DNA from: Halorussus marinus
GTDB taxonomy: Archaea > Halobacteriota > Halobacteria > Halobacteriales > Haladaptataceae
Reading direction: 5' to 3'
Assembly (NCBI RefSeq): GCF_004765795.1
Contig: NZ_SBIV01000011.1
Location: 1 to 64,000, forward strand
Length of the DNA stretch: 64,000 nt
Position 1 is the first letter of the stretch. Each line of letters begins with the position of its first letter. Shown here piece by piece: positions 1 through 64,000 of the stretch. A program made the translations under genes and the position numbers. The notes under the pieces were generated by a model. It was not told the origin of the DNA. It worked only from the letters and a program-made list of their open reading frames with translations, and did no database searches.

Positions 1-127
1 GCTTCGCCGTGCGAGCGCGGTCATGGTTTCGTGAGTTCCGCGAGATCGCGCTGATGTGTGTCGTCTATAACATCAAACGCTTCGTCAAACAGTGAATCTC
101 TCCGCCTTACAGCGATTCAACACAGCC
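1..127 (+). mobile_element. Right end of an IS5-family (ISH-type) insertion sequence: transposase C-terminus (to 95) plus terminal inverted repeat
   Basis: Frame 3..95 reads FAVRARSWFREFREIALMCVVYNIKRFVKQ*, typical of a haloarchaeal IS5 transposase end. It is followed by TTCAACACAGCC (116-127), a TIR-like end. Confidence 0.8.
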
Positions 128-128
128 G

Positions 129-1352
129 CTGTATATTATCGGCTACTTCACCGTAGAGTCCGTTCACGATCTGGAGGAACTAACGCCCGAGGAGCGTGGC
201 AGCGTCTTGGACAAATACCCGAATAACGCGCATGTCAAACGGGAAAGATTGGCATCAGACAGTAGAACACCTGGTCGAGACAGCTATCCAATAATCGTAA
301 GTGGTGATCCAGACCGGAGTGAACTGCTGGAGCATGCAGTTCCGCTGACCTCTCCGACCGTCTCTGGCTCTGGACTGTGGTACAGCAAGTACCGACCACT
401 CTCAACGCCGAATACTTTGCTCGGTATCAACGCTACCGATCTCAAACGGTCTATGCCAAAGAAGCTGCGAGGGAAGCCAGACGAAATCAGATCGTGGTTG
501 GAGGGTGATGTTTCGTATGAGGTTCAATCTCGTGCGAAGCCGCCGAAGCATTATCTCTCTGACGGAGAGAAAGCAGGTTCGGATCAAGCTTCCAAGTCTT
601 CAACATCGAGAGGATACGTCATCGCTACAGATACCGGGTTCGCACCACACGTGCATCAAGGACTAATCTCTTTAGCGACTTGTGCACCGCAGGTTCGGAG
701 TTCAACGAAACCAGGAGACTGGGTGTTTGCTGTCGGTAATCGGCACTATCCAACTCGACGTGAACTGGTGTACGCTTTTAGAACAGAGTATGTTACCAAG
801 ATGGATGACTACTATTCTGATCCCCGATTCCACGCCCGGAAACCTCTATCCGAGAATAGTAATCGCGCTGGAGATAACATCTATGCTCCCCGCTCTGCAG
901 TGGAAGAGATCTCCATCGTAGACGGATCTGAACTCCCAGACGGTTCTGGAGCGACGGCAGGAACGCGCTATGAACGAGGCGAGATTGACGAGGAGCTATG
1001 CTATACTCACCAGGGAGGAGACTACTTCCAGCTCCATTCGGGATATCACGACCTATCGAATTACTCGACAGATGTGGAGAAGCAAGGAAATCGGGAGAAG
1101 GTCCTCATTTCAAGTGAGTTCTATTACTTCGGGGAGAATCCGGTTACCGTGCCTCAGGAAATCGCCGACTTGGTCATTCCAGGCTCCGGTGACCACAACG
1201 GTCGAAACTCAGGACGCACCGAGAGAGATAGCGAGAAGGTAGCACCGTTCGTGAAATGGCTTCGCTCAAATCACCGTGTTGGTATCCAGGGCCATCCAAA
1301 GCACTCTGATTCTGACTTTGATTTAGAAGACACTACTGGGCCTGGCTGTTAG
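129..1352 (+). pseudogene. Nmad3-like/Nmad2-like (nucleotide-modification-associated domain) fusion gene, 5' end cut off by the IS
   Basis: The frame is open from the IS end (LYIIGYFTVESV...NNAHVKR...IVSGDPDRSELLEHAVPL). The C-half has YVIATDTGFAP..LATCAPQVR..GDWV and LISSEFYYFG, which resemble Nmad2. Confidence 0.6.
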
Positions 1353-1391
1353 TGTTTCAAGCCAGTCCTGAGTCCCTCACGGGAGACTACA

Positions 1392-2291
1392 TCAAGTAAG
1401 TTGGTTCGCCAGTGATTCGAGTTCCTCGGCCGCATCGAGAGCAGCAAGCCACCGGTCAGGAAGCGTCGATGCTCCGAACCGTGCACCGGCGACCGCGCCC
1501 GCTACCGCGCCAATCGTATCGGTGTCGCCGCCACGGTTGACAGCGGTCACAATCGCCTCCTCAGCACTCTCGGCGAATAACCCATCGTGGAGTGCTGTTT
1601 GCAGCGAATCGATGACGTACCCTGACGTTTCCAATGCACCGGGGGACTCACCGCGAGCGAGTGATTCGAGCGCCGCTATGAGTTCGTCAGGTGCGTCTGA
1701 ACCGACGTAGTCAAGCGCGTCTCCCAACGGCGTCTCCGTGTCGTCAAGTATGCCTGCTATGGTGAGATTCAGAACTGCACACCCGTACGTGCACCGTGAA
1801 TCCGCGTGTGTGATCTGTGAGGACTGCCGGCTCACCTCTGCGAGTCGGTCCCAGTCAGTCGCGTACGGGATGGCGAGTGGTGGACACCGCATCACGCTCC
1901 CGTTCCCCGCGTTCTGGCCCTCGCGGCTCTGCTCCCAGACGTGCTGGCCTGCCTCGTCCCATTCGTCGCCGTGTTTGAGGCGGCTGAGCGACCGCATCGT
2001 CATACGCCCGATATCGAACGGCCCACTGTCATACCACGCGACGAACCGCTCGGCGATATCCGCTGGATCGAACACTTGGTGTTCGACCAGACTTCGGGCG
2101 ATGCACAGCGCTTGTTCGGTGTCGTCTGTGATCGTCCCGGCGGGCTGGTTCCACGTCCCGTCCCCAACCATCTCGTCAAGCCGTCCGTGCTCAGTCTCGA
2201 TTGCTGCCGCCGAAGAGAACTCAACTGGCCGGCCAAGCGCATCCCCACACGCGAGACCGAGAAGTACGCCACGAGCGTAATCCGAATCCAT
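1392..2291 (-). CDS. ADP-ribosylglycohydrolase (DraG/ARH family)
   Basis: GLACGDALG, TDDTEQ, GNGSVMR and GGDTDTIGA motifs. Confidence 0.93.
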   Translation of the reverse strand: MDSDYARGVLLGLACGDALGRPVEFSSAAAIETEHGRLDEMVGDGTWNQPAGTITDDTEQALCIARSLVEHQVFDPADIAERFVAWYDSGPFDIGRMTMRSLSRLKHGDEWDEAGQHVWEQSREGQNAGNGSVMRCPPLAIPYATDWDRLAEVSRQSSQITHADSRCTYGCAVLNLTIAGILDDTETPLGDALDYVGSDAPDELIAALESLARGESPGALETSGYVIDSLQTALHDGLFAESAEEAIVTAVNRGGDTDTIGAVAGAVAGARFGASTLPDRWLAALDAAEELESLANQLT

Positions 2292-2457
2292 ACGTCATCA
2301 ACGACAACCGGTGAGAAAAATGTAGGGTGGCAGTCACTCGTCGGACTTCGTTCCCTCAGAGGGACGACGTTCAAGGGGTACCGATCATAACGGATTCAAT
2401 AGGGAATAACAGCTCTGCCGAGTCCTGATTATTAAAACCAGAATAGAGGAAGTTGGG

Positions 2458-3924
2458 TTATAACGGGGACTGGTCACGGATCGTTTGGACTGCGAGACGG
2501 GATAGGAGGCGTGCGGGCCCGCGCTTGGGCAGGTCGCGGAGCGTGTCGATCCCGCCTGGTGGGGATCCGCCACCGACGTCCAGCTCCCACTCGGTTTCGT
2601 CGGCGAACCGTTCCACGGCGCGTTCCACGCGCTCCTGGACCGCCCCGGCGTCCATCGTCTCCACGACGCCGTCCCGCAGCACGAACTCCCCATCCACAAT
2701 CACCGTCTCGACATCTGCTGGGGCGGCGTTGTTCACCACGTGTGCGGGAACGTTAGTTAGCGGCGTGAACTTCGGCTTGTCCACGTCAAGAAGAATAATG
2801 TCCGCGCGCTTTCCGGGTTCGATACTGCCGATCTCGTCCCCGATACCGAGCGCTCGGGCCCCCTCAATAGTGAGCATTCGCACGAGTTCCATCGACGAAT
2901 ACTGGCCGGTCGTCCGCTTGACGTTGGCAGAAAGACGGGCTTGGCGTGCCTCGCCGAACATGCTGTAGGAGTCGTGCCAGTAGTGGTCGTCAATCCCGAA
3001 CCCGACATCGACGCCCGCGTCGCGTAACTCGGGGACTGGCGTCCACTGCATGTCGGCGTCCGGGTTCCAGTACGCGAACACCGACGGGCAGTGCGCGACT
3101 GACGCCCCCGCAGCCGCCGTCCGCTCGATATCGTCCGCGTCGGCGACCCGAAAGTGCGCGGCGAGCAAGCGGTCGTCCAGGAGGCCGACGTCATCGAGCA
3201 GCCCTAGTGAGTCAGCGGCGTCGTTCGCACGCGCCATCGTATTGCTCTCCTCAAGTTCGAGCAGGTGGGTGTGGACGAGCAGATCGGGATACTCGGCGGC
3301 GAGGTCGGCAGTTCGCTCCCATAACTCGCGGGTACACGACCAGTCGTCGTGCGGGCAGATCGTCGCCCGAATCCGGCCCTCGTAGGTGTCGTGATACGCC
3401 TCGATGAACGCGCAGGCACGCTCGAACTGCTCGTCGAGGGGGACATCCCAGAACAGGTCCGTCATTGTCGGTCCGAAGAACCCGCGGAGGCCCGCCTCCC
3501 CGAACGTGTCAGCCCCCGACGCGGGCCGGACATCCATCGAGTTGACCGTCGTCACGCCCCCTAGGAGGAAATTCAGCGCGGCGAGGTCGTACCCGGCGTC
3601 GACGAGATAGTCGAACTCACCCTCGCCGATCCGGCCGTAGAGGGCGGTCATACTCCCCATCATCTCCAGGAGGTCGAGGTCGCTGAACGCGCCGATCAGG
3701 GGTGTGAGTTCGAGATGCGTGTGGGCGTTGACCAGCCCCGGCATCACCACCTTCCCGTCGCCGTCAATCGTGTGCGTCGCTTCCCCGTCCGTCTCGTCCT
3801 CGTCGGTCTGTCGGACGGCAGTGATGCGACCGTCCTCGATGAGGACTGTGCCCCGCTCGTACAGCCGGTTGCGCTCATCGACCGTGAGCACGAGCGCATC
3901 AGTAATCGCAATGTCAGCAGCCAT
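2458..3924 (-). CDS. Amidohydrolase family protein (MTA/SAH deaminase-like)
   Basis: PGLVNAHTH, HTHLLE and GSIEPGKRADI motifs. Confidence 0.9.
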   Translation of the reverse strand: MAADIAITDALVLTVDERNRLYERGTVLIEDGRITAVRQTDEDETDGEATHTIDGDGKVVMPGLVNAHTHLELTPLIGAFSDLDLLEMMGSMTALYGRIGEGEFDYLVDAGYDLAALNFLLGGVTTVNSMDVRPASGADTFGEAGLRGFFGPTMTDLFWDVPLDEQFERACAFIEAYHDTYEGRIRATICPHDDWSCTRELWERTADLAAEYPDLLVHTHLLELEESNTMARANDAADSLGLLDDVGLLDDRLLAAHFRVADADDIERTAAAGASVAHCPSVFAYWNPDADMQWTPVPELRDAGVDVGFGIDDHYWHDSYSMFGEARQARLSANVKRTTGQYSSMELVRMLTIEGARALGIGDEIGSIEPGKRADIILLDVDKPKFTPLTNVPAHVVNNAAPADVETVIVDGEFVLRDGVVETMDAGAVQERVERAVERFADETEWELDVGGGSPPGGIDTLRDLPKRGPARLLSRLAVQTIRDQSPL

Positions 3925-4007
3925 CTTGGTTCGTCACTGACGTGGCCATCGCGTCAAGGTTCGGGTCGCGTCTTTCTTGAATACGGGCCTCGTACAGAGG
4001 ACAGACG

Positions 4008-4277
4008 TCACTCGTCGGGTTTCGTCCCCGTGCGGAGATTCTCCCGGTACTCCGCCCATGCCTGGTACATCTCCACTCGTTCTTTCTCCGTCATCGTGTC
4101 GTGCTCGTCCGCGTCGTAGAACGGGAGTTCGTCCTTCTCAGGCATCGCCATCACTCGCCCGAGCGGGTACAGTTGCTCGTAGTAGTGTTCGAGCACCCAG
4201 TCTTCGCCGTGTTCGTCGACGGCTTGCTGGATGTACGGGGCGGCTTCGGGATACTCGTCGGCGAGTGTCTCAGTCAT
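4008..4277 (-). CDS. Hypothetical protein
   Basis: 89-aa acidic ORF with halophile codon usage. Confidence 0.7.
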   Translation of the reverse strand: MTETLADEYPEAAPYIQQAVDEHGEDWVLEHYYEQLYPLGRVMAMPEKDELPFYDADEHDTMTEKERVEMYQAWAEYRENLRTGTKPDE

Positions 4278-4331
4278 TGGGAGTCGTGTACTGCTGGCGT
4301 TGTTTGCGTCAGTACGTCCAAGCGTTGGAGG

Positions 4332-4688
4332 TCAGGCGTCGGTGAACTCGGCGAGTGAGTGATTTGCGCTGGTACTGTTCCACTTGCCAATCTGGATGAG
4401 CTCGAACGTGTCTACGGGGTCGTCAAGCTCGGTGGCAAGCTGGGTCTGAACTGCAGTGGAGATACTGTCGACGGGGATTGCGGTCAGCGCATGCCCGGTG
4501 AGGAAGTAACTAGTTGCAAGGCTTGTCGGGGCGACGACGATTACGTCTGAGCCATCGACGTCATCGAGCGCGAGTTGGGCATCTCGGTACTGGAGCACGG
4601 TCGCATCCAGCTCATCGACGGGGAAGAGGCAGCCCGCAGCACCGTACTCGATACTCGCCCCCGCCGACTCAAAATGCCCTTTGAGCAT
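4332..4688 (-). CDS. Hypothetical protein
   Basis: 118-aa acidic ORF with an AT-rich promoter-like region upstream. Confidence 0.65.
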   Translation of the reverse strand: MLKGHFESAGASIEYGAAGCLFPVDELDATVLQYRDAQLALDDVDGSDVIVVAPTSLATSYFLTGHALTAIPVDSISTAVQTQLATELDDPVDTFELIQIGKWNSTSANHSLAEFTDA

Positions 4689-4865
4689 AATAATACACAG
4701 ATATATGCTCCGAGAACATTATTCTTGTGGTGCGTGGGTTCCTTGACCCGGCTTTGTCGAACCCTACACGCAATAACGGGTATTCGTAGTCGTACTGAAT
4801 ATTCAAAGATAGTCCGAGAGACAGTGTTCGCCAGTACTGGGGTAGGGGAAGAGACACTCGGAAAA

Positions 4866-7082
4866 TCAACCAGTCGGACGGGTATCGGCTGGCGACGACA
4901 CCTCAGGAAGGCTCGGAACGGTGAGATCGGCTCGCCGAAGGAACTGTGCATTAATAGCAACAATAACTGTGCTCAAGGACATCAGTAACGCTCCGACGGC
5001 CGGAGACAGAAGAATACCCCACGGGAAGAGGACACCCGCTGCCAGCGGGATGGCGAAGACGTTGTAGCCAGCCGCCCAAACGAGATTCTCCCGCATCTTC
5101 TTGTAACTCGCCCGGCTCAACTTGACGAGTCGGACAACGTCCATCGGATTGTTCTGGACCAGAATGATGTCCGCCGATTGAACCGCCACGTCCGTCCCGC
5201 TCCCGATAGCGATGCCGACATCCGCCCGGGTGAGCGCTGGTGCGTCGTTGACGCCGTCGCCGACCATCCCGACGCGTTTGCCCTGATCCTGCAGTTCGGT
5301 CACTTTCTTGTCCTTGTCTTCGGGAAGGACCTCCGCGAACACGGTGTCGATGCCGAGGTCCTCGGCGACGGCGTGCGCCACGTCCGCGGAGTCACCCGTG
5401 AGCATCGCCACTTCGATATCGAGATTGTGGAGCGCTTCGACGACCCGATAGCTATCCTCCCGAATGACGTCCGCCATTGCGAACGCGGCGACTGGCGAGC
5501 CGTCGCGGACGAGGTAGACGACCGTCTGGGCGTTCGCGCCAGCCTCGTCTGCGAACACTTGAAGGTCGGACGGAACGTCGCTATCGAGGTGTTCGAGGAG
5601 GTTCGGTCCGCCGACGTGGACGGTTTCACCTTCGACTGTCGCCCGCACACCGCGTCCTTTGAGCGCCTCGAAGTTCGTTGCGGCCGGTGAGGTGACGCCG
5701 TTCTCATCAGCTGCGTTCCGGACCGCTTGGGCGATCATGTGTTCGGAATCACCCTCGACTGCGGCGGCCAGTGCAAGCGCGTCGTCCTCGCTGATGGCGT
5801 CGGTTGTCTTGATTCCGACGACGCCGTGTTCGCCTTTCGTAAGCGTCCCTGTTTTATCGAACACGATAGTGTCGAGGCTTCGCGCCTGTTCCATAGCGAT
5901 GCGGTCGCGGATGAGCATCCCGTTTCGTGCAGCCATCGAGGTGTTGATGGCGACGACGAGCGGGATGGCCAGCCCGAGCGCGTGCGGACAGGCGATGACG
6001 AGAACGGTGACGACCCGCTCAATGACGGTGGCGTCGAACTGGACCGCAAGCGTCCACGCGATACCGGTCACGACTGCTGCCCCGAGAGCGACGTAGAACA
6101 GCCACCCCGCTGCCCGGTCAGCGAGCATCTGCGTTTTGGACTTGCTCTGCTGGGCTTCTTCGACGAGTCGCATAATACCGGCTAACGTGGTTTCATCGCC
6201 GGTCGCGTCGATCCGGACGCGGAGACTGCCGTCGCCGTTGACGGTGCCGCCGATCACCTCGTCGCCGGGTTCCTTCGAAACGGGCCGGGATTCGCCGGTG
6301 ATCATCGCCTCGTTCACGTCGGAGTCTCCCTCTTCGACCACACCGTCGGCGGGAACGCTCGCCCCGGGACGAACGAGCACGAGATCGCCGTCTTCGAGTT
6401 CGCTCACGGGGACATCTTCGGTGTCACCGGAGTCAGTAATACGCTCGGCGGTATCGGGCATCAGTTTCGCCAGTTCGTCAAGTGCACTGGAGGCGCGCCG
6501 GACCGACCGCATCTCGATCCAGTGCCCGAGTAGCATAATGTCGATGAGCGTCACGAGCTCCCAGAAGAACGCCGACTGCGCCGGGTAGACCACGCTCGCC
6601 AGACTGTAGACGAAGGCGACGGTGATCGCCATGGAGATGAGCGTCATCATCCCAGGCGACCGGTCTTTCAGCTCGGGGAGGGCCATCTTTAGGAAGGGGA
6701 TGCCACCGTAGGCGAATACGATCACTGCAAAGACAGGGTTGACCCATTCACTGCCCGGAAACGCCGGAACGGAGAAGCCAAGCCACTCCTGAAGCGTTGG
6801 GCTGTAGAGGAGGACAGGGATTGAGAGGAGCGTCGAGACGAAGAAACGCCGGCGGAACATCTGCTCGTGGCCTTCGTGCATCCCACCGTGACCGTCATGG
6901 TCACCGTGCTGGCTGTGTGCGTCGTGATCTTCTTCGCCGGGTGGCTGGGGCTCAGCCTCTGTTTCGATGAGCGACTGTTCACTGCGCTCCTCAGTATGCG
7001 ACTCGTCGTGGCCACTATGTGCGTCTTCCCCGTGACGCGTATGGTCAGTCCCGTCAGTCGAGCGTTGAGAGTCGTCGTCCAT
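4866..7082 (-). CDS. copB: Copper-translocating P1B-type ATPase (CopB-like, P1B-3)
   Basis: His-rich N-terminus; [27 protein letters not shown] and MSLS motifs. Confidence 0.92.
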
Positions 7083-7308
7083 TACTCGATAATTGACCCC
7101 GCGGGGGTTTCAACGTGGAGGTCACTTCGAACTGACATACTCGCTGAACGGGCCTCAATCGGAGCGGTTCCGAGACTGATGTGGTCGAATAGCGTCCTCC
7201 GCCACTCTCCGACGTCACTGTCCGATTTCCCGTCAAAACGACGTAGACCGTCCCCGGTGCCCCTCCAGAACTGACGAAGCACTCTCCACCGACGGGCACC
7301 GTTTTGGC

Positions 7309-7584
7309 TCAGGGGTTGGGGGCGTAGAGGGCGTACAGAATAGACAGCATCCCCGCTGCCGTGACGAGTGCCGCAACGAAACCCGCTTGGAAAATCGATA
7401 CTTGGAGTATCTCGAAAAGAACTCCTTCCAAGAGTCCGCCGAGCCCGACCAGAGCGAAGCCAGCGGCGACGTACAGGAGTAACTGCGTGCGATGCCGTTG
7501 ATATCCACGATACGCCTGGTACGCGATGACCAGCGCTAACGCAGTCGTGAACAGTTTGCCGATGACGAATAACGTGTGTTCCAT
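7309..7584 (-). CDS. Small membrane protein (about 3 TM), coupled to the HTH gene
   Basis: Hydrophobic 91-aa ORF 3 nt downstream of the HTH gene. Confidence 0.75.
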   Translation of the reverse strand: MEHTLFVIGKLFTTALALVIAYQAYRGYQRHRTQLLLYVAAGFALVGLGGLLEGVLFEILQVSIFQAGFVAALVTAAGMLSILYALYAPNP

Positions 7585-7587
7585 AGG

Positions 7588-7944
7588 TCAGTCTCCCCGC
7601 ATCTCCTCGAAGATGGACGTGATCCGGTCGGCGGGGTCCGGCCGGACATCGATCTGGACGTCGAATCCCTCCGCCTGCAGAAGGACTTCGATGCGTTCGA
7701 GGCGCGCCTCGTACTCGCTGTAATGTCGTCCCCCGGGATCGACGTGCGTGTACTCCTCAAGGAGGCCCTGCTCAACGAGGCGGGTGACGCGACGGGAGAC
7801 GGTCGGGCGGGACATGTCGCATTCCTCGCTGAGCTCCTTCGCGGAGAGTCGGTCGGTCTTCGTCGCCACGAGGATGTCACGGGCGTACTCGTCGTCGAGT
7901 GTGGCGAAGACCTCCGGCGGGTCGGGCTCCTCGGTCACACGCAC
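7588..7944 (-). CDS. ArsR-like winged-HTH regulator
   Basis: LDDEYARDIL..SAKELSEECDMSRPTVSRRVTRLVEQGLL. Confidence 0.85.
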   Translation of the reverse strand: MRVTEEPDPPEVFATLDDEYARDILVATKTDRLSAKELSEECDMSRPTVSRRVTRLVEQGLLEEYTHVDPGGRHYSEYEARLERIEVLLQAEGFDVQIDVRPDPADRITSIFEEMRGD

Positions 7945-8052
7945 CTACTCACGACAGGAGCGTAATATACCCTACCGATTTTCTGACCCAGAACGCTGGC
8001 TCGCTATTATATCGTGTCCGCACTCGTACTGATAGTTGAAGGTGCAATAATT

Positions 8053-8613
8053 ATGTCTACACTCGACTCCGGCATGAACCAGCTTGAGAGCAAAGTCGGC
8101 GGCCTGACCGTCGGCGGGAAAGTCCACAGCCTCAGCGCGTGGTTCGTACTGGCGCTCCGCCTCATGATGGGGTACGCGTTCGCGTACTCCGGGTTCACGA
8201 AGATCACCGGCGAGTTCGCTGCCGGCGGCTACCTCTCGAACGTCGCGGCGACGAACGGAAACCCGCTCGCGGGCGTGTTCGCGTGGATGGGGTCGACGCC
8301 GTGGTTCGTCGAGTTCGCCAACGTCGCCGTGCCGTACGGTGAGCTCCTCATCGGTCTTGGGCTGCTCGTCGGTGCGCTGGTCCGCCTCGCGGCGTTCTTT
8401 GGCGCGCTCATGATGCTCATGTTCTACTTCGGGAACTGGGAGATGGCGCACGGGTTCATCAACGGGGACTTCGCGTACATGCTCGTGTTCCTCGCGGTCG
8501 CCGCGTTCGCCGCGGGCCGCATCCTGGGCCTCGACCAGTACATCGAGAACTACGATGTCGGCGGCGAGACGCTCGTCGAGCGCTACCCCGCCCTTGAATA
8601 CATCCTCGGCTAA
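8053..8613 (+). CDS. DoxX family membrane protein
   Basis: LRLMMGYAFAYSG and GELLIGLGLLVG..R.AAFFG..GRILGLD motifs; ATG at 8053. Confidence 0.85.
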   Translation: MSTLDSGMNQLESKVGGLTVGGKVHSLSAWFVLALRLMMGYAFAYSGFTKITGEFAAGGYLSNVAATNGNPLAGVFAWMGSTPWFVEFANVAVPYGELLIGLGLLVGALVRLAAFFGALMMLMFYFGNWEMAHGFINGDFAYMLVFLAVAAFAAGRILGLDQYIENYDVGGETLVERYPALEYILG

Positions 8614-8641
8614 CCACGCCGAGACTTTTGGTAGTACAACT

Positions 8642-9037
8642 ATGCAAAATCCAATTCACGCACGCGGGATTCGTTCTCTGGGACTCATCGTCGTCGGAGC
8701 GCTGGCTCTGGCCGTCGTCGCCGGAATGGCGCTAACGCACGCGACCGTCCCGGATGCAATGATGTGGGGCTGGCACGACGGTATGTGGAACGGCGGCCAT
8801 ATGGCCGGGTGGGGCGGATGGGGCTGGGGGATGATGCTGTTCGGTCTCCTATGGATGGCCCTCCTTGTCGCTCTCCCCATCTATCTCGTCTACTGGCTGG
8901 CAACGCGATCCCAAACGGATGGCCGCTCTGCGGACAGCGCGCTCGCCGTCCTCCAGGAGCGGTACGCCCGTGGCGAGATCGACGACGAGGAATTCGACCG
9001 CCGGCGCGCCCGTCTCACACCTGACGACGGCCGTTAG
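8642..9037 (+). CDS. SHOCT-domain membrane protein
   Basis: Met/Trp/Gly-rich segment; C-terminal LQERYARGEIDDEEFDRRR. Confidence 0.85.
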   Translation: MQNPIHARGIRSLGLIVVGALALAVVAGMALTHATVPDAMMWGWHDGMWNGGHMAGWGGWGWGMMLFGLLWMALLVALPIYLVYWLATRSQTDGRSADSALAVLQERYARGEIDDEEFDRRRARLTPDDGR

Positions 9038-9051
9038 CGGCTCTTCTTTGG

Positions 9052-9501
9052 CTACTCGTTGACTTCGGTCTTCACGACGGTCGCTGGACGAGTCGTCAGG
9101 CGGAGGACGCGGTCAGTGACACTCCCGAGCAGCGCACGATATTCGTCCGGCCGCCGTTTGGTGCCGAGTACGAGTAGGTCTGCGTCGTGGTCGTCAGCAT
9201 ACTCGACGATAGTTTCAGCAGGGCGGCCGTGGTGCATCGCCGTCTCGACGTCTACGTTGGCCTCTGATGCTCGGCGGCGGAGCTCTGTAAGCGTCTCTTC
9301 GCCGTGTTCTTCGAGGCCGTGTTCGGGGCCTTCGGCTTCATCGACGTATTCGTCGCCACTGTATGCAGTCACGACGTCCTCGTCGACGACGTAGAGAACG
9401 TGGAGGACGGCGTCGTGTGCGGCCGCGAGGTCGAGTGCGTGCGCTTCAGCGCGTTCAGATGCGACCGTGCCGTCTGTCGAAAGCAGGATCTGGTCGTACA
9501 T
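9052..9501 (-). CDS. Universal stress protein
   Basis: ILLSTDG..., GRPAETIVEYA and LGSVTDRVLR motifs. Confidence 0.9.
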   Translation of the reverse strand: MYDQILLSTDGTVASERAEAHALDLAAAHDAVLHVLYVVDEDVVTAYSGDEYVDEAEGPEHGLEEHGEETLTELRRRASEANVDVETAMHHGRPAETIVEYADDHDADLLVLGTKRRPDEYRALLGSVTDRVLRLTTRPATVVKTEVNE

Positions 9502-9659
9502 TCACTCGGATTTCAAAGGCGCATACAATAAAATCGGCTTCCGATTCTCGACACGTTGGAGGGACTCACCACGTGTGAGATGCGCTGGGAATCGGCGGAG
9601 TCGAAATGAGAACCACGGATAATACTCTGTACAGCGAGGAATCTTCGATGAAACAGACG

Positions 9660-11045
9660 TTAGTGGTCGTGGCCCTCCATCACCATCGGATGCCCGGTGG
9701 CGTATTCGTCCGGGTCCTCCTCGAACGTCTCCTTGCAGGTCTGCGAGCAGAAGTAGTACGTCTCACCGTCGTGGGTCGCCGATGGCTCGCTGTCGTCAGT
9801 TCGCATCCCACAGACGGGGTCACGGTACTGGCCAGGCGCACCGAGGCCGCGACGATACACGTACAGGAGAAAGCCGGAAAGCGCGAACGCAATGAGGTTG
9901 AGGTAGAACGTGTAGTTGAGCTCGAAGTACGTCTGCTCGGTCGCCGTCTCGCCGCCCGCCAGATCAGGGACGATGTTGAGGACGTCGAACAGTAACTCCA
10001 TGAGGAAGCCGGTGAACGCCATTGTGACGAAGAAGACGCCAAGAATGTACAGCATCACCTTCCAGCCGTAGTACTTCCGGTAGACGTTCAGCACGGGGAT
10101 CGTGATGAGGTCGGCGTAGACGAACGCGATGACACCGGCGAAGCTGATGCCGCCGCCCCAGAGTGCGACGGCGAACGGGACATTACCCATGCTACCGACG
10201 AAGCTGAGGACGGCGATGGCGACGCCCATAATCGCGTTCTCGGCGGTCACGAGCAGCCCGTCGCCCTGGATGAACAGGGTGTTCCAGACCGACTGGGGGA
10301 CGAAGACGATGACGAACCCCGAAATGAGGAAGCCGGCGATGACGTCCTTCCAGATCATCGACCACTCCTTGCGGTACTGGTTCCCGATCTTATACCAGCC
10401 GCCCCACGACAACAGCTCCTCGCGCCACCCGCCACGACTCGACGTCTCCTGGAGGTAGGTCTCCATACAACCCTTCGAACAGAATTTCAACGTCTCACCG
10501 CCGTCAGTCGTGAGGGAATACTCGTCTTTGCCCTCCATCCCACAGGTCGGGTCCTCGGTGATACCAGCCTCGCGGTCGCGCTCGTTGAGCGTCTCCCGGA
10601 CTTCGTCGAACAGATTCTCTGGGAGCGTCAAGTGCACGATGGCGGCCATGACGGCGATGAGAATCAGGCCGCCGAGCAGTTCCGCGACGAGGAACTCCCA
10701 GCCAAGCAGAATCAGAATCATCAACCCGAGTTCGACGATGAGATTCGTCGACGCGAACATGAACGCGAGGAAGTTCACCGCGTGGGCCCCCTTCTTGAAC
10801 AACCCCTTCCCGATGGCGACAGCGCCGAAACTACAGCCACTACTGGCCGCGCCGAACGCAGTCGCCTTGGTGAGCCCACTCAGATCGCCGTCGCCGAGGA
10901 CCTGTGCCATTCGCTCCTTGGAGACGTAGACCTGGACGAGACTCGTGATCGTGAGGCCCATGATGATCGCCCACGCCGCCGTCCAGAGGAAGCCCACACC
11001 GATACGTAGAGCTTCGAAGATACCATCAATCATCGTCGCTACCAT
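9660..11045 (-). CDS. Permease (ArsP/DUF318-like) with two YHS/TRASH metal-binding domains
   Basis: SSGCSFGA and FMFASTNL motifs; DPTCGM..FCSKGC and DPVCGM..YYFCSQTC. Confidence 0.85.
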   Translation of the reverse strand: MVATMIDGIFEALRIGVGFLWTAAWAIIMGLTITSLVQVYVSKERMAQVLGDGDLSGLTKATAFGAASSGCSFGAVAIGKGLFKKGAHAVNFLAFMFASTNLIVELGLMILILLGWEFLVAELLGGLILIAVMAAIVHLTLPENLFDEVRETLNERDREAGITEDPTCGMEGKDEYSLTTDGGETLKFCSKGCMETYLQETSSRGGWREELLSWGGWYKIGNQYRKEWSMIWKDVIAGFLISGFVIVFVPQSVWNTLFIQGDGLLVTAENAIMGVAIAVLSFVGSMGNVPFAVALWGGGISFAGVIAFVYADLITIPVLNVYRKYYGWKVMLYILGVFFVTMAFTGFLMELLFDVLNIVPDLAGGETATEQTYFELNYTFYLNLIAFALSGFLLYVYRRGLGAPGQYRDPVCGMRTDDSEPSATHDGETYYFCSQTCKETFEEDPDEYATGHPMVMEGHDH

Positions 11046-11225
11046 AGGTATCAGTTCAAAGGGATCATCTATTGCAGTTTTCCTTCAGATAGTTCGGGTC
11101 AGAGCCGTGGTGAGTAGGAATTCAAAAGAATAGTGGTGGGTAGAACACGCAGGTCAAAGGCACAACCGCATTGAATAGTTAGATCGTAGTATTACCTGAC
11201 ACCCGAACTAACGGAGGGATACAAT

Positions 11226-11597
11226 ATGCCGACAAATACAGACGATACGCGACTTATTACGCTCCTCCTCGTTATCATCGGTGCCGTATTCATCGTCCCG
11301 TTGTTCTTCATGGGCTTCGGGATGATGGGGTTCGGTCCGATGATGGGCGGGATGTGGGGCGGTCACATGTGGGGCGACGGGACGATGCCTGGCTGGATGT
11401 TCATCGTCGGCATCGTGATGCAGCTGCTGTTCCTCGCCGCCCTCGTCGGTGGTGGGTACCTCATCTATCGCGCAGTCACGGGAGATGCGAGTGACTCGGA
11501 CCAAGCACTCGAAGAGCTTCGGCTTGCCTACGCTCGCGGCGAGCTGACCGACGAGGAATACGAACAGCGACGCGAAGCACTCGAACGAGACACTTGA
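11226..11597 (+). CDS. SHOCT-domain membrane protein
   Basis: GMMG repeats; LRLAYARGELTDEEYEQRR. Confidence 0.85.
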   Translation: MPTNTDDTRLITLLLVIIGAVFIVPLFFMGFGMMGFGPMMGGMWGGHMWGDGTMPGWMFIVGIVMQLLFLAALVGGGYLIYRAVTGDASDSDQALEELRLAYARGELTDEEYEQRREALERDT

Positions 11598-11614
11598 CCC
11601 GATACATCTGAAGC

Positions 11615-12250
11615 ATGGCCAGCTTCCCTGATCACCGTCAACAGTCGACCCGTCCGCAACTTCCAGCATGGCTTGACCAATACACGACGCTGGGATTATA
11701 CGGCCTCCTCGTTGGCACGGGACTCTGCCTGATCGCCTTCCTCACGAATCCCGTTCCCGACCCCTCGTTCCCGTGGGCGACGCTACCGGAGTCGCTTCGA
11801 TTCCCCTTTGAGCAGCCACGGATCGAGCACTGGCCAGTCACGTACACCATCGGCATCTGGCTGTGGATCATCGGGTTCCCGGCGCTGTTCCTTGCTGGCT
11901 ACCGGCGATTCGGAACTCGAACACCGTTCGGCTCGATGTTCTGGCTTACTGGCCTCCCCACGCTGGCGATGCTCGGGTGGACGACCTACTGTCGATTCTT
12001 CTGGCCAAAACTCCATCCACCGACCTGGAATGCTCCCTCCTATACACTGATTTGCTGGTTGTACTGCTCCTCGTACAATGTGGTTTGGAGTAACACCGCG
12101 TATCTGATCGCGCTGTTCGGTATTATCGCAACGCTGCTCGCCGTACGTAACCAGAACGCAGACGGAGTCGCTCTTCTCGGGTTTGGGATCTTGGCACTCC
12201 CCCTCGGATTACCAGCAGTGTACGAAGGGTATCGCCGAACGACGACCTGA
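11615..12250 (+). CDS. Hypothetical membrane protein
   Basis: Hydrophobic 211-aa ORF directly after the SHOCT gene. Confidence 0.75.
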   Translation: MASFPDHRQQSTRPQLPAWLDQYTTLGLYGLLVGTGLCLIAFLTNPVPDPSFPWATLPESLRFPFEQPRIEHWPVTYTIGIWLWIIGFPALFLAGYRRFGTRTPFGSMFWLTGLPTLAMLGWTTYCRFFWPKLHPPTWNAPSYTLICWLYCSSYNVVWSNTAYLIALFGIIATLLAVRNQNADGVALLGFGILALPLGLPAVYEGYRRTTT

Positions 12251-12352
12251 GAGAGTGACCGACTCAGAAATAGTGCGCTTTAGGAACCGCTGAGAACGCG
12301 AACAAATGCACGTTGTAGGACACTCCGGAGACCAATCTACTGGATTTGTCGA

Positions 12353-12574
12353 TTAGCAACAGTCGGTTACATTGGGGTTCCACTCACACGAATTGCCTGT
12401 CGTAAGGTCGTTCTCGTCGATGTACGCTGAGAGACAAGCGTAGTTACAGAAGTACAGCGGAGATCCACAGTCGTCGTCACAATCGCGGACACAGATCGGG
12501 TCGTGGTCGAAGATACGTGACTCACAGTACACACATGTCTCCTCCGCGTCGGGAGTTACAACAGTCGTAGACAT
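12353..12574 (-). CDS. Small Cys-rich metal-binding protein (73 aa, 10 Cys)
   Basis: MSTTVVTPDAEETCVYCES...YFCNYAC...DCC. Confidence 0.7.
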   Translation of the reverse strand: MSTTVVTPDAEETCVYCESRIFDHDPICVRDCDDDCGSPLYFCNYACLSAYIDENDLTTGNSCEWNPNVTDCC

Positions 12575-12744
12575 ACCGGTGCCACGGATGCTGGAATGGA
12601 AAACGTATCGTACGAGTGTGAGCAGCGCTTCTGTATCACGCACGCAGGTACTGCCAATTATTAGGGATTTCAACGATGACCTAGATTCACGAATCATGCA
12701 AGCCGGGTCCCCAGTTTGACTATCCCTCCCTCCCACCATGGAGT

Positions 12745-13566
12745 ATGTCCCGCGATCTCTATGACTGCACCGCGGCTGAACTCGCTACCCACTCCGTCGA
12801 ACACCTCCAACACGACACGCCACCACGCACCGCTGCCGAGTGGCTCGCCGAGAACGGCTACGACGCCGCCCCGGTCTACGCGAACGACGACCCAATCGGA
12901 TTCATCCACAAAAACGACGTCACAACCGACGACGACGGCGACACCCTGGACGACCACCTCACCCCGCTGACCATCGGCCACATGATCAGCGGCGACACAC
13001 CGTTCACCGACATCCTGTCCGCCCTCATCGAGCAACCAGTCTACTTCCTCGGCGGCCACAACCACGTCACCGGCATCCTCACCCGCGCCGATCTCAACAC
13101 CGCCCCAGCACGCATCTACCTCTTCGACCGCATCACCTACCTCGAAGAACACCTCCGCGAACTCATCCTCGACACGAAACCAGACTGGAAAACCACGCCC
13201 GTCACCGCAGACGAACTCGACGACATCGAAGACCGGTACGAAGACGCCCAAGCCGCCAACGTCGCGCTAGACGAACTCCACTACGCACAATTCTCCACGC
13301 TCGAAACCATCGTCACCAGCGTCGAAGCCTGCTGGCAAACCTGCGGGTTCTCCACGAAAGGCAGCGCAGGCTCACGACTCCACGAAGTCACCCAACTCCG
13401 CAACGACGTCGCCCACGCCAACCTCCTCGTCGAAAACACAGATAGTAACGAGTTCCTCAGCACCGGCCGCACCACAGAAAACCTGTATGACACTCTCGAC
13501 ACCATCGACCAAGTACTCACGAACCTGCAGGAAGCCGGGTACGCCCCAGAGACAGTAGAAGCATAA
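12745..13566 (+). CDS. CBS-domain protein with a C-terminal HEPN-like (Swt1-type) domain
   Basis: CBS-like YDAAPVY..IGFI and VTGILTRADLN; C-terminal LRNDVAH (Rx4H). Confidence 0.7.
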   Translation: MSRDLYDCTAAELATHSVEHLQHDTPPRTAAEWLAENGYDAAPVYANDDPIGFIHKNDVTTDDDGDTLDDHLTPLTIGHMISGDTPFTDILSALIEQPVYFLGGHNHVTGILTRADLNTAPARIYLFDRITYLEEHLRELILDTKPDWKTTPVTADELDDIEDRYEDAQAANVALDELHYAQFSTLETIVTSVEACWQTCGFSTKGSAGSRLHEVTQLRNDVAHANLLVENTDSNEFLSTGRTTENLYDTLDTIDQVLTNLQEAGYAPETVEA

Positions 13567-13723
13567 CGTACAGTGAACCCGGGTCGAATCGCGCTCTCCA
13601 TCTAGTCGACACGGCTCAATTAGAACTGCTCGTAGAGAGACTCACAGAAGGAACGATGATGGGAACCCCCTCGCATCCTCCTCTTGGAGAATCTATAAAT
13701 GCTTGACTGGGGTTCACACTACC

Positions 13724-16588
13724 ATGGTTCCCTGGCGGGTGTACCAGCAAATCGCCACCGAGCTCGATGTCCCTCCCGAGACGATGCACCTCGTCAACGT
13801 GCTTGCTGATGGCGGCTATCTCACGGAGAACCAGCCGCCGTATCTGAACTACGACTTACCTGACTTTGGCACGCAGGTCACGTGGCTGGAAAAGCACCCG
13901 ACGCAAGGGATCGCATACTGTAAAGAACGCTACGGGGAGGACGCCGCAGTCGCCGCGACAATCCATGCTGTCGGCACAGAGGTTGCCTCCCGGACGGAGG
14001 GCGATCTCGCGGTTGGCTTCGCCATCCTCGGCAACTACATCGACGACTTTCTGCAGGACATTTCCCGGCACGACATCGCTGCCGAGGTCGAGAAAGTCCG
14101 GTCGTATTTCGATGCGAACACGATGGAGCTCAAGCGCATCGAAGACGCGCATACCGACGAGGAAACCACGTACGAGTACTGTGATTACTGTGGCGACGAA
14201 CTCGAAACCGCGTTCAGGTATCGCTGCGGAACGTGTGGCACGCGGTTCCCCGGCTGGTCGGCACTCGTCTTCGCTGAAGGTGAAGAACAGAGCGACTCGA
14301 AATGGCGCGAACAGCTCGACGTCACCGTTCTGAGCCAGAACGTCGAGAAGCGATTCCTCGTCCTCCGCTCGAAAACCTCGCTTCCCGGGTGGATCGAAGA
14401 AGGCGGGCAAATCGGTCAGATCATCGACGGCAGCCTCCACGACATGGGCCGCGTGGTGAATATCGATAACCGCGACATCCAAGTCGATTACTGGGGCGGC
14501 GTCGCAACAAGCCTTGAATCAGGACAGGACATCACGGTCTGCAGCTCCGAAACGATGATCGCCACAACCCAGCAACTCGGGTTGTTACGAGAACTACGCC
14601 GCGACTTCGCAGGCTGGCGGAACGAACAGAACCCAGACCCGACAGTGGCGAAACTCGCTGTCAACGGCCCCCACCTGTGCAACACACTCGACCAATCCAC
14701 GATCACTCCGCCGACACCTGCCGAGGTAGAGGATACGCGGAGTCTCGACGGCTTCGAACTCGACGACTCACAGCAATCCGTGCTGGCCGACATCCTCGGC
14801 CTCGACCCCGGAGACCTCTCACTCGTCGTTGGGCCACCAGGGTCCGGGAAAACCGAGGTGATCGCTAAAGCCGCGCACGAACTTGCGAACCGAGGCGAAT
14901 CCGTCCTCGTCACGTCGCACACCAACATCGCCGTTGACAACGTCATCGAGAAACTCAGCCACCAAGATTCGCATCAACTCGTCCGGGCCGGCCGGCCTGA
15001 GAAAATGTCGAAGGGTACGTCCGAAGTGATGCTCTCGAAAGTCATCGACGAGAGCGACGACGACTCCGTCTCAGAGTTGCTGGAGGAGGTCGAGGCCCTC
15101 AAATCGGAGATCAGCAACATGGGGAGTCAACTGGAGCACGACCAGGAGCAATACGAGGTGTTGCAACGAGCGGCTGAAACCGGACCTGTCAGCAACACGC
15201 AGATGAGCGAGGTCGAGGACGAGATCGATGCGAAGCAAGCCAAGCTCTCCGAAACGCGGCGGAAGATACAGGAGCTCCAGTCGGAGGCGGAGAAAACCTC
15301 CATCGAGAACGCGGACATCACCGGTGCGACGATCATCCGCTCCCAACTCGGCGGCCTCGCCCAGGTCCAGTTCGATACGGTCATCATCGACGAAGCGAGC
15401 CAAATCCCCGTCCCGCTCGGCCTCCTCGGGATGATCAACGCGAAGAAATGGGTGGTCGTCGGCGACCACCATCAACTCCAGCCAGTCCTCAAGACCCTCT
15501 CGACGAGCGACGGCAGCCCACCTGACGACGCCTCCATCTTCTCGTTCCTCCGCAACCGATACGATATCGACCAGTGGCTCGAATACCACTACCGAAGCCA
15601 CGCCGACATCATCGGCTTCTCCCAAGACCACATCTACGACGGGAACATCACCATCGACGACTCCTGCCCCAGCGGGTTCGAATGGGACCCCGCGGACGAC
15701 CCCGATTCGAACGTCGAAGCCATCTGCGACGGCCCACCCGTCACGTTCGTGGACATCACCGGCGAGCAATCCTGGCGCAAACGCTTCAGCGGCTCCGTCA
15801 ACACCGCAGAAGTCGATGTCGTCGCCGACCTCGTCGCCCACCTCATAGACGAGCACGGCATCCCAGAATCCGAACTCGGCGTCATCACACCCTACCGCGG
15901 GCAACGTACCCTGATCAGCGACGAACTCACCGACTACGGCAGCGTCGAAGTCTCAACCGTCGACGGCTTCCAAGGCCGCGAGCGAGAAACGATCATCTTC
16001 AGCGCCGTCAACACCGAGAAATCCGGGCTGCAATTCGCCGGGAACAAGAACCGCTTCAACGTCGCCTGCACCCGCCCGAAAGACCAGTTCATCATGGTCG
16101 GCAACAAAACCGCCATCGAAGAGAACGCCCCGCGGAGAAACACACTCCGCGCATTCATCCGCTACGCCAGCAAGCACGGCGGCGTCTTCAACTGGGACGG
16201 CGGACTCTGGACTGACGGAATCGACCCCTCCAACGTCCCTGCACCAGAGCCACGCGACCAACCCGACATCATCGAACCACCGGCTGGCCAGTCCTCGAAC
16301 ACAGGTCGTACAACGACCACCACCAATGGCTCCGGACACAGTAGTAGTGGCAACCAGTCAGACAGCCCTTCCGTCGATCCGCAAGTCCGCTCACGAGTCA
16401 CGGACATCGTCCAGTTAGCCCCGACATCAAACGGCGAATTAGCCGACGCATGGGGCCTCGACACCGGGAAAGAAGCCTGGCAATACCTCACCTCAGAACT
16501 CGACGACTACTACGAACGAAACGCCGACCACAAAATCCAACCAACCGACAAAGCCCACAAGCTCGTTTCGACTCCGAACACACCGTAA
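13724..16588 (+). CDS. SF1 DNA2/NAM7 (Upf1-like) helicase with an N-terminal Zn ribbon and a C-terminal wHTH-like domain
   Basis: GPPGSGKT, IIDEASQ, VGDHHQLQP, VDGFQGRE and FNVACTR motifs; CDYC..CGTC. Confidence 0.9.
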   Translation: MVPWRVYQQIATELDVPPETMHLVNVLADGGYLTENQPPYLNYDLPDFGTQVTWLEKHPTQGIAYCKERYGEDAAVAATIHAVGTEVASRTEGDLAVGFAILGNYIDDFLQDISRHDIAAEVEKVRSYFDANTMELKRIEDAHTDEETTYEYCDYCGDELETAFRYRCGTCGTRFPGWSALVFAEGEEQSDSKWREQLDVTVLSQNVEKRFLVLRSKTSLPGWIEEGGQIGQIIDGSLHDMGRVVNIDNRDIQVDYWGGVATSLESGQDITVCSSETMIATTQQLGLLRELRRDFAGWRNEQNPDPTVAKLAVNGPHLCNTLDQSTITPPTPAEVEDTRSLDGFELDDSQQSVLADILGLDPGDLSLVVGPPGSGKTEVIAKAAHELANRGESVLVTSHTNIAVDNVIEKLSHQDSHQLVRAGRPEKMSKGTSEVMLSKVIDESDDDSVSELLEEVEALKSEISNMGSQLEHDQEQYEVLQRAAETGPVSNTQMSEVEDEIDAKQAKLSETRRKIQELQSEAEKTSIENADITGATIIRSQLGGLAQVQFDTVIIDEASQIPVPLGLLGMINAKKWVVVGDHHQLQPVLKTLSTSDGSPPDDASIFSFLRNRYDIDQWLEYHYRSHADIIGFSQDHIYDGNITIDDSCPSGFEWDPADDPDSNVEAICDGPPVTFVDITGEQSWRKRFSGSVNTAEVDVVADLVAHLIDEHGIPESELGVITPYRGQRTLISDELTDYGSVEVSTVDGFQGRERETIIFSAVNTEKSGLQFAGNKNRFNVACTRPKDQFIMVGNKTAIEENAPRRNTLRAFIRYASKHGGVFNWDGGLWTDGIDPSNVPAPEPRDQPDIIEPPAGQSSNTGRTTTTTNGSGHSSSGNQSDSPSVDPQVRSRVTDIVQLAPTSNGELADAWGLDTGKEAWQYLTSELDDYYERNADHKIQPTDKAHKLVSTPNTP

Positions 16589-16689
16589 CGCATCGGTGCC
16601 CCCGCATTCCGATTCCTCCAGATCCTAGAAAATCTAAAGTAAACCGTTTCTACAGCCACAAACGCTATTACTGAATACGCGCTCTCAAT

Positions 16690-17238
16690 TCAGCAGGATC
16701 CTACGACCTCTTTCAATGAGAAATATTCGGTGATACACGCGGGAGAGATGCCGTCCTCAACTACGACTTCCGGACGGTAGTACTGTTCGCTAAGCGGTTC
16801 AATTCTATCTAGCGCGGGAATCTCAGCCAAGGATGTAACATACTTCGTGAGCGCGTCCTCGTACGACTCTGATATCATCACGTCGTCGGGTTCCTCTAAA
16901 TATTGGAAGTCAATCGCATCGGAGATGAACTGGAATTCCGCCATATACAGTGGCCGCTCAATTTTCGTCGCGTCAATAACAACCACTATCTCCGGAATAG
17001 AGAGCTCACGACCATCTGCTGGAGACAAATTTTCAACTGCCAGTTCCAACGAGGGATAGAGAAAGCTACACTCTTGACGATCAATGGGGAACGCGATGTC
17101 TTTTTCAGCGGCTATTGCAGCCAGATCGGCCTCAAGCGAGTCACGGTGGGTACTGTCGGACGGCTGAACCCCTTCTTGTGTGATCGCCTCAAGTGCTTGC
17201 CGGGGAGCAAGATGATAGAGATACACAGAAGGTGTCAT
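16690..17238 (-). CDS. Hypothetical protein, possible ADP-ribosyltransferase-like fold
   Basis: YLYHLAP..LEAITQEGVQP start and PEVVVEDGISP end resemble KptA/ART-like proteins. Confidence 0.45.
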   Translation of the reverse strand: MTPSVYLYHLAPRQALEAITQEGVQPSDSTHRDSLEADLAAIAAEKDIAFPIDRQECSFLYPSLELAVENLSPADGRELSIPEIVVVIDATKIERPLYMAEFQFISDAIDFQYLEEPDDVMISESYEDALTKYVTSLAEIPALDRIEPLSEQYYRPEVVVEDGISPACITEYFSLKEVVGSC

Positions 17239-17423
17239 AGAACAGCTTCCAAAGAGAGTCTTACAGTACTTCTCGTTGAACTATCCGTTAGGAAAGTCTG
17301 CGTACCGAATATGGGACTTTCAATCAACGTCGGGTAACGGTTATCCACTCGTACTGAAATACTGGGCACGTATACTGCGCATTCTCGATTCGTCCAAATC
17401 ACGCGAATCTACGTGAGGGAACG

Positions 17424-17948
17424 TCACTCGGAGTCAGGTTTACTGAATCCAAGGATTACGAGTTCATGGAGATCGAGCATTGGTTCCATAAATCTGAGCA
17501 TCTTCCGTGTCCCGGAAAAGACTGTACTACCCGAATAGTAGTCCGGTACCACGAGACACCCAAATTCGACTTTTTTCCGCTCATTTACTTCGGTGTGTGC
17601 ACCTCGCCCGAACTTTGCGAGATCCTTCCAGACATATTTTCTCTCCGATTTTTCCAACTCTATGGCGATTCGCTGCTCTGGATGATACAGGTCTACACTA
17701 TGATTGAATCCCTCGTCGTCCCACAATGCGCACTCATCCGATCCTTCAAGCGAGTACTTCGTCAAGCTTTGTCCGACTCTTCGGTCAAACTCTGTAACTT
17801 CGCGGCCAGACTCAGACTCTAAAAACACATCTTCTGGGACGGATTCAATTGCTCGTCGAATCTGCGAAAGCTCGTCTTGAGGGAACACATGTTTCTCATT
17901 ATTGTCTCGAAATTCACTCAATCGGTGTGTTCCAATAATCTCGACCAT
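17424..17948 (-). CDS. PD-(D/E)xK restriction-endonuclease-like protein (BglII/BstYI-like)
   Basis: SVDLYH...IAIELEK...WKDLAKF. Confidence 0.6.
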   Translation of the reverse strand: MVEIIGTHRLSEFRDNNEKHVFPQDELSQIRRAIESVPEDVFLESESGREVTEFDRRVGQSLTKYSLEGSDECALWDDEGFNHSVDLYHPEQRIAIELEKSERKYVWKDLAKFGRGAHTEVNERKKVEFGCLVVPDYYSGSTVFSGTRKMLRFMEPMLDLHELVILGFSKPDSE

Positions 17949-18050
17949 ACACGATCCGTTTTCAGGAGAATGTATAGTATCTATGGACGGAGCGGGTCTA
18001 CTTGCTGACCACACCCACTCTATCCAGCAACACGACACCCGATTCGTCGG

Positions 18051-19103
18051 TCAGAGGGTCGAGTTTGCCTCTTGTAACGACTCGATAGCTTCCTGTAGGT
18101 GTGCCCGCAATTCATCGCTCATACGGTCATCATCTCCGGGTCGCCCACTCCGGGAGTCACTATCACGCGATACGTCCGCTGCCGAGTTCGATTTCGGTGT
18201 GCCCCATGTCTCAGTCCGTCCCAGATCGATGCTCTCCTGTTCGGCGACGTCGTCGAGCCGTTGCTGTTGGTCAGACTCGTGTTCAGCCGTCGCTGTGCTC
18301 TGTTCCGGGCGGGACCCAGTCGGACGTCCGCCGCGTCCGAACGCGTCCAGCGGGAAATCGTACGCGTATGCTCGCTTCACTTTGTTGAACGTTGTACGGC
18401 GGGAGATCCCGAGCACCTCCGTGATGTTACTCCGGTCGCACCCGCGTTCTAACGCCTGCCGAACCTGCTCGTCCTCCATCCGTTGCAACAGTAATTGCTG
18501 GTCGTCTGGGATGTGGCCGCGCGCTGAGTTCTCGATCTGATCGACGAGCCCCCACTCGCCAGTCTCAATGTCCTTGTCGACGATCTGCCGGTCGCGCGAC
18601 TCGATCCGGTTATCGAGCCCCATCAACACCCAGAGGCGCTCCCGGACCGCAGACACTGACAGGTCCGCGGTCATCCCGGACGCAATGTCTCCGGTCCGTG
18701 TCGGCCCGTGTGTCGCCAAGTACTGCAACACTTCGACGTCCTGCGGGAGGAGGACGCTTCGGTCTGCTTCCGTAATCGTGACCGGTGACTCACCCGGCGT
18801 CGCCTGCTGATGCACCCAGCTGTGACAGGGGCGGCACAGCAGCGTCAAATTCTCCAGGTCGTGCTCGCCCATCCCGTCTGGATCCCGCTCAATATGATGG
18901 ACGTGCAGTGTCGCCAACCCGCCTTCCGCCGGGCTGCGCCGCCCGCACGACTGGCAGCGGTGCTTGTACTCCTCTAGAACGTCTTGACGCGTATCCGGGT
19001 CAACCGTCTCGTGACAGTTACAGTGCCCGGGCTGTTCGGACTCGCCGCTCTTCGTTCGGTCACCGCTCGATTCGCCGTGTCGTCGTGCCGTAGTTTCTGC
19101 CAT
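18051..19103 (-). CDS. HNH endonuclease with HTH domains
   Basis: CQSCG..LHVHHI..NLTLLCRPCHSWVH; HTH segments downstream. Confidence 0.85.
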   Translation of the reverse strand: MAETTARRHGESSGDRTKSGESEQPGHCNCHETVDPDTRQDVLEEYKHRCQSCGRRSPAEGGLATLHVHHIERDPDGMGEHDLENLTLLCRPCHSWVHQQATPGESPVTITEADRSVLLPQDVEVLQYLATHGPTRTGDIASGMTADLSVSAVRERLWVLMGLDNRIESRDRQIVDKDIETGEWGLVDQIENSARGHIPDDQQLLLQRMEDEQVRQALERGCDRSNITEVLGISRRTTFNKVKRAYAYDFPLDAFGRGGRPTGSRPEQSTATAEHESDQQQRLDDVAEQESIDLGRTETWGTPKSNSAADVSRDSDSRSGRPGDDDRMSDELRAHLQEAIESLQEANSTL

Positions 19104-19289
19104 GCTTCGTCCTCGTGGTGGTCAGTTACGCGCCGATACGCCGGGTACTGCGTGCTGTATCGCTTCAATCCGCACGTGCGCAGGGATCGCTACGACTGGG
19201 TCGAGATCGGTAGTCCAGCTGGGCTGAGTGGAGTGCTGGAGCCAGGGTGCTGGCGTGCCGATCTCGGGGGTGGGTGTGTGCGACGCATG

Positions 19290-19958
19290 CTACACCTCTC
19301 TGGTCGGGGTGAGTGACTTCACTTGGAACTCGGACTTGCTACAGTATCGTTCGGCGATACGGCCGAGCGCTCGCGTCCGCAGCACGTCCGCGACGTTATG
19401 CAACACGAGCTCCGCGAACCGCCCGTCCTCAAACGCCGCTACAGCCGCCGCACTATCATCGAACGGGTCGAGATCACCGTACGGGCCGTCGCACAACACG
19501 TCGTACGCCGTTACGAGGCCACCCTGGTCGGCGCCATCCACTGTCGTGTTGAATCGGTCCGTGACGACCGGCATCATATCCGCATACGGCGCGTCCACGA
19601 ACGGCCACGCCAACTCACGGTGCGCGTACCGCGTTCGAAGGAACGGTAAATCGAACCCGCCGTTCCACGTCTCCCCGTTGTACGCGACCAGCAGGATGTC
19701 CTCATCACGGAACCGCTCCGCAACGAACTCGGACACCGCGAGCAACAGCTCTCGTTCACACGCGTGGGTAGACACGCTCACAAGCGTCTCTGACACTGCG
19801 GACTCAACCGCCGCCTCAATACCTGACGCGTCTCTCCCGTCAGTCTGCACGAACACTCGCACACCCAGCGGCACCGCAAACCCGACCGTCGTCACGACAT
19901 CAACCGCGTCGAACCCGGTCGTCTCAATATCAAACGCCACTTGCTCCAACACCATCAC
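19290..19958 (-). CDS. DEDD (RNase H-fold) 3'-5' exonuclease, HRAMP-associated
   Basis: AFDIETTG, AYNG..FDLPFL and HNVADV motifs. Confidence 0.85.
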   Translation of the reverse strand: MMVLEQVAFDIETTGFDAVDVVTTVGFAVPLGVRVFVQTDGRDASGIEAAVESAVSETLVSVSTHACERELLLAVSEFVAERFRDEDILLVAYNGETWNGGFDLPFLRTRYAHRELAWPFVDAPYADMMPVVTDRFNTTVDGADQGGLVTAYDVLCDGPYGDLDPFDDSAAAVAAFEDGRFAELVLHNVADVLRTRALGRIAERYCSKSEFQVKSLTPTREV

Positions 19959-20929
19959 ACGTCACCCCCTGCGTGCGTAGCGTCCCGCTCGGGAACACGG
20001 TCCTCGGTCGCCGGGCGGACGCGGAACTCACCGAATCCGAACCGCGAATGCGTCCCAACCCGCAGCACGCCGTTCCGTGCCGTCTCAACCGGATCATCAC
20101 CAGCATACTCGACGATTTGCCCGTGATCTACCGTGTCCACCACGTACGACTCGGCACCATCTGCGAGCCGGGTCTCCCGGCGCCGTAACTCGCCCGTCGA
20201 CAGCCCGGACCTCGTTTCCGCCGTGTCGACACGCCACCACCACGGCACGCTCTGCGGATCACCACTCGGATGCTCGGAATCCAGCACGTACGGGGACACT
20301 AACTCGATCCGGCAGGCCTCACCGCTCGACTGCGCTGCCTCCAGCCGTGAGTAGTCCAGCGAATCCACGTCCACGACCTGCGTTGCAACGACCGACAGGT
20401 CGCCAAACCCGTAGTTCCGCGCGCCGCCGACCTGCAGTCCGTCGAGCACGTCCGCATCGACCGGGACGACATCGTCGCCGCGCGACTCGCTGTGGAGATA
20501 GCAGTGCACGTACCACGACACCGACCGCCGCTGGTTCCGCTGCCCGGCTGGCCGGCCAAACCAGCACGTGTCGTCGAACGCCACTCGGCCACCGTGCCGT
20601 TGCAGGTCGAGCGCGTTGTGCGCGTCTCGCGGCCGCGAATCCAGCAACCATCGCTGCGCCGCATCACGGAACACGAACAAATCCTCGTACGCCTCAACAG
20701 CAGGCAGCGACTGCCCGAGCTTCCCTGCATACCCATCCTGCGACGCCGCCGCAGGGTACGCACCGTACTCGCCCGGCAGGAACACGCCGTGACTCACCTG
20801 GAGCGACCGCCGCGTCTCACCGTCGACACGCCGCGCAACAGCGTTGAACAACGCGTTCCCCGTCACGAAATACGGGTGCCCGAGGTACTGCCCGTCCAGC
20901 TCGAACAACACTTGTTGAATCCGCGTCAC
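19955..20929 (-). CDS. Diverged Cas5-group RAMP protein (HRAMP)
   Basis: FELDGQY..TGNALFNAVA; two glycine-rich loops, LQVGGARNYGFG and LRVGTHSRFGFG. Confidence 0.75.
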   Translation of the reverse strand: MTRIQQVLFELDGQYLGHPYFVTGNALFNAVARRVDGETRRSLQVSHGVFLPGEYGAYPAAASQDGYAGKLGQSLPAVEAYEDLFVFRDAAQRWLLDSRPRDAHNALDLQRHGGRVAFDDTCWFGRPAGQRNQRRSVSWYVHCYLHSESRGDDVVPVDADVLDGLQVGGARNYGFGDLSVVATQVVDVDSLDYSRLEAAQSSGEACRIELVSPYVLDSEHPSGDPQSVPWWWRVDTAETRSGLSTGELRRRETRLADGAESYVVDTVDHGQIVEYAGDDPVETARNGVLRVGTHSRFGFGEFRVRPATEDRVPERDATHAGGDV

Positions 20930-20981
20930 GCACACCACCCCACACGGCGCTGGGCAACCACGTCGCTAGGCGGCCGGCACG

Positions 20982-21286
20982 CACCCACTCCGTTTCCAGT
21001 GTCTTTCACCCCGCAGCGCGACCACGATCTGCCACCCCACCACAGCACTCCACCACACACCCGGTTTCCAGTGCCACGACCCACAGAGACGCTCACACGC
21101 CCGAATGTAGCACCTCCGGATACGGTCGAAGCAGACTGCAGCCGGACACACACCCTGTTTCCAGTGTCATCTCGACGACCGCCCACGCTTGAACCACACA
21201 CCCCATTTCCAGTGTCATCGACACAGCAACCACCGAACACGGTCCCCCGCCGACCGACCGATCCACACACCCCGTTTCCAGTGCCA
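20982..21286 (-). repeat. Array of five 23-bp direct repeats with unique spacers (CRISPR-like or ORB-like) inside the HRAMP operon
   Basis: + strand consensus CACACACCCCGTTTCCAGTGYCA at 20982, 21054, 21147, 21195 and 21264; spacers 49, 70, 25 and 46 bp. Confidence 0.85.
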
Positions 21287-21355
21287 CGGGCCAAACAGGC
21301 ACGCTCCCCGGAGAAACCAGCCGGTCTCTCACCACCAGCACCCACGACACCGTGA

Positions 21356-22270
21356 TCACGCATCACGCGCATCACCCCCAGCACCAGCAGCCGCTCCAGC
21401 ACCCACCGGTCCCAGCGCCGCGACATACTCCTCGATGTACTGGAGCGCCGTCGACCACGACCGGATGCGTCGCAACTGCGCATCCAGCACGCGCCACCGC
21501 CGCTCCTCATCCACAGCGAACGGTACAGCCGGGAGCCGCGACCACACATCCGCAAACGACCGCGCCGGCCCGGCACCAAGCCGCGCCGCCAGCCGCCCAC
21601 CCGGCGCACCCGTCACGTGCACCGCAAACGACGGCGTCGTCAGCACCGTCCGATGCGGCACAACCACTGAATCAGCCGGTCCATCACGCTCGCTGACCGC
21701 GAGGAACAGCTCATCGAACTCGAACCCCGACCGGTAATTATCCACGAGCGCCGCGACCAGCAACGTGTGGTACTTCAACGACGTGTACGGGTAGTACGGC
21801 GACTCGTTGAACAACGACGGCACCGTTGCATCCAGCCACGCCGCGTGCAGCGCCGTCGACTCCTCACCACTGATCACGTCGTACAACGCTCCGCCAATAT
21901 CACCGACCGGCTCCATCGCCGACGCCTGCTGCCCAGTCAACAACGACACGCGGAACCACGACTCGTGCGCATCCAGCGTCTGCTCCGGTTCTCCACACGG
22001 ACGACTGAGTAACGCTGCATCCCGATCTGCACCTAGCGGCACCGCCTCATTCACCCGCACTCCGCAGAACGACTCCGCAGCATGCTCATGCCCCCGCATT
22101 CGCGCTTTATGCACGTCATGCCGGTACACTGCGACCAACGGATCGACACTCAACCCGTCGACCTCCACTTCAGCAGCCTCCCGCTCCGAGTCCGTCCGTG
22201 ACACGAACGGCCGGATCGACTCCGTCGGCGGCTGCAACCCTTCCTCAGTCGACTCGTCAGGATCGGTCAT
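21356..22270 (-). CDS. Uncharacterised protein, likely the third HRAMP core component
   Basis: Overlaps the Cas7-like gene stop (ATGA); YPYTSLKYHTLLVAAL motif; lies between the Cas7-like and Cas5-like genes. Confidence 0.7.
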   Translation of the reverse strand: MTDPDESTEEGLQPPTESIRPFVSRTDSEREAAEVEVDGLSVDPLVAVYRHDVHKARMRGHEHAAESFCGVRVNEAVPLGADRDAALLSRPCGEPEQTLDAHESWFRVSLLTGQQASAMEPVGDIGGALYDVISGEESTALHAAWLDATVPSLFNESPYYPYTSLKYHTLLVAALVDNYRSGFEFDELFLAVSERDGPADSVVVPHRTVLTTPSFAVHVTGAPGGRLAARLGAGPARSFADVWSRLPAVPFAVDEERRWRVLDAQLRRIRSWSTALQYIEEYVAALGPVGAGAAAGAGGDARDA

Positions 22271-23223
22271 GCCGACCCACCTCCGGGCATCGACACATCA
22301 CCATCACGCGCCGCTACACGCGCCTGCAACGCCTTGACGAACGCCGGTCGGCACTCCGAGGTCCACAATTCGTCCTTCTCCTCCATCGCCTGCGTCACTG
22401 CCTGCGCACGATTGAACACCCGCCGCACCTCCCGCTCACTGTACAGCGGATTCATCACCCACGCGTCCGCGATGCCGGCACCGAAATTCCGAGCGCCGCC
22501 AACTTGGAACTCGAACTCGTCGCTGTGCGCGTCGAGGAACGACACCGCTTCTAACAGTAGCCCGACGAACTCCGGCTTCAGCTCGCGGAGCGTCAGCTTC
22601 CACGTCCCGTCAACGTTCCCGAGCACGTCACGATCCGCCTGGCGGAGCGGCTGCCCACCGTCCTCCTCGTTCCGCGACCGCACCTGATTCGAGATTTGTC
22701 GATAGTGCGCCTCCGCCTCTCCATCTAGGACATCCACCTGTCGCCGGATCGGTGAGAATGACACCGGGCGACGCAGCAACTTCCCCGGCTGATCACCGAA
22801 TCCACCGAACAAGTCGTAGACGACACATCCATCGTCGTGTTCGTCGAGACACTCACCTTTCTTGTGGTACCCCGATTCGAGGTCGCGCTCGTACACGTTC
22901 GCGCGCATGTAATCCGCGTTCGGTTCTCCCGGGTGGCACGCAGTCGCGCCAGCGATCTGGACGACTTCCTCGCACCCGTGCCGCAGCCAACCTGACAGGG
23001 TGAATGGTGAGATCTGCCCCTCGATCTGATTCATTGGATCGTCAGACTCGTACCGCTCCGCCGACGCGTGGTGCCGGTCCGTGACGATGCCATCACCAGG
23101 AGACAGCAGGTCGATTTCGAGCCCAATGTACACGTCCGGCAGCAACATCTCCTCCACTGACCGCGGCAGCTCCACCTCGACATCGAGATGTGAATCAACG
23201 AGCCCCGACTCATCCGATGTCAT
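22267..23223 (-). CDS. Diverged Cas7-group RAMP protein (HRAMP)
   Basis: PFTLSGWLRHGCE, Zn-type C..C..CVVYDLFG, PGKL, G-loop FQVGGARNFGAG. Confidence 0.8.
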   Translation of the reverse strand: MTSDESGLVDSHLDVEVELPRSVEEMLLPDVYIGLEIDLLSPGDGIVTDRHHASAERYESDDPMNQIEGQISPFTLSGWLRHGCEEVVQIAGATACHPGEPNADYMRANVYERDLESGYHKKGECLDEHDDGCVVYDLFGGFGDQPGKLLRRPVSFSPIRRQVDVLDGEAEAHYRQISNQVRSRNEEDGGQPLRQADRDVLGNVDGTWKLTLRELKPEFVGLLLEAVSFLDAHSDEFEFQVGGARNFGAGIADAWVMNPLYSEREVRRVFNRAQAVTQAMEEKDELWTSECRPAFVKALQARVAARDGDVSMPGGGSA

Positions 23224-23753
23224 CGCTCACCACCCCAGAACAACCCGCGAACTACATCACCCTCTGGGCGACTCGCACGACGCCTCGCCTCGTCACGGGA
23301 CAACTTCGCCCGCGTCTCGGACGTTTCTGGCTCCTCAATGTCCGACGCGACGTTCGCAGGTGATCCACCATCTGGGATCTTCCGAACCGACTTCGTCGCC
23401 TCCGCACTCACTCCCACCACTTCGGGATCCAACAGCACCGGCCACGACGACTGCGTAGCCCCGTCCGAGCACACTCCGATGCGGCCCTCGACAAGCAATT
23501 CCCGCACACCAAGCGTGTACTCCTTGGGAAGCTCATGACCCTCGTCACCGCACACTACGTGACCGATCTGAAACATCACCTCACCAGCCGGCCGAAACAC
23601 GTACACTGCGACCGCTTCACCCTCCCGAAGAGAAGAGCCGCACACTTGACACGTCGCGGCCCCTTCCCCGAGCGAAATATAATTTAATTGATGTATGTCT
23701 TCAATCAGTGGCCTGTCGCTACCTTCTTGGGTTTTCGAAGTTGAGTTCTTCAT
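23220..23753 (-). CDS. Hypothetical Zn-finger protein, first gene of the HRAMP operon
   Basis: CQVCG..C..H; ATGA overlap with the Cas7-like gene. Confidence 0.65.
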   Translation of the reverse strand: MKNSTSKTQEGSDRPLIEDIHQLNYISLGEGAATCQVCGSSLREGEAVAVYVFRPAGEVMFQIGHVVCGDEGHELPKEYTLGVRELLVEGRIGVCSDGATQSSWPVLLDPEVVGVSAEATKSVRKIPDGGSPANVASDIEEPETSETRAKLSRDEARRRASRPEGDVVRGLFWGGER

Positions 23754-23840
23754 GGGTTCTCGGACGGTATTCGGAACCCAGCCTGGGTGCTGCAACACCC
23801 GGGCACTTCTGTTGATCAGTGCCCAACGGCTGAGTTCGTG

Positions 23841-23892
23841 TCCATTAGTCAATCGTCCATTGGCATAAACCTTTGGACGCTTGACTAATGGA
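23841..23892. promoter_or_regulatory. 19-bp inverted repeat (18/19 match), putative operator between divergent promoters
   Basis: TCCATTAGTCAATCGTCCA-N14-TGGACGCTTGACTAATGGA; the spacer contains CATAAAC. Confidence 0.65.
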
Positions 23893-23937
23893 GGGCTATC
23901 CAGCAGTCATATGTGAAATGGCACTCACGTCAGTACT

Positions 23938-24168
23938 ATGGCCGACCGGGACCGGGACGAAGAAAGTGGGAAATTTACTGAGGAATATCCTCCCCAAGAG
24001 TTCCTAGATGCGATAGCCGAACTCGGTCCAAGTGGAACGACGGACATCTCCGATTATGTTGGCTGTGACCGTCGAACCGCCTATCTGAAATTGAAATCTC
24101 TCGAAGAGGAAGGGGAAGTTAGAAGCAGAAAAGTTGGGAATTCTCTTCTTTGGGAGCTAGCTGAATAG
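23938..24168 (+). CDS. Small winged-HTH transcriptional regulator
   Basis: GTTDISDYVGCDRRTAYLKLKSLEEEGEVRSRKVG. Confidence 0.85.
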   Translation: MADRDRDEESGKFTEEYPPQEFLDAIAELGPSGTTDISDYVGCDRRTAYLKLKSLEEEGEVRSRKVGNSLLWELAE

Positions 24169-24287
24169 TCATTTGTCCGTCGCCGTATCTGGCACAAACT
24201 CTATTCCCGGTAGAGATAAGTGCGCTCTCTCTGCAGGTTATAAGCATCTTCAGAAGCCAACGTAGGACTATCTTAAGCCTCTAACAA

Positions 24288-27164
24288 ATGAGTTCACAAC
24301 TCCCTTCAAATATCCAGCCAGGAACAGTCGTAGAAAACCGTAACAGACTCTGGAGAGTTGACGCTGTCGACGGAAACGTTGTCACGGCAACCCCCCTGGA
24401 TGGGAACACAGCTGACCGGCATCGATTCTATACGCCTGTTGAGAACATCAAGGAAGGTAGTTTAGAACCGCCAGACCCGAAGAAGCTCGGCAATCCCGAG
24501 TTTCAGCGGTTACTGAATCGGGCATATCGTCTCTCTATGCTCCACGGGACGGCCCCGCTCGTGAGCCTCCAGCGATCACGAGTAATCCCAACCGAGTACC
24601 AACTTACCCCAGTTGTGATGGCTCTCGATATGCCCCGGGTCCGGATGCTACTGGCGGACGACGTCGGTCTCGGGAAAACCATCGAGGCGGGTCTTATCAC
24701 CAGTGAGCTTATGGCTCGCAACAAGGCTGATCGAATCCTCATCATCACGCCTGCGAATCTTCGGGAACAATGGCGTGAGGCGTTCAATTACTTCTTCCAC
24801 ATCGATGCGGACATCATCAGCCGACGCCACCGAAAGGCGATGGAAAAGGAGATCCCGCCAGGAACCAGTCCGTGGGAACACTTCTCGAAGCTCATCGTCA
24901 GCATCGACTATGCGAAGCAGAATAGCGTCCGGCACGAGATTCTTGATCAAGATTGGGACCTCGTCATCATTGACGAGGCGCACCAAGCGGCGAAGCCCCA
25001 CGAATCCGGGGCGAACGAAACGGTCGATATGCAGCGCTGGGACTTTGCGACTGAGATCACCGACCACGCCGAACACTGTCTCCTCCTGACGGCTACGCCT
25101 CACAACGGGTACACGGATTCGTTCGCCAGTCTGATCCGGATGCTCGACGTCGACGCTGTCTCCGGGCCTCGACACAATCCCACTATTCATCGAGACGTTG
25201 CCCGAAAGCACGTGGTTCAACGCCGGCGAGATGACGTCAAGCAGTGGTTCTCCGATAGCGAGGGGAAGAGTCCCTTCCCGGAGCGTGACCAAGACGAGGT
25301 TCGGGTCACACCCACGGAGTACGAGAAGGAGACGTACGACGCCGTTCGGGAGTACGGTGAACTGCTGATGTCCTCCGCACAGCGTTCCAGTTCCAAGAGC
25401 CAGACACTGGCACGCTGGTCCGTTATTCACTTCCTCAAGCGAGCGCTGAGCAGTCCCGAAGCCCTCCGACGATCTCTGAAGAACCGCCAGGACAAACTCG
25501 AAGGTCGGTTGGAGGATCTTGACGAGGAAGACACCCAGACTGTAATCGAGGAAACAGCCGGAATCTCTGAGTCGATGGCACAGGCAAATGCACTCGACGA
25601 CGACCCCGGTGAAGAGTACAGCGAGGAGGAGGTCGGGGAACGAGTCGAGCGAGTCGTCACGGGTGACAAAGCCGCCATCGAACAGGAGCTGGACGTTCTC
25701 GAAGACGTCGCAGAGAAGGCGGAGCGAGTCACCAAAACCCGTGACGCAAAGCTTCAGCGGCTTCTCGACGAGACACTTCCCAATCGGTTCCAGTACCCCC
25801 GTGTCATCATCTTCACGAAGTACGTGGACACGCTGGAGTACCTCGAAGAGCAGATCAAGGACTCGCAGAGCGACGAAACAGAGGTCTTCACGCTTCACGG
25901 ATCGCTGAACGAAGCCCAGCGGAAGGAACGGTTCAAAGAGTTTGAGGACTCTACACGGGGCGTTCTCATCGCCACCGACGTGATATCGGAGGGCATGAAC
26001 CTCCAGCACGCGGCGAACCAGATCATCCACTACGAGCTGCCGTGGAACCCCAATCGTCTGGAGCAACGGAACGGCCGAATCGACCGGTATGGTCAGAAGA
26101 CCGACGAGGTCGTCATCCGAACGATGGTGGTCGAGGACCAGATGGACGTCGCCATCCTCGAAAAGCTCGTCCAGAAAGCGAACAACATCAGGCAGGAGTA
26201 CGGCTTCTCACCGCCGTACTTCGGTGACGACGAGGGTATCCTCGAACTCCTCAAAGACGAGGGGATCGACGCGGGCGTTCCACAGGCGACACTCGAAGAG
26301 TTCGGAGGCGGTTCCGCACCAGCAGAGCGTGAGAGTGCAAGCGTCTTCGACGACGAGACACTCGACCGGATTAAGTCCGAGTCCTTCTACGGACACACCG
26401 AAGTCGGACTGCAAGAGGTTCAGAAGCGCCAAGAAGAGACGCACCAGCGGATCGGCGGTCAGGGAACCCTGGAACAGTTCGTGAAGAGCGCTTTGGACTT
26501 GTTCAGTTGCTCGTACGAGATGAACGTCCAAGGCCACCTCGACATCAAGATTACTGCTGACCGGCTTCAAGGACCGGATATCGACCGAGAGTACGAGGAC
26601 GTGACGTTCGATCCGAACGAGGCGTCCCAGTCCTCGGACACGGAGATGCTCGACATCGCCCATCCGCTCGTACAGCGGCTCATCGAAGCCGTCAAAGAAA
26701 CTGCGTTGACCGACGAGGATCGCTATGGGCGGACAGCCATACGGGGAACCGATGAGGTGAGTGAGCCGACGGCAGTGTATACAGCACTGGTTCGATATGT
26801 GGCAGACACCGAGCCTGACCCAACGATTATGGAGGAGTTGGTGCAGGTCGGGTTGCCGATCTACAGGGACGAGCCCCTCAATCAGGACATCGTCGAGGCG
26901 CTGGAGGAAAGCGAAGCAAAACCGGTTCAGCTGACACAGATGGAGAAGGAAGACGATCTCGAAGCAGCACTCGGACACGAGGCGTTCGAGCAGACGCTCC
27001 AACACCGGGCGGAACAGCGCCGTGACAAGATCGTCGAACAGCGAACGGAGATGCGAACGGAGCTTGAGAAATCCGGAAGCGGAAGCTGGCTGTCCGGCAT
27101 CGACGACGTCGAGATTGCGAGTAAAGATCTGCTGACTGTCACCGTCTACTACGGAAGCAACTAA
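24288..27164 (+). CDS. SNF2-family helicase (DISARM DrmD-like)
   Basis: LADDVGLGKT, IIDEAH, LTATPH, SEGMNLQ and WNPNRLEQRNGRIDR motifs. Confidence 0.9.
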   Translation: MSSQLPSNIQPGTVVENRNRLWRVDAVDGNVVTATPLDGNTADRHRFYTPVENIKEGSLEPPDPKKLGNPEFQRLLNRAYRLSMLHGTAPLVSLQRSRVIPTEYQLTPVVMALDMPRVRMLLADDVGLGKTIEAGLITSELMARNKADRILIITPANLREQWREAFNYFFHIDADIISRRHRKAMEKEIPPGTSPWEHFSKLIVSIDYAKQNSVRHEILDQDWDLVIIDEAHQAAKPHESGANETVDMQRWDFATEITDHAEHCLLLTATPHNGYTDSFASLIRMLDVDAVSGPRHNPTIHRDVARKHVVQRRRDDVKQWFSDSEGKSPFPERDQDEVRVTPTEYEKETYDAVREYGELLMSSAQRSSSKSQTLARWSVIHFLKRALSSPEALRRSLKNRQDKLEGRLEDLDEEDTQTVIEETAGISESMAQANALDDDPGEEYSEEEVGERVERVVTGDKAAIEQELDVLEDVAEKAERVTKTRDAKLQRLLDETLPNRFQYPRVIIFTKYVDTLEYLEEQIKDSQSDETEVFTLHGSLNEAQRKERFKEFEDSTRGVLIATDVISEGMNLQHAANQIIHYELPWNPNRLEQRNGRIDRYGQKTDEVVIRTMVVEDQMDVAILEKLVQKANNIRQEYGFSPPYFGDDEGILELLKDEGIDAGVPQATLEEFGGGSAPAERESASVFDDETLDRIKSESFYGHTEVGLQEVQKRQEETHQRIGGQGTLEQFVKSALDLFSCSYEMNVQGHLDIKITADRLQGPDIDREYEDVTFDPNEASQSSDTEMLDIAHPLVQRLIEAVKETALTDEDRYGRTAIRGTDEVSEPTAVYTALVRYVADTEPDPTIMEELVQVGLPIYRDEPLNQDIVEALEESEAKPVQLTQMEKEDDLEAALGHEAFEQTLQHRAEQRRDKIVEQRTEMRTELEKSGSGSWLSGIDDVEIASKDLLTVTVYYGSN

Positions 27165-27166
27165 CG

Positions 27167-30100
27167 ATGAGTATCGATACCCCCTCCACCGAAGACGAAA
27201 CAGAATCGAGTTCCAGTACGCCACGAACCGGGTCAACGACGTTTATCAACACTAGCGGCGGCCTGCTCACGGACGAACTGGTGAGCAAACTCCGCCAGCG
27301 TCACTGTGGGGAGTCGGCCGTCCGACCGGAGACCTTTGCGTTACCGGACACGGAGCCGCCCGAAGAGGCCGACATCGAAGCGGAGATCGGGAATACGTGG
27401 GACACGCTTCGAGAGCGGTGGGACGAGCTCACGATGGACGAGACGCTGTTCCATATGGACATCTCGGACGCTCGTACGAAGTGGATCCTCAAGCTGTTCC
27501 AGAATCTCGGCTTCGAACCGGTCTTCCAGCGTGAGAATCTCGAAGCAGGCGGCATCGAGGCGAATCTCTCCCACAAGGGTTGGCCCGACGGTGACATCGA
27601 AAGCTACGGCGAGATGGAGGGGCGGACGGCTCCGATCATCCATACCGTCGAACCTGAGCAGAAGCTGGACGAGAAACCAGAGGACGCTCCCCGTGGAGCC
27701 AAAAGTCCACACGACACGCTCCAGGAGTTCCTGAACGCCAGCGACAAACACGACTGGGCCGTCGTGACCAACGGACTAACGCTCCGGATTCTTCGAGACT
27801 TCTACCACACGTACACCCGTGGGTACGTGGAGTTCGATCTGGAGAATATGTTCACGAGCCGGGATTACGGAGACTTCCGGGCGCTCTACCGGCTCTGCCA
27901 CGCCACACGGTTCATCGAGCCCGTTGTCGCCGATGATGAAGAGGATGACGTCGAAACCCCGCTGGAGCAACTGTATCAGGTCGCTCTATCAACCGGGGTC
28001 AAGGTCGGTCAAGACCTCCAGTCCAACGTCGTAAGCGCCATCGAGACGCTAGGAACTGGACTACTCAATCAGGAGATTCGAGAATACCTCGAAGAAGGTG
28101 GAGAGGAGGAAGCCAAGGAGTACTATCAGGAGGTTCTCCTGGTGGTGTATCGCCTGCTCTTCCTGATGTATGCAGAGCAACGGGGAATGATGGCTTCTCG
28201 TGATAGTCTGTACACTGACGAGTACAGCATTACGAACCTCCGTGAGAAGGCCGAAACACGCACGAACAGGAGTGACCGGAACAGCGACCTGTGGCACGGA
28301 TTGCAGTCCACGTTCCGTCTCGTCGAGAAGGGCGATGATGAACTGGGTGTCCCCTGTTACAATGGGATGCTCTTCGACTCGGATCGGTTAGAATGGGTGT
28401 CAGAAAGCGAGTGCTACAACGACGATCTCTTAGACGCAATCGAGGATCTAACGCTGATCGAACACGAGGGGACTCGCCAGCGCATCTCGTACGCCGACCT
28501 CGGCGTTGAGGAGATTGGCTCCGTCTACGAGAGCCTTCTCGAATTCACACCGAAGCTTGCAACCGAGGTTGTTGAGCTAGAAGACCGAACGGTCTCTCAC
28601 GGTGAGTTCTATCTCGATGATCGAGGAACCGAACGGAAAGAGACCGGGAGCTACTACACGGATCCCGGACTGGTACAGGAACTCGTTCAGAGTTCGCTCA
28701 AGCCCGTCGTAGAAGATCGCCTCGAAGATGCTGCCACAGCTGAGAAAAAAGAAGATGCTCTCCTCGATATCTCGGTCTGTGACCCAGCAAGCGGAAGTGG
28801 GGCGTTCCTGATAGCTGCAAACAATTTCCTCGCACAGCGACTCGCTCGTATTCGGACTGACAGTGACTATCCACCTGAAGAGCAGATACGTGAGGCACGT
28901 CGTGATGTCCTCCAGCATTGTATCTACGCCGTTGACCTCAACCCAATGGCCGTCGAACTGGCGAAGGTCAGCCTGTGGATCAATTCCGCCGTGGAAGACA
29001 AACCGCTGAACTTCCTCGACCACCACATCAAATGCGGAAACTCCCTGATTGGAACCAATTCGAAACTTCTGGAAGGAGAATTCCCCGTTGATGCGTACGA
29101 AACCGCCGGTGGCCGTGATTGGCACGTCGGGAATGAGATTCGGAAGCGGATTAGAAGCGAAAACAAGGAACGGTCTAAGGGTTCCTCAGAGTCGTCGTTG
29201 CAACAATGGGGTGCGGGCAAGGAGGAGTATGTGGATATCGCTGAACAGATTGATGAGATCGAAGAGGAAGATACGGAAGACATAGAGAAAAAGAAGGAGC
29301 TGTACGACGAACTCCAGCAGTCAGAGGCGTACCAACAAGAGAAACTCGCGTACGATATCTGGACAGCAGCGTTTTACTGGCCAATGGATGGTTCAGCGAA
29401 GGAATATCCATCCCCTTCGACAATCGAAAAAATCCGTCGTAACCCGTATCCGAATGACGAAGAGCTTCGGGATTTGATAGATATAGCTACTGAGCTTGCG
29501 GAGGAGCAGCGATTCTTCCACTGGGAACTTGAGTTCCCGGAAGTGTTCGGTGGGTCTTCATCTGGTTTTGATTGTGTCTTAGGCAATCCTCCGTGGGATA
29601 AAGTAAAAGTAGAAGAAAAAGAATGGTTTGCCGGAAAGGTTCCTGAAATAGCGGAGTCTGACTCGAAAGGGCACCGTTCACAACTTATTAATGATCTGGA
29701 AGAATCGAACTCGGATCTTTATAAGCAATGGGAGTTAGCGTCCAAACGGTCTTCCCAAACGTCCAAATTCATACGGGAATCTGGACGCTATCCGTTATCT
29801 GGATCTGGTGAAGTCAATACCTATCCCATATTTACAGAACTCTCAAACTCTGAGTTAGTAAGCGATCTTGGAAGAGTAGGGATGGTCGTCAAGACAGGTA
29901 TTGCAACAGACTATCGGACGAGAGATCTATTTGCTCATTTCGTAGAAAACAATCAGTTATCGACTTTATATAGCTTTGTTAACAGTGAAGGACTCTTCCC
30001 TGACGTTCATCCAAATGAGCGGTTTTGCCTACTCACTCTCACAGGGGACGAAAACCCAGTTTCCGAATTTGAGTTGTCATTCTATAATACAAATATCGAA

Positions 30101-31240
30101 ATGCTAAATGATAGCAATAGAAAGTATACATTAACCCCGGACCAGATAGAAGCGATAAATCCGAATACAAAGGGCTGCCCGACCTTCAAGAACAAACGTA
30201 TTAGGGATATTTCAGTTTCGATCTATGATAAATTCCCTGTATTAGTTAATGAGGAGTCAGAAAATAATCCGTGGGGATTAACATACCATCGGGTCGTCGA
30301 TATGACGGGAGATTCAGGCTTATTCGAAAATAACACGCTTGAATCTCTTCGGGAGCGAGGATATGAACTTGATAAGAACGGTATCTTCCAAAGTGACAAT
30401 CCTGCCGAGGAAAATTACCTTCCGCTATATGAGGCGAAGTATATTCATCAATTCGATCATCGTTTCGGGACTTTTGAAGGAGTCTCTAAAGACTCTCGAT
30501 TTACTCGAAGAGCCAGTACTAGGACTCCGTCTACTACAGAGAAACAGAGTGTGGATTATGAAATTGTTCCTCGATACTGGATAGAAGAGGGCGACTTTGA
30601 GAGTCTGAAATCTGAAATGAATTGGGACCGTGAATGGATATTTACCTTCCGAGATATTGCGAGAGTTACTAGCGATCAGCGGACAGCAATGGGAACAATC
30701 GCTCCTTTCTACCCATTCAGTAACAAAGCACCTGTTCTTACTTTCTCTAAGGACAGATCGGGCGAGGAGGTGGTTATTTTCACTACACTATTCACCTCAT
30801 TTGCATTTGATTTCATTCTGCGACAATCTCTCAGCGGTGCGTCAATAAACCTATATATCCTAAAACAACTCCCAATGCCTGAACCAGAGTTGCTATCAGA
30901 ATACAGTGTTGAATATGGTGGAGAGGAGCAATCTCTTGATCAGTTCCTATTTGAGCGCGGGCTCAAACTAATATGGACTTCCCACTCATTAGATCCATTA
31001 GGAAATGATGTCGAGATCGAGTCAGGGCCTTATGTGTGGGACGAAGAAGAGCGAGCCCAACTCAGAGCTGAAATCGATGCCGCAGTCTCAAAGTTATATG
31101 GACTAAACCGAAGTGACTTCGAGTATGTTTTAGAATCATTTGACATATTAGAGAAAAAACAGAGGGAAGAGTATGGTGATTATAAACAGAAGAGAAATTG
31201 CCTACGGACATATGATGAAATAGAACTAGTGAGCGACTGA
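27167..31240 (+). CDS. Large N6-adenine DNA methyltransferase (Eco57I/type IIG-like, DrmMI-like)
   Basis: RKETGSYYT, DPASGSGAF and GNPPW motifs; C-terminal TRD-like region. Confidence 0.9.
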   Translation: MSIDTPSTEDETESSSSTPRTGSTTFINTSGGLLTDELVSKLRQRHCGESAVRPETFALPDTEPPEEADIEAEIGNTWDTLRERWDELTMDETLFHMDISDARTKWILKLFQNLGFEPVFQRENLEAGGIEANLSHKGWPDGDIESYGEMEGRTAPIIHTVEPEQKLDEKPEDAPRGAKSPHDTLQEFLNASDKHDWAVVTNGLTLRILRDFYHTYTRGYVEFDLENMFTSRDYGDFRALYRLCHATRFIEPVVADDEEDDVETPLEQLYQVALSTGVKVGQDLQSNVVSAIETLGTGLLNQEIREYLEEGGEEEAKEYYQEVLLVVYRLLFLMYAEQRGMMASRDSLYTDEYSITNLREKAETRTNRSDRNSDLWHGLQSTFRLVEKGDDELGVPCYNGMLFDSDRLEWVSESECYNDDLLDAIEDLTLIEHEGTRQRISYADLGVEEIGSVYESLLEFTPKLATEVVELEDRTVSHGEFYLDDRGTERKETGSYYTDPGLVQELVQSSLKPVVEDRLEDAATAEKKEDALLDISVCDPASGSGAFLIAANNFLAQRLARIRTDSDYPPEEQIREARRDVLQHCIYAVDLNPMAVELAKVSLWINSAVEDKPLNFLDHHIKCGNSLIGTNSKLLEGEFPVDAYETAGGRDWHVGNEIRKRIRSENKERSKGSSESSLQQWGAGKEEYVDIAEQIDEIEEEDTEDIEKKKELYDELQQSEAYQQEKLAYDIWTAAFYWPMDGSAKEYPSPSTIEKIRRNPYPNDEELRDLIDIATELAEEQRFFHWELEFPEVFGGSSSGFDCVLGNPPWDKVKVEEKEWFAGKVPEIAESDSKGHRSQLINDLEESNSDLYKQWELASKRSSQTSKFIRESGRYPLSGSGEVNTYPIFTELSNSELVSDLGRVGMVVKTGIATDYRTRDLFAHFVENNQLSTLYSFVNSEGLFPDVHPNERFCLLTLTGDENPVSEFELSFYNTNIEMLNDSNRKYTLTPDQIEAINPNTKGCPTFKNKRIRDISVSIYDKFPVLVNEESENNPWGLTYHRVVDMTGDSGLFENNTLESLRERGYELDKNGIFQSDNPAEENYLPLYEAKYIHQFDHRFGTFEGVSKDSRFTRRASTRTPSTTEKQSVDYEIVPRYWIEEGDFESLKSEMNWDREWIFTFRDIARVTSDQRTAMGTIAPFYPFSNKAPVLTFSKDRSGEEVVIFTTLFTSFAFDFILRQSLSGASINLYILKQLPMPEPELLSEYSVEYGGEEQSLDQFLFERGLKLIWTSHSLDPLGNDVEIESGPYVWDEEERAQLRAEIDAAVSKLYGLNRSDFEYVLESFDILEKKQREEYGDYKQKRNCLRTYDEIELVSD

Positions 31241-31255
31241 CCTCGCTAATAGAAA

Positions 31256-31564
31256 TTATTGTTGAGGGTCAGTTCTTAGGGTTTCTAAAGGCACCCACTC
31301 TTCTTTTTCCTCACCAAAAAATTCCCACCATGTCCATCCATTTATTTCATATTCACTATTCGTAACATCTGAATTCGCTTCACGAGCGGCCCCCGATGGG
31401 GAGAATTTCTGATTATTATAAATTATATGCCCATCTCGTATTTTGGCTTGAACCGCTTCACCGGCTTGCTCACCCCGTTTATACTGGTGACGAATTACAA
31501 CTTTCCTTTCGAGTTCCTTTAGCCTTGGATGGCCATTTTCCGATGTGTAGGCCTTCTCCGACAT
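31256..31564 (-). CDS. RAMA-domain (modified-DNA reader) protein
   Basis: GHIIYNNQKFSPSGAA...NGWTWW. Confidence 0.7.
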   Translation of the reverse strand: MSEKAYTSENGHPRLKELERKVVIRHQYKRGEQAGEAVQAKIRDGHIIYNNQKFSPSGAAREANSDVTNSEYEINGWTWWEFFGEEKEEWVPLETLRTDPQQ

Positions 31565-31681
31565 AAGAGAAACTATTAAACATATCTTCTTAAGCAATTC
31601 GTCAAGTGGCCTTCCTAGAGCACCCCCCGTCGACAAGAAGCAACATCAATTACCCTTGCCCTCGTAAAGGAAGTTAGTATC

Positions 31682-32245
31682 GTGACTGATGTTGAGTTAG
31701 CGAATATTGTCGGGATTCTTGATTTCCATAGGGAGTTAAACTTAGAGGCAGTTGCTGAGTTATTAGAATCTTCTAGTGTAGTGTCTGAGGTCAACTATTC
31801 TCCTGAAGAAAACCACTGGCTTCAAACTAGGTTTAGATTTAATGAGGGGTCGAAATACGTGGCTTTCTATCGATCTGGAACCTGTGCATTAGTTGGTTGT
31901 AGTTCATTTGAACAATTGAATCAGCTTGTAGAACTGGTTGAGAACGCAATGGAGCCAGTAATACGAGATACCCCTTCACTGGATATTAAGAATTTGGTGT
32001 GTGTTGGTGAGTTAAGCCAGAAGCTTAACCTCACACACTTAGCAATTGCTGCGGGCCTTGAACATGTGGAATACGAACCAGAGCAGTTCCCGGGATTAAT
32101 CTATAGAGGTAATGAATCCGATCCAGTATTTCTTGTCTTCGCTAGTGGAAAAGTGGTTATTACAGGGGCAACTTCAAGAAAGGAGGCAAATCAATCATTT
32201 CAAGATTTCACAGAGAAGTTAGTAGAATTGGGGTTAAGGGACTAA
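31682..32245 (+). CDS. tbp: Divergent TATA-box-binding protein family protein
   Basis: ANIVG; EYEPEQFPGLIYR..LVFASGKVVITGA; the first repeat is degenerate. Confidence 0.85.
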   Translation: MTDVELANIVGILDFHRELNLEAVAELLESSSVVSEVNYSPEENHWLQTRFRFNEGSKYVAFYRSGTCALVGCSSFEQLNQLVELVENAMEPVIRDTPSLDIKNLVCVGELSQKLNLTHLAIAAGLEHVEYEPEQFPGLIYRGNESDPVFLVFASGKVVITGATSRKEANQSFQDFTEKLVELGLRD

Positions 32246-32288
32246 CCCAGCACAAGCATTTTGTCGCACTTGGCCATCTGACAATGTA

Positions 32289-35200
32289 ATGGCCACTCGT
32301 CTCAATCCTTTCGACGCCCTCGATAACGTCCAATCCTCCTATCGGTCCTACGTCGAGACGTTCCAGAACGTCGACGACGAGACGATTAACGCCTGGATTG
32401 AGAACCGCATCGAGACGGGGAAGGTGCTGTGGAAGGAACCGTTCGTCCAACTGAATCAGCGCTTCCAGTACGGCGATACCCTCGAAGAGTTCGTCGCAGA
32501 CGATAAACTTCACGAGGGTATTCTGGACGTGTTCACCGGTGCTGGCGGCGATCCAATCGAGCCGTACAAGCACCAGACTGAGGCAATCCAGTCCATCCAA
32601 TCTGGGAACAACACCATCGTCTCCACGGGCACGGGCTCGGGGAAGAGCTTCGCTTTCGGGATTCCCATCGTCAGCCATTGTCTCGAAGCCAAAGAGCGCG
32701 GTGAGGACGGGATCAAGGCGGTCATCATCTATCCGATGAACGCTCTGGCGAACTCCCAGTACGAGGACTTCGCAGAGCGACTCGCCGGGACTGGCCTCCG
32801 GCTGGGGCTCTACACGGGTGACACGCCACACAACCCTGACGAAGCACCTGAGTTCCTCCGGCAGTTCGGCCGTGAGGAGGCGTTCGACTCCGAAGTCGTC
32901 TCTCGGGAAGAGATGCAGAACGACCCGCCGGACATCCTGATGACGAACTACGTCATGCTCGACCTCATCCTTACCAGGCATGACGACAAGAAGCTCTTCC
33001 CAGAGATGCACGAGGGAGTCCTGCAGTATCTGGTCCTCGACGAGATCCACACCTACACCGGCCATCAGGGAGCCGACGTCGCCGCACTCGTCCGCCGGTT
33101 GAAGCAGAATACCGACGCCGGAGAGGAGCTCGTCTGTGTCGGTACCTCTGCGACGGTCCAGAGCGACGAGGGAATCGACGCCAACGACGAGATCGCCGAC
33201 TTCACCGGGAAGATCTTCGGCGAGGAGGTTGACGCCGACAACGTCGTTCGGGAGTCTCACTATCCGCTCCCCCTCTCTGACGACGAGCCGCTCCCCGACG
33301 ACATCGAAGTCACCGAGGACGACATCGCAACCTTCGATGGGAGTCTCGAAGCCGCACAGGGCCTCACCGAGAAGCTCCTCGACCGGGATCTGATGCCGGC
33401 GGAAACGACCGATGCTTCAGCACTCGGAAACACGCTGGAGGATCACCCCACGATCAAGTTCCTCGACGAAGAGCTCAGCTCCCAGAGCCAGCAGATCTTC
33501 GCCGGCGAGGACGACGAAAGCGAAGACGGGAAGGATCTCGTCAGTAGCTATCAGGAACAGTACCGACCCGATACATCTCGGTACGACATCGAGCAAGAAC
33601 TTCAGGCCGCTCTGCTCGTCGGAACGGTTGGAACGACCGAGATACAGGGCGAGGAACAGCCGATCTTCATCCCGAAGCTCCACACCTTCTTCAGCCAGGG
33701 GAGTGGCCTCGTCTCCTGTCTTACTGAGGAGTCTTTCCAGGACGACGAGCCGCATCTGAGTGACGCCGGCGACATTGAGTGCCGTACGTGCGCACAAGAA
33801 CACGACCGCACCCGGACTGCCTACCCGCTCTCGTTCTGTCGGGGATGCGGTCAGGAGTACTACACCACGGTCGTCGATCAAGAGAACACCGTCACACAGG
33901 GTGCGCTGAGTACCTTCGTGGACACGGAGGAGGACGAAGAGGAGGCGTACCTGATGCGGGGCGATTGGGACCGAGAAACCGCTCCACTCCCCGATGAGTG
34001 GCTGAACGACAACGGGCAGCTTCGAGACACCTACGTCGAGGCTGAACCCCGACCAGCTACCTATTGCCCGGAGTGCGATCAGCTTACCCCCGGACGAGTG
34101 GAACAGGGACAGCTCGAATGTGGATGCTTCGCTGCACAGGGCGTCGAGGTAATGCGAGTGAACCAGCCGTTCCTGTTCTGTCCGAACTGTGGCGTCCACT
34201 ACACTCGCCGAGTCAAGAACGAGTTCAACAAGCTGTTCACGTTCGGGACGGTCGGTCGCTCGACGGCGACGGACGTTCTCATCGGGAACACGATGCGGAA
34301 CCTCCCCGACGACCAGCAGAAGACCATTGCCTTCTCTGACAATCGACAGGACACTGCGTTACAGGCGGCTCACCTCAATAATCTCTACCAGCGGGTTCGA
34401 TTCCGACGCTCACTGTACCATACCCTCGCACAGGAGGAAGACGATGTCAGCCTCACCACGCTCGGGAACGACGTCTTCGATCTCCTCGATGACGAGGAAG
34501 CCCTTCCGCCAGCCATAGACACGGGGATGTTCGGGCCGTCGGCGGAGGACCGCCAGAACTACAGCGACTACCTGCTGTTCAACGTCATTCTCGAACTCGG
34601 CCGTGAACAGCAACGCACCCAGCAGAGCCTCGAAGATGTCGGGCTGATCGATGTCGAGTATGAGAACCTCGATAAGCTTGCGGACGTCGACGATGTCTGG
34701 GAATCGATCCCCGTGCTTTCGACTGCAGATCCGACGGTGCGGGAAGAGTACGTCCACGGATTCTTGGACATCTTCCGCCGGAGTATTGCGATAGACCACG
34801 AGAGCACCACGAACTTCGCCGACTTCAAGCGGAACGTAATCAACCAACTCGACGAAGAGGTCCATTTCCACGGGCAGGAGTTCTTCAACTTCCCAGTCGG
34901 ATACAGCGATACAGCAAGTACTAGTGGGAGACACCGTGTCCGTCGCCTCACTCACCCTCGCTCTCGACACGTTCGTTGGACAGCCCGTGCGTTAGACGTC
35001 GACACCGATACTGCGAAAGCGATCATCAATAGCGTTATCGACCTCATCAGCGATGACGAGGTACTCAAGCTGTTGACGCAGGAGTCGCTGAAGTACACCG
35101 GGAAGGTGTATATGCTGAACCACAGTGCGATTCGAGTTACTCACGCTGACCCCGATGACGTGCGGGTCTGCCCGAAGTGTGGAACACCGACGACTCGGGA

Positions 35201-37595
35201 TGAACTCGACGTCTGTCTGAACTACAGTTGCGGCTCGATCACGCCCGAGGAGACGGATCTCGAATCGTCCTACTTCTACGATCTCTATACCGAATCGTTC
35301 GACGCCGCCGTCGACATCATCGCCGGCGAACACAGCGGTCAGGTTGAGAACGAGAAGCGGAAGCAACTGGAGTCGGACTTCCGAGAGGGCGAGAAGGTGA
35401 ACACCATCGTCTCGACGCCGACGATGGAGCTTGGGATCGACATCGGTGACCTCTCAAACGTTTATATGCGAAACGTCCCGCCGAACCCAAGTAATTACGC
35501 TCAGCGCTCCGGTCGGGCCGGACGACAAAACCAACCCTCACTCGTCACGACGTTCTGTGGCCGTGGGTTCGGACGTGGATCCCACGACCAGTACTTCTAC
35601 CGAAACCCAGAACGGATTATCGCCGGGGAAATCAGTCCGCCAACGTTCCTGCTCAACAATCAGGATCTGGTTGAGGCGCACATCAACGCCCTCGTTCTCG
35701 AACAGATCGAACTAAAGTTCCAGAGCAAGCCCCGCCAGATGCTGGTCATCGAGGAGGGAAGCAACTACGAGATTATGCCCGATTACCGGGCAGATCTGGA
35801 GAATGCCGTCAAGAACAACCGACAGAAAATCATTCAAGCGGTGAAGCAAGCGTTCACCCGTGAGCGTGAACAGGATACCGTCGGGGAGTGGTTCACCGAT
35901 GCCTTCATCGAGCGCCAGGTGGACAACTTCGTCGAGAATCTCGATGAGGCATTCGAGCCATGGCGGCGTGAATACACCCGACTGAGCCGTGAACTACGGC
36001 GCTTGAACCAACTCCTCGCCACAGAAGGAGGATCGTATCAGGACCGGATCGAGCGCAACGCCATCGAGGACCGTCTTGAGGATATGCGCTCGGGGAAGAA
36101 ACGCTTCTACACGTATCAGTACCTCCGCTCACAGGGATTCTTGCCGAACTACGGATTCCCCAGACAGAGTACGACGCTCACGTTCACTTCCCGAGAGGAC
36201 GACATTCAGCGAGATCAGACACGGGCTATCAGCGAATTCGCACCCGGAAACCACGTTTACTACGCTGGAGAGCGGTTTGCTGTTCGGTATGCCCGTCCTC
36301 GGACGAAAGATTCGGAGCCAGTCACCCGACATCTCCGTGTCTGTCCGGAGTGCGAGACCATCCTGATGGGAGAGGATGCTCAGGAGGCCGCAGCGTGTCC
36401 CTCCTGTGAGACGGCCTTCGATGGGACCCATCCGAATCCGAATGCGATGGAGCTCCCGAACCAACACGCTCGACCGGAAGAGTACATCACCAGCGACGAG
36501 GAGGAACGCCGTCGACAGGGCTACGACATCAACAGCTACTACGAACGGTCCGATCCCCAAGCATACGACTTAGAAGGAAACGGGATCGAGGCCCGAGTGA
36601 CATACGAAGGGAGTGCGAATATTGTCTTGGTCAATAGCGGGCTTCGAGATGCTGACGAAGACGACCTCAACGGATTCGCCCTCTGTATGGAGTGTAACCG
36701 CTGGCTGACTAGCGAGGACCAAATCGAGAGTCACGTCGACGAAGACGATCCGGACTGCTACGCTAATGCGTCAGAGGAGGCGATCAAGCGTGAGATCGAG
36801 TTGTTCTCTGAGGGGCAACACGACACGGTGACACTGACTACGCCACTCCCCAGCGACCTGGAGCCAGAACAGACTGAGGAATTCTATCGAACCCTCAAGG
36901 AAACCGTCTATCAGGGCATTCTGGTTGCGTTCGATCTGGACGAGGAAGAGATCGACACGTTCGTCAAACCAGCAACAGGGGAACACGGACAGGTTACCAT
37001 CGTAATCTACGAAACCAGTGAGGGTGGCGCAGGTGTACTCCACTCGTTGATGGACGAGGCACGCTTCAGAAAGGCAGTTCGAGAGGCACAGACCGTCCTT
37101 CACGGAGATCCCGATGACGATGGTTGTGAGCGAGCGTGCTATGAATGCCTCCTGTCTTTCTACAATCAGCCAGAACACGAGTTCCTTGACAGAACACTCG
37201 TTGAGTCGTGGTTAGAGAATATGGAATCTGGGACGCTGACGGAACTGCCCGGAGGAAGTGGTGGTGAGGACAAGGGGAACTTCGATAAGCTACTGGAGGC
37301 TTGTGAATCCAGCTTTGAGCGTGAAGTGCTTCATACCATCCGGGATCAAGGGTTCGAGCTTCCCGACGATGCCCAGAAAGTCATCTATGACGGCGATGAG
37401 CCAGTCGCAAAGCCGGATTTCTTCTACGAGCGGTCAGGAAGATCTATCGCTGTATTCGTAGATGGGCCTGCCCACGAGAAGGATTACGTCAAAGAAGACG
37501 ACGAGCAAAAGCGGACCCGACTCAAACAGATGGGATATCGTGTAGTCCCTATTACTGATATTGAACAAGTAGCGGACGTATTGAGAACAATTTGA
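32289..37595 (+). CDS. DEAD/DEAH helicase with DUF1998 (MrfA-like Zn domain) and a C-terminal nuclease-like domain (DrmA/B-like fusion)
   Basis: TGTGSGKS, LDEIH, TPTMELGIDIG, QRSGRAGR, CERACYECL and PDFFY..VFVDGPAH motifs. Confidence 0.9.
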   Translation: MATRLNPFDALDNVQSSYRSYVETFQNVDDETINAWIENRIETGKVLWKEPFVQLNQRFQYGDTLEEFVADDKLHEGILDVFTGAGGDPIEPYKHQTEAIQSIQSGNNTIVSTGTGSGKSFAFGIPIVSHCLEAKERGEDGIKAVIIYPMNALANSQYEDFAERLAGTGLRLGLYTGDTPHNPDEAPEFLRQFGREEAFDSEVVSREEMQNDPPDILMTNYVMLDLILTRHDDKKLFPEMHEGVLQYLVLDEIHTYTGHQGADVAALVRRLKQNTDAGEELVCVGTSATVQSDEGIDANDEIADFTGKIFGEEVDADNVVRESHYPLPLSDDEPLPDDIEVTEDDIATFDGSLEAAQGLTEKLLDRDLMPAETTDASALGNTLEDHPTIKFLDEELSSQSQQIFAGEDDESEDGKDLVSSYQEQYRPDTSRYDIEQELQAALLVGTVGTTEIQGEEQPIFIPKLHTFFSQGSGLVSCLTEESFQDDEPHLSDAGDIECRTCAQEHDRTRTAYPLSFCRGCGQEYYTTVVDQENTVTQGALSTFVDTEEDEEEAYLMRGDWDRETAPLPDEWLNDNGQLRDTYVEAEPRPATYCPECDQLTPGRVEQGQLECGCFAAQGVEVMRVNQPFLFCPNCGVHYTRRVKNEFNKLFTFGTVGRSTATDVLIGNTMRNLPDDQQKTIAFSDNRQDTALQAAHLNNLYQRVRFRRSLYHTLAQEEDDVSLTTLGNDVFDLLDDEEALPPAIDTGMFGPSAEDRQNYSDYLLFNVILELGREQQRTQQSLEDVGLIDVEYENLDKLADVDDVWESIPVLSTADPTVREEYVHGFLDIFRRSIAIDHESTTNFADFKRNVINQLDEEVHFHGQEFFNFPVGYSDTASTSGRHRVRRLTHPRSRHVRWTARALDVDTDTAKAIINSVIDLISDDEVLKLLTQESLKYTGKVYMLNHSAIRVTHADPDDVRVCPKCGTPTTRDELDVCLNYSCGSITPEETDLESSYFYDLYTESFDAAVDIIAGEHSGQVENEKRKQLESDFREGEKVNTIVSTPTMELGIDIGDLSNVYMRNVPPNPSNYAQRSGRAGRQNQPSLVTTFCGRGFGRGSHDQYFYRNPERIIAGEISPPTFLLNNQDLVEAHINALVLEQIELKFQSKPRQMLVIEEGSNYEIMPDYRADLENAVKNNRQKIIQAVKQAFTREREQDTVGEWFTDAFIERQVDNFVENLDEAFEPWRREYTRLSRELRRLNQLLATEGGSYQDRIERNAIEDRLEDMRSGKKRFYTYQYLRSQGFLPNYGFPRQSTTLTFTSREDDIQRDQTRAISEFAPGNHVYYAGERFAVRYARPRTKDSEPVTRHLRVCPECETILMGEDAQEAAACPSCETAFDGTHPNPNAMELPNQHARPEEYITSDEEERRRQGYDINSYYERSDPQAYDLEGNGIEARVTYEGSANIVLVNSGLRDADEDDLNGFALCMECNRWLTSEDQIESHVDEDDPDCYANASEEAIKREIELFSEGQHDTVTLTTPLPSDLEPEQTEEFYRTLKETVYQGILVAFDLDEEEIDTFVKPATGEHGQVTIVIYETSEGGAGVLHSLMDEARFRKAVREAQTVLHGDPDDDGCERACYECLLSFYNQPEHEFLDRTLVESWLENMESGTLTELPGGSGGEDKGNFDKLLEACESSFEREVLHTIRDQGFELPDDAQKVIYDGDEPVAKPDFFYERSGRSIAVFVDGPAHEKDYVKEDDEQKRTRLKQMGYRVVPITDIEQVADVLRTI

Positions 37596-37698
37596 CCAGC
37601 TAGGTCTGCTGAACGTGTTTCATCAAACTCCCTCAATATGGACGTGAATGCTACGGAATACCGAGTGCTGATAACCATCGCTGTCGTCTGATCCGATA

Positions 37699-37941
37699 AT
37701 GCAGCGCTTCTCTGAGGGAGATCGCGTCCGGATCGATATTCCTGATGAGACGGATCCCGATCATCAGGAGTATCACGGCGAGCACGGGCGAGTCGTTGCA
37801 GTGTTGAGTGATGATGCGGATTCAGTTACTACTGACGAGCGGGATGCGCAGCTCTACCGGGTCGCATTTGATTCAGGTGAGACGGGTGATTTCCGGTGGC
37901 GTGACTTGCGACCGCCCATCGACGACTCCTCACAAGTATAG
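37699..37941 (+). CDS. Small SH3/KOW-like hypothetical protein
   Basis: FSEGDRVRI..HGRVVAV..YRVAF..DLRP. Confidence 0.7.
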   Translation: MQRFSEGDRVRIDIPDETDPDHQEYHGEHGRVVAVLSDDADSVTTDERDAQLYRVAFDSGETGDFRWRDLRPPIDDSSQV

Positions 37942-38019
37942 TCCTCGGCAGCCCTCGACCAGTTTCAGGACAGATCTGGCGGGGAAAGGATCATCATCCC
38001 GCTCTGTTACTGTTTCGTC

Positions 38020-39006
38020 ATGCCTCCGGATCGGCTCCGTAGTATCGTCCCGATGTTTGGTGGTGGAACGCGGTATGTCGACACGCTGGATGCGATACTT
38101 GAGTTCGTTGAAGCGCATCAGCCGACGACGGACGAACTCGTCGGATGGCACCGTGGTTCGTTCCAGAACGTTTCCAGTCAGGACTCGATCCTGCGGCGGG
38201 TGCGGTATTTACAGCAGGTCGGGTTTCTCCGTCAGGCGAACGATCACTGGGAGCTTGGTGATGCTGGTCGGGAGTACGTTGAGCAGGATGACGTGGCGAC
38301 GCTGCTGCGAATTATGTGTGATCGGAACGTCGGGCTGAGGAGTCTCATGTATGCGTTGGCTGCTGGTCCGATGACGCTCGCAGAGGTGAGTGAACAGCAG
38401 CTCGATACGCATCCAGAGTTAGGGTGGAGCCGTGGAGAGACCGACATGGCGAAGCAGCGGGTGAATTGGCTGCGGAGTATGGGGCTCGTTGAGAAGCGCG
38501 GCGACGAGTACGCGTTGACGGAGGACGGCCTACAGTTCGTTGAGAGCGCGGTGGAGGAATGGGCTGACTCCGAGTGGACACCGTCGGTGGGCGATGCTGG
38601 AATGGGTGCTGGGACGTACGAAACGACTGTTCACGCACGGTCCGTCGATCCGGAGTTCCGCGCGACAGTACTGTCCCGTCACGACCGGACGTGTCCGATT
38701 TCCGGGATAGACCATCCCGGCCTATTGGACGTGGCGCATGTCCTGTCGTGGAGTGATTACCCGGAATACAGGGCTGATCTCTCGAACGTGCTGGCACTCA
38801 GTAAGACGCATCACGCGGCGTTCGACCGGGAGTTGTTCACGATTGACCAAGATTACCGACTACGCGTGAATCCTGAGTTCGAGACTGAGAGTGACGTGTT
38901 ACAGCGGACGATTATTGACTGCGAAGGGGAGCGAATCTCGCTTCAGGAAGAGAGCCTGAACCCGCAGTACGTCTCGCAGCACAATGCGGCGCTTGAGTGG
39001 GTGTGA
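38020..39006 (+). CDS. wHTH-HNH endonuclease (putative modification-dependent restriction)
   Basis: Two wHTH-like repeats; CPISG..VAHV..NVLALSKTHHAAFD. Confidence 0.85.
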   Translation: MPPDRLRSIVPMFGGGTRYVDTLDAILEFVEAHQPTTDELVGWHRGSFQNVSSQDSILRRVRYLQQVGFLRQANDHWELGDAGREYVEQDDVATLLRIMCDRNVGLRSLMYALAAGPMTLAEVSEQQLDTHPELGWSRGETDMAKQRVNWLRSMGLVEKRGDEYALTEDGLQFVESAVEEWADSEWTPSVGDAGMGAGTYETTVHARSVDPEFRATVLSRHDRTCPISGIDHPGLLDVAHVLSWSDYPEYRADLSNVLALSKTHHAAFDRELFTIDQDYRLRVNPEFETESDVLQRTIIDCEGERISLQEESLNPQYVSQHNAALEWV

Positions 39007-39266
39007 GTGGGACGAACAAGTGGAACAGCAGGGCTGTTGTTCGCTCCGTTTGCGGGCCAAGTGTTTATAAGCGAGCTGGTGATAGTACGGGTTACGCGAC
39101 GCCCGAGACCACCCCTGCATCTGTACATCGGACGATGCGTAGATCTCTCTGGCAGACCCCCTCGATACCTCAAACCCTGGTATCATAGAACGTTGCCGGC
39201 GCGGTGCCAGCGCGCCATCGGACGTCGCATGCTCGCTGTGCGGACAGCGGCTAGCATGTGATACCA

Positions 39267-39995
39267 ATGACGCGAGAACACCCAGCTGAAGATGACGAAT
39301 GTACAGTGCAGGACAAGGACAGTCAGCAGTTCCAAACAGTAGAGGAGAAAGCGAGAGAAGCGCTAACGCACGATGATCCGATGGAGAGTTGTGCTGTTAC
39401 CGTTCGCGCGCATAACCGGTACTGTGACAACAATGGCGTGACGCACCATCTCATTAGGACTACGGAAGAGTGGATGGCGATTCGAACGTGGGTAGAGGCT
39501 GGCGGCGACACCGGGATCACGGTCGACAGTCACGGTGAAACGCTGACGTTGGACGTGTTGGAGCTTGACCAAGACAAGGTCGCAGACCGGATCTGTACCG
39601 AAGCGCTTGACGCGATTGATAGTCACGACGCGGTCGGGCAACCCGTGGAGCCGTTCACCGAACTGGTTCGGCACGCCGAAGGTGTCGCAGAACTCCTCGT
39701 GACGGAGTGGGAAACCGGCGCAGACCATGTCGTCAGAGAACGACTATACGAAGGGGTGGCCGGGTGGATTGACCGCACTGCGTGGACCGCTCATGAAGAG
39801 GAGGCCATGTACATTGAGGCAGAACGGGCAACAACGCAGTTCATCAAGAACCATGTCGGGTGCGAGGTGAGTGATGACGTGGAAGCGACCATCCAAGACA
39901 TCTCGAAAGAGGCGTTATACGACGCGGTCGCCAGACACCGCGAACGTGAGACCCCGCACTTGGACTACGCAGCGGAGGTGACGCTCACAGACTGA
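39267..39995 (+). CDS. Hypothetical protein
   Basis: Acidic ORF of about 240 aa. Confidence 0.65.
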   Translation: MTREHPAEDDECTVQDKDSQQFQTVEEKAREALTHDDPMESCAVTVRAHNRYCDNNGVTHHLIRTTEEWMAIRTWVEAGGDTGITVDSHGETLTLDVLELDQDKVADRICTEALDAIDSHDAVGQPVEPFTELVRHAEGVAELLVTEWETGADHVVRERLYEGVAGWIDRTAWTAHEEEAMYIEAERATTQFIKNHVGCEVSDDVEATIQDISKEALYDAVARHRERETPHLDYAAEVTLTD

Positions 39996-40108
39996 CCTTT
40001 GTTTAGTGACCGGGGGTTTGGTGACAGCGAAAGCAAGAACGGAAGGTTCGGTGAGTGTCTACCCCTTTGATTTTTCTCCTGGCCAAGTAGTGATTCTGTT
40101 ACACACGA

Positions 40109-41455
40109 ATGACGGGAATTGCCATTATTACAGCTGGACGGGAGGACGCCTATCAGGATTATCTGCAGTCTGTGAAGGAAGGGCATGACCCGGCAGAGTT
40201 TGAGGAGTATCTTTCTGATGGCGAAGTTGACGCGGTTACTGATTCGGAGACGGGGAAAGTGCATCTGTGGGGGACATCAGTTGACTCGAAGTGGCAGTTC
40301 GTGGAGGGTGGGGACATCGCGTTAATCTACCGGGATGGGAGGTACATCGCGCAGGCAACGGTTGTGCGGACACGTGAAGATCTTGACCTGGCTGAGCACC
40401 TCTGGCGTACTGAGGGGAACCCGTGGGATCCTGAAAGTCCGTGGCGGTATTTGGTGTTCTTGACTGGGGTGGAGGAGATTGATGTGGACGTTGAGTCGTT
40501 CAACGAACTCGCGGGGTACCAAGACAATTATATCCCGCAGGGATTCAGTCGTGTGTCTGATTCGCGTATCCGCGACATAGAGAATGCGTACGAGTCCGTT
40601 GAAACCGCGGTTAATGAGTTGACAGGGAGCGGTGTCCGGGTTCATGAGTTCGATGAGGAGCCGTCGCAAGAGGAATCTGAAGAGGTACAAGAACTAGATC
40701 TGGGAGAGCGTATTGTTGCGGCGAGTCGGGATGGTGACCAATATGAGGAGTTGGAAGAACTGGTCGCCAAGGCGTTCTCTCGGTTAGGGTTTGAAGCGCG
40801 ATGGATTGAAGGCGGAGATGATACGGACGTTGAAATCACGGCTCCAATTCACGCAGTCATCGAGGTAAAGGCGCGAAGCAGTGGGACATTGGCCTCGCCG
40901 GATGCGACCCGAATCCAGGGGCATAAAGAGCGGCACTCGGCCGACCAGGCGATTGTTGTTGCGCCTGGCTTCACTCCGGCCGCAATTGAAGATGCGGACC
41001 GACAAGGGATTGTCCTCCTTGCGACCGATCACCTCCAGGCGCTCTTAGAACGGCGTGATACCTATGGGATTCCGCCGGAAGCACTCTCGGCATATCTCAC
41101 CGAACCGGGGGCGTTCCAAGATGACCGGCTTGACCAGATCGATGATGAACTCCGGACTCGCCTTGGCGGTACTGAGGACTTATTGGCCGTGATGGAAGCG
41201 CTTCAACGAGCAGATCCAGAAGAAGGAACCGCCAACCGACTCCGCTTGATTTTGAAGGGCATGTACAATGAAGAACGAGTTCCGGAGCAGCACGTCATTG
41301 AACAGTCACTCAACCTATTAGCTCACCCGAGTATCCAACTGGCAGAGTACAAAGAGGGGCAGTACCAGCCGACAACAACCAAGGAGAATGCAGAAGTCCT
41401 GCTCCGACGGTTCGGGAATCTCATCACCGAGGTGAGTAAGTCAGGCGAAGAGTGA
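40109..41455 (+). CDS. EVE/PUA-like domain fused to an Mrr-type restriction endonuclease
   Basis: WG..KWQFVEGGDIALIY; LEELVAKAFSRLGF..DTDV..IEVKAR. Confidence 0.75.
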   Translation: MTGIAIITAGREDAYQDYLQSVKEGHDPAEFEEYLSDGEVDAVTDSETGKVHLWGTSVDSKWQFVEGGDIALIYRDGRYIAQATVVRTREDLDLAEHLWRTEGNPWDPESPWRYLVFLTGVEEIDVDVESFNELAGYQDNYIPQGFSRVSDSRIRDIENAYESVETAVNELTGSGVRVHEFDEEPSQEESEEVQELDLGERIVAASRDGDQYEELEELVAKAFSRLGFEARWIEGGDDTDVEITAPIHAVIEVKARSSGTLASPDATRIQGHKERHSADQAIVVAPGFTPAAIEDADRQGIVLLATDHLQALLERRDTYGIPPEALSAYLTEPGAFQDDRLDQIDDELRTRLGGTEDLLAVMEALQRADPEEGTANRLRLILKGMYNEERVPEQHVIEQSLNLLAHPSIQLAEYKEGQYQPTTTKENAEVLLRRFGNLITEVSKSGEE

Positions 41456-41460
41456 GCCAG

Positions 41461-42693
41461 TCAGATCCCGACTGCTTGATGTAGCGCCCACTCGTTCGAT
41501 AGAACCTCGTCCTTGTCGTCGGTCCCACCTTCCGTGAGCAGTCCAATATGCCGGAGGTGGTATTTGAACTGAAAGTGAATGCCGGATTTGTACACGGTCG
41601 GATCGGTAAGCACGGATTCGTTGATGTCGCCGTCGGCCATGAGCACGTCCTCGCGCCTGGATTGGGTGATGAATACTTCTACGGCGAGTGGTTGGTTGAT
41701 GCGGCAGGCTTCTCGGACGACGGCGTCGATAGTAGCGGGTTTGATGCCGCGATGGTGGAGGCGTTCGAGAGCTTCGATGATGAGCTGCGTTGGCTCGTAC
41801 TGGATGGCGACTGAGCGGGCGAGTTGCGCCCAGCGAGGTGCGAGGTCGGTGAACGGTGTGGATCGGCCTTTCCAAGAGGCGAATTCGTCAAGTGCAGCAT
41901 CGACGGTTCCGTGTTGAGTGCGGGCGAAGCGGACGACTTCTGCACCGAGATGCGTGAGGGTCTCTCCACCGGGCTGATTATCGACGAGACCGAGAAGGAT
42001 AGCCCCGCGGCGGCCACCTGATACGCTGTTGATCACGTGCTCGGAGTAAACGTCAGGCGTGTCGTCATCTGCAGCGAGGGAGAGGGCGTAGCCGAGGTAG
42101 TTCTTCGGATGGTTGACTGGAAAACTGCCTTCGGTGAGTTGGTGCGTCGTGGCTTGAAACCGGATTGCGTCGATAGTGGTGGAGAAGTCGCCGACGCCCG
42201 TGACGCGAGCGGGTTCGATGAGCGTTGCGTCGTACGGGCTTTCGACGCCGATGACACCGATGTTAAGGTCGCGGGCCAGTGCCCGTGCCTGGTCGGTGAT
42301 GCTTTGGATAGGGGCAGCGACGTACCCGATGTTGACTTCGGACAAGTGGCCGTGCGCCTGGTTAATTCCAGTTCGGACATCAGCAGCACTCGGATCGCTG
42401 TTGTGGCCTTTCGCTTCGATTACCGTGACTGGGGTTGTTGCGGCGTCGGCGTTCAGGACTTCGAGAGCGGGCATTCCGACACCGAGGAGATCAGGTTCTC
42501 CGTCCGTGAGGCGAATCGTGTTGTACGGCGCGAGGCGACGATGTAATTCGTCAGGAATCTCCCACCCGCCCCACGAGGGTTTCGTGAACTGCGTTTCCGT
42601 GACAGCGTAATGGTCCGGGCTCGTATCGAGATCAGGGTAGAGAGTGTCCTTCGCGGCAGCGAGAACCGTGGGCTCGGTGAGAGTAGCTGCCAT
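41461..42693 (-). CDS. PD-(D/E)xK nuclease-like protein
   Basis: EPDLLG..VIEAKG..GINQA..YVAAP. Confidence 0.65.
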   Translation of the reverse strand: MAATLTEPTVLAAAKDTLYPDLDTSPDHYAVTETQFTKPSWGGWEIPDELHRRLAPYNTIRLTDGEPDLLGVGMPALEVLNADAATTPVTVIEAKGHNSDPSAADVRTGINQAHGHLSEVNIGYVAAPIQSITDQARALARDLNIGVIGVESPYDATLIEPARVTGVGDFSTTIDAIRFQATTHQLTEGSFPVNHPKNYLGYALSLAADDDTPDVYSEHVINSVSGGRRGAILLGLVDNQPGGETLTHLGAEVVRFARTQHGTVDAALDEFASWKGRSTPFTDLAPRWAQLARSVAIQYEPTQLIIEALERLHHRGIKPATIDAVVREACRINQPLAVEVFITQSRREDVLMADGDINESVLTDPTVYKSGIHFQFKYHLRHIGLLTEGGTDDKDEVLSNEWALHQAVGI

Positions 42694-42817
42694 TGCTACA
42701 GTCTTTCCCAACCTGTCGTCATTAAATTGGGCTGTCTGAGAATCATTCTAACCGTTCAAACGGGGACTCTTGTACAGAAAGCAGGGTCAGCTGGATATAG
42801 ACTTGATGCTAATGTCT

Positions 42818-45292
42818 CTATATCGAGTCGGTGTAGCTAATGATCGATTCCAACTGTGGTGTTGGGTCGTTCGCCCCTTCCATTAGCCGAACGATTGGGT
42901 CGAACGTCCCTTTTCGTAGACCCTCGTACTCCCGCCTGTCTTCGACTCTCTGCTTTCCCCGAAGCGCGATACGTGCCATTTCGGCTAGTCCAGCAGGATT
43001 GTAGTGTTCAAAGATGGCGGGATTGTCGAACAGGTCCGTGTCGCGTTGCTGTGAGAGTTCTCGATACCAGAACCCGTAGAACAATAATTCGAGCCCGGTA
43101 TCGAGGTCTCCCGGTAAGGAGAGGTCACGGTCAACTCGGTCGCCAAATGCAGAAAGTTGGTCTTCTAAGGTGCGTTCAAATTCAGACATCCGTCGTGAAA
43201 TGTGTTCACCGTTAATTAGAAGCTCTCCAATGAGCGGATCAGCTACTGTGAGGGCTTCGTGGTAGTGTCGGAGGAACCCGAACCGCTCAACGAAGGCGTC
43301 ATCGTGCCATTCCATCAGGGATAGAAGGGTCGCCGGATGGACGGCGAATACGCCTGTCAGCTGGTCTCTATCGAGCACGTCAGCGGTCGTGTCTGGTTCG
43401 ATTCGACGGATTTGGTTGAGACGAATTCTACTGCGTACCAAGAATTGGGAGGCGATGATCGTCTGAATACGATTTACACAGATCGAGTGAAGCCTCTCGA
43501 CGTTCAACTCGGTTTCGTAGGGTTCGTCGCCCGCCTGAAGTTGTGGAGAGAGCGCAGACCGAATTAATCCTTTAATGACGTAGTACCAGAGGTTGTCGAA
43601 GTGATCGAGGAGTTCTTCGACTGAGCGGACAGTTGGTGGTTCTTCGAGAAGCGTTTCAATTCGCTTCTGTGCGTAGTCCATCCCGTCTTTGAGCTCCAAA
43701 TGCGGTTTTCGTCGCTTTGTTGTGATTCGAGTGCCGCCAGTTGCCCAGCTTCCTTCCTCGGCGTCTTGATCAGCTATAGGGGCATCTGGGTTGTCCTGTC
43801 GCTGCTGGTATCTTTCTGTGAGTTTAGACGTTGCTTGGGAGATGGCTGCGGTCGCAACTCCGACGTCAAAAAAGAGGGCTTCATCTACGAGCGACTGGAT
43901 CCCCGCCCGGCCGTCGCTCCGTAGCAATTCGGTTACTTCTCGGGTTCCCTCGGTCGGTTCCGTCGTGATTTGGCGGAAATTTGAGTGTCTCTCATCGGAG
44001 AGACGGAGGCGAACGATTGACTGGGCCCACGTTTCTGGAAGCGAGATAGTAACGCCTTCTTGCTCATCATCACTATCTCGTTGCCAGTTGATCTGAAGGG
44101 TCTCTCCCCCGTCTGATTCGAGAATGACAGCATCTCCGTCGTCGATTTCTGGTGCGACGAACCGTGCTGTAATCATCTCACTTTCGAAGCGTTCGACACG
44201 CGCATCGTGAAGAGTTAGCGTAGCTGTTGAATTCTCCCGGCTGGCCGGCGTGTATTCGGCAAAGTCGAACGAGTCAGGGTTGCGCTGCTGCCCCGGGTGT
44301 GCGGGAAAACTCGATTGATGCCATAGCGATGATTCACCGTGCGTTTCGTTGGTCACCGAGAGCAGGGCGGCTTCAAGATTCCCGGATGACGCTGTATCGA
44401 GGAGAGCACGACCGGTGATGTTTGGGCTTCCATAGAGCGTTGCTCTGCCCCAGGGGCCTTCGAGCAGTAGTCCTTTGGCGTGAATCCAGCGGGAAGTATC
44501 GTGTTCAAGGGGTCGAAACGTGACGCTTTCACCAAACGCTGCGACTGCATCGCTAGGGCTGAGGTGCGTATTCCCATCAGAGACGAGCAGTTCGTATTGA
44601 TTGGCTTCAATTATCGTCTCGATGTTGGATAGTGTCTTTTCACTTCCAAAGAATGGCGCAAAGAATACTGCGGTAGTGATGTCACCTAACTCATCAATGA
44701 CCTGCTGGAGAATCGGTTCTTCGAGGTTGTGGAAGAAGCCACCGGAAACCTCAGTCGGTCGGTCGAGATCTTCCAGCCACTCGGTCGTATTCACTGCCCG
44801 GTCGATTTGCGTCCGAACGTCGTGTCCTGAGACGTGATCGGCGGCAAGATGTTGTATAAACCGGCGCACATCTTTTGTTACGTGAATCGCTTCTGGGGGA
44901 CGTGAATCTTCGTCGTCGTCCAATTCCTTTGAAACCGTTATCGTTCGTCCCAGTTGTGCTGCCGTCGAATATTCTCCAAGGGTAAGATTGGCCGAGGAGA
45001 CTCCGACGTGACATGCCTCCTCTCCGGCGAGGAAATTGACTTTTGGATGGAATGTGCCGCTGACGCTGATTGGCTCTAGGTAGTAGTGGTTGCCGATTGC
45101 GCGACTCGACAGCTGATTGCGACGGGCTAACTGTTCGTATTTCTGCCCGTCCATGAGGACGACCGGTGTGACGACGCCCGCGTCTTGCAGCGGGTCAATT
45201 GCGTAGTTCCCGAAGAAAAGCGGCTCAAATGGGAACGTGGTGCAGACTGCGTATTCTACGTCTGCACCACCAAGGGCATCGATAAGATTCAC
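42818..45292 (-). CDS. Phospholipase D-family nuclease-like protein (two HxK motifs)
   Basis: TFHPKV..SSANLT and WIHAKG..GSPNIT..NLEA. Confidence 0.8.
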   Translation of the reverse strand: MNLIDALGGADVEYAVCTTFPFEPLFFGNYAIDPLQDAGVVTPVVLMDGQKYEQLARRNQLSSRAIGNHYYLEPISVSGTFHPKVNFLAGEEACHVGVSSANLTLGEYSTAAQLGRTITVSKELDDDEDSRPPEAIHVTKDVRRFIQHLAADHVSGHDVRTQIDRAVNTTEWLEDLDRPTEVSGGFFHNLEEPILQQVIDELGDITTAVFFAPFFGSEKTLSNIETIIEANQYELLVSDGNTHLSPSDAVAAFGESVTFRPLEHDTSRWIHAKGLLLEGPWGRATLYGSPNITGRALLDTASSGNLEAALLSVTNETHGESSLWHQSSFPAHPGQQRNPDSFDFAEYTPASRENSTATLTLHDARVERFESEMITARFVAPEIDDGDAVILESDGGETLQINWQRDSDDEQEGVTISLPETWAQSIVRLRLSDERHSNFRQITTEPTEGTREVTELLRSDGRAGIQSLVDEALFFDVGVATAAISQATSKLTERYQQRQDNPDAPIADQDAEEGSWATGGTRITTKRRKPHLELKDGMDYAQKRIETLLEEPPTVRSVEELLDHFDNLWYYVIKGLIRSALSPQLQAGDEPYETELNVERLHSICVNRIQTIIASQFLVRSRIRLNQIRRIEPDTTADVLDRDQLTGVFAVHPATLLSLMEWHDDAFVERFGFLRHYHEALTVADPLIGELLINGEHISRRMSEFERTLEDQLSAFGDRVDRDLSLPGDLDTGLELLFYGFWYRELSQQRDTDLFDNPAIFEHYNPAGLAEMARIALRGKQRVEDRREYEGLRKGTFDPIVRLMEGANDPTPQLESIISYTDSI

Positions 45293-47193
45293 TCGTATTC
45301 ACCTCGGAACCGGTCGAGGATGATCTCACCATCCTGCGTCGGTACCCAGAGGTCTCGGTCCTCATTGTACGTCAACAACCCCGCATCCCGCATGAGCCGA
45401 CGGAGGTCATTGTAACGGAGGGCTTGGGTTCCGGGTTGTTTCGTCCCTCCTGCGGCGTAGAGTGTGTCATCACTGTACTCCGTTGCTTCCCCACCAGAAT
45501 CTGCCCCGACACCGAACACAAGCGAAATCGGTCCGCTTCCAAGCCGATCATGGATCACTTGGTTGTGAACGTCGATAACCCGATCCGCCAACACCTCGCG
45601 TGCAACAGTGATGAGTGGCGTGTCTGGAGGAATGCTACCCACGTACTGAGCGGTACGGACGATTGAAGAGGGTCTACGCCCGTATTGGGCCTGCATATAT
45701 CGATTGAAGAGGTCATTATGAGCGGTCAAGTGGTTGTACTGTCTGACGACCGCGAGAAGTTGAACCAAACTCCGAGCGACGAGGGTGCTCATTGCGTCAA
45801 ATGCCTCGGATGGCGAGGAGGCAGCTTCAATTCCCGTAAAACTGTGCTCAGTCGCGTGTAGCAGCGTCCAACAATTTACGGTATTGTCTGTCGTTGGTCG
45901 CCATTCGCCAGCGAGATTTGAGTCCAACCACTCTTGAATCTCTCCGAGCGTCGTGCCGATTATTGTGGTTGTCTCCGGAACAGTGGTCTCGTAGGTAGTG
46001 GGTTTCACGCGGCCTGCAAGAAGCAATTCCTTCGTAACTCCGGACTGACTCATGCGTCCATCATCAAGTATGGTTTCGGTCTGAAGAACTGCGTTTGCCT
46101 CATCGACGAGTAAAGGTTCTTTCAGCCCAGAAAGTAGCTCCGAGCGGGACGTGCCGCCAGGAGCTTCGCGTTCTAGGTGAGCAGACAGACCCCATAGCTG
46201 AGATCGGAGTGCGTGGGCCAGCAGTACTTGAAGGAAGTAGGCGCGTCCGATTGGACGAAACGGTTGAAATCGCTCAGCGTCAACGTCGTCATATTGGAGC
46301 ACCTCTTGGTCGGTGTTACCTTGCAGTAACTGGTGAGCCCTCAAAATCGATAGGCACCAAGCACGTCGAAAGTAGTGAACCCCGCCGACGACAGCATCCT
46401 TCAAATCGTTTGAATGCCGTTCTTCAGAAATGAGGTAGCGATAGTGATCTCCGATGGGGATGTCGAGTTGAGAAGGCCACTCGGCGAGTGATACAGTCTG
46501 TTCTCGTTCTTCCCAATCGAGGACTCCGAGAACTACGCGCTGTAGAGAATCCCGTTCAGACGGGTTGTCTGAGCCAGTAAAGCATCCCTGGTGACTAAAG
46601 GCATCTGCCAGTTCGTCAAGTAAATCAAGCGAGACTTCCCCGGTCTGAATTGCTTCAAGTATCTGGTCGAAATATTCGCCCGCGACGACATCCAAACTCT
46701 CTGCGAGTGACCGTCCAGCAGCCGTGAGAGCGAACTCCCCCTCTTTTAACGAGAAGTTCCCGAGATTGGACTGGAATCCACGAATTGCGTACTGGCTTTT
46801 GTCCAACAGCGAGAAAGACGATAGGTCAATGCTCTCCACTTCGTACAGATTGTCGTCTGAGGCGTTCGTTTTCCCCGTTAATCCCGAGAGACCATCTCGG
46901 ACTTCACCATTGACTTGCTGACGCCGATAGCTTGCGAGCGCGAGGATTTCTTCGAACCCCTTCAGAAGCCGTCGCTTTTCTGATCTGGGAAGTTCACCAG
47001 TTGTTGACGCAGTCGAAATTCGATGCATTGCCCAGCAAAATCCCGAAAGATACCGTCCTCGTGCGCGGACATCTGTAGTTATTCCTCGTGCAATTGTGCT
47101 TGCGATCCCATTACGGACGCTATCAGCCCGGAGTGGCTGTTCTGGTGGCCCCGTTTTAGATAATCGCTCGCTCCATTGCGGGTCGAGCGCCAT
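45289..47193 (-). CDS. Hypothetical protein (DUF6361-like N-terminus), coupled to the PLD gene
   Basis: QPLRAD..IARGITTDVRARGRYLSGFCW; GTGA overlap with the PLD gene. Confidence 0.55.
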   Translation of the reverse strand: MALDPQWSERLSKTGPPEQPLRADSVRNGIASTIARGITTDVRARGRYLSGFCWAMHRISTASTTGELPRSEKRRLLKGFEEILALASYRRQQVNGEVRDGLSGLTGKTNASDDNLYEVESIDLSSFSLLDKSQYAIRGFQSNLGNFSLKEGEFALTAAGRSLAESLDVVAGEYFDQILEAIQTGEVSLDLLDELADAFSHQGCFTGSDNPSERDSLQRVVLGVLDWEEREQTVSLAEWPSQLDIPIGDHYRYLISEERHSNDLKDAVVGGVHYFRRAWCLSILRAHQLLQGNTDQEVLQYDDVDAERFQPFRPIGRAYFLQVLLAHALRSQLWGLSAHLEREAPGGTSRSELLSGLKEPLLVDEANAVLQTETILDDGRMSQSGVTKELLLAGRVKPTTYETTVPETTTIIGTTLGEIQEWLDSNLAGEWRPTTDNTVNCWTLLHATEHSFTGIEAASSPSEAFDAMSTLVARSLVQLLAVVRQYNHLTAHNDLFNRYMQAQYGRRPSSIVRTAQYVGSIPPDTPLITVAREVLADRVIDVHNQVIHDRLGSGPISLVFGVGADSGGEATEYSDDTLYAAGGTKQPGTQALRYNDLRRLMRDAGLLTYNEDRDLWVPTQDGEIILDRFRGEYE

Positions 47194-47527
47194 TATTATC
47201 CGTTGATTCTGTAGGTGGCGTGATAAAATAACGGGCTCACAGAAATTCTAGGTTGTAGCACGCCAGATGGTAGAACAGTGGTTCAGCAGACGATGATTAG
47301 GAGTAGAAGACGACGGGTGTCGAGTGGTTCTTACAGCATCGTTATAGCTATTGAAATTGTCGCAAGTCATCTGTCTCAGCTATAGCATTCTCTACCCGGA
47401 CAACTTAGCGCGGGGCATAGACGCTTTACTGACAAACTGCAAGGCTGGAACGAACACGCCTTCTAAAAGGGCCGTAAGGGTACGACTCAGAGGACGGAAC
47501 AGACCACCGGCAGAGACGTATGGGTTT

Positions 47528-49204
47528 TCAGCAGATCAGTAAGAACAACCAGAACGGCAGATAGCAGATGCTGATCTCGTCCTTCTCGATGACTAAGGAT
47601 TCGTCCTCTCTAACTTCCTTCGGCAGGCTGTCGGTGATGATGAACCGGTACGGTGCCTGGTAATCCAAGTCTCGGAGATCTTCACTATCGGATTCGGTGT
47701 GTTGGCCAGAGCCGGGGTCGAAGTCTTCGGCGATTGTTTCGGCGTTACCGGTGTGTGGGTGGTAGGAGAGGATGAAGGGGAGGACGTCCCCGTTGCGGTG
47801 GAGGATGTAGTCAATAAGGCCGGATTCGGTTTCTGTGTATTCGACGTCGTATGCTCCGACGGTGTATGCGAGGCGTTTGGCGTGGTCGAAGGCGACGGTG
47901 CGGGCGAGTTTGTACTCGAATTCATGGTTGAGCGTGTCTTGCTGTTCGTAGCCTTCGAAGCCGTGGTGTTCCTGCCGCTGTGAGAGGAGGACGAGGTGAC
48001 GTGGGTTGCGGAGATACAGGCGGGTGCGGCGGTAGCGTCGCAGGGAGTAGTCTTGTGATTCGGTGACGGCGATGCCTTCATCGAGTACGTCGAGGTAGTT
48101 GTCGACGGTTCGCCTGTCGACGCCGATTTGATCGCTGAGGTCAGTGTACTGGAGTTCTTCACCGGCGTTGGTGGCGGCGATGGAGCTGAGGCGGTGGAGG
48201 TTTTCGGGTTGTTGGATGGACCGGTACTTGGCGAGTTCTTTGTAGAGGAAGAGGAGGAAGTGAGATTTGGAGAGTTCGTTCCGGATCGATGGGTTGTCTG
48301 TCTGATGGAGAGTGCCGCCTGTGCGGAGGTATGCGCGCGCGGCGTCGTGAAGGTTGTCGCGGTCGTCCGCACCGAAAATGTCGAAGCAGAGTTCTGAGAG
48401 TGCCTCAACGGCCGTGTCGAGCCTGGTTTCAGAATCTCTTCTGGACAGCCCGGTTCGAATCGTCTTGATCGGCGATGGCCCGTCTAAGTCTGATGATTGG
48501 TATTGTTCGAGTCGGGTTCGGAATTCGTCATCGAAATCGACGCCGAGGCCTGCGCCGATTTGAACCGTGTCGATGAATTTCATCGGGAGGATCGGCCACA
48601 GTTCGAATTCCTCGACGGTGTCGGCGGATTCGGTAGTGGAGAGATCGACTTGGGATTCGACGATGCCGGTCAGGAATACGTACGTGTTCTCGTCAACGAG
48701 ATCGAGTAGCTCCGCTTTTTGATCCTCGTTGAGGTCAAGGGCTTGGACATCGTCGAGGAGGATGAATTTTTGTCCTTGCCGGGGTGCGACGTGGGTCTGG
48801 AAGTAGTCGATGACCTGGTTGAGGCGTTTGATGTCGTCGCCTGCGCGTTCGAGCTGGTAGAGGGAGTCTTCTAGGGGGATGTAGAGGATTTGCCGCGGTT
48901 CGATTGCAGAGGTGAGTTCGAGGTCTGTGTTTTGGTGTGGGAAGTTGGTCGTGTTGAGGAGCGCTGCGACGAGTTGGTGGAGAAGGGTGGTTTTGCCGAT
49001 GCCGGTCTGGCCGTGAATCGCGTAGACGAGACTCTCGACGCCGTCAGTGTAGTGGGCATTCGTCGTTTTGAGAACGCGGTGGAAATCAGATCGTGGGATG
49101 AGGTCTGTGGCTTCCGATAGTTCTGGAGAGGTGCCGTCACTCCACCACTGGTTGTGGTGTTCGGCGTCGTCGATGAACTCTTCTGCGCTCCCTGTCCCGA
49201 GCAT
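47528..49204 (-). CDS. AAA+ ATPase (AAA_14/DUF4143-like)
   Basis: GQTGIGKTT, ILLDDVQ; HTH GVDRRTVDNYLDVL. Confidence 0.8.
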   Translation of the reverse strand: MLGTGSAEEFIDDAEHHNQWWSDGTSPELSEATDLIPRSDFHRVLKTTNAHYTDGVESLVYAIHGQTGIGKTTLLHQLVAALLNTTNFPHQNTDLELTSAIEPRQILYIPLEDSLYQLERAGDDIKRLNQVIDYFQTHVAPRQGQKFILLDDVQALDLNEDQKAELLDLVDENTYVFLTGIVESQVDLSTTESADTVEEFELWPILPMKFIDTVQIGAGLGVDFDDEFRTRLEQYQSSDLDGPSPIKTIRTGLSRRDSETRLDTAVEALSELCFDIFGADDRDNLHDAARAYLRTGGTLHQTDNPSIRNELSKSHFLLFLYKELAKYRSIQQPENLHRLSSIAATNAGEELQYTDLSDQIGVDRRTVDNYLDVLDEGIAVTESQDYSLRRYRRTRLYLRNPRHLVLLSQRQEHHGFEGYEQQDTLNHEFEYKLARTVAFDHAKRLAYTVGAYDVEYTETESGLIDYILHRNGDVLPFILSYHPHTGNAETIAEDFDPGSGQHTESDSEDLRDLDYQAPYRFIITDSLPKEVREDESLVIEKDEISICYLPFWLFLLIC

Positions 49205-49463
49205 ACAGTCGATTATTATAGGCTAGTACAAATATTCACGCATCTCGATGTCGCTATTCAGATTCTACTGTAGCTCTGCTGGCTATCTGGCCCAGTGTGG
49301 CAGTCTTTCGGTCCTCGGCGTCGTTCGACACTCCCTCAGAAGTGCCTCATCGGCGCGTCCCGAGGCGCTTTCTTTGAGTGTATTACCGCTAAAGTTGAGT
49401 TACCGTGTCTGAAGTTCGCCTAGTGGAAACCTATTTATTCTGGGCGTCCGTTGGTGGGCGTAG

Positions 49464-52142
49464 ATGGCAGTCAAGGCTGATATCGAGGATGGGAAAGAGA
49501 TCGACATCGCGCTGCGCGTCACAGGGATTGACGAGTGGGAGCACGATGCCATCGCTCGGAAGGTCCAGTTCGAGGACGTCGACGGCGCGGCGGTAGATCT
49601 GACAGTGTTCCACAACAACGATGTCGCGGACTTCGAGTGGCAGATCGGGGAGTGGTATCTCCTGGAGAACGTCGTCGGGAACGAGTTCCAGGGGGAGATG
49701 CAACTCAACCCAGGGTATGACCTCACTGTCACGCTGTTAGACGACCCTCCAGCCGCTGCCGAGAACGACGAGTTAGCCGAAGGTGATCCCGCGGAAGACT
49801 CTGTCGAGCAGTCCAAAGGGAGTGGGACTGCCGCGACAACATCGGATGCGTCCGATACTGAGGAGTTCGTTCGCGGAAGCGAGGTCGATGGTAATTCGCG
49901 GCCGACGGCTGATGGAGGCGGCGAGCTCCTGCATCAACAGCCGCTCTCAGACGGGAACTACCTGCTGCAGTTCGAGCTCGGAAAGTTGCCGGAGCTAACG
50001 GTCCACGAGTACGAACTCCGAGCGAGCGGGAGTGGCGGGATCGACCCTGACGATTTCACGAACGGGATTGAGGGGTTCTCGGCGAAGGCGGCGAACTACT
50101 ACCAGTCGCGGATCGGGAGTCCCGTGACGACGGCCGATGCGTCGCAGCGGCGTATCTACGCGACCGAGAAACTCAACAGCCCGATCTCGATTCACGGGTA
50201 TACGGTGAAGCCGGTCCATCAGGGCGAGACGACACTGGAAGCGCGCTCGTACACGGACGATGGGCCGCTACAGGAGTTCGTCAAGCAGGACGTGAAACGA
50301 GCCGTTACCGGGCGGTTCGAGGTGTCGGGGATCGATTCGATCATCGAGCCCACGCCGCAGCGGACCGCGAACAGCGGGCTGTTCGAAGCCTATCGGAAGT
50401 ACAAGTGCCGGATTCGTGTCGATGCTGACGGGACCGTGATTTGCGGCGTGAACGTCGCGTACCACTTGGAATCGACGTTCTCAGCCGCCGAGTGGGTGCA
50501 ACGCGGACAGGACATCGCCGATGTGACCGTTGAGCACGACACGGACCTGTACGACAGTGCACGCACGGCGACAGTCCAGGAGATCATCGACATGGACTAT
50601 GATGATGTGCTGGACGGGCCGGGCGTCCCGATGTCGGAGTACCACGAGAAACACGTCGATCAGGACGTCATCGATTCGATGCGAGCCGGCGACCCGGTCA
50701 TCGCTGATCTGCAGTACGGAAGCGGCGAGGACTCGATCTTCCCGCAGCTCTTGGAGTACTGTAAGGTCATCCCGACGTTCGACCAGTTGGGTCGCGTCGA
50801 TGACGCGTTCCTGGACGTCATCCACAACGAGAGCCGGATGAAACCCGAGGAACGTTTCAACGTCGTCACGTCGTTCGTCGACTTGCTCGGTCCGACACCG
50901 TACTTCAACTTCGACCCAAGCCCCCAACCCACGAACGCCGGGTATCGAGAACACAAGACGCCGGACATCCCGAACCTGCGGTTCGGTGGCGGACAAACGG
51001 GGTACTACGGGGCTGGCGGGCTGGAACGGAAGGGCTACGGCGTGTACAAGGCTCCAGAGTCATTCGACATCATCGCGCTGTATCCCGAAGACGAGGAGGA
51101 TGACGCGCGGCCGTACGTGCTCTCGCTGCTCAACAAGCTCGCAGAGTACAATGCGAGTCCAACAGCGTTCGACCGCGACACCTACGAACTCGGTTCGGAG
51201 TTCCACTACTCCCAGCCCGCGCAGAAAGCGAGTGACTACGATGCGGCACTGATCGTCGTTCCGGACGAAGACGAGGCTGCAGAAGCGGACTACGACGACC
51301 CGTATCCCGAGTTCAAGCGACGGCTCGGCCAACTCGGCGTGCCGAGTCAGATGATCTCCGTCGACAATCTCGGCAACGACAACTACCGCGGGAACATCTG
51401 CTCGTCCCTCATCGGGAAAGCGGGCGGGGTGCCGTGGCGGATCGACGACGTTCCTGGGGGCGTTGACGCGTTCGTCGGCCTCGACGTGACCTACGATCAC
51501 GCGACCAAGCAACACCTCGGCGCAGCCGCGAACGTCATCATGGCCGACGGAACCATCCTCGCGTCCGAGGCCGTCACGAAGCAGGCTGGCGAGACGTTCG
51601 ACGAGGACGACGTAGCGAACGTCATCAAGCACGTCCTGGAAATCTTCGCCGAAGAGGAAGGCCGACCACCGCGGCACGTGGTCATCCACCGTGACGGGAA
51701 GTTCTACCTCGACGTCGAGAGCCTCATCAACCGCCTCGACAAAGCCCGGGATCTCATCCAGCGGTTCGACCTCGTCGAGATTCGGAAATCCGGGAATCCC
51801 CGTATCGCCGAGTACGACGAGTCGAAATCCCGGTTCGATATCGCGGACAAGGGCGTCGCTTTCCACGTCCACAACGGCGACCACTCCTACCTGACCACGA
51901 CCGGTGGGAAGGAGGGCAGCCCTGGTACGCCACGACCGCTGCAGATCGTGAAACGCCACGGGTCGACAGACCTCGACACGCTCGCGGAGCAAACCTACTG
52001 GCTGTCTGAAGCGCACGTCGGGTCGCTGAGCCGCTCCACCCGGCTTCCCATCACCACGTACTACGCCGACAAGTGCGCCGACTTCGCCATGAAGGGCTAC
52101 CTCACCAAGGGGAGCGTCATCCGCGGCGTCCCGTACATCTGA
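49464..52142 (+). CDS. ago: Long prokaryotic Argonaute with an N-terminal OB-fold (NgAgo-like) and putative intact DEDD tetrad
   Basis: MID motif YPEFKRRL..VPSQMI..KAGGVPW; PIWI motifs GLDV, GETF, HRDG and RLPITTYYADK; OB-like N-terminus. Confidence 0.93.
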   Translation: MAVKADIEDGKEIDIALRVTGIDEWEHDAIARKVQFEDVDGAAVDLTVFHNNDVADFEWQIGEWYLLENVVGNEFQGEMQLNPGYDLTVTLLDDPPAAAENDELAEGDPAEDSVEQSKGSGTAATTSDASDTEEFVRGSEVDGNSRPTADGGGELLHQQPLSDGNYLLQFELGKLPELTVHEYELRASGSGGIDPDDFTNGIEGFSAKAANYYQSRIGSPVTTADASQRRIYATEKLNSPISIHGYTVKPVHQGETTLEARSYTDDGPLQEFVKQDVKRAVTGRFEVSGIDSIIEPTPQRTANSGLFEAYRKYKCRIRVDADGTVICGVNVAYHLESTFSAAEWVQRGQDIADVTVEHDTDLYDSARTATVQEIIDMDYDDVLDGPGVPMSEYHEKHVDQDVIDSMRAGDPVIADLQYGSGEDSIFPQLLEYCKVIPTFDQLGRVDDAFLDVIHNESRMKPEERFNVVTSFVDLLGPTPYFNFDPSPQPTNAGYREHKTPDIPNLRFGGGQTGYYGAGGLERKGYGVYKAPESFDIIALYPEDEEDDARPYVLSLLNKLAEYNASPTAFDRDTYELGSEFHYSQPAQKASDYDAALIVVPDEDEAAEADYDDPYPEFKRRLGQLGVPSQMISVDNLGNDNYRGNICSSLIGKAGGVPWRIDDVPGGVDAFVGLDVTYDHATKQHLGAAANVIMADGTILASEAVTKQAGETFDEDDVANVIKHVLEIFAEEEGRPPRHVVIHRDGKFYLDVESLINRLDKARDLIQRFDLVEIRKSGNPRIAEYDESKSRFDIADKGVAFHVHNGDHSYLTTTGGKEGSPGTPRPLQIVKRHGSTDLDTLAEQTYWLSEAHVGSLSRSTRLPITTYYADKCADFAMKGYLTKGSVIRGVPYI

Positions 52143-52205
52143 CCATGCGCCAGTACAGAACCACCCAACCACTCACGCATCCGTCGACACACCGGTAACC
52201 CTCGC

Positions 52206-54326
52206 ATGCCCAAGACTGAATTTGAAGCAACGGTCGAGTTCGATGACGGCAGCACCGCCGATCTGGAGATGGCTGCCGACAAATCATGGGACAGTTTCCT
52301 GAACTACTTCGGTGACGCCCAGCACGTTTACTGCGTCACGTACAGTCAGTCCCCCGCGTTCATCTACAAGATGTTTCAGAACCAGGACCTTGCAGTGGAT
52401 TCACTGGAGGTCATCGTCGGGGACAACCAGCACGACGACTACCGGCGGTCGCTGAAAAACACGAACAACGCGAAGAAAATCGCCGCGCAACTGGAATCTC
52501 TGCGCCAAGACGGTGATCTCCTCATTCACACCGTCGATTCCGCGCGCGTCCTCCTCCACACGAAGCTCTACATCGTCGAGAACCAGGACGGGTCTCGCAC
52601 ACTCATCTGTGGGTCGGCGAACCTCTCCAAGCAGGCCTGGCAGGGGAGCAAACAGACCAACGTCAACATGGCCTGGCGTACCGACGGAGATACGCCCGTC
52701 GACGAGTGGTTCGAACGGCTCTACGCGTTCCACAAGGACTACGCGACGCCGTTCATGGAAGACCTCACAGAGGAGATCGAGGACGCCGACACGGCAGAAG
52801 AAGAGGCGAAGATCTACGACATCTGGCTAGGCGGCGACGAGTTCAGTGACGACCCGGTCGCCGAGCTGAACGCCCGGCTCGATGAAGCAGTTGACGACGA
52901 CCAAGTCAATACGTACAACGTCGTCACTGACGCCGAAGACGCAGAGAAGGCGGTGTTCGCCGCTGAAGATACGGATACCGACCCGACAGAGATCAGTCCG
53001 GACAAGCGTGTGCGGCTCTCCCCGCAAGGTCTCGAAGACGCCATCTCGAATCTGGACGACACGCTGTCGGCCAATAACATCCGTATCAACGACGGGGAAA
53101 TCGTAGCGACACCAGCCGGGATCGCACGGTACAAAGAGACCTTCACGGGATACCCGGACCTCAACGTCGACAAGGAGGCAAACACGGTCGGGCTCCGGGT
53201 TGACGACTCCGTCCTCGAATTAACGGCACCGCTCCCGGATGACCCGCAGGAAGTCGCTGACGCGCTCGACCTGATCGAACAGTACGTCGAAACGGTCGGC
53301 GAGTTCGGCGAAACGCGAACGACGAAGGAGACGCGCGCGCACTTCTACGAAGGGGTAATCTACTTCTGCTGGGCTCCGTTCGCCAACTACTGCGCCCACC
53401 ACTACGCCGAATACGAATCCGCGGAACTGGACAAGGACCTGCCGTTCCTGTTCCTTCACGGCGACAACGACAGCGGGAAAGGCATGTTCCTACGGTTCGG
53501 GGCGCGACTCATCTCGAACGGGTACGTACAGGAGGTCACGACCGGCGACGACTTTGTCAAAAACAACATCGAGCGTGCTCGTGCATCGGACACTGTTTTC
53601 CCGTACATCGTTGACGACGTGGCGAAGTCGAAGATCGACCGAGACATCATCAAGTCGTACTGGGAGGGGAAGTGGGACGGCTCTATCCAGATGCCGACGT
53701 TCATCTTCTCCTCGAACGACTCGACGAAACCCAAATCCGAACTCCGGACCCGCATGAAGACGCTGGACTTCAACGTCAACTTCTCCGAACTGGAGAAGGA
53801 CGAACGGGAAGCCGCCGCGCAGATCGCGGGGGAAGCGGACAGCTGTAACCTGTTCCCGTGGTTCGCCCACCTGTTCCTGCAACGGGATATCTCGCTGCCA
53901 GACCAGGCAGACCGGCTCGCGGATGCTCGGGATGTGTTCGCGGAGCTGTACGCGTATGCCGAAAAGGAACCACCAGAGTATGTGCCACTGGAGAAACCCG
54001 CCGAGCAAGAACACGACCCGGGGCGTCGAAAATGGATCAGCGCGCTGTCCGACGGGCTGTGTGAGCTCGACTTCAAGGACGACGGGCGTGTCATCGCTGA
54101 TTTCTCAGCGAATCTGGATCAGCAGCAGTGCTGGGAGTTCCAGAAAGCCACGCCAGCCCATATCCGGGCAGGGATTTACGGGCCGGCGGTTCAGTTTGAA
54201 AGCGCAAACAGGTTCAAGAACTGGATAGATGAGCCCAGTATCATCGAAGATGCACGACGCGACACGGAGACGGCCGCTGACGACACCGGTGTTCTGTCTC
54301 GGGTCACACGGCTCGTCCGAGGATAA
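52206..54326 (+). CDS. PLD-family nuclease fused to a P-loop ATPase
   Basis: LHTKLY..GSANLS; HGDNDSGKG (Walker A), YIVDD (Walker B). Confidence 0.8.
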   Translation: MPKTEFEATVEFDDGSTADLEMAADKSWDSFLNYFGDAQHVYCVTYSQSPAFIYKMFQNQDLAVDSLEVIVGDNQHDDYRRSLKNTNNAKKIAAQLESLRQDGDLLIHTVDSARVLLHTKLYIVENQDGSRTLICGSANLSKQAWQGSKQTNVNMAWRTDGDTPVDEWFERLYAFHKDYATPFMEDLTEEIEDADTAEEEAKIYDIWLGGDEFSDDPVAELNARLDEAVDDDQVNTYNVVTDAEDAEKAVFAAEDTDTDPTEISPDKRVRLSPQGLEDAISNLDDTLSANNIRINDGEIVATPAGIARYKETFTGYPDLNVDKEANTVGLRVDDSVLELTAPLPDDPQEVADALDLIEQYVETVGEFGETRTTKETRAHFYEGVIYFCWAPFANYCAHHYAEYESAELDKDLPFLFLHGDNDSGKGMFLRFGARLISNGYVQEVTTGDDFVKNNIERARASDTVFPYIVDDVAKSKIDRDIIKSYWEGKWDGSIQMPTFIFSSNDSTKPKSELRTRMKTLDFNVNFSELEKDEREAAAQIAGEADSCNLFPWFAHLFLQRDISLPDQADRLADARDVFAELYAYAEKEPPEYVPLEKPAEQEHDPGRRKWISALSDGLCELDFKDDGRVIADFSANLDQQQCWEFQKATPAHIRAGIYGPAVQFESANRFKNWIDEPSIIEDARRDTETAADDTGVLSRVTRLVRG

Positions 54327-54331
54327 CAGTC

Positions 54332-56392
54332 ATGTCTGACCACTCACCTCACCGGCGATTCGACGGGACATTAGTCACGGCACCGTTCGGGGGCGAAAAC
54401 GTCGAACGGACAGCGCGGGACGAATACCGAGCGCTCCTCGACGAGCACGATTCTGAGGATGTGCTCGTCGTCACGGGTGCGCCGACGAGTACCGACACGT
54501 TCCGCGAGACGTTAGGTGAGGAACTGTCGGGTGCGGCGACGCCGTACGTGACCTCGCTCGTCGTGCACGCGACCGATGTCCTCAACCAGACTGATGACCG
54601 CGTCATTCTCTCCGACGCGCTGCGGCGAGAACTCCTCCACCGATTCCTCGAAGAGTACGAGTGGGACACGGAGTACCTCCAGCAGGCGTCTGAACAGCCG
54701 TCATTCATCGAGGACGTGGACGCCGTGATGAGCACGATCTCCTGGCAGACAGTCACGCCTGACGAAACCCCGGAACTCCGTGACATCACGGCTGCGCTCG
54801 ATGCATTCCACGAGTGGCTGGCCGAGCACGGCCACATGGAACGCGGGCAACTCATTTCGGAAGCGCTCGATGTCCTCACCGGGGATGCCCGCGGCGATGT
54901 CGTCGATTTCGAGGCGGTACTCGCGTTCGAGTTTGAGGAATTCTTCCCGCTCGACCGCGCGTATCTCGACGCGCTCGCAGGAGACTGTGACCTCGTCTGT
55001 ATCGCCGAAGAGAACGCGAGTGTACGCCGCACATGGGTCGAAACAGGACCCGTTACGGACTACGTCTCCTTCAGCGAATCTCGTCGCGGAGCCTCGGAGA
55101 CGTCGTCGACGCGACCGGCTGCCACAGCATCGTACTTCGCCGACGAGACGGCTCCGGCAGACCCGGAAACAGGGTCGGTGTCCGTCCTCGCTACGGACTC
55201 CAGTGACGAGCAACTCGCCGAGGTTGCCAACGAGATCGAATCCCTCGTCGGGCGGTCGGGCTGGAACTACGACGATATCGCGGTCGCCACGAAACAAAGC
55301 GGGAGTGCGGTTACGGACACTATCGAAGCGTTCGAACAAACCGGCATCCCGGCGGAATCGACGACTGTCACTGGATTCGGCGACGACCCCGCGATTCGGG
55401 AACTCCTCGCTGCCGTCCGGTATCTTGCTGCCGACGACGAGGATGAAGTGCCCGACCGCGCCCCGGAGATCGATACAGAGCGCTTAGACCGTGTCCACGA
55501 GATGGACAGCCTCGAAGATGGGCTTCGCTGGTGGGCGACTGACTCGGGATTGAAAGAGCGAATTGCGGAACGCGCGACCCCGCTGGACGCGCGGGCGCAG
55601 TTCGGGAACGTCAAGCGGGCGTTTCGGATGGCCGAGCTCCTCGAAGACACTGCGTTCGTGGATGCCACGTGGGAGTCCGTCGAGGAGATGCTCGAACGCG
55701 CCCACGAGTACGCACCGCAACAAAACCAGACGAGTGCGACGGATCTCAACGGCGGCGTCCGCGTCGATCACTTGCAAGCCATCAAGAACGAATCGTTCCG
55801 CGCGGTGTTTCTCGTGAATCTCGTCGACAGTGAGTACCCGGGTGACCCGTTCCTGACGCGGTTGTTCCCGACCGAGCGGGTCGCGGCGATGCCGGACTAC
55901 CCTGGCGTCACGGAGCTCGACGAACCGGACGTAGATGCGACGTTCCCGACGACGTCGACGGCGTCGAGCCGGCCGTTCGCCCGGTACCACACGGAACACG
56001 CGCGGCGACGCTTAGCGATTGGGGCTGATGCTGCCGACGAGCACCTGTACTGTTGTCTGTACGAATTCGAAGACACTGCGCTGGAAGAGCGTGCGCAGGC
56101 GTCGCGGTTCCTCACAGAGGCGTACGACCGCCTCCCGTGGGTCACCGACGCCGACGACCCACACATCACGAGCGAGCAAGCGGCAGAGGACTTCCTGTTG
56201 TCGCGGGTTGACGACGCGCTCGCCCAAGTGCGGCGCGCAAACAGTCAGGACCTGACGGTGTCGCTTGACGAGCTAGAAGCGGAGCTCGGCGAGATCCAGG
56301 ACCTGCTTGATCAGAGCGGAGCGCGTGGCGAGGACCTCCGGAAGGCATTGCGTGCGCGCGTCGAGTTCGCTAACGGGGAGGTGCGGCGATGA
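54332..56392 (+). CDS. Inactive UvrD-like helicase (AddB/AdnA-like motor part)
   Basis: Degenerate motifs VLAFEFEEF, DIAVAT and KNESFRAVFLVNL; no Walker A. Confidence 0.65.
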   Translation: MSDHSPHRRFDGTLVTAPFGGENVERTARDEYRALLDEHDSEDVLVVTGAPTSTDTFRETLGEELSGAATPYVTSLVVHATDVLNQTDDRVILSDALRRELLHRFLEEYEWDTEYLQQASEQPSFIEDVDAVMSTISWQTVTPDETPELRDITAALDAFHEWLAEHGHMERGQLISEALDVLTGDARGDVVDFEAVLAFEFEEFFPLDRAYLDALAGDCDLVCIAEENASVRRTWVETGPVTDYVSFSESRRGASETSSTRPAATASYFADETAPADPETGSVSVLATDSSDEQLAEVANEIESLVGRSGWNYDDIAVATKQSGSAVTDTIEAFEQTGIPAESTTVTGFGDDPAIRELLAAVRYLAADDEDEVPDRAPEIDTERLDRVHEMDSLEDGLRWWATDSGLKERIAERATPLDARAQFGNVKRAFRMAELLEDTAFVDATWESVEEMLERAHEYAPQQNQTSATDLNGGVRVDHLQAIKNESFRAVFLVNLVDSEYPGDPFLTRLFPTERVAAMPDYPGVTELDEPDVDATFPTTSTASSRPFARYHTEHARRRLAIGADAADEHLYCCLYEFEDTALEERAQASRFLTEAYDRLPWVTDADDPHITSEQAAEDFLLSRVDDALAQVRRANSQDLTVSLDELEAELGEIQDLLDQSGARGEDLRKALRARVEFANGEVRR

Positions 56393-57294
56393 GCCAGGAG
56401 TCGCTCTCACCGTCGGCGTTAGCCACGTACGCGACGTGTCCACGACTGTACGACTACAGAGAAGTTCAAGACGTGAACGCCCCGGACCGAACCGAACTCT
56501 ACCTCAACCAGGGGACGATCTACCACGAGACAATCGAGGACGTGTGTGAGGCGACCGACCGCGACGACCCACCAGAGGTGATTCACGACCGGGCCATGCG
56601 GATTTTCGATGCGAAGTGGGACGAACACAGTAGCGCCGACGACTATGAATCACGCGCACACCGGGAGTACCAGCGTGCTGAGAACCGGGCTGCTATCGAG
56701 TCGTTCTTCGCGCCCGATGGCGGCGTCGGTATCAGCCACGCCCGTCGCTCAATCGCCACCGAGTGCTGGGTAGAGTGCGAAGTAGATGGGCGAGGACTCC
56801 ACGGGAAAGCAGACAACGTCATCCGGACGGACGACGGCCTGCACATCTTCGACTACAAGCGGAAAACCCACGGGATGCTCTCCGACGGGACAGCTGAGTA
56901 TCTCGGCGAGCATCTCGACGGGGAGGCCCACGAGCCGAAGCGTGTGCGGAATGCGTTCCAGACGGCAGCGTACATCGAGGGCGTGAAGAACGAACCGTTC
57001 TACGAGGACGGGATGGAGGTCCAGTTCAGTTTCTACGGTCTCCTCAACAGCACGTCGTTCGAGAGTACCCCTACCGGGTACGATGTGTCTGCACGCGGGT
57101 GGGGTCGGGAAACGACTGAGATTTACGACGACCACTATGACACAATCTGGGCGCTCATACGGGATACACACGACGGCATCACGGGCGAGACCTTCGAGCC
57201 AGAGCCGTTCGAGCTCATCAACGAGGAGGCGTGCCCGGACTGTGACTATCGAGAGATGTGTGCTGACCGCTTGTCGACGGAGGTACGCCGATGA
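56389..57294 (+). CDS. PD-(D/E)xK Cas4/AddB-like nuclease with Fe-S cysteines
   Basis: LSPSAL..CPR, HGKAD..FDYK and CPDCDYREMC motifs. Confidence 0.85.
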   Translation: MSQESLSPSALATYATCPRLYDYREVQDVNAPDRTELYLNQGTIYHETIEDVCEATDRDDPPEVIHDRAMRIFDAKWDEHSSADDYESRAHREYQRAENRAAIESFFAPDGGVGISHARRSIATECWVECEVDGRGLHGKADNVIRTDDGLHIFDYKRKTHGMLSDGTAEYLGEHLDGEAHEPKRVRNAFQTAAYIEGVKNEPFYEDGMEVQFSFYGLLNSTSFESTPTGYDVSARGWGRETTEIYDDHYDTIWALIRDTHDGITGETFEPEPFELINEEACPDCDYREMCADRLSTEVRR

Positions 57295-60200
57295 GCGACG
57301 ACAGTGACGAGCACCCGTCGTGGTTCCCTGTCCCGGAAGAGGACGTCTCCCCGGAGCCCCAGCAGCGGACGATTATCAACTCCGACGCGTACCCGATGCG
57401 TGTGCTCGCCGGGGCAGGGACGGGGAAGACGTTCACGATGGTGCGGAAGATCGAGCACCTCATCGACGAGGAGGACGTGTCGCCGGACCGGATTCTCGCG
57501 TTGACGTTCACGAACAACGCCGCGGACTCGATGCGTGAAAAACTCAACGCGAAACTCGGCGCGGCCGGGTACGACATCGACGCGTACACGTACCACTCCA
57601 TCTGTAACGAGATCCTCACCGACTACGCGTACGAAGCTGGGATCGATCCGGATTTCGAGGTCGCCACGGACGCCGAGAAGTACGCCATCGTGCTGGACGT
57701 CCTGGACGACATCGAATACCGGTCTGTGAAACCAAACGTGTACGGGAGCGACGGGTACGCGTCAGGGGCCGCGTCGAAGCTGCTCAACTTCATCGGGTCG
57801 ATGAAGCGCAGCGGCATCACGCCCGACGACATCGACGCGTTCCTCGGCCCTGCTGACCGCGTCTACGAACTCGCCGACCTCTCGGAGCGCGTCGAAAACA
57901 TCGCCAGCGATCATCTGGGCGGCCGGTCCGTGTCAAGCGTGCTGGATTCGCTTCCAGACGCGCGTGCTGACCTTGTCGCTGAGCGCGACGCACTCGGGAC
58001 CCAGGGTATCGAAGCCAGCGTCCGCGACTTCCTCGACCGCATCATCGAGCTTTGCGACGAGTTGGAAGCAGCGTTCGAAGCCCACGAGGCGGGCGACCAA
58101 GCGTTGCCGGACAACGCGTACAAGCTCCCGAAGTATCTGCTTGGAGGGTACGCGAACGGTGCGCCGAAGGGGATTCCGGACGATCTTGACCTCGAACTCA
58201 CGGAGCATCTCGACTCGTTCCTCTCGGACTGTCTCACGGCCCGTGACCTGACAGCGGGCTATGCGGCGTATGAGCGTGAACTCGACGAGCGGAACCTCAT
58301 CGACTTCGACGGCCTCGTCGTGGAGACGGCCGCACTGATGGACTCGCCGGTCGGCGAGGAAATCGCTGACCGGTGGGACTACGTATTCTGTGACGAGTTC
58401 CAGGACACCGACCGGCTGCAGTTCGATCTCGTCACGTCGCTGGTCACCGACGACAACCTGTTCGTCGTCGGTGACGACGATCAGGCGATCTACGAGTGGC
58501 GTGGCGCGAACGTCGCCAACATCACCGACGAACTCGACCGCGCGTTCGCCGCACTTGAAGATGAACCGTTAGAAGAGAACTTCCGGTCCCGACAGCCGAT
58601 CCTCAACCTGGCGAACGAAGCAATTCAGAAGCTCGACCACCGCGAACGACACAAGACACTGAAACGCGTCAACGAACCCGCCTACGACGGCGACACCGTC
58701 GCAACCGTCGAACTGCCGGACGAGGACGATGCGGACGGCGCGACCCAGCTTCGCACCGTCGTCCAGAATCTGCTGAGCGGCGCAGCAGACAACCTCGAGG
58801 AGGCGTACAACCCGGGCGACATCGCGTTACTCGTTCGGAAGAACGACCACGCGACGCCGGTCATCGAGGAGTTCGAGGATGCCGGCATCCCGTACCAAGT
58901 TGCTGGTGATCTGGCTACGGAATCAGTCGGCGTCGGCACCGTGACTGCCTACCTGAAGGCGCTCGCGCGGCCCGAAGACGAGGTGAGTTGGAATCGCGTC
59001 CTCCTGATGCGGTACCGGCTCTGCGATGCGGACCTCCGGACGCTCAACGCGGGCGACGACCCGCTCGTGGACACACTGTGCGGGACGCCGCTCGACGAGT
59101 TCGAGGAACCCGACCGCGTCGCAGAAGCCCGCGAGCACGCCACGGAACTACTCGAACTCCGCGACTCAGCGTCGCTCAGTCACCTGTACCGCGAACTTAC
59201 GGACATCACGAACATCGAGTGGTACCTCAGCGAACAGGAACGCCGGGATCTCGCCCAACTGGAGGATGTCATCGAACAGTACGGGGATAGTGCCGTCCAA
59301 CCACCGCTCACCCCGGAGTTCATCGACTCGCTCGAACACTACGACTCCCTGTTCGACGAGAGCGGCTCGACACCGACGAGTCAGCCGGACGTCGCCGACG
59401 ACGCGGTCAACGTGATGACCATCCACAAGAGCAAGGGCCTGGACTTCCCGGTCGTCCTCATCCCGCAAGTCACGGCCGACGAGTGGGCACCGAGCTCACG
59501 TACCTACGACGCACTCGAAACGGGGCTCTCGGATGGCGCGGAGGCGGCGTTCGCCGAGGACTTCGTCGAGCGTGACGGGCGTGAAACCCGGCGCGTGTTC
59601 CACGTCGGAATCACGCGCGCCGAAGACGTCCTCGTCCTCCAGGGCGGCATCGAGGACGACGACGATGCTGCGGACGTGCACCCGGTTTCAGAGGCCGTCG
59701 ACGAGATTCTCCCAGCCCGAATCCCGTGGCAGCCAGCGCGCGGGCAGCTCCCGCTCTGGACCGACGTTCAGGAGTGTCTCCCGGATGATGCGGCAGATTG
59801 GACAGACACGCTGGCAAGCGAGACTGTCGGGCGCGTTGGAGGGACCGTCACTCACGACGGCGACGAACTCGCAGTCGAAGCTGCGCGCGACCGCGTGCTA
59901 GACCTCGCAACAGCCACCCTCAACGGAGATCTCTCACCGGGGGCCGAGCGAGAGACACTCCAAGTGACGTCGCTGAACGGCCCGTCGACACCGTCACCAT
60001 CGCTCTCGCACAGCTACACGTCGCTGGCAGCCTACGAGGAATGCCCGCGGAGCCACTACCTAGACTACGTGGTCAACGCATTCCCCGACTATCAGGATGC
60101 GACGAATGAAGCCCGGGATGGTGTTTCGCAACGTGAGATCGGGTTGCTGTTCCACGACACTGCAGAGCAAGCCGCGAACCAAGCTGTGGACCGGGGTGCG

Positions 60201-60746
60201 GAGTGGTACGAAATCTGTGAGCGCCTCGCCAGTCAACGCCGAGCCGAGGACGCGCTCCCGGCGGCGAAACAGTGTATCGACCGGTACTTCGAATTAGACT
60301 TCCCCAGCTACGAGCTGATCGATGCGGAGCGAGAGTTCGAACTCGACATCGATGGGCACGAACTCGTCGGATACATCGACGCCGTCTACCGGACGCCAGA
60401 CGATGAGTTGCTCGTCATCGACTACAAGGCCACCGAACGTCACCGCGACCTGGAGGACGACAAGCAACTCCCGATCTACCTGTTGGCATGTCGTGACCTG
60501 TACGATGAGTCCGTCGCACGTGCGGGGTACGCCTATGTCGGTGAGATAGGGCCGACGGTCGAGTCCCGAACATTCAGCGACGGTGACCTGGCGGCGGTCA
60601 GGGACGACGTGACGGCGTCGATGACCCGTATTGCCGAGTTCTCCTTCGGTCGGTACACTGCTGGTGACCACTGTCAGTGGTGTCAACACAACCAACTGGC
60701 CTGCGCGCCGGATTCGTTCACGGTCGGACCAGGATTCGAGGAGTGA
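57291..60746 (+). CDS. UvrD/AddA/AdnB-like helicase with a C-terminal PD-(D/E)xK nuclease
   Basis: AGAGTGKT, DEFQD, VGDDDQAIYEWRGA, TIHKSKGLDF and GITRA motifs; GYIDA..IDYK..QL.IY and CQWC. Confidence 0.92.
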   Translation: MSDDSDEHPSWFPVPEEDVSPEPQQRTIINSDAYPMRVLAGAGTGKTFTMVRKIEHLIDEEDVSPDRILALTFTNNAADSMREKLNAKLGAAGYDIDAYTYHSICNEILTDYAYEAGIDPDFEVATDAEKYAIVLDVLDDIEYRSVKPNVYGSDGYASGAASKLLNFIGSMKRSGITPDDIDAFLGPADRVYELADLSERVENIASDHLGGRSVSSVLDSLPDARADLVAERDALGTQGIEASVRDFLDRIIELCDELEAAFEAHEAGDQALPDNAYKLPKYLLGGYANGAPKGIPDDLDLELTEHLDSFLSDCLTARDLTAGYAAYERELDERNLIDFDGLVVETAALMDSPVGEEIADRWDYVFCDEFQDTDRLQFDLVTSLVTDDNLFVVGDDDQAIYEWRGANVANITDELDRAFAALEDEPLEENFRSRQPILNLANEAIQKLDHRERHKTLKRVNEPAYDGDTVATVELPDEDDADGATQLRTVVQNLLSGAADNLEEAYNPGDIALLVRKNDHATPVIEEFEDAGIPYQVAGDLATESVGVGTVTAYLKALARPEDEVSWNRVLLMRYRLCDADLRTLNAGDDPLVDTLCGTPLDEFEEPDRVAEAREHATELLELRDSASLSHLYRELTDITNIEWYLSEQERRDLAQLEDVIEQYGDSAVQPPLTPEFIDSLEHYDSLFDESGSTPTSQPDVADDAVNVMTIHKSKGLDFPVVLIPQVTADEWAPSSRTYDALETGLSDGAEAAFAEDFVERDGRETRRVFHVGITRAEDVLVLQGGIEDDDDAADVHPVSEAVDEILPARIPWQPARGQLPLWTDVQECLPDDAADWTDTLASETVGRVGGTVTHDGDELAVEAARDRVLDLATATLNGDLSPGAERETLQVTSLNGPSTPSPSLSHSYTSLAAYEECPRSHYLDYVVNAFPDYQDATNEARDGVSQREIGLLFHDTAEQAANQAVDRGAEWYEICERLASQRRAEDALPAAKQCIDRYFELDFPSYELIDAEREFELDIDGHELVGYIDAVYRTPDDELLVIDYKATERHRDLEDDKQLPIYLLACRDLYDESVARAGYAYVGEIGPTVESRTFSDGDLAAVRDDVTASMTRIAEFSFGRYTAGDHCQWCQHNQLACAPDSFTVGPGFEE

Positions 60747-60920
60747 CAGTCAAAACCGCGCGATTGGACTGACGGACGGTCTTCCGGTCTCTCCAGCCCT
60801 GATTCGCTTGCATATGTCGCCAGGCTTGGTTCGGGACGCTGTTCGCAGTCCGAGCAACTGTCGGGTGGACCTGGGTGACCGAGTGTTTAGGTCATTATCG
60901 CAGTAATCATTACTCAAAGT

Positions 60921-61200
60921 ATGATCGTCTACGACCGGGAGGTGGAACTCGATACCTTCACCGACGCAGTGGAGTTCCCAGGCTCGGACTTCATCTTCGT
61001 GTATGGGCGACGTTGAGTCGGGAAGACCTCGTCGAGAGCCTACGAACGAAGGCCGAGCACGTCCCCTGGGGGACCGGCTGACCGGGACGAACGGTTCGCC
61101 CGTTCTCGAAAAATAGATACGCCAACGGACTCGAAGACCACCTCGACGACTCCTGGTCCCTGTTCAGCGTACCGGACATCGACGATCCCCTCACGGCGTA
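60921..61200 (+). pseudogene. Remnant of an archaeal ATPase (ATPase_2/DUF234-like) gene
   Basis: MIVYDREVEL..VYGRR*VGKT has a stop codon in Walker A and is followed directly by frameshifted C-terminal-like sequence. Confidence 0.6.
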
Positions 61201-61539
61201 TTGAGTACTCCGGCCTCCGGTCCAGAGAGCGTCTGGTTGAGTCGTTTTGATGCGTGTCGCCTTCCAGATTCCGCACCTCCTCGGTGCTGTACTGGCATTC
61301 CAAAGGTTTCATCGAGGAAGGTAGGGATTCCCGGTGATGCGCGCGGTGTGTTGAGCGCTCCACCGTCTTTTCGCGGGTGAAGTAGTTCCCATATTGTCAC
61401 TATCGGCGATATGGTCGTGCTGTCAGTCGGACAGCCATGCCGTGAATCCGGATTCGTGCTTCTAACGCCCTGTGGCGTTAGAAATATCGAGTTCTCAGGG
61501 CGAGGGTTTTTATTTAACCATGTAATTTCCAGGTCTACG

Positions 61540-61854
61540 ATGCAACGCGTCATCGACCGGAAACTGTACGACACGGACCGAGCCGAACAGATCGCCCAGT
61601 ATGCTCCAAACGCGGATCGAGGTGACCTCTACTACCTCATCGAAACGCTATACCGGACCGCAGGCGGGGAGTACTTCCTCCACTGTGAGGGCGGTGCGGC
61701 AACCAAATACGCCAAGTCGTGTAGCGGGGGCGGTACGACAGGCGGTGCGGAAATCAACTCTCTCGATGAGGAAGCGGCGCTGGACTGGTGCGAAGAACGC
61801 GGCATTGACGGCGAGATCGTCGTCGAGGAATTCGGACACCTGATCGAAACGTAG
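61540..61854 (+). CDS. Hypothetical protein
   Basis: MQRVIDRKLYDTD..ETLYRT..YFLHCEGG, an acidic 104-aa ORF. Confidence 0.75.
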   Translation: MQRVIDRKLYDTDRAEQIAQYAPNADRGDLYYLIETLYRTAGGEYFLHCEGGAATKYAKSCSGGGTTGGAEINSLDEEAALDWCEERGIDGEIVVEEFGHLIET

Positions 61855-61932
61855 CGTCGGTCAGCGGCTGCCTCGGAAACCACTCCTCTCTGAGTGGCTG
61901 GCGTACTGCGGATCGTGCCCGCAGCGAGGTAT

Positions 61933-64000
61933 GTGAGAGACCCAAAAGAAACTAACCGGCTTCACCGCCGGGGAACCAGTAGCGACGCTCGTCCGTATCC
62001 GCCAACCCCTGTCCCGTCCCCGATAACGAGCGGCGGGACAGCCCACTCACCGGTCGCTCCAGTAGGGTTGGACGCACGGCGGCGTGAACAGGTAGACACC
62101 GTCATCCAGCGGTTGACGAGCGACGGACACGAGATTCCAGCACCGTTTTCGAAGCGAGAGCTGTACCAGACTGCTGCAGACGTTGGAATCGAGGTGTGGA
62201 AACCCGCAGTAAAGAACCGAGTCACCGAGCGTGTACTCGACCGACTCAGCTACGAGTGGGACTCAGCCTCTCGAACCTTCGCACCGGTCGTCACGGATGA
62301 ACTCATCGAAGACATTCACCGAGCAGCAGACACCATCAGTCCAGCATTCGACCCGAAACTGTCCGAGTCGCTCCACAAACAACTCCAGGAGTGGTGCGAA
62401 CTGCACGGAATCGGGTCGATAGAAACAGGGGCGGTACAGAGAACTGTTGCGCGACACGCCATCCTGAGTGTTCTTCTAAAAGCGACGGTGTACGAGTGGT
62501 ACCGGTGTCACGGCGTTGTTCCACCACTCACCAATTCGGTACAACAGGCGTTTCACAACGCACGGAAGCAGACACTAGACAGAACGTTCGATCAGTTCGT
62601 TCTTGACCACGTCGCGGAACTGGCTGATGAGGACCTCCTGGAATCTACGTTGGCTCACCGGGATCGATTGCTCTTCTCACCCCAGCCAACGGAAGAGATT
62701 GGGAAGCTCTACGCGGAGCTAACACCGAGCGAGTATCGACAGTCACTCGGGCAGTTTCGGACACCGCCGGAAATTGCAGTGACGATGAAGTCCTGGGCAA
62801 ACCGCGATGTCGACCACCTTCTCGACCCTGGAATGGGAGCCGGCGTACTATCCAGCACGTTTCACCCGCGCTGGAGTCTGAACACTGACCCCACGCACAT
62901 CGACGGGATCGAACGTAGCCCCCTCGCACGGCTCATGGGCGCGACAGCACTCACGTTGGGTGGACAGCTGAATACGCCACGAACACACGACTTCCTCACT
63001 CTTGATCCAGACGAACTGCAACACGACATCGGCGGGATCGTGTGCAACCCCCCATACACGAGCGGGGACGCGCTCCCGAAAGAGTACAAAGAACAGATCA
63101 ACGCCGACATAGAGCAATCGACAGGAATCGACGTCAGTGCGCGATCACCACTCTACACGTACTTCATGTACCACAGTCGGTCGTTCCTATCTTCGGGCGA
63201 CCGTGCAGCGTTCCTCACGCCGGATAGTTTCCTCACGACAGCCTACGGCGACTCACTCAAACAGTTCCTACTTGACGAGTTTTCCATCACTGCTCTCGTC
63301 CAGTTCGACCCCGAAGGCGAGTCGGTCTTCGAGGACGCCCAAGTCACCGCACTCGCTTGCTTCTTAGAAGCAAGTTCTGGCGGTAACGAGGGGGTGACGC
63401 GCTTCATTCGCGTGGACGAGTCCATCGATTCGAGTACGCTTCGTAACGCAGTGCAGAATGGGGAGCAGGGTGAGACTGAGTGGGGATTCATCAATCACGT
63501 GCCGCAAGCGGATCTCGTACCCCGGCAAAACTGGGCAGCACTATTCGATCCCTGCGACGTAGATACAAGCGAGCTGACTGAGCTCGGCGAGTTCGTCACG
63601 ATCCACCGCGGGAAGTCCACCGGCGATGTAACCTTTTTCTGCCTGACCCAGGACGAAGTCGACGAGTCCGGAATCTCTGAGAAACACTTGTCTCAACTCA
63701 TTCGCCAACCAAAGCTCGTCCAGGGGTACGATTTCCGTGGAGAAGATTGGGAGAAATTACAGGCTGCTGGTGAGGAGGTGTGGCTACTAGACCCAGACAA
63801 ACTACCAGAAGTCCAGAAGTCACGGGAGGACTTCGAGAAGCAAGTGCTATTCAACGCTGACTCGCTCCCAAGGAACAGCAACGGCGAGGTGCCGAACGTC
63901 GTTTCGTATCTACAGGATAGCGTCTACCGGACCAATCCGCTCGGAGCGAACGTAATCGAGAACCGCCCGTACTGGTATCGCCCCCGTCGACAAGCCTCAC
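61933..64000 (+). CDS. N6-adenine DNA methyltransferase (runs off the window; start uncertain, GTG 61933 or TTG 62068)
   Basis: One open frame with LGQFRTPPEI, LDPGMGAG (62821) and CNPPY (63043). Confidence 0.85.
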   Translation, partial: MRDPKETNRLHRRGTSSDARPYPPTPVPSPITSGGTAHSPVAPVGLDARRREQVDTVIQRLTSDGHEIPAPFSKRELYQTAADVGIEVWKPAVKNRVTERVLDRLSYEWDSASRTFAPVVTDELIEDIHRAADTISPAFDPKLSESLHKQLQEWCELHGIGSIETGAVQRTVARHAILSVLLKATVYEWYRCHGVVPPLTNSVQQAFHNARKQTLDRTFDQFVLDHVAELADEDLLESTLAHRDRLLFSPQPTEEIGKLYAELTPSEYRQSLGQFRTPPEIAVTMKSWANRDVDHLLDPGMGAGVLSSTFHPRWSLNTDPTHIDGIERSPLARLMGATALTLGGQLNTPRTHDFLTLDPDELQHDIGGIVCNPPYTSGDALPKEYKEQINADIEQSTGIDVSARSPLYTYFMYHSRSFLSSGDRAAFLTPDSFLTTAYGDSLKQFLLDEFSITALVQFDPEGESVFEDAQVTALACFLEASSGGNEGVTRFIRVDESIDSSTLRNAVQNGEQGETEWGFINHVPQADLVPRQNWAALFDPCDVDTSELTELGEFVTIHRGKSTGDVTFFCLTQDEVDESGISEKHLSQLIRQPKLVQGYDFRGEDWEKLQAAGEEVWLLDPDKLPEVQKSREDFEKQVLFNADSLPRNSNGEVPNVVSYLQDSVYRTNPLGANVIENRPYWYRPRRQAS

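Follow-up and report, generated by a model that had tools for sequence, protein, structure and literature searches.

Direct repeats in a haloarchaeal HRAMP operon resemble origin recognition boxes rather than a CRISPR array

We analysed the first 64,000 nucleotides of contig NZ_SBIV01000011.1 from Halorussus marinus (hereafter, the window), in which a minus-strand operon carries its genes in the order F, A, B, gap, C, D, and then E. Genes F through B are joined by stop–start overlaps of 4 nt, as are C and D. The upstream, coupled gene F (23220..23852) encodes a Cys-pair protein with no family match, and its start is uncertain. Gene A (22267..23223) encodes a Cas7-like RAMP protein of 318 aa, whose AlphaFold2 model (pLDDT 75) has its best Foldseek matches in Csm3 and type VII Cas7 (E 2e-7 to 1e-5). 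Gene B (21356..22270, 304 aa) is a conserved HRAMP core protein found in nearly all relatives; it has no Pfam, PADLOC, or NCBIfam match, and Atlas returned no usable one. Gene C (19955..20929) encodes a Cas5-like RAMP protein (AlphaFold2 pLDDT 84). The ORF finder places its start at 20938, though a coupled GTG at 20929 is likelier. In VIA-align, the predicted model of gene C matches a type VII Cas5 with Z 14.5 (rmsd 3.0, 200 aligned) and a III-D chain with Z 14.1, compared with Z 10.2 for the best Cas6, and its modelled fold is closer to type VII/III-D Cas5 than to Cas6. A PDB sequence search gave weak matches only (Csm4, E 0.8). Gene D (19290..19958) is a DEDDh/RNase H-fold exonuclease (Pfam RNase_H_2, E 6e-5; PADLOC DEDDh, E 0.003). 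Gene E (18051..19103) is an HNH nuclease with a helix-turn-helix region (Pfam HNH in 22/22 members, HTH_20 in 8/22).

With diverged Cas7 and Cas5 homologues of recognizable fold, the core protein B, and DEDDh and HNH nucleases, this is a genuine HRAMP locus, as the initial annotation had proposed. The gene content agrees with what has been published for HRAMP, namely type III/VII-affine Cas7/Cas5 RAMPs, a core protein, DEDDh, HNH, and no true array (PMC8730458, PMC12669027). The 2022 review expected a non-CRISPR-like mechanism (PMC8730458), the 2025 classification still calls the system array-less (PMC12669027), and the available portions of these descriptions mention no cis elements (PMC8730458, PMC12669027). 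What sets one HRAMP clade apart here is a filler ORF with boxes resembling origin recognition boxes (ORBs), together with a conserved motif upstream of the HNH gene and a marked excess of G over C on the sense strand. A literature search outside subscription papers returned nothing linking HRAMP to ORBs and no direct case of Orc autoregulation. In profile searches of the host genome, cas1 was not found while the H. volcanii control was positive; PF10040 (Cas6) also gave no match, in a search that missed the H. volcanii control as well.

The five 23-bp direct repeats described earlier in this operon were re-derived at starts 20982, 21054, 21147, 21195, and 21264 (start-to-start 72, 93, 48, and 69), with 49, 70, 25, and 46 bp between them. 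In order of transcription, and all on the minus strand, they are box 1 (21264..21286), box 2 (21195..21217), box 3 (21147..21169), box 4 (21054..21076), and box 5 (20982..21004), the last being the most degenerate. They do lie between gene B and the cas5 gene C, in what had been taken for the only gap in the operon, but that gap is not non-coding. It holds a filler ('bridge') ORF of 145 codons (20926..21363, minus strand) that carries all five boxes, with overlaps of 8 nt at the gene B stop and 4 nt at the cas5 start. When 3 mismatches are allowed, the only matches to the motif in the 3.76-Mb genome are the five array sites and one other, 978 bp from an orc1/cdc6 gene. The exact degenerate pattern is found at 59 sites in 28 of 401 Halobacteria genomes, compared with 0 for a reversed control. 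Neither the single repeats nor the window bridge (z +0.4) folded better than shuffled sequences, and Rfam returned nothing near gathering score.

HRAMP is widespread in Halobacteria, with gene C matched in 108 of the 401 genomes. We collected 120 loci (10, 30, and then the 80 next-best full-length matches, with four near-full-length matches and all fragments excluded) and kept 111 once duplicates, and loci whose contig did not include gene B, had been removed. Sixty-three of these are tight (B touching cas5), and forty-eight have a gap of at least 20 nt. Clade 1, with DEDDh and/or HNH nearby, comprises 47 gap loci and 12 tight ones; clade 2, with no DEDDh or HNH within the collected flanks, is tight in 51/52. 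The inserts of one clade measure 40-600 nt and hold one to five ORB-like boxes in the same orientation. Matches to the repeat matrix fall in the B-cas5 gap only and on the sense strand only, bar one weak reverse match. Two to five copies are present in 22/48 gap loci, window included, and the array is absent from the other 26 and from 63/63 tight loci. The repeats are thus not absent from homologous HRAMP loci but recur at the same junction, as the initial annotation would have it; the part of its expectation that fails is CRISPR-style variability, since the spacers are inherited.

Several other features of these operons deserve mention. A single-copy 17-nt motif upstream of the HNH gene (19153..19170, minus strand) is present in 41/46 HNH-containing clade-1 loci. 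Over its first 8-10 nt it is similar to the 3' end of a haloarchaeal CRISPR repeat in L069 (L numbers denote collected loci), and by its sequence the motif might mimic a crRNA handle, which would make it more promising than the repeats as the missing HRAMP RNA. It is also a pseudo-dyad over a TATA-like hexamer, and a role as operator or promoter is as likely. No conserved target was found for the 9 nt after the handle-like part. The sense strand has a G-over-C bias at 19290-23223 and in all clade-1 operons: four-fold sites in genes A-D have G at 0.51-0.69 and C at 0.10-0.31, compared with 0.36 and 0.50 genome-wide, and gene B is the top outlier among 1268 ORFs. The bias is restricted to the cassette and absent from clade 2; our guess is that it comes from long single-strand exposure or R-loops. 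The operon sits in a defence island, represented at 24288-37592 by a SNF2 helicase (DrmD-like), a type IIG restriction-methyltransferase (DrmMI-like), and then a 1768-aa ORF, as well as a superfamily 1 helicase at 13703-16588. Three decayed or truncated HRAMP loci (L132, L139, L140) keep the bridge and a box, with most genes lost or cut by the contig end. In clade 2 (L067-L080 and most others), a conserved AT-rich motif of ~30 nt lies 40-90 nt past the cas5 stop. It contains the top 9-mer in 33/52 loci, and the flank diverges abruptly beyond it, as would be seen at the terminus or attachment site of a mobile element.

In forty-four of the forty-eight gap loci, one frame of the insert is free of stops, begins at or near the B stop, and closes with a stop that overlaps the cas5 start. 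Of the remaining two frames, one is open in 4/48 and the other in 10/48. The exceptions are L008, L054 (frameshifts throughout), L064, and L111. Such a coupled ORF, together with a true peptide-repeat ORF at the A-B junction of some loci, might suggest that the repeat encodes a peptide motif of a small accessory protein. However, the repeat is read in frame 0 in eleven loci, in frame 2 in five, and in two frames within one ORF in six. Where motifs are picked by amino acid, rare codons are fixed: ACT in 34/34 Thr, GGA in 37/37 Gly, and GAA in 13/13 Glu, codons that account for 7%, 11%, and 18% in cas5. The filler peptide is not conserved, with dN/dS of 0.48-1.29 in twelve pairs (undefined in one more), compared with 0.08-0.24 for cas5. 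The peptide reading is already largely refuted, and we find it scarcely credible. Because the repeat is read in all three frames, it is conserved as nucleotides (DNA or RNA) rather than as a peptide, which upholds the earlier view on this point. Repeat periods are divisible by three in 39/45 HRAMP cases, compared with 37/135 spacings at true origins, because the filler frame must stay open. The shortest inserts, at 40-63 nt, hold barely more than the terminal box described below.

The filler ORFs of relatives contain further elements. GUGGUG-loop hairpin arrays with freely varying stems occupy the B-cas5 gap of ten loci and are absent from the window; sites with a stem of at least 6 bp number 32/106 in the bridge and 5/389 elsewhere in the operon, and fold z is -3.2 to -7.3 in four loci. 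The GUGGUG loop is the right half of the common ORB variant. A possible tie of these GTG-loop hairpins to the pRN1 primase motif was dropped, as GTG is not required for pRN1 replication (PMC4234260). Nine loci have other frame-preserving inserts in the same gap, including ~150-nt duplications, a Cys/Asn-rich repeat, and an Asp-rich repeat. An optional coupled acidic ORF is found at the A-B junction of eleven loci, in several of which it contains a repeated peptide resembling the N-terminus of the window's gene B.

CRISPR direct repeats are ~23-50 bp long, and the initial annotation had taken the window's copies for a degenerate CRISPR array, with variable spacers from which HRAMP guides would be processed. 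There are likenesses to class 1 arrays, including degenerate type VII: near-identical direct repeats, unique intervening DNA beside cas7/cas5 (here co-transcribed with them), and no adaptation module (PMC12669027). Segments of 21-28 nt other than the window's accompany the repeat on metagenome contigs, and all four metagenome contig sets searched gave related loci only. Across nine pairs, spacer divergence is 0.15-0.29, compared with 0.15-0.45 at cas5 four-fold sites, and is slightly lower in most pairs, which suggests mild constraint at most. But the segments between repeats are far from uniform, at 25-70 bp in the window and 1-268 nt over forty-five segments across loci, and they are locked in frame, as expected of a DNA signal wrapped in a filler ORF. 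They share the operon's G-rich composition, align between relatives, and drift much as silent sites do, with some tandem duplicates, rather than being acquired from foreign DNA and replaced.

Neither did the spacers find targets. Our searches covered five bridges, the window's and 4 of the 47 others. The window array matched nothing in plasmids and phages better than E 0.4, and two 21-nt spacer stretches had 0 exact matches in viral contigs. No spacer target was found for the bridges of L005 (phages, plasmids), L001 and L047 (phages), or L022 (plasmids), and the sole strong plasmid match among the bridges searched was a homologous bridge. No HRAMP Cas5 relative was confirmed in viral contigs. 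Nor does the GAAAC within the repeat behave as the class 1 repeat handle that it had been taken for: it is the core of an archaeal ORB, followed by the ORB G-string, so that conservation continues 3' of GAAAC, where a spacer should begin. With no credible virus or plasmid match in these five bridges and no cas1 in the genome, spacers that serve as CRISPR guides seem very unlikely to us, and by their sequence the repeats do not appear to form a CRISPR array.

The repeats instead appear to be near-copies of ORBs, the sites to which Orc1/Cdc6 binds. Boxes 1-5 are identical at 19, 18, 19, 19, and 17 of 20 positions to ORBs beside orc1/cdc6. Over 7.5 million genome positions, 19/20 is reached at three array copies only and 18/20 at three positions, one of them in the array; the 17/20 of box 5 is reached at ~50 others. 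The published euryarchaeal ORB consensus and halophile G-string fit the repeat as well, so far as the available part of that report goes (PMC1868953). The likeness to haloarchaeal ORBs, mini-ORBs, and G-strings includes a shared core and similar tolerated positions (PMC1868953, PMC3528665, in part), and extends to the position directly before a start codon and to pair spacing. Boxes 3 and 2, with a 48-bp period, resemble the 47-49 bp ORB pair before orc genes, and periods of 45-51 bp make up 21/45 in HRAMP and 28/135 of the spacings at true origins. The pattern matched exactly by three of the window repeats is present in 69/151 genomes, and among thirty loci listed for it, twenty-three lie beside one Orc family (72-82% identical), two are HRAMP, and five have neither within 1.5 kb. 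The ORBs of a second Orc family are an exact fit to the HRAMP pattern; the survey of Orc families scored four candidates per genome and so undercounts them. A plasmid BLAST match to the repeat proved to be an ORB of the Halorussus halophilus plasmid NZ_CP044526, where an inverted pair flanks an AT-rich tract before tandem orc genes.

Nine exact-pattern regions lie away from the listed cas5 matches. Three are HRAMP pieces or remnants, two are inverted pairs round an AT-rich tract beside orc1/cdc6, and one is likewise arranged with the orc gene 12 kb away. The remaining three fall in none of these groups. Lone ORB-like boxes with no HRAMP or evident orc gene in the collected flanks stand at L134:4998 and 7059 (oriented), L133:4998, and L137:4998. 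By-eye labelling of the genes there shows near-identical copies 2 kb apart, one past a resolvase-like ORF and one past a ParA-like operon.

The boxes also differ from the ORBs that they resemble. They lie inside a translated ORF of a CRISPR-derived operon, and they lack an adjacent orc1/cdc6 gene, an inverted partner, and an AT-rich unwinding tract. The leading TT pair found in 145-149/151 true ORBs of the closest family is missing, and a G stands where that family has G in 2/151. A matrix built from true ORBs ranked array copies 5th, 8th, 9th, and 14th in the genome, rather than first, because of the missing TT pair. The host has two origins of its own with related boxes, but none of its proteins matches the closest Orc family at more than 51%, and that family's ORB is absent. 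Among nine other array-bearing genomes, four carry the closest family and five have no member among the orc loci collected; set against the 69/151 genomes with the pattern, this points to neither dependence nor exclusion. We also considered the HNH protein as the box binder and rejected it, as we detected no relationship between its HTH region and the Orc winged helix (hhalign probability 1.4%) and box-less loci carry the HNH gene too.

By published criteria, the cluster is not itself an origin, because it has no inverted box copy (none in 120 loci), no AT-rich tract, and no orc gene on its contig. The maximum AT in 60 nt is 0.43-0.52 in 18/19 arrays, compared with 0.62-0.77 beside orc genes, and none of the host's orc matches is on the window's contig. 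These same observations make it highly improbable that the boxes are a dormant or relic origin of an HRAMP-carrying mobile element, or the neutral duplication of a captured ORB, as does the conservation of box cores while the spacers drift. Such an ancestry would account for the ORB identity, for tandem duplications within arrays (L001, L029), and for one HRAMP locus that sits between two orc genes on a small replicon. A closer parallel may be oriC2D of Haloarcula hispanica, a datA-like cluster of eleven ORBs without origin activity that was proposed, in the part of the report available, to titrate Cdc6E and so to control oriC2 negatively (PMC3936714). By analogy, the HRAMP cluster, which is likewise dense, irregularly spaced, and without origin layout, is a plausible initiator sink. 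However, oriC2D sits immediately downstream of cdc6E, its cognate gene, and attempts to delete it failed (PMC3936714), while the HRAMP cluster is remote from orc, optional, and in a host where we found no exact cognate initiator.

A second type of box, resembling the ORBs of oriC1, ends many of the inserts. It lies within 32 nt of the cas5 start in 28/47 clade-1 gap loci, compared with 0/12 clade-1 tight loci, and other clade-1 gene ends have it in 0/39, 0/45, 1/46, and 0/13. In clade 2 it is found in 6/51 tight loci, inside the last codons of B. It varies where oriC1 ORBs vary and is consistent with a primer for H. hispanica oriC1; Spearman correlations from the comparison were set aside, as anchor positions inflate them. 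The window has lost this terminal box.

In L022, the terminal box is matched by Halorubrum virus BJ1 at 27/27 nt (E 9e-4) and by Humcor1 at 96%. The viral site lies between tRNA-Phe and the next gene, directly before the ORF43 start in BJ1, and is kept in BJ1, Humcor1, and two BJ1-like proviruses although one flank varies. The box is oriented such that HRAMP sense RNA is complementary to the strand of the virus on which tRNA-Phe and ORF43 lie. BJ1 and Humcor1 each have genes for Orc1/Cdc6 and MCM, by our gene check and the available part of a published report (PMC2194725). Two interpretations fit the match: an initiator-binding site common to both sides, or a guide–target pair. In a plasmid and phage search, the window's own boxes had no comparable virus match. 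The L022-type box occurs in 22/401 genomes, comprising nine HRAMP loci or remnants, two BJ1-like proviruses, and eleven other sites. Nine of those eleven (L287-L295) are one conserved chromosomal box in a single genus, with no orc within 1.5 kb, and possibly a satellite Orc1 site. The BJ1-type box (L277:5001-5027, L278:2650-2676, L298, L300) marks the edge of a conserved block beside tRNA-Phe, and in Humcor1 it is ~12 kb from the orc1 gene and the sole such box in 26 kb scanned.

With moderate confidence, we favor the explanation that the boxes are a predicted Orc1/Cdc6-binding cluster, which may switch cas5-DEDDh expression or soak up initiators. Coupling of the filler ORF to both neighbours would let cas5 still be translated from the long mRNA, and the spacers would be filler that keeps the frame and the ~48-bp register. 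The binder could be one of the host's own Orc proteins, with a related specificity, or an Orc brought in by a plasmid, mini-chromosome, or virus. When bound, the cluster might block transcription into cas5-DEDDh, soak up initiator, or both. The make-up of the Cas7/B/Cas5 complex, its activity, and its nuclease would then be tied to the level of free initiator, which would shift when a foreign replicon brings its own Orc or its own ORBs. Several of the observations above sit uneasily with this explanation: the lack of an exact cognate initiator, the missing TT and deviant G, the loss of the window's terminal box, and an insert that is dispensable in every tight locus. In addition, the copies all point one way and their G-string doubles as a Shine-Dalgarno-like sequence, so that a role at the RNA level also fits, and the GUGGUG-loop hairpins of some relatives point to single-strand recognition.

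Two rivals to initiator binding place the boxes in RNA. A guide role survives solely in an inverted form, in which the repeated ORB mimic, not the spacer, is the targeting part. Here a Cas5/Cas7 filament would take up ORB-mimic fragments of its own mRNA and use them as invariant, innate guides to the origin boxes of plasmids or viruses, or to viral transcripts crossing such a box, and HNH or DEDDh would cut or trigger abortive infection. The virus match and its complementarity to HRAMP RNA are what this idea predicts, all boxes are on the transcribed strand, and outside the array no position in the host genome reaches 19/20, which leaves no close self-target. The proteins, as modelled, offer a type III/VII-like RNA-binding backbone. 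Nevertheless, we regard it as unlikely. The virus match is no less well explained by a protein-binding site in common, as these viruses encode their own initiator, and the same box stands at eleven sites that are neither HRAMP nor BJ1. The internal repeats differ systematically from common plasmid ORBs where a guide should match, and four of nine other array genomes themselves carry that ORB family. In viral contigs, the internal repeat occurs as eleven scattered single copies, near our rough chance estimate. No processing nuclease was identified in the host by the PF10040 search, with its missed control, and over half of HRAMP loci have no boxes.

Alternatively, the boxes could be extra copies of the cas5 translation start, bound on the mRNA by the Cas5-like RAMP or its complex to set subunit ratios, their ORB likeness being left over from a time when they were captured from an orc promoter. 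The ribosome-binding region of cas5 and the terminal box overlap, ORBs abut orc start codons in the same orientation, and the fixed-loop GUGGUG hairpins, limited to a subclade, lie in the same ORF. We judge this RNA operator quite improbable. A protein that does not read ORBs would have to keep two types of them, oriC1-like at the terminal position and secondary-origin-like internally. The spacers show no similarity to inter-ORB origin segments (30/100 shuffles score as high), and we accordingly dropped the idea that they descend from an orc promoter. The window bridge, as noted, folds in an ordinary way.

These results give such HRAMP loci a defined cis element that can be mutated, and they connect a system derived from CRISPR with replication-initiator sites, one of which is kept in haloviruses. 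They also show how a DNA signal can enter a tightly coupled operon by being wrapped in a filler ORF. These features hint that HRAMP responds to plasmid and viral replication initiators or origins, and they make the question of what the system senses or targets a testable one. Tentatively, and with some doubt, we propose that HRAMP clade 1 may be an innate defence trained on the replication machinery of invaders, in which ORB mimics would serve either as initiator-sensing bait or as fixed guide RNA against ORB plasmids and BJ1-type viruses.

Follow-up and report, generated by a model that had tools for sequence, protein, structure and literature searches.

An Argonaute-AgaP operon of Halorussus marinus joined to an autonomous, split AddAB/AdnAB-like module, a candidate source of DNA guides

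The locus and its Argonaute-AgaP pair

The window, meaning the whole stretch of DNA that was analyzed, comprises 64,000 nt of Halorussus marinus (GCF_004765795.1, contig NZ_SBIV01000011.1, positions 1 to 64,000 of the forward strand); no tRNA genes were found in these 64 kb. Five plus-strand ORFs form an operon at 49464-60746, with intergenic gaps of 63 and 5 nt followed by two ATGA overlaps. A preliminary description of this DNA had reported these genes, gaps and motifs, and its domain calls also held (a pAgo with DEDD residues, a PLD-ATPase, an inactive UvrD-like protein, a four-cysteine nuclease and an active helicase-nuclease). The same gene order and spacing recurred in 15 of 401 genomes, so the arrangement is not due to chance. 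The features of the locus are as follows.

47528..49204, minus strand: AAA_14/DUF4143 ATPase, 558 aa (Pfam AAA_14 and DUF4143; PADLOC PDC-S01)
49425..49440, plus strand: predicted promoter of a leaderless transcript, with a TATA-like TTTATT (49434-49439) and AAA upstream, 25-30 nt 5' of the ago start
49464..52142, plus strand: long-A pAgo, 892 aa, with an N-terminal OB (repA-like) domain and intact DEDD residues and 5'-phosphate pocket
52206..54326, plus strand: AgaP, 706 aa, a PLD nuclease (HxK...GSxN) with an MCM/SF3-like AAA+ domain (Pfam Aq_aa27-like)
54332..56392, plus strand: ORF3, 686 aa, inactive UvrD-fold subunit (AddB/AdnA/RecC-like body, nuclease absent)
56377..56392, plus strand: ATGA overlap with a GGAGGT Shine-Dalgarno motif; translation of ORF3 and ORF4 predicted to be coupled
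56389..57294, plus strand: ORF4, 301 aa, stand-alone four-Cys (iron-staple-type) PD-(D/E)XK nuclease, equivalent to the AddB/AdnA nuclease domain
57279..57294, plus strand: ATGA overlap with a GGAGGT motif; translation of ORF4 and ORF5 predicted to be coupled
57291..60746, plus strand: ORF5, 1151 aa, active SF1A helicase with a four-Cys PD-(D/E)XK nuclease (AdnB/AddA-like motor subunit)

We take TTTATT to be a promoter element from its likeness to the archaeal promoter consensus. The ATPase gene on the minus strand and the four cysteines of ORF5 itself were omitted from the preliminary description.

The first gene of the operon matched Piwi in Pfam (E=3e-20) and the PADLOC pAgo model (1081 bits). 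Its catalytic tetrad is intact (D674/E710/D744/D869), and the MID pocket residues are Y614/K618/Q629/N644/K652. Residues 7-94 gave a weak match to replication factor A that fell under the cut-off (E=5e-4); a repA domain of haloarchaeal pAgos has been described (PMC8464042).

Genes 1 and 2 are the published APAP pair, a long-A pAgo and AgaP, known from Natrinema pellirubrum (Cheng et al. 2024; PMC11442185). According to that paper, ago-agaP as a two-gene insert restricts plasmid and virus and confers immunity in H. hispanica, AgaP is toxic when alone and is suppressed by Ago, and Ago catalysis is dispensable for plasmid defense. Co-transcription, the suppression of AgaP toxicity by Ago, and plasmid and virus restriction are all demonstrated for the N. 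pellirubrum pair only. As in that pair, the H. marinus genes are co-oriented, with the PLD gene 63 nt behind ago (31-64 bp in the same text), and both the DEDX tetrad of Ago and the HxK and GSxN motifs of AgaP are intact. The AgaP motifs (H118-K120...G136-S137-N139; Walker A G419-x4-G424K425; Walker B D470D471) were kept in 28/28 homologues. In the N. pellirubrum protein and its closest homologues, however, HxK and GSxN are split by ∼50 residues, compared to 15 (K120 to G136) in H. marinus. Given that this spacing marks an AgaP subtype, the H. marinus protein, which is ∼31% identical to split-type AgaP, belongs to a different one; a long acidic insert is confined to a single subgroup (L129, L026, L158, L099). 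The C-terminal half of AgaP has a fold like that of MCM-type ring helicases (VIA-align). Foldseek recognized the PLD half and hardly the ATPase half, and a profile search against solved chains returned NucT alone (E=0.13).

Part of this neighborhood is already on record. The discussion of PMC11442185 remarks that some ago-agaP operons have a helicase gene nearby, and three species of its Fig. S1 have ORF3 homologues that are 87-89% identical. The ATPase domain, AddAB, UvrD and Cas4 go unmentioned in the available main text, as do the trio of ORF3 to ORF5, the AAA gene and alternative resection modules, and Fig. 1B may show some neighbors. UvrD-nuclease proteins were listed among pAgo neighbors in 2018, and the orthogroup table of 10.1101/366930 may already list some of the genes next to Ago. 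Surprise at the locus is tempered by these precedents.

A three-gene relative of AddAB and AdnAB

ORF3 to ORF5 are an AddAB/AdnAB-like module in which, judged by sequence, the inactive subunit and its four-cysteine nuclease are encoded by separate genes. The UvrD-fold protein ORF3 lacks Walker A, carrying TGAPTSTD where the P-loop is expected. Its top sequence match was Bacillus subtilis AddB (3u44_B, E=6e-10), and Foldseek aligned it to 4ceh_B with a TM score of 0.64. The split that the preliminary description had suspected was borne out by alignment to full-length haloarchaeal AddB, in which ORF3 and ORF4 correspond to the N- and C-terminal parts, respectively. The two were separate ORFs at 32/32 loci and at 57 of 60 further ones (the middle gene was uncalled in 3), and ORF3 homologues were 653-714 aa long among the best 120 of 251. 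A complex prediction for ORF3 with ORF4, made with alignments, scored 0.00, which we take as evidence neither way.

ORF4 has a PD-(D/E)XK nuclease site (E125/D142/D155/K157) and four cysteines that were invariant in 82/82 sequences; in a profile search, it matched none of the solved chains. ORF5 has complete SF1 motifs, a nuclease site (D1030/D1044/K1046) and its own four cysteines, all in 83/83. Both nucleases are intact in the trio, ORF4 in 39/39 clade-A sequences and ORF5 in 83/83. The ORF5 motor is of the UvrD/PcrA type, with AdnB the best match among helicase-nucleases (E=2e-27), and matches to the TIGR addA/recB models fell under the cut-off.

Like AddAB of B. subtilis (PDB 3U44/4CEH) and AdnAB of mycobacteria (PDB 6PPU), the trio combines one active SF1A motor bearing a nuclease with a motor-like partner whose gene comes first, and it has two PD-(D/E)XK nucleases and iron-staple cysteines. 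The aromatic pawl in motif III of ORF5 (W403-R404) corresponds to AdnB W325-R326. In contrast, the partner of the trio is encoded by two genes rather than carrying its nuclease in the same chain, and it lacks the Walker A that AddB and AdnA retain (available text of PMC3321194). Four cysteines are present on both trio nucleases, whereas the available descriptions place them on AddB/AdnA only, and the trio is archaeal, mobile and patchy.

Resection machines beside haloarchaeal Argonautes

Ago clades were taken from a quick tree. The trio adjoined the Ago of the H. marinus clade in 15/15 genomes, with the agaP-ORF3 gap fixed at 5 nt among Ago-linked loci, which upholds the linkage that the preliminary description had asked to see conserved. 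The divergently oriented AAA_14/DUF4143 gene was present at 15/15 distinct loci whose Ago belongs to this clade and is intact, at 10/10 sister-clade loci (L123-L132) and at 0/28 of the remaining Ago loci. The divergent AAA ATPase is a more constant partner of Ago than the resection module, and it is constant across the Ago superclade.

Other haloarchaeal Agos have different end-resection machines. A spare Mre11-Rad50, with or without NurA-HerA, or a two-gene AddAB was found at 23 of the 38 Ago loci outside the H. marinus clade, representing 14 of 20 lineages grouped by hand, versus 2 of 35 McrBC control loci; at the remaining 15 of 38, the 20 kb read contained no resection machine in the strict sense. 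In the sister clades, the downstream slot held by the trio in H. marinus is occupied by agaP-Mre11-Rad50-NurA-HerA (L127, L128), by Mre11-Rad50-NurA-HerA (L132) or by a Dna2-like nuclease-helicase with Mre11-Rad50 (L123-L125), and a two-gene AddAB adjoins the Ago of another clade (L133, L135, L137, L141). The Ago-linked rad50 was a spare copy in 9/9 genomes tested. At loci of the L138 type, a 453-aa gene between rad50 and herA had no Pfam, NCBIfam or PADLOC match and reached E=0.014 to the NurA group, so its NurA-like label comes from position. A Pfam NurA census was dropped as a proximity test because 394/401 genomes score, and locus comparison was used in its place. These counts agree with the earlier suggestion that haloarchaeal pAgos come with end-processing machinery of their own. 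H. marinus also has its own mre11-rad50, so end processing is not wholly missing from the host.

The trio is autonomous, and the five genes do not constitute a single fixed system. ORF3 homologues occurred in 138 of 401 Halobacteria genomes, 15 of them beside an Ago of the H. marinus clade and 123 with no such Ago adjacent. Among 38 distinct clade-A trio loci, 22 had no ago, 5 of these with agaP remnants, and ago was broken in 2; one trio clade accompanies AgaP with Ago absent. The trio stays under equal purifying selection once ago-agaP is lost: dN/dS values with and without Ago were 0.13/0.13, 0.12/0.11 and 0.09/0.10, indicating that Ago adds no visible constraint. The five genes had been proposed as a self-contained system, a description that we abandon given this autonomy and the efficacy of the two-gene APAP alone in PMC11442185.

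Proposed guide supply and its alternatives

From gene context, we see an even chance that this locus is a mobile APAP operon joined to an autonomous split AddAB/AdnAB-like trio that provides Ago with its guides, as short DNA, and with targets in single-stranded form. The trio would load on broken or linear DNA ends, unwinding and shredding them, and so would likely supply both. By homology, ORF5 would be a 3'-5' motor and ORF3 its passive partner, with ORF4 and the ORF5 C terminus each cutting one strand, in three chains rather than two. Following the APAP paper, Ago would restrain AgaP, the nuclease presumably needed against plasmids; AgaP may travel along DNA by means of its ring-ATPase domain, and the trio would enter at the breaks made by AgaP. 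By analogy with CbAgo and RecBCD, fragments would then load into the 5'-phosphate pocket of Ago, which would cut unwound strands and create breaks that feed the loop. Coupling between Ago and the module is likely through the DNA product rather than a fixed contact, since unrelated machines occupy the same slot in sister clades. Several observations count against guide supply by the trio, namely, the 123 of 138 genomes whose ORF3 homologue has no adjacent Ago of the clade, the clade-A trio loci with ago missing or broken, the equal dN/dS with and without Ago, the immunity given by ago-agaP alone in H. hispanica, the 15 other Ago loci without a strict machine, and the trio clade that accompanies AgaP in the absence of Ago.

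More tentatively, we propose that haloarchaeal long-A Ago is a modular immunity with a "resection slot," in which a core of AAA ATPase and Ago, with or without AgaP, accepts at least four unrelated guide-making machines: the split AdnAB-like trio, two-gene AddAB, Mre11-Rad50-NurA-HerA, and Dna2-like nuclease-helicase with Mre11-Rad50.

Two known systems bear on guide supply. CbAgo, whose guides derive from RecBCD-processed ends (10.1101/2020.03.01.971358), is likewise an active DNA-type long-A pAgo working with a double-strand-break resection machine, but its RecBCD/AddAB belongs to the host and is unlinked, whereas the H. marinus machine is operon-encoded and exchanged between lineages. APACE1, a cyanobacterial long-A pAgo with the Cas4-family ACE1 (PMC12094033), likewise occurs in hosts without RecBCD/AddAB and has its pAgo encoded together with a four-Cys PD-(D/E)XK nuclease. 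ACE1 is helicase-less and trims single-stranded DNA, while ORF4 always travels with ORF3 and ORF5, Ago or not, which rules out ORF4 as an ACE-type Ago partner.

It is unlikely, in our judgment, that the resection module is instead an antidote that makes no guides and repairs, by recombination, host or element DNA broken by Ago and AgaP. The toxicity of AgaP alone would fit this role, and AddAB, AdnAB and Mre11-Rad50-NurA-HerA are repair enzymes. A chromosomal trio family (f6) lies beside the housekeeping genes proS, folC/P and uvrA in 83/98 genomes with its ORF4 site decayed (EDDK kept in 0/25), and AgaP stands beside the trio without an intact Ago at L022, L023, L026, L027, L099, L065 and L079. 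However, mre11-rad50 is already present in the hosts, the Ago-linked trio retains both nucleases, and general annotation, as distinct from a dedicated search, recognized no recombinase genes in the loci.

Less probable again is that the trio serves on its own against invaders or in repair, sharing islands with Ago as a co-mobilized cassette and having no functional link to it. The trio occurs in varied contexts, often near McrBC-like or other defense genes, it is under equal selection whether or not Ago is present, and Ago-bearing loci are spread over the trio tree (9 changes; single clade rejected, p-AU 1e-46), a distribution that also rules out a one-off recent junction of Ago and trio. Such independence would nonetheless leave unexplained the unrelated machines in the same slot, the excess of machines at Ago loci over controls, and the finding that 0/15 Agos of the H. 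marinus clade stand without the trio.

We regard as similarly improbable a trio that acts after recognition, with guide-loaded Ago or AgaP recruiting it to destroy the target. DdmDE of Vibrio cholerae pairs a pAgo with a helicase-nuclease for plasmid destruction, DdmE loading DdmD onto plasmid DNA (10.1101/2024.05.10.593530), APAP plasmid defense is independent of Ago catalysis, and AgaP breaks would offer a loading end; yet a specific protein contact fits poorly with three unrelated replacement machines and an autonomous trio, and DdmD runs 5'-3' from an internal bubble while AddAB/AdnAB load at ends. DdmDE is, as described there, an obligate two-part system with a single 5'-3' helicase-nuclease chain and, in PMC13618286, a catalytically inactive DdmE, whereas the Ago of H. 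marinus is active, with an intact tetrad, and is accompanied by a PLD-ATPase and, optionally, by an SF1A machine of three chains.

PMC12094033 treats as open the question of how long-A pAgos acquire guides and gain access to double-stranded DNA where the host lacks RecBCD/AddAB, and calls the guide sources unclear. Loci that join Ago to resection genes make this question testable in genetically tractable haloarchaea. The trio is itself a three-chain, two-iron-staple relative of AddAB in archaea, and the architecture of AgaP, in which an MCM-like ring ATPase carries a PLD nuclease, is relevant to plasmid clearance by APAP. A naturally occurring Ago-helicase pairing would be useful for double-stranded DNA targeting by pAgo tools. 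If the resection slot is real, it would answer where pAgo guides originate without RecBCD/AddAB and would be a DNA counterpart of the Dicer step.

Composition and setting of the operon

Rereading the ORFs in the window bore out the layout of the preliminary description, that is, five co-oriented genes separated by gaps of 63 nt and 5 nt and then by two ATGA overlaps. The features discussed here are as follows:

31682-32245, plus strand: TATA-binding protein gene, in the run at 24288-37595
47528-49204, minus strand: AAA_14/DUF4143 ATPase gene (AAA gene), divergent from ago; PADLOC candidate PDC-S01
49464-52142, plus strand: ago (ORF1)
52206-54326, plus strand: agaP (ORF2)
54332-56392, plus strand: ORF3, inactive UvrD-fold partner
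56389-57294, plus strand: ORF4, four-Cys PD-(D/E)XK nuclease
57291-60746, plus strand: ORF5, SF1A helicase-nuclease

Each of the five genes is single-copy in the host genome. The operon lies on a 75-kb contig of 58% G+C, compared to 67 to 69% for most large contigs of the genome, and profile searches of the window placed restriction, helicase, and nuclease genes around it; this is a mobile defence region of the haloarchaeon, whose named relatives are all Halobacteria. One run on the plus strand (24288-37595) encodes a DrmD-like SNF2 helicase, an Eco57I-type methylase-nuclease, the TATA-binding protein, and a 1768-aa DruE-like helicase. On the minus strand, two overlapping genes (42818-47193) encode a 634-aa protein without hits and an 824-aa protein whose N terminus carries a PLD-like motif (PADLOC ZacB, E=3e-10).

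The ago-agaP genes are the published APAP pair (PMC11442185). The Ago tetrad (D674/E710/D744/D869) and 5'-phosphate pocket are intact, and the first ~95 residues weakly match replication factor A (E=5e-4), resembling the repA domain reported in pAgos of haloarchaea (PMC8464042). In AgaP, H118-K120, G136-S137-N139, Walker A, Walker B, S503-N504, and R516 are kept in 28/28 homologues. In its structure model (pLDDT 82), the N terminus matches Nuc-type PLDs, and residues 303-610 match ring helicases of the MCM type from staphylococcal islands (5dgk at Z 12.5 and rmsd 4.6 Å, with 241 aligned), with further matches to 8tch (Z 11.3) and MCMs (Z ~10). According to PMC11442185, the two APAP genes alone restricted a plasmid, which required catalysis by AgaP and not by Ago, and an ssDNA virus, which required Ago catalysis; AgaP by itself was toxic. 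Its discussion mentions "a helicase-encoding gene" near some ago-agaP operons, and its main text lacks the terms 'ATPase', 'AddA', 'UvrD', and 'Cas4'. Because three species in its Fig. S1 carry ORF3 homologues 87 to 89% identical, that remark probably refers to the operon type seen here.

ORF3 to ORF5 form an AddAB/AdnAB-like trio. ORF5 has the complete SF1A motif set, with nuclease residues D1030/D1044/K1046 and four Cys invariant in 83/83 sequences, and its motif III holds a W403-R404 pawl, a motif known from AdnB (PMC13000450). Among solved helicase-nucleases its top match is AdnB (E=2e-27), followed by AddA (1e-16) and RecB (7e-11). ORF3 has a UvrD fold (model pLDDT 86) without a P-loop and best matches Bacillus subtilis AddB (E=6e-10; AdnA, 1.5e-4). 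The proposed split of the inactive-motor subunit from its nuclease holds at the sequence level, as the N-terminal part of a full-length haloarchaeal AddB aligns with ORF3 (probability 91%) and its C-terminal nuclease with ORF4 (98%). GGAGGT precedes both ATGA overlaps, and thus ORF3, ORF4, and ORF5 are predicted to be translationally coupled; gene order and coupling suggest that the three chains assemble together.

Linkage of Ago and the trio

Of 401 Halobacteria genomes, 138 carry an ORF3 homologue and 58 an Ago. The conserved linkage anticipated in the preliminary description was found from the Ago side: all 15 genomes with an Ago of 89% or higher identity across the query carry the trio directly downstream (13 Agos full-length, one of these 13 linked across a contig break inside agaP, and 2 broken). 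It failed from the trio side, with 123 of the 138 carriers of an ORF3 homologue lacking that Ago; even for close ORF3 homologues (75% or more), 15/36 have it. The trio's own order was kept in 32/32 loci of one set and 57/60 of another, the ORF caller having missed the middle gene in 3.

The ago gene is intact at 14 of 38 distinct close trio loci, broken at 2, and absent from 22, of which 5 retain agaP 3' remnants just before ORF3. The remnants at L012, L017, L018, L064, L069, and L003 all include the equivalent of window 54166-54214, which might harbor an internal promoter or may only mark where deletions ended. In a quick trio tree of 39 rows, with 8 distant rows left out, Ago-bearing loci are scattered (9 changes) and a single Ago clade is rejected (p-AU 1e-46); trio dN/dS is equal with and without Ago. 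Given these patterns, we conclude that ago-agaP has repeatedly been lost or exchanged, whereas the trio remains of use. The trio is therefore autonomous, the Ago of the 89% clade was never found without it, and, as APAP is active as two genes (PMC11442185), the self-contained five-gene system first proposed is not supported.

Family f6 has the trio in 83/98 genomes, often beside housekeeping genes, and its ORF4 active site has decayed (EDDK kept in 0/25, versus 57/57 in closer groups). The chromosomal trios at f6 and other loci (L103-L122), with a dead ORF4 nuclease and the four Cys still present, are possibly a domesticated single-nuclease repair enzyme. Close trio homologues also lie two to three genes from a short pAgo with a REase-APAZ-type partner (L073, L074) and ~9 kb downstream of another long-A Ago (L071).

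Resection machines at Ago loci

In the window, the divergent AAA gene is followed by ago, agaP, and the trio. In sister clades the same arrangement continues with mre11-rad50-nurA-herA after agaP (L127, L128) or directly after ago (L132), or with a gene for a 1517-aa four-Cys nuclease/SF1B helicase and then mre11-rad50 after ago (L123-L125). This 1517-aa protein (L124:11036-15589), whose gene separates that of an active Ago from spare mre11-rad50 genes, appears Dna2-like from its motifs. The AAA gene was present at 15/15 intact loci of the window's Ago clade, 10/10 sister loci, and 0/28 other Ago loci; it accompanies this Ago superclade more constantly than agaP or the trio does.

Ago neighborhoods of at most 20 kb were compared for 38 of the 43 remaining Ago genomes; the count leaves aside G150, G287, G034, and G330, which had entered the analysis as trio loci, and G041, a fragment. 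Spare Mre11/Rad50 operons, mostly with HerA and NurA or a NurA-like gene, were found at 18/38 loci, some with one gene cut off at a locus or contig edge, and two-gene AddAB at 5/38. Either machine thus occurs at 23/38 loci, or 29/38 when MrfAB-type and single helicase-nuclease genes are counted. For controls, we took every fourth of 150 listed McrC-like matches (38 loci) and dropped 3 holding Ago; of the remaining 35, 2 had a machine by the strict count and 4 by the lenient one, using profiles built from Ago-locus and trio families, whose weak matches (<60 bits) added one Rad50-like control match. The Fisher P value of 4e-7 overstates the contrast, because kin are not independent; hand-grouped on the Ago tree, 14/20 lineages have a machine. 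Ago-linked rad50 is an extra copy, with a housekeeping rad50 elsewhere in 9/9 genomes tested. These counts favor the earlier idea that haloarchaeal pAgos bring their own end processing.

Other recurrent neighbors were a canonical addB-addA pair adjoining 747-aa OB-less DEDD Agos (L133, L135, L137, L141), a DUF2797 gene (~300 aa) just upstream of ago in the deepest long-A clade (15 loci, L143-L157), and an MrfA-type helicase (DEAD + MZB) with an RNase H/HhH exonuclease (L130, L132, L139, L140, L154-L157).

Possible roles of the resection slot

The host is not wholly devoid of its own end processing. Its genome has a housekeeping rad50 next to an mre11-like gene; the Pfam NurA model matched nothing in it, and the PDDEXK_1 model matched only ORF4 and ORF5, suggesting that these hosts may lack long-range resection and not end processing as such. 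A review describes Haloferax volcanii as without HerA-NurA (PMC7776575); the Pfam NurA model nonetheless matches 394/401 Halobacteria genomes.

CbAgo guides come from RecBCD-processed ends (10.1101/2020.03.01.971358), and guide sources without RecBCD/AddAB have been called unclear (PMC12094033). Since unrelated machines fill one slot, the simplest reading, to which we give an even chance, is that their shared product serves Ago: any of them would shred and unwind DNA from ends, and Ago would use that DNA. It is unlikely that the module instead repairs self-inflicted breaks, and quite doubtful that, by analogy with DdmDE (10.1101/2024.05.10.593530), the trio would act in downstream destruction. 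Both alternatives fit a second trio clade with AgaP, in which no Ago match was found in the L099 genome by the Ago search of the 401 genomes. There the trio has the AAA gene on one side and, on the other, a split-motif AgaP with 86% identity to that of L130, where ago takes the trio's place. At these loci (L022, L023, L026, L027:8040-19931, and L099:6337-18228) ago is absent, and a 375-aa OB-fold/exonuclease-like gene sharing Ago's N-terminal OB domain follows the trio and faces agaP; it might stand in for Ago as AgaP inhibitor. That the trio is an independent passenger also seems quite improbable.

Ryazansky et al. (10.1101/366930) report a UvrD + PD-(D/E)XK orthogroup and PLD proteins as pAgo neighbors, in a main text without 'NurA', 'Rad50', or 'SbcC', and among the papers listed by searches of full-text literature open without subscription, none linked an Ago of haloarchaea to AddAB-like or Mre11-Rad50-NurA-HerA partners. 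The operon is a real, conserved, and new variant of APAP whose five genes are not a fixed system, and it is the swappable resection slot that deserves to be tested.
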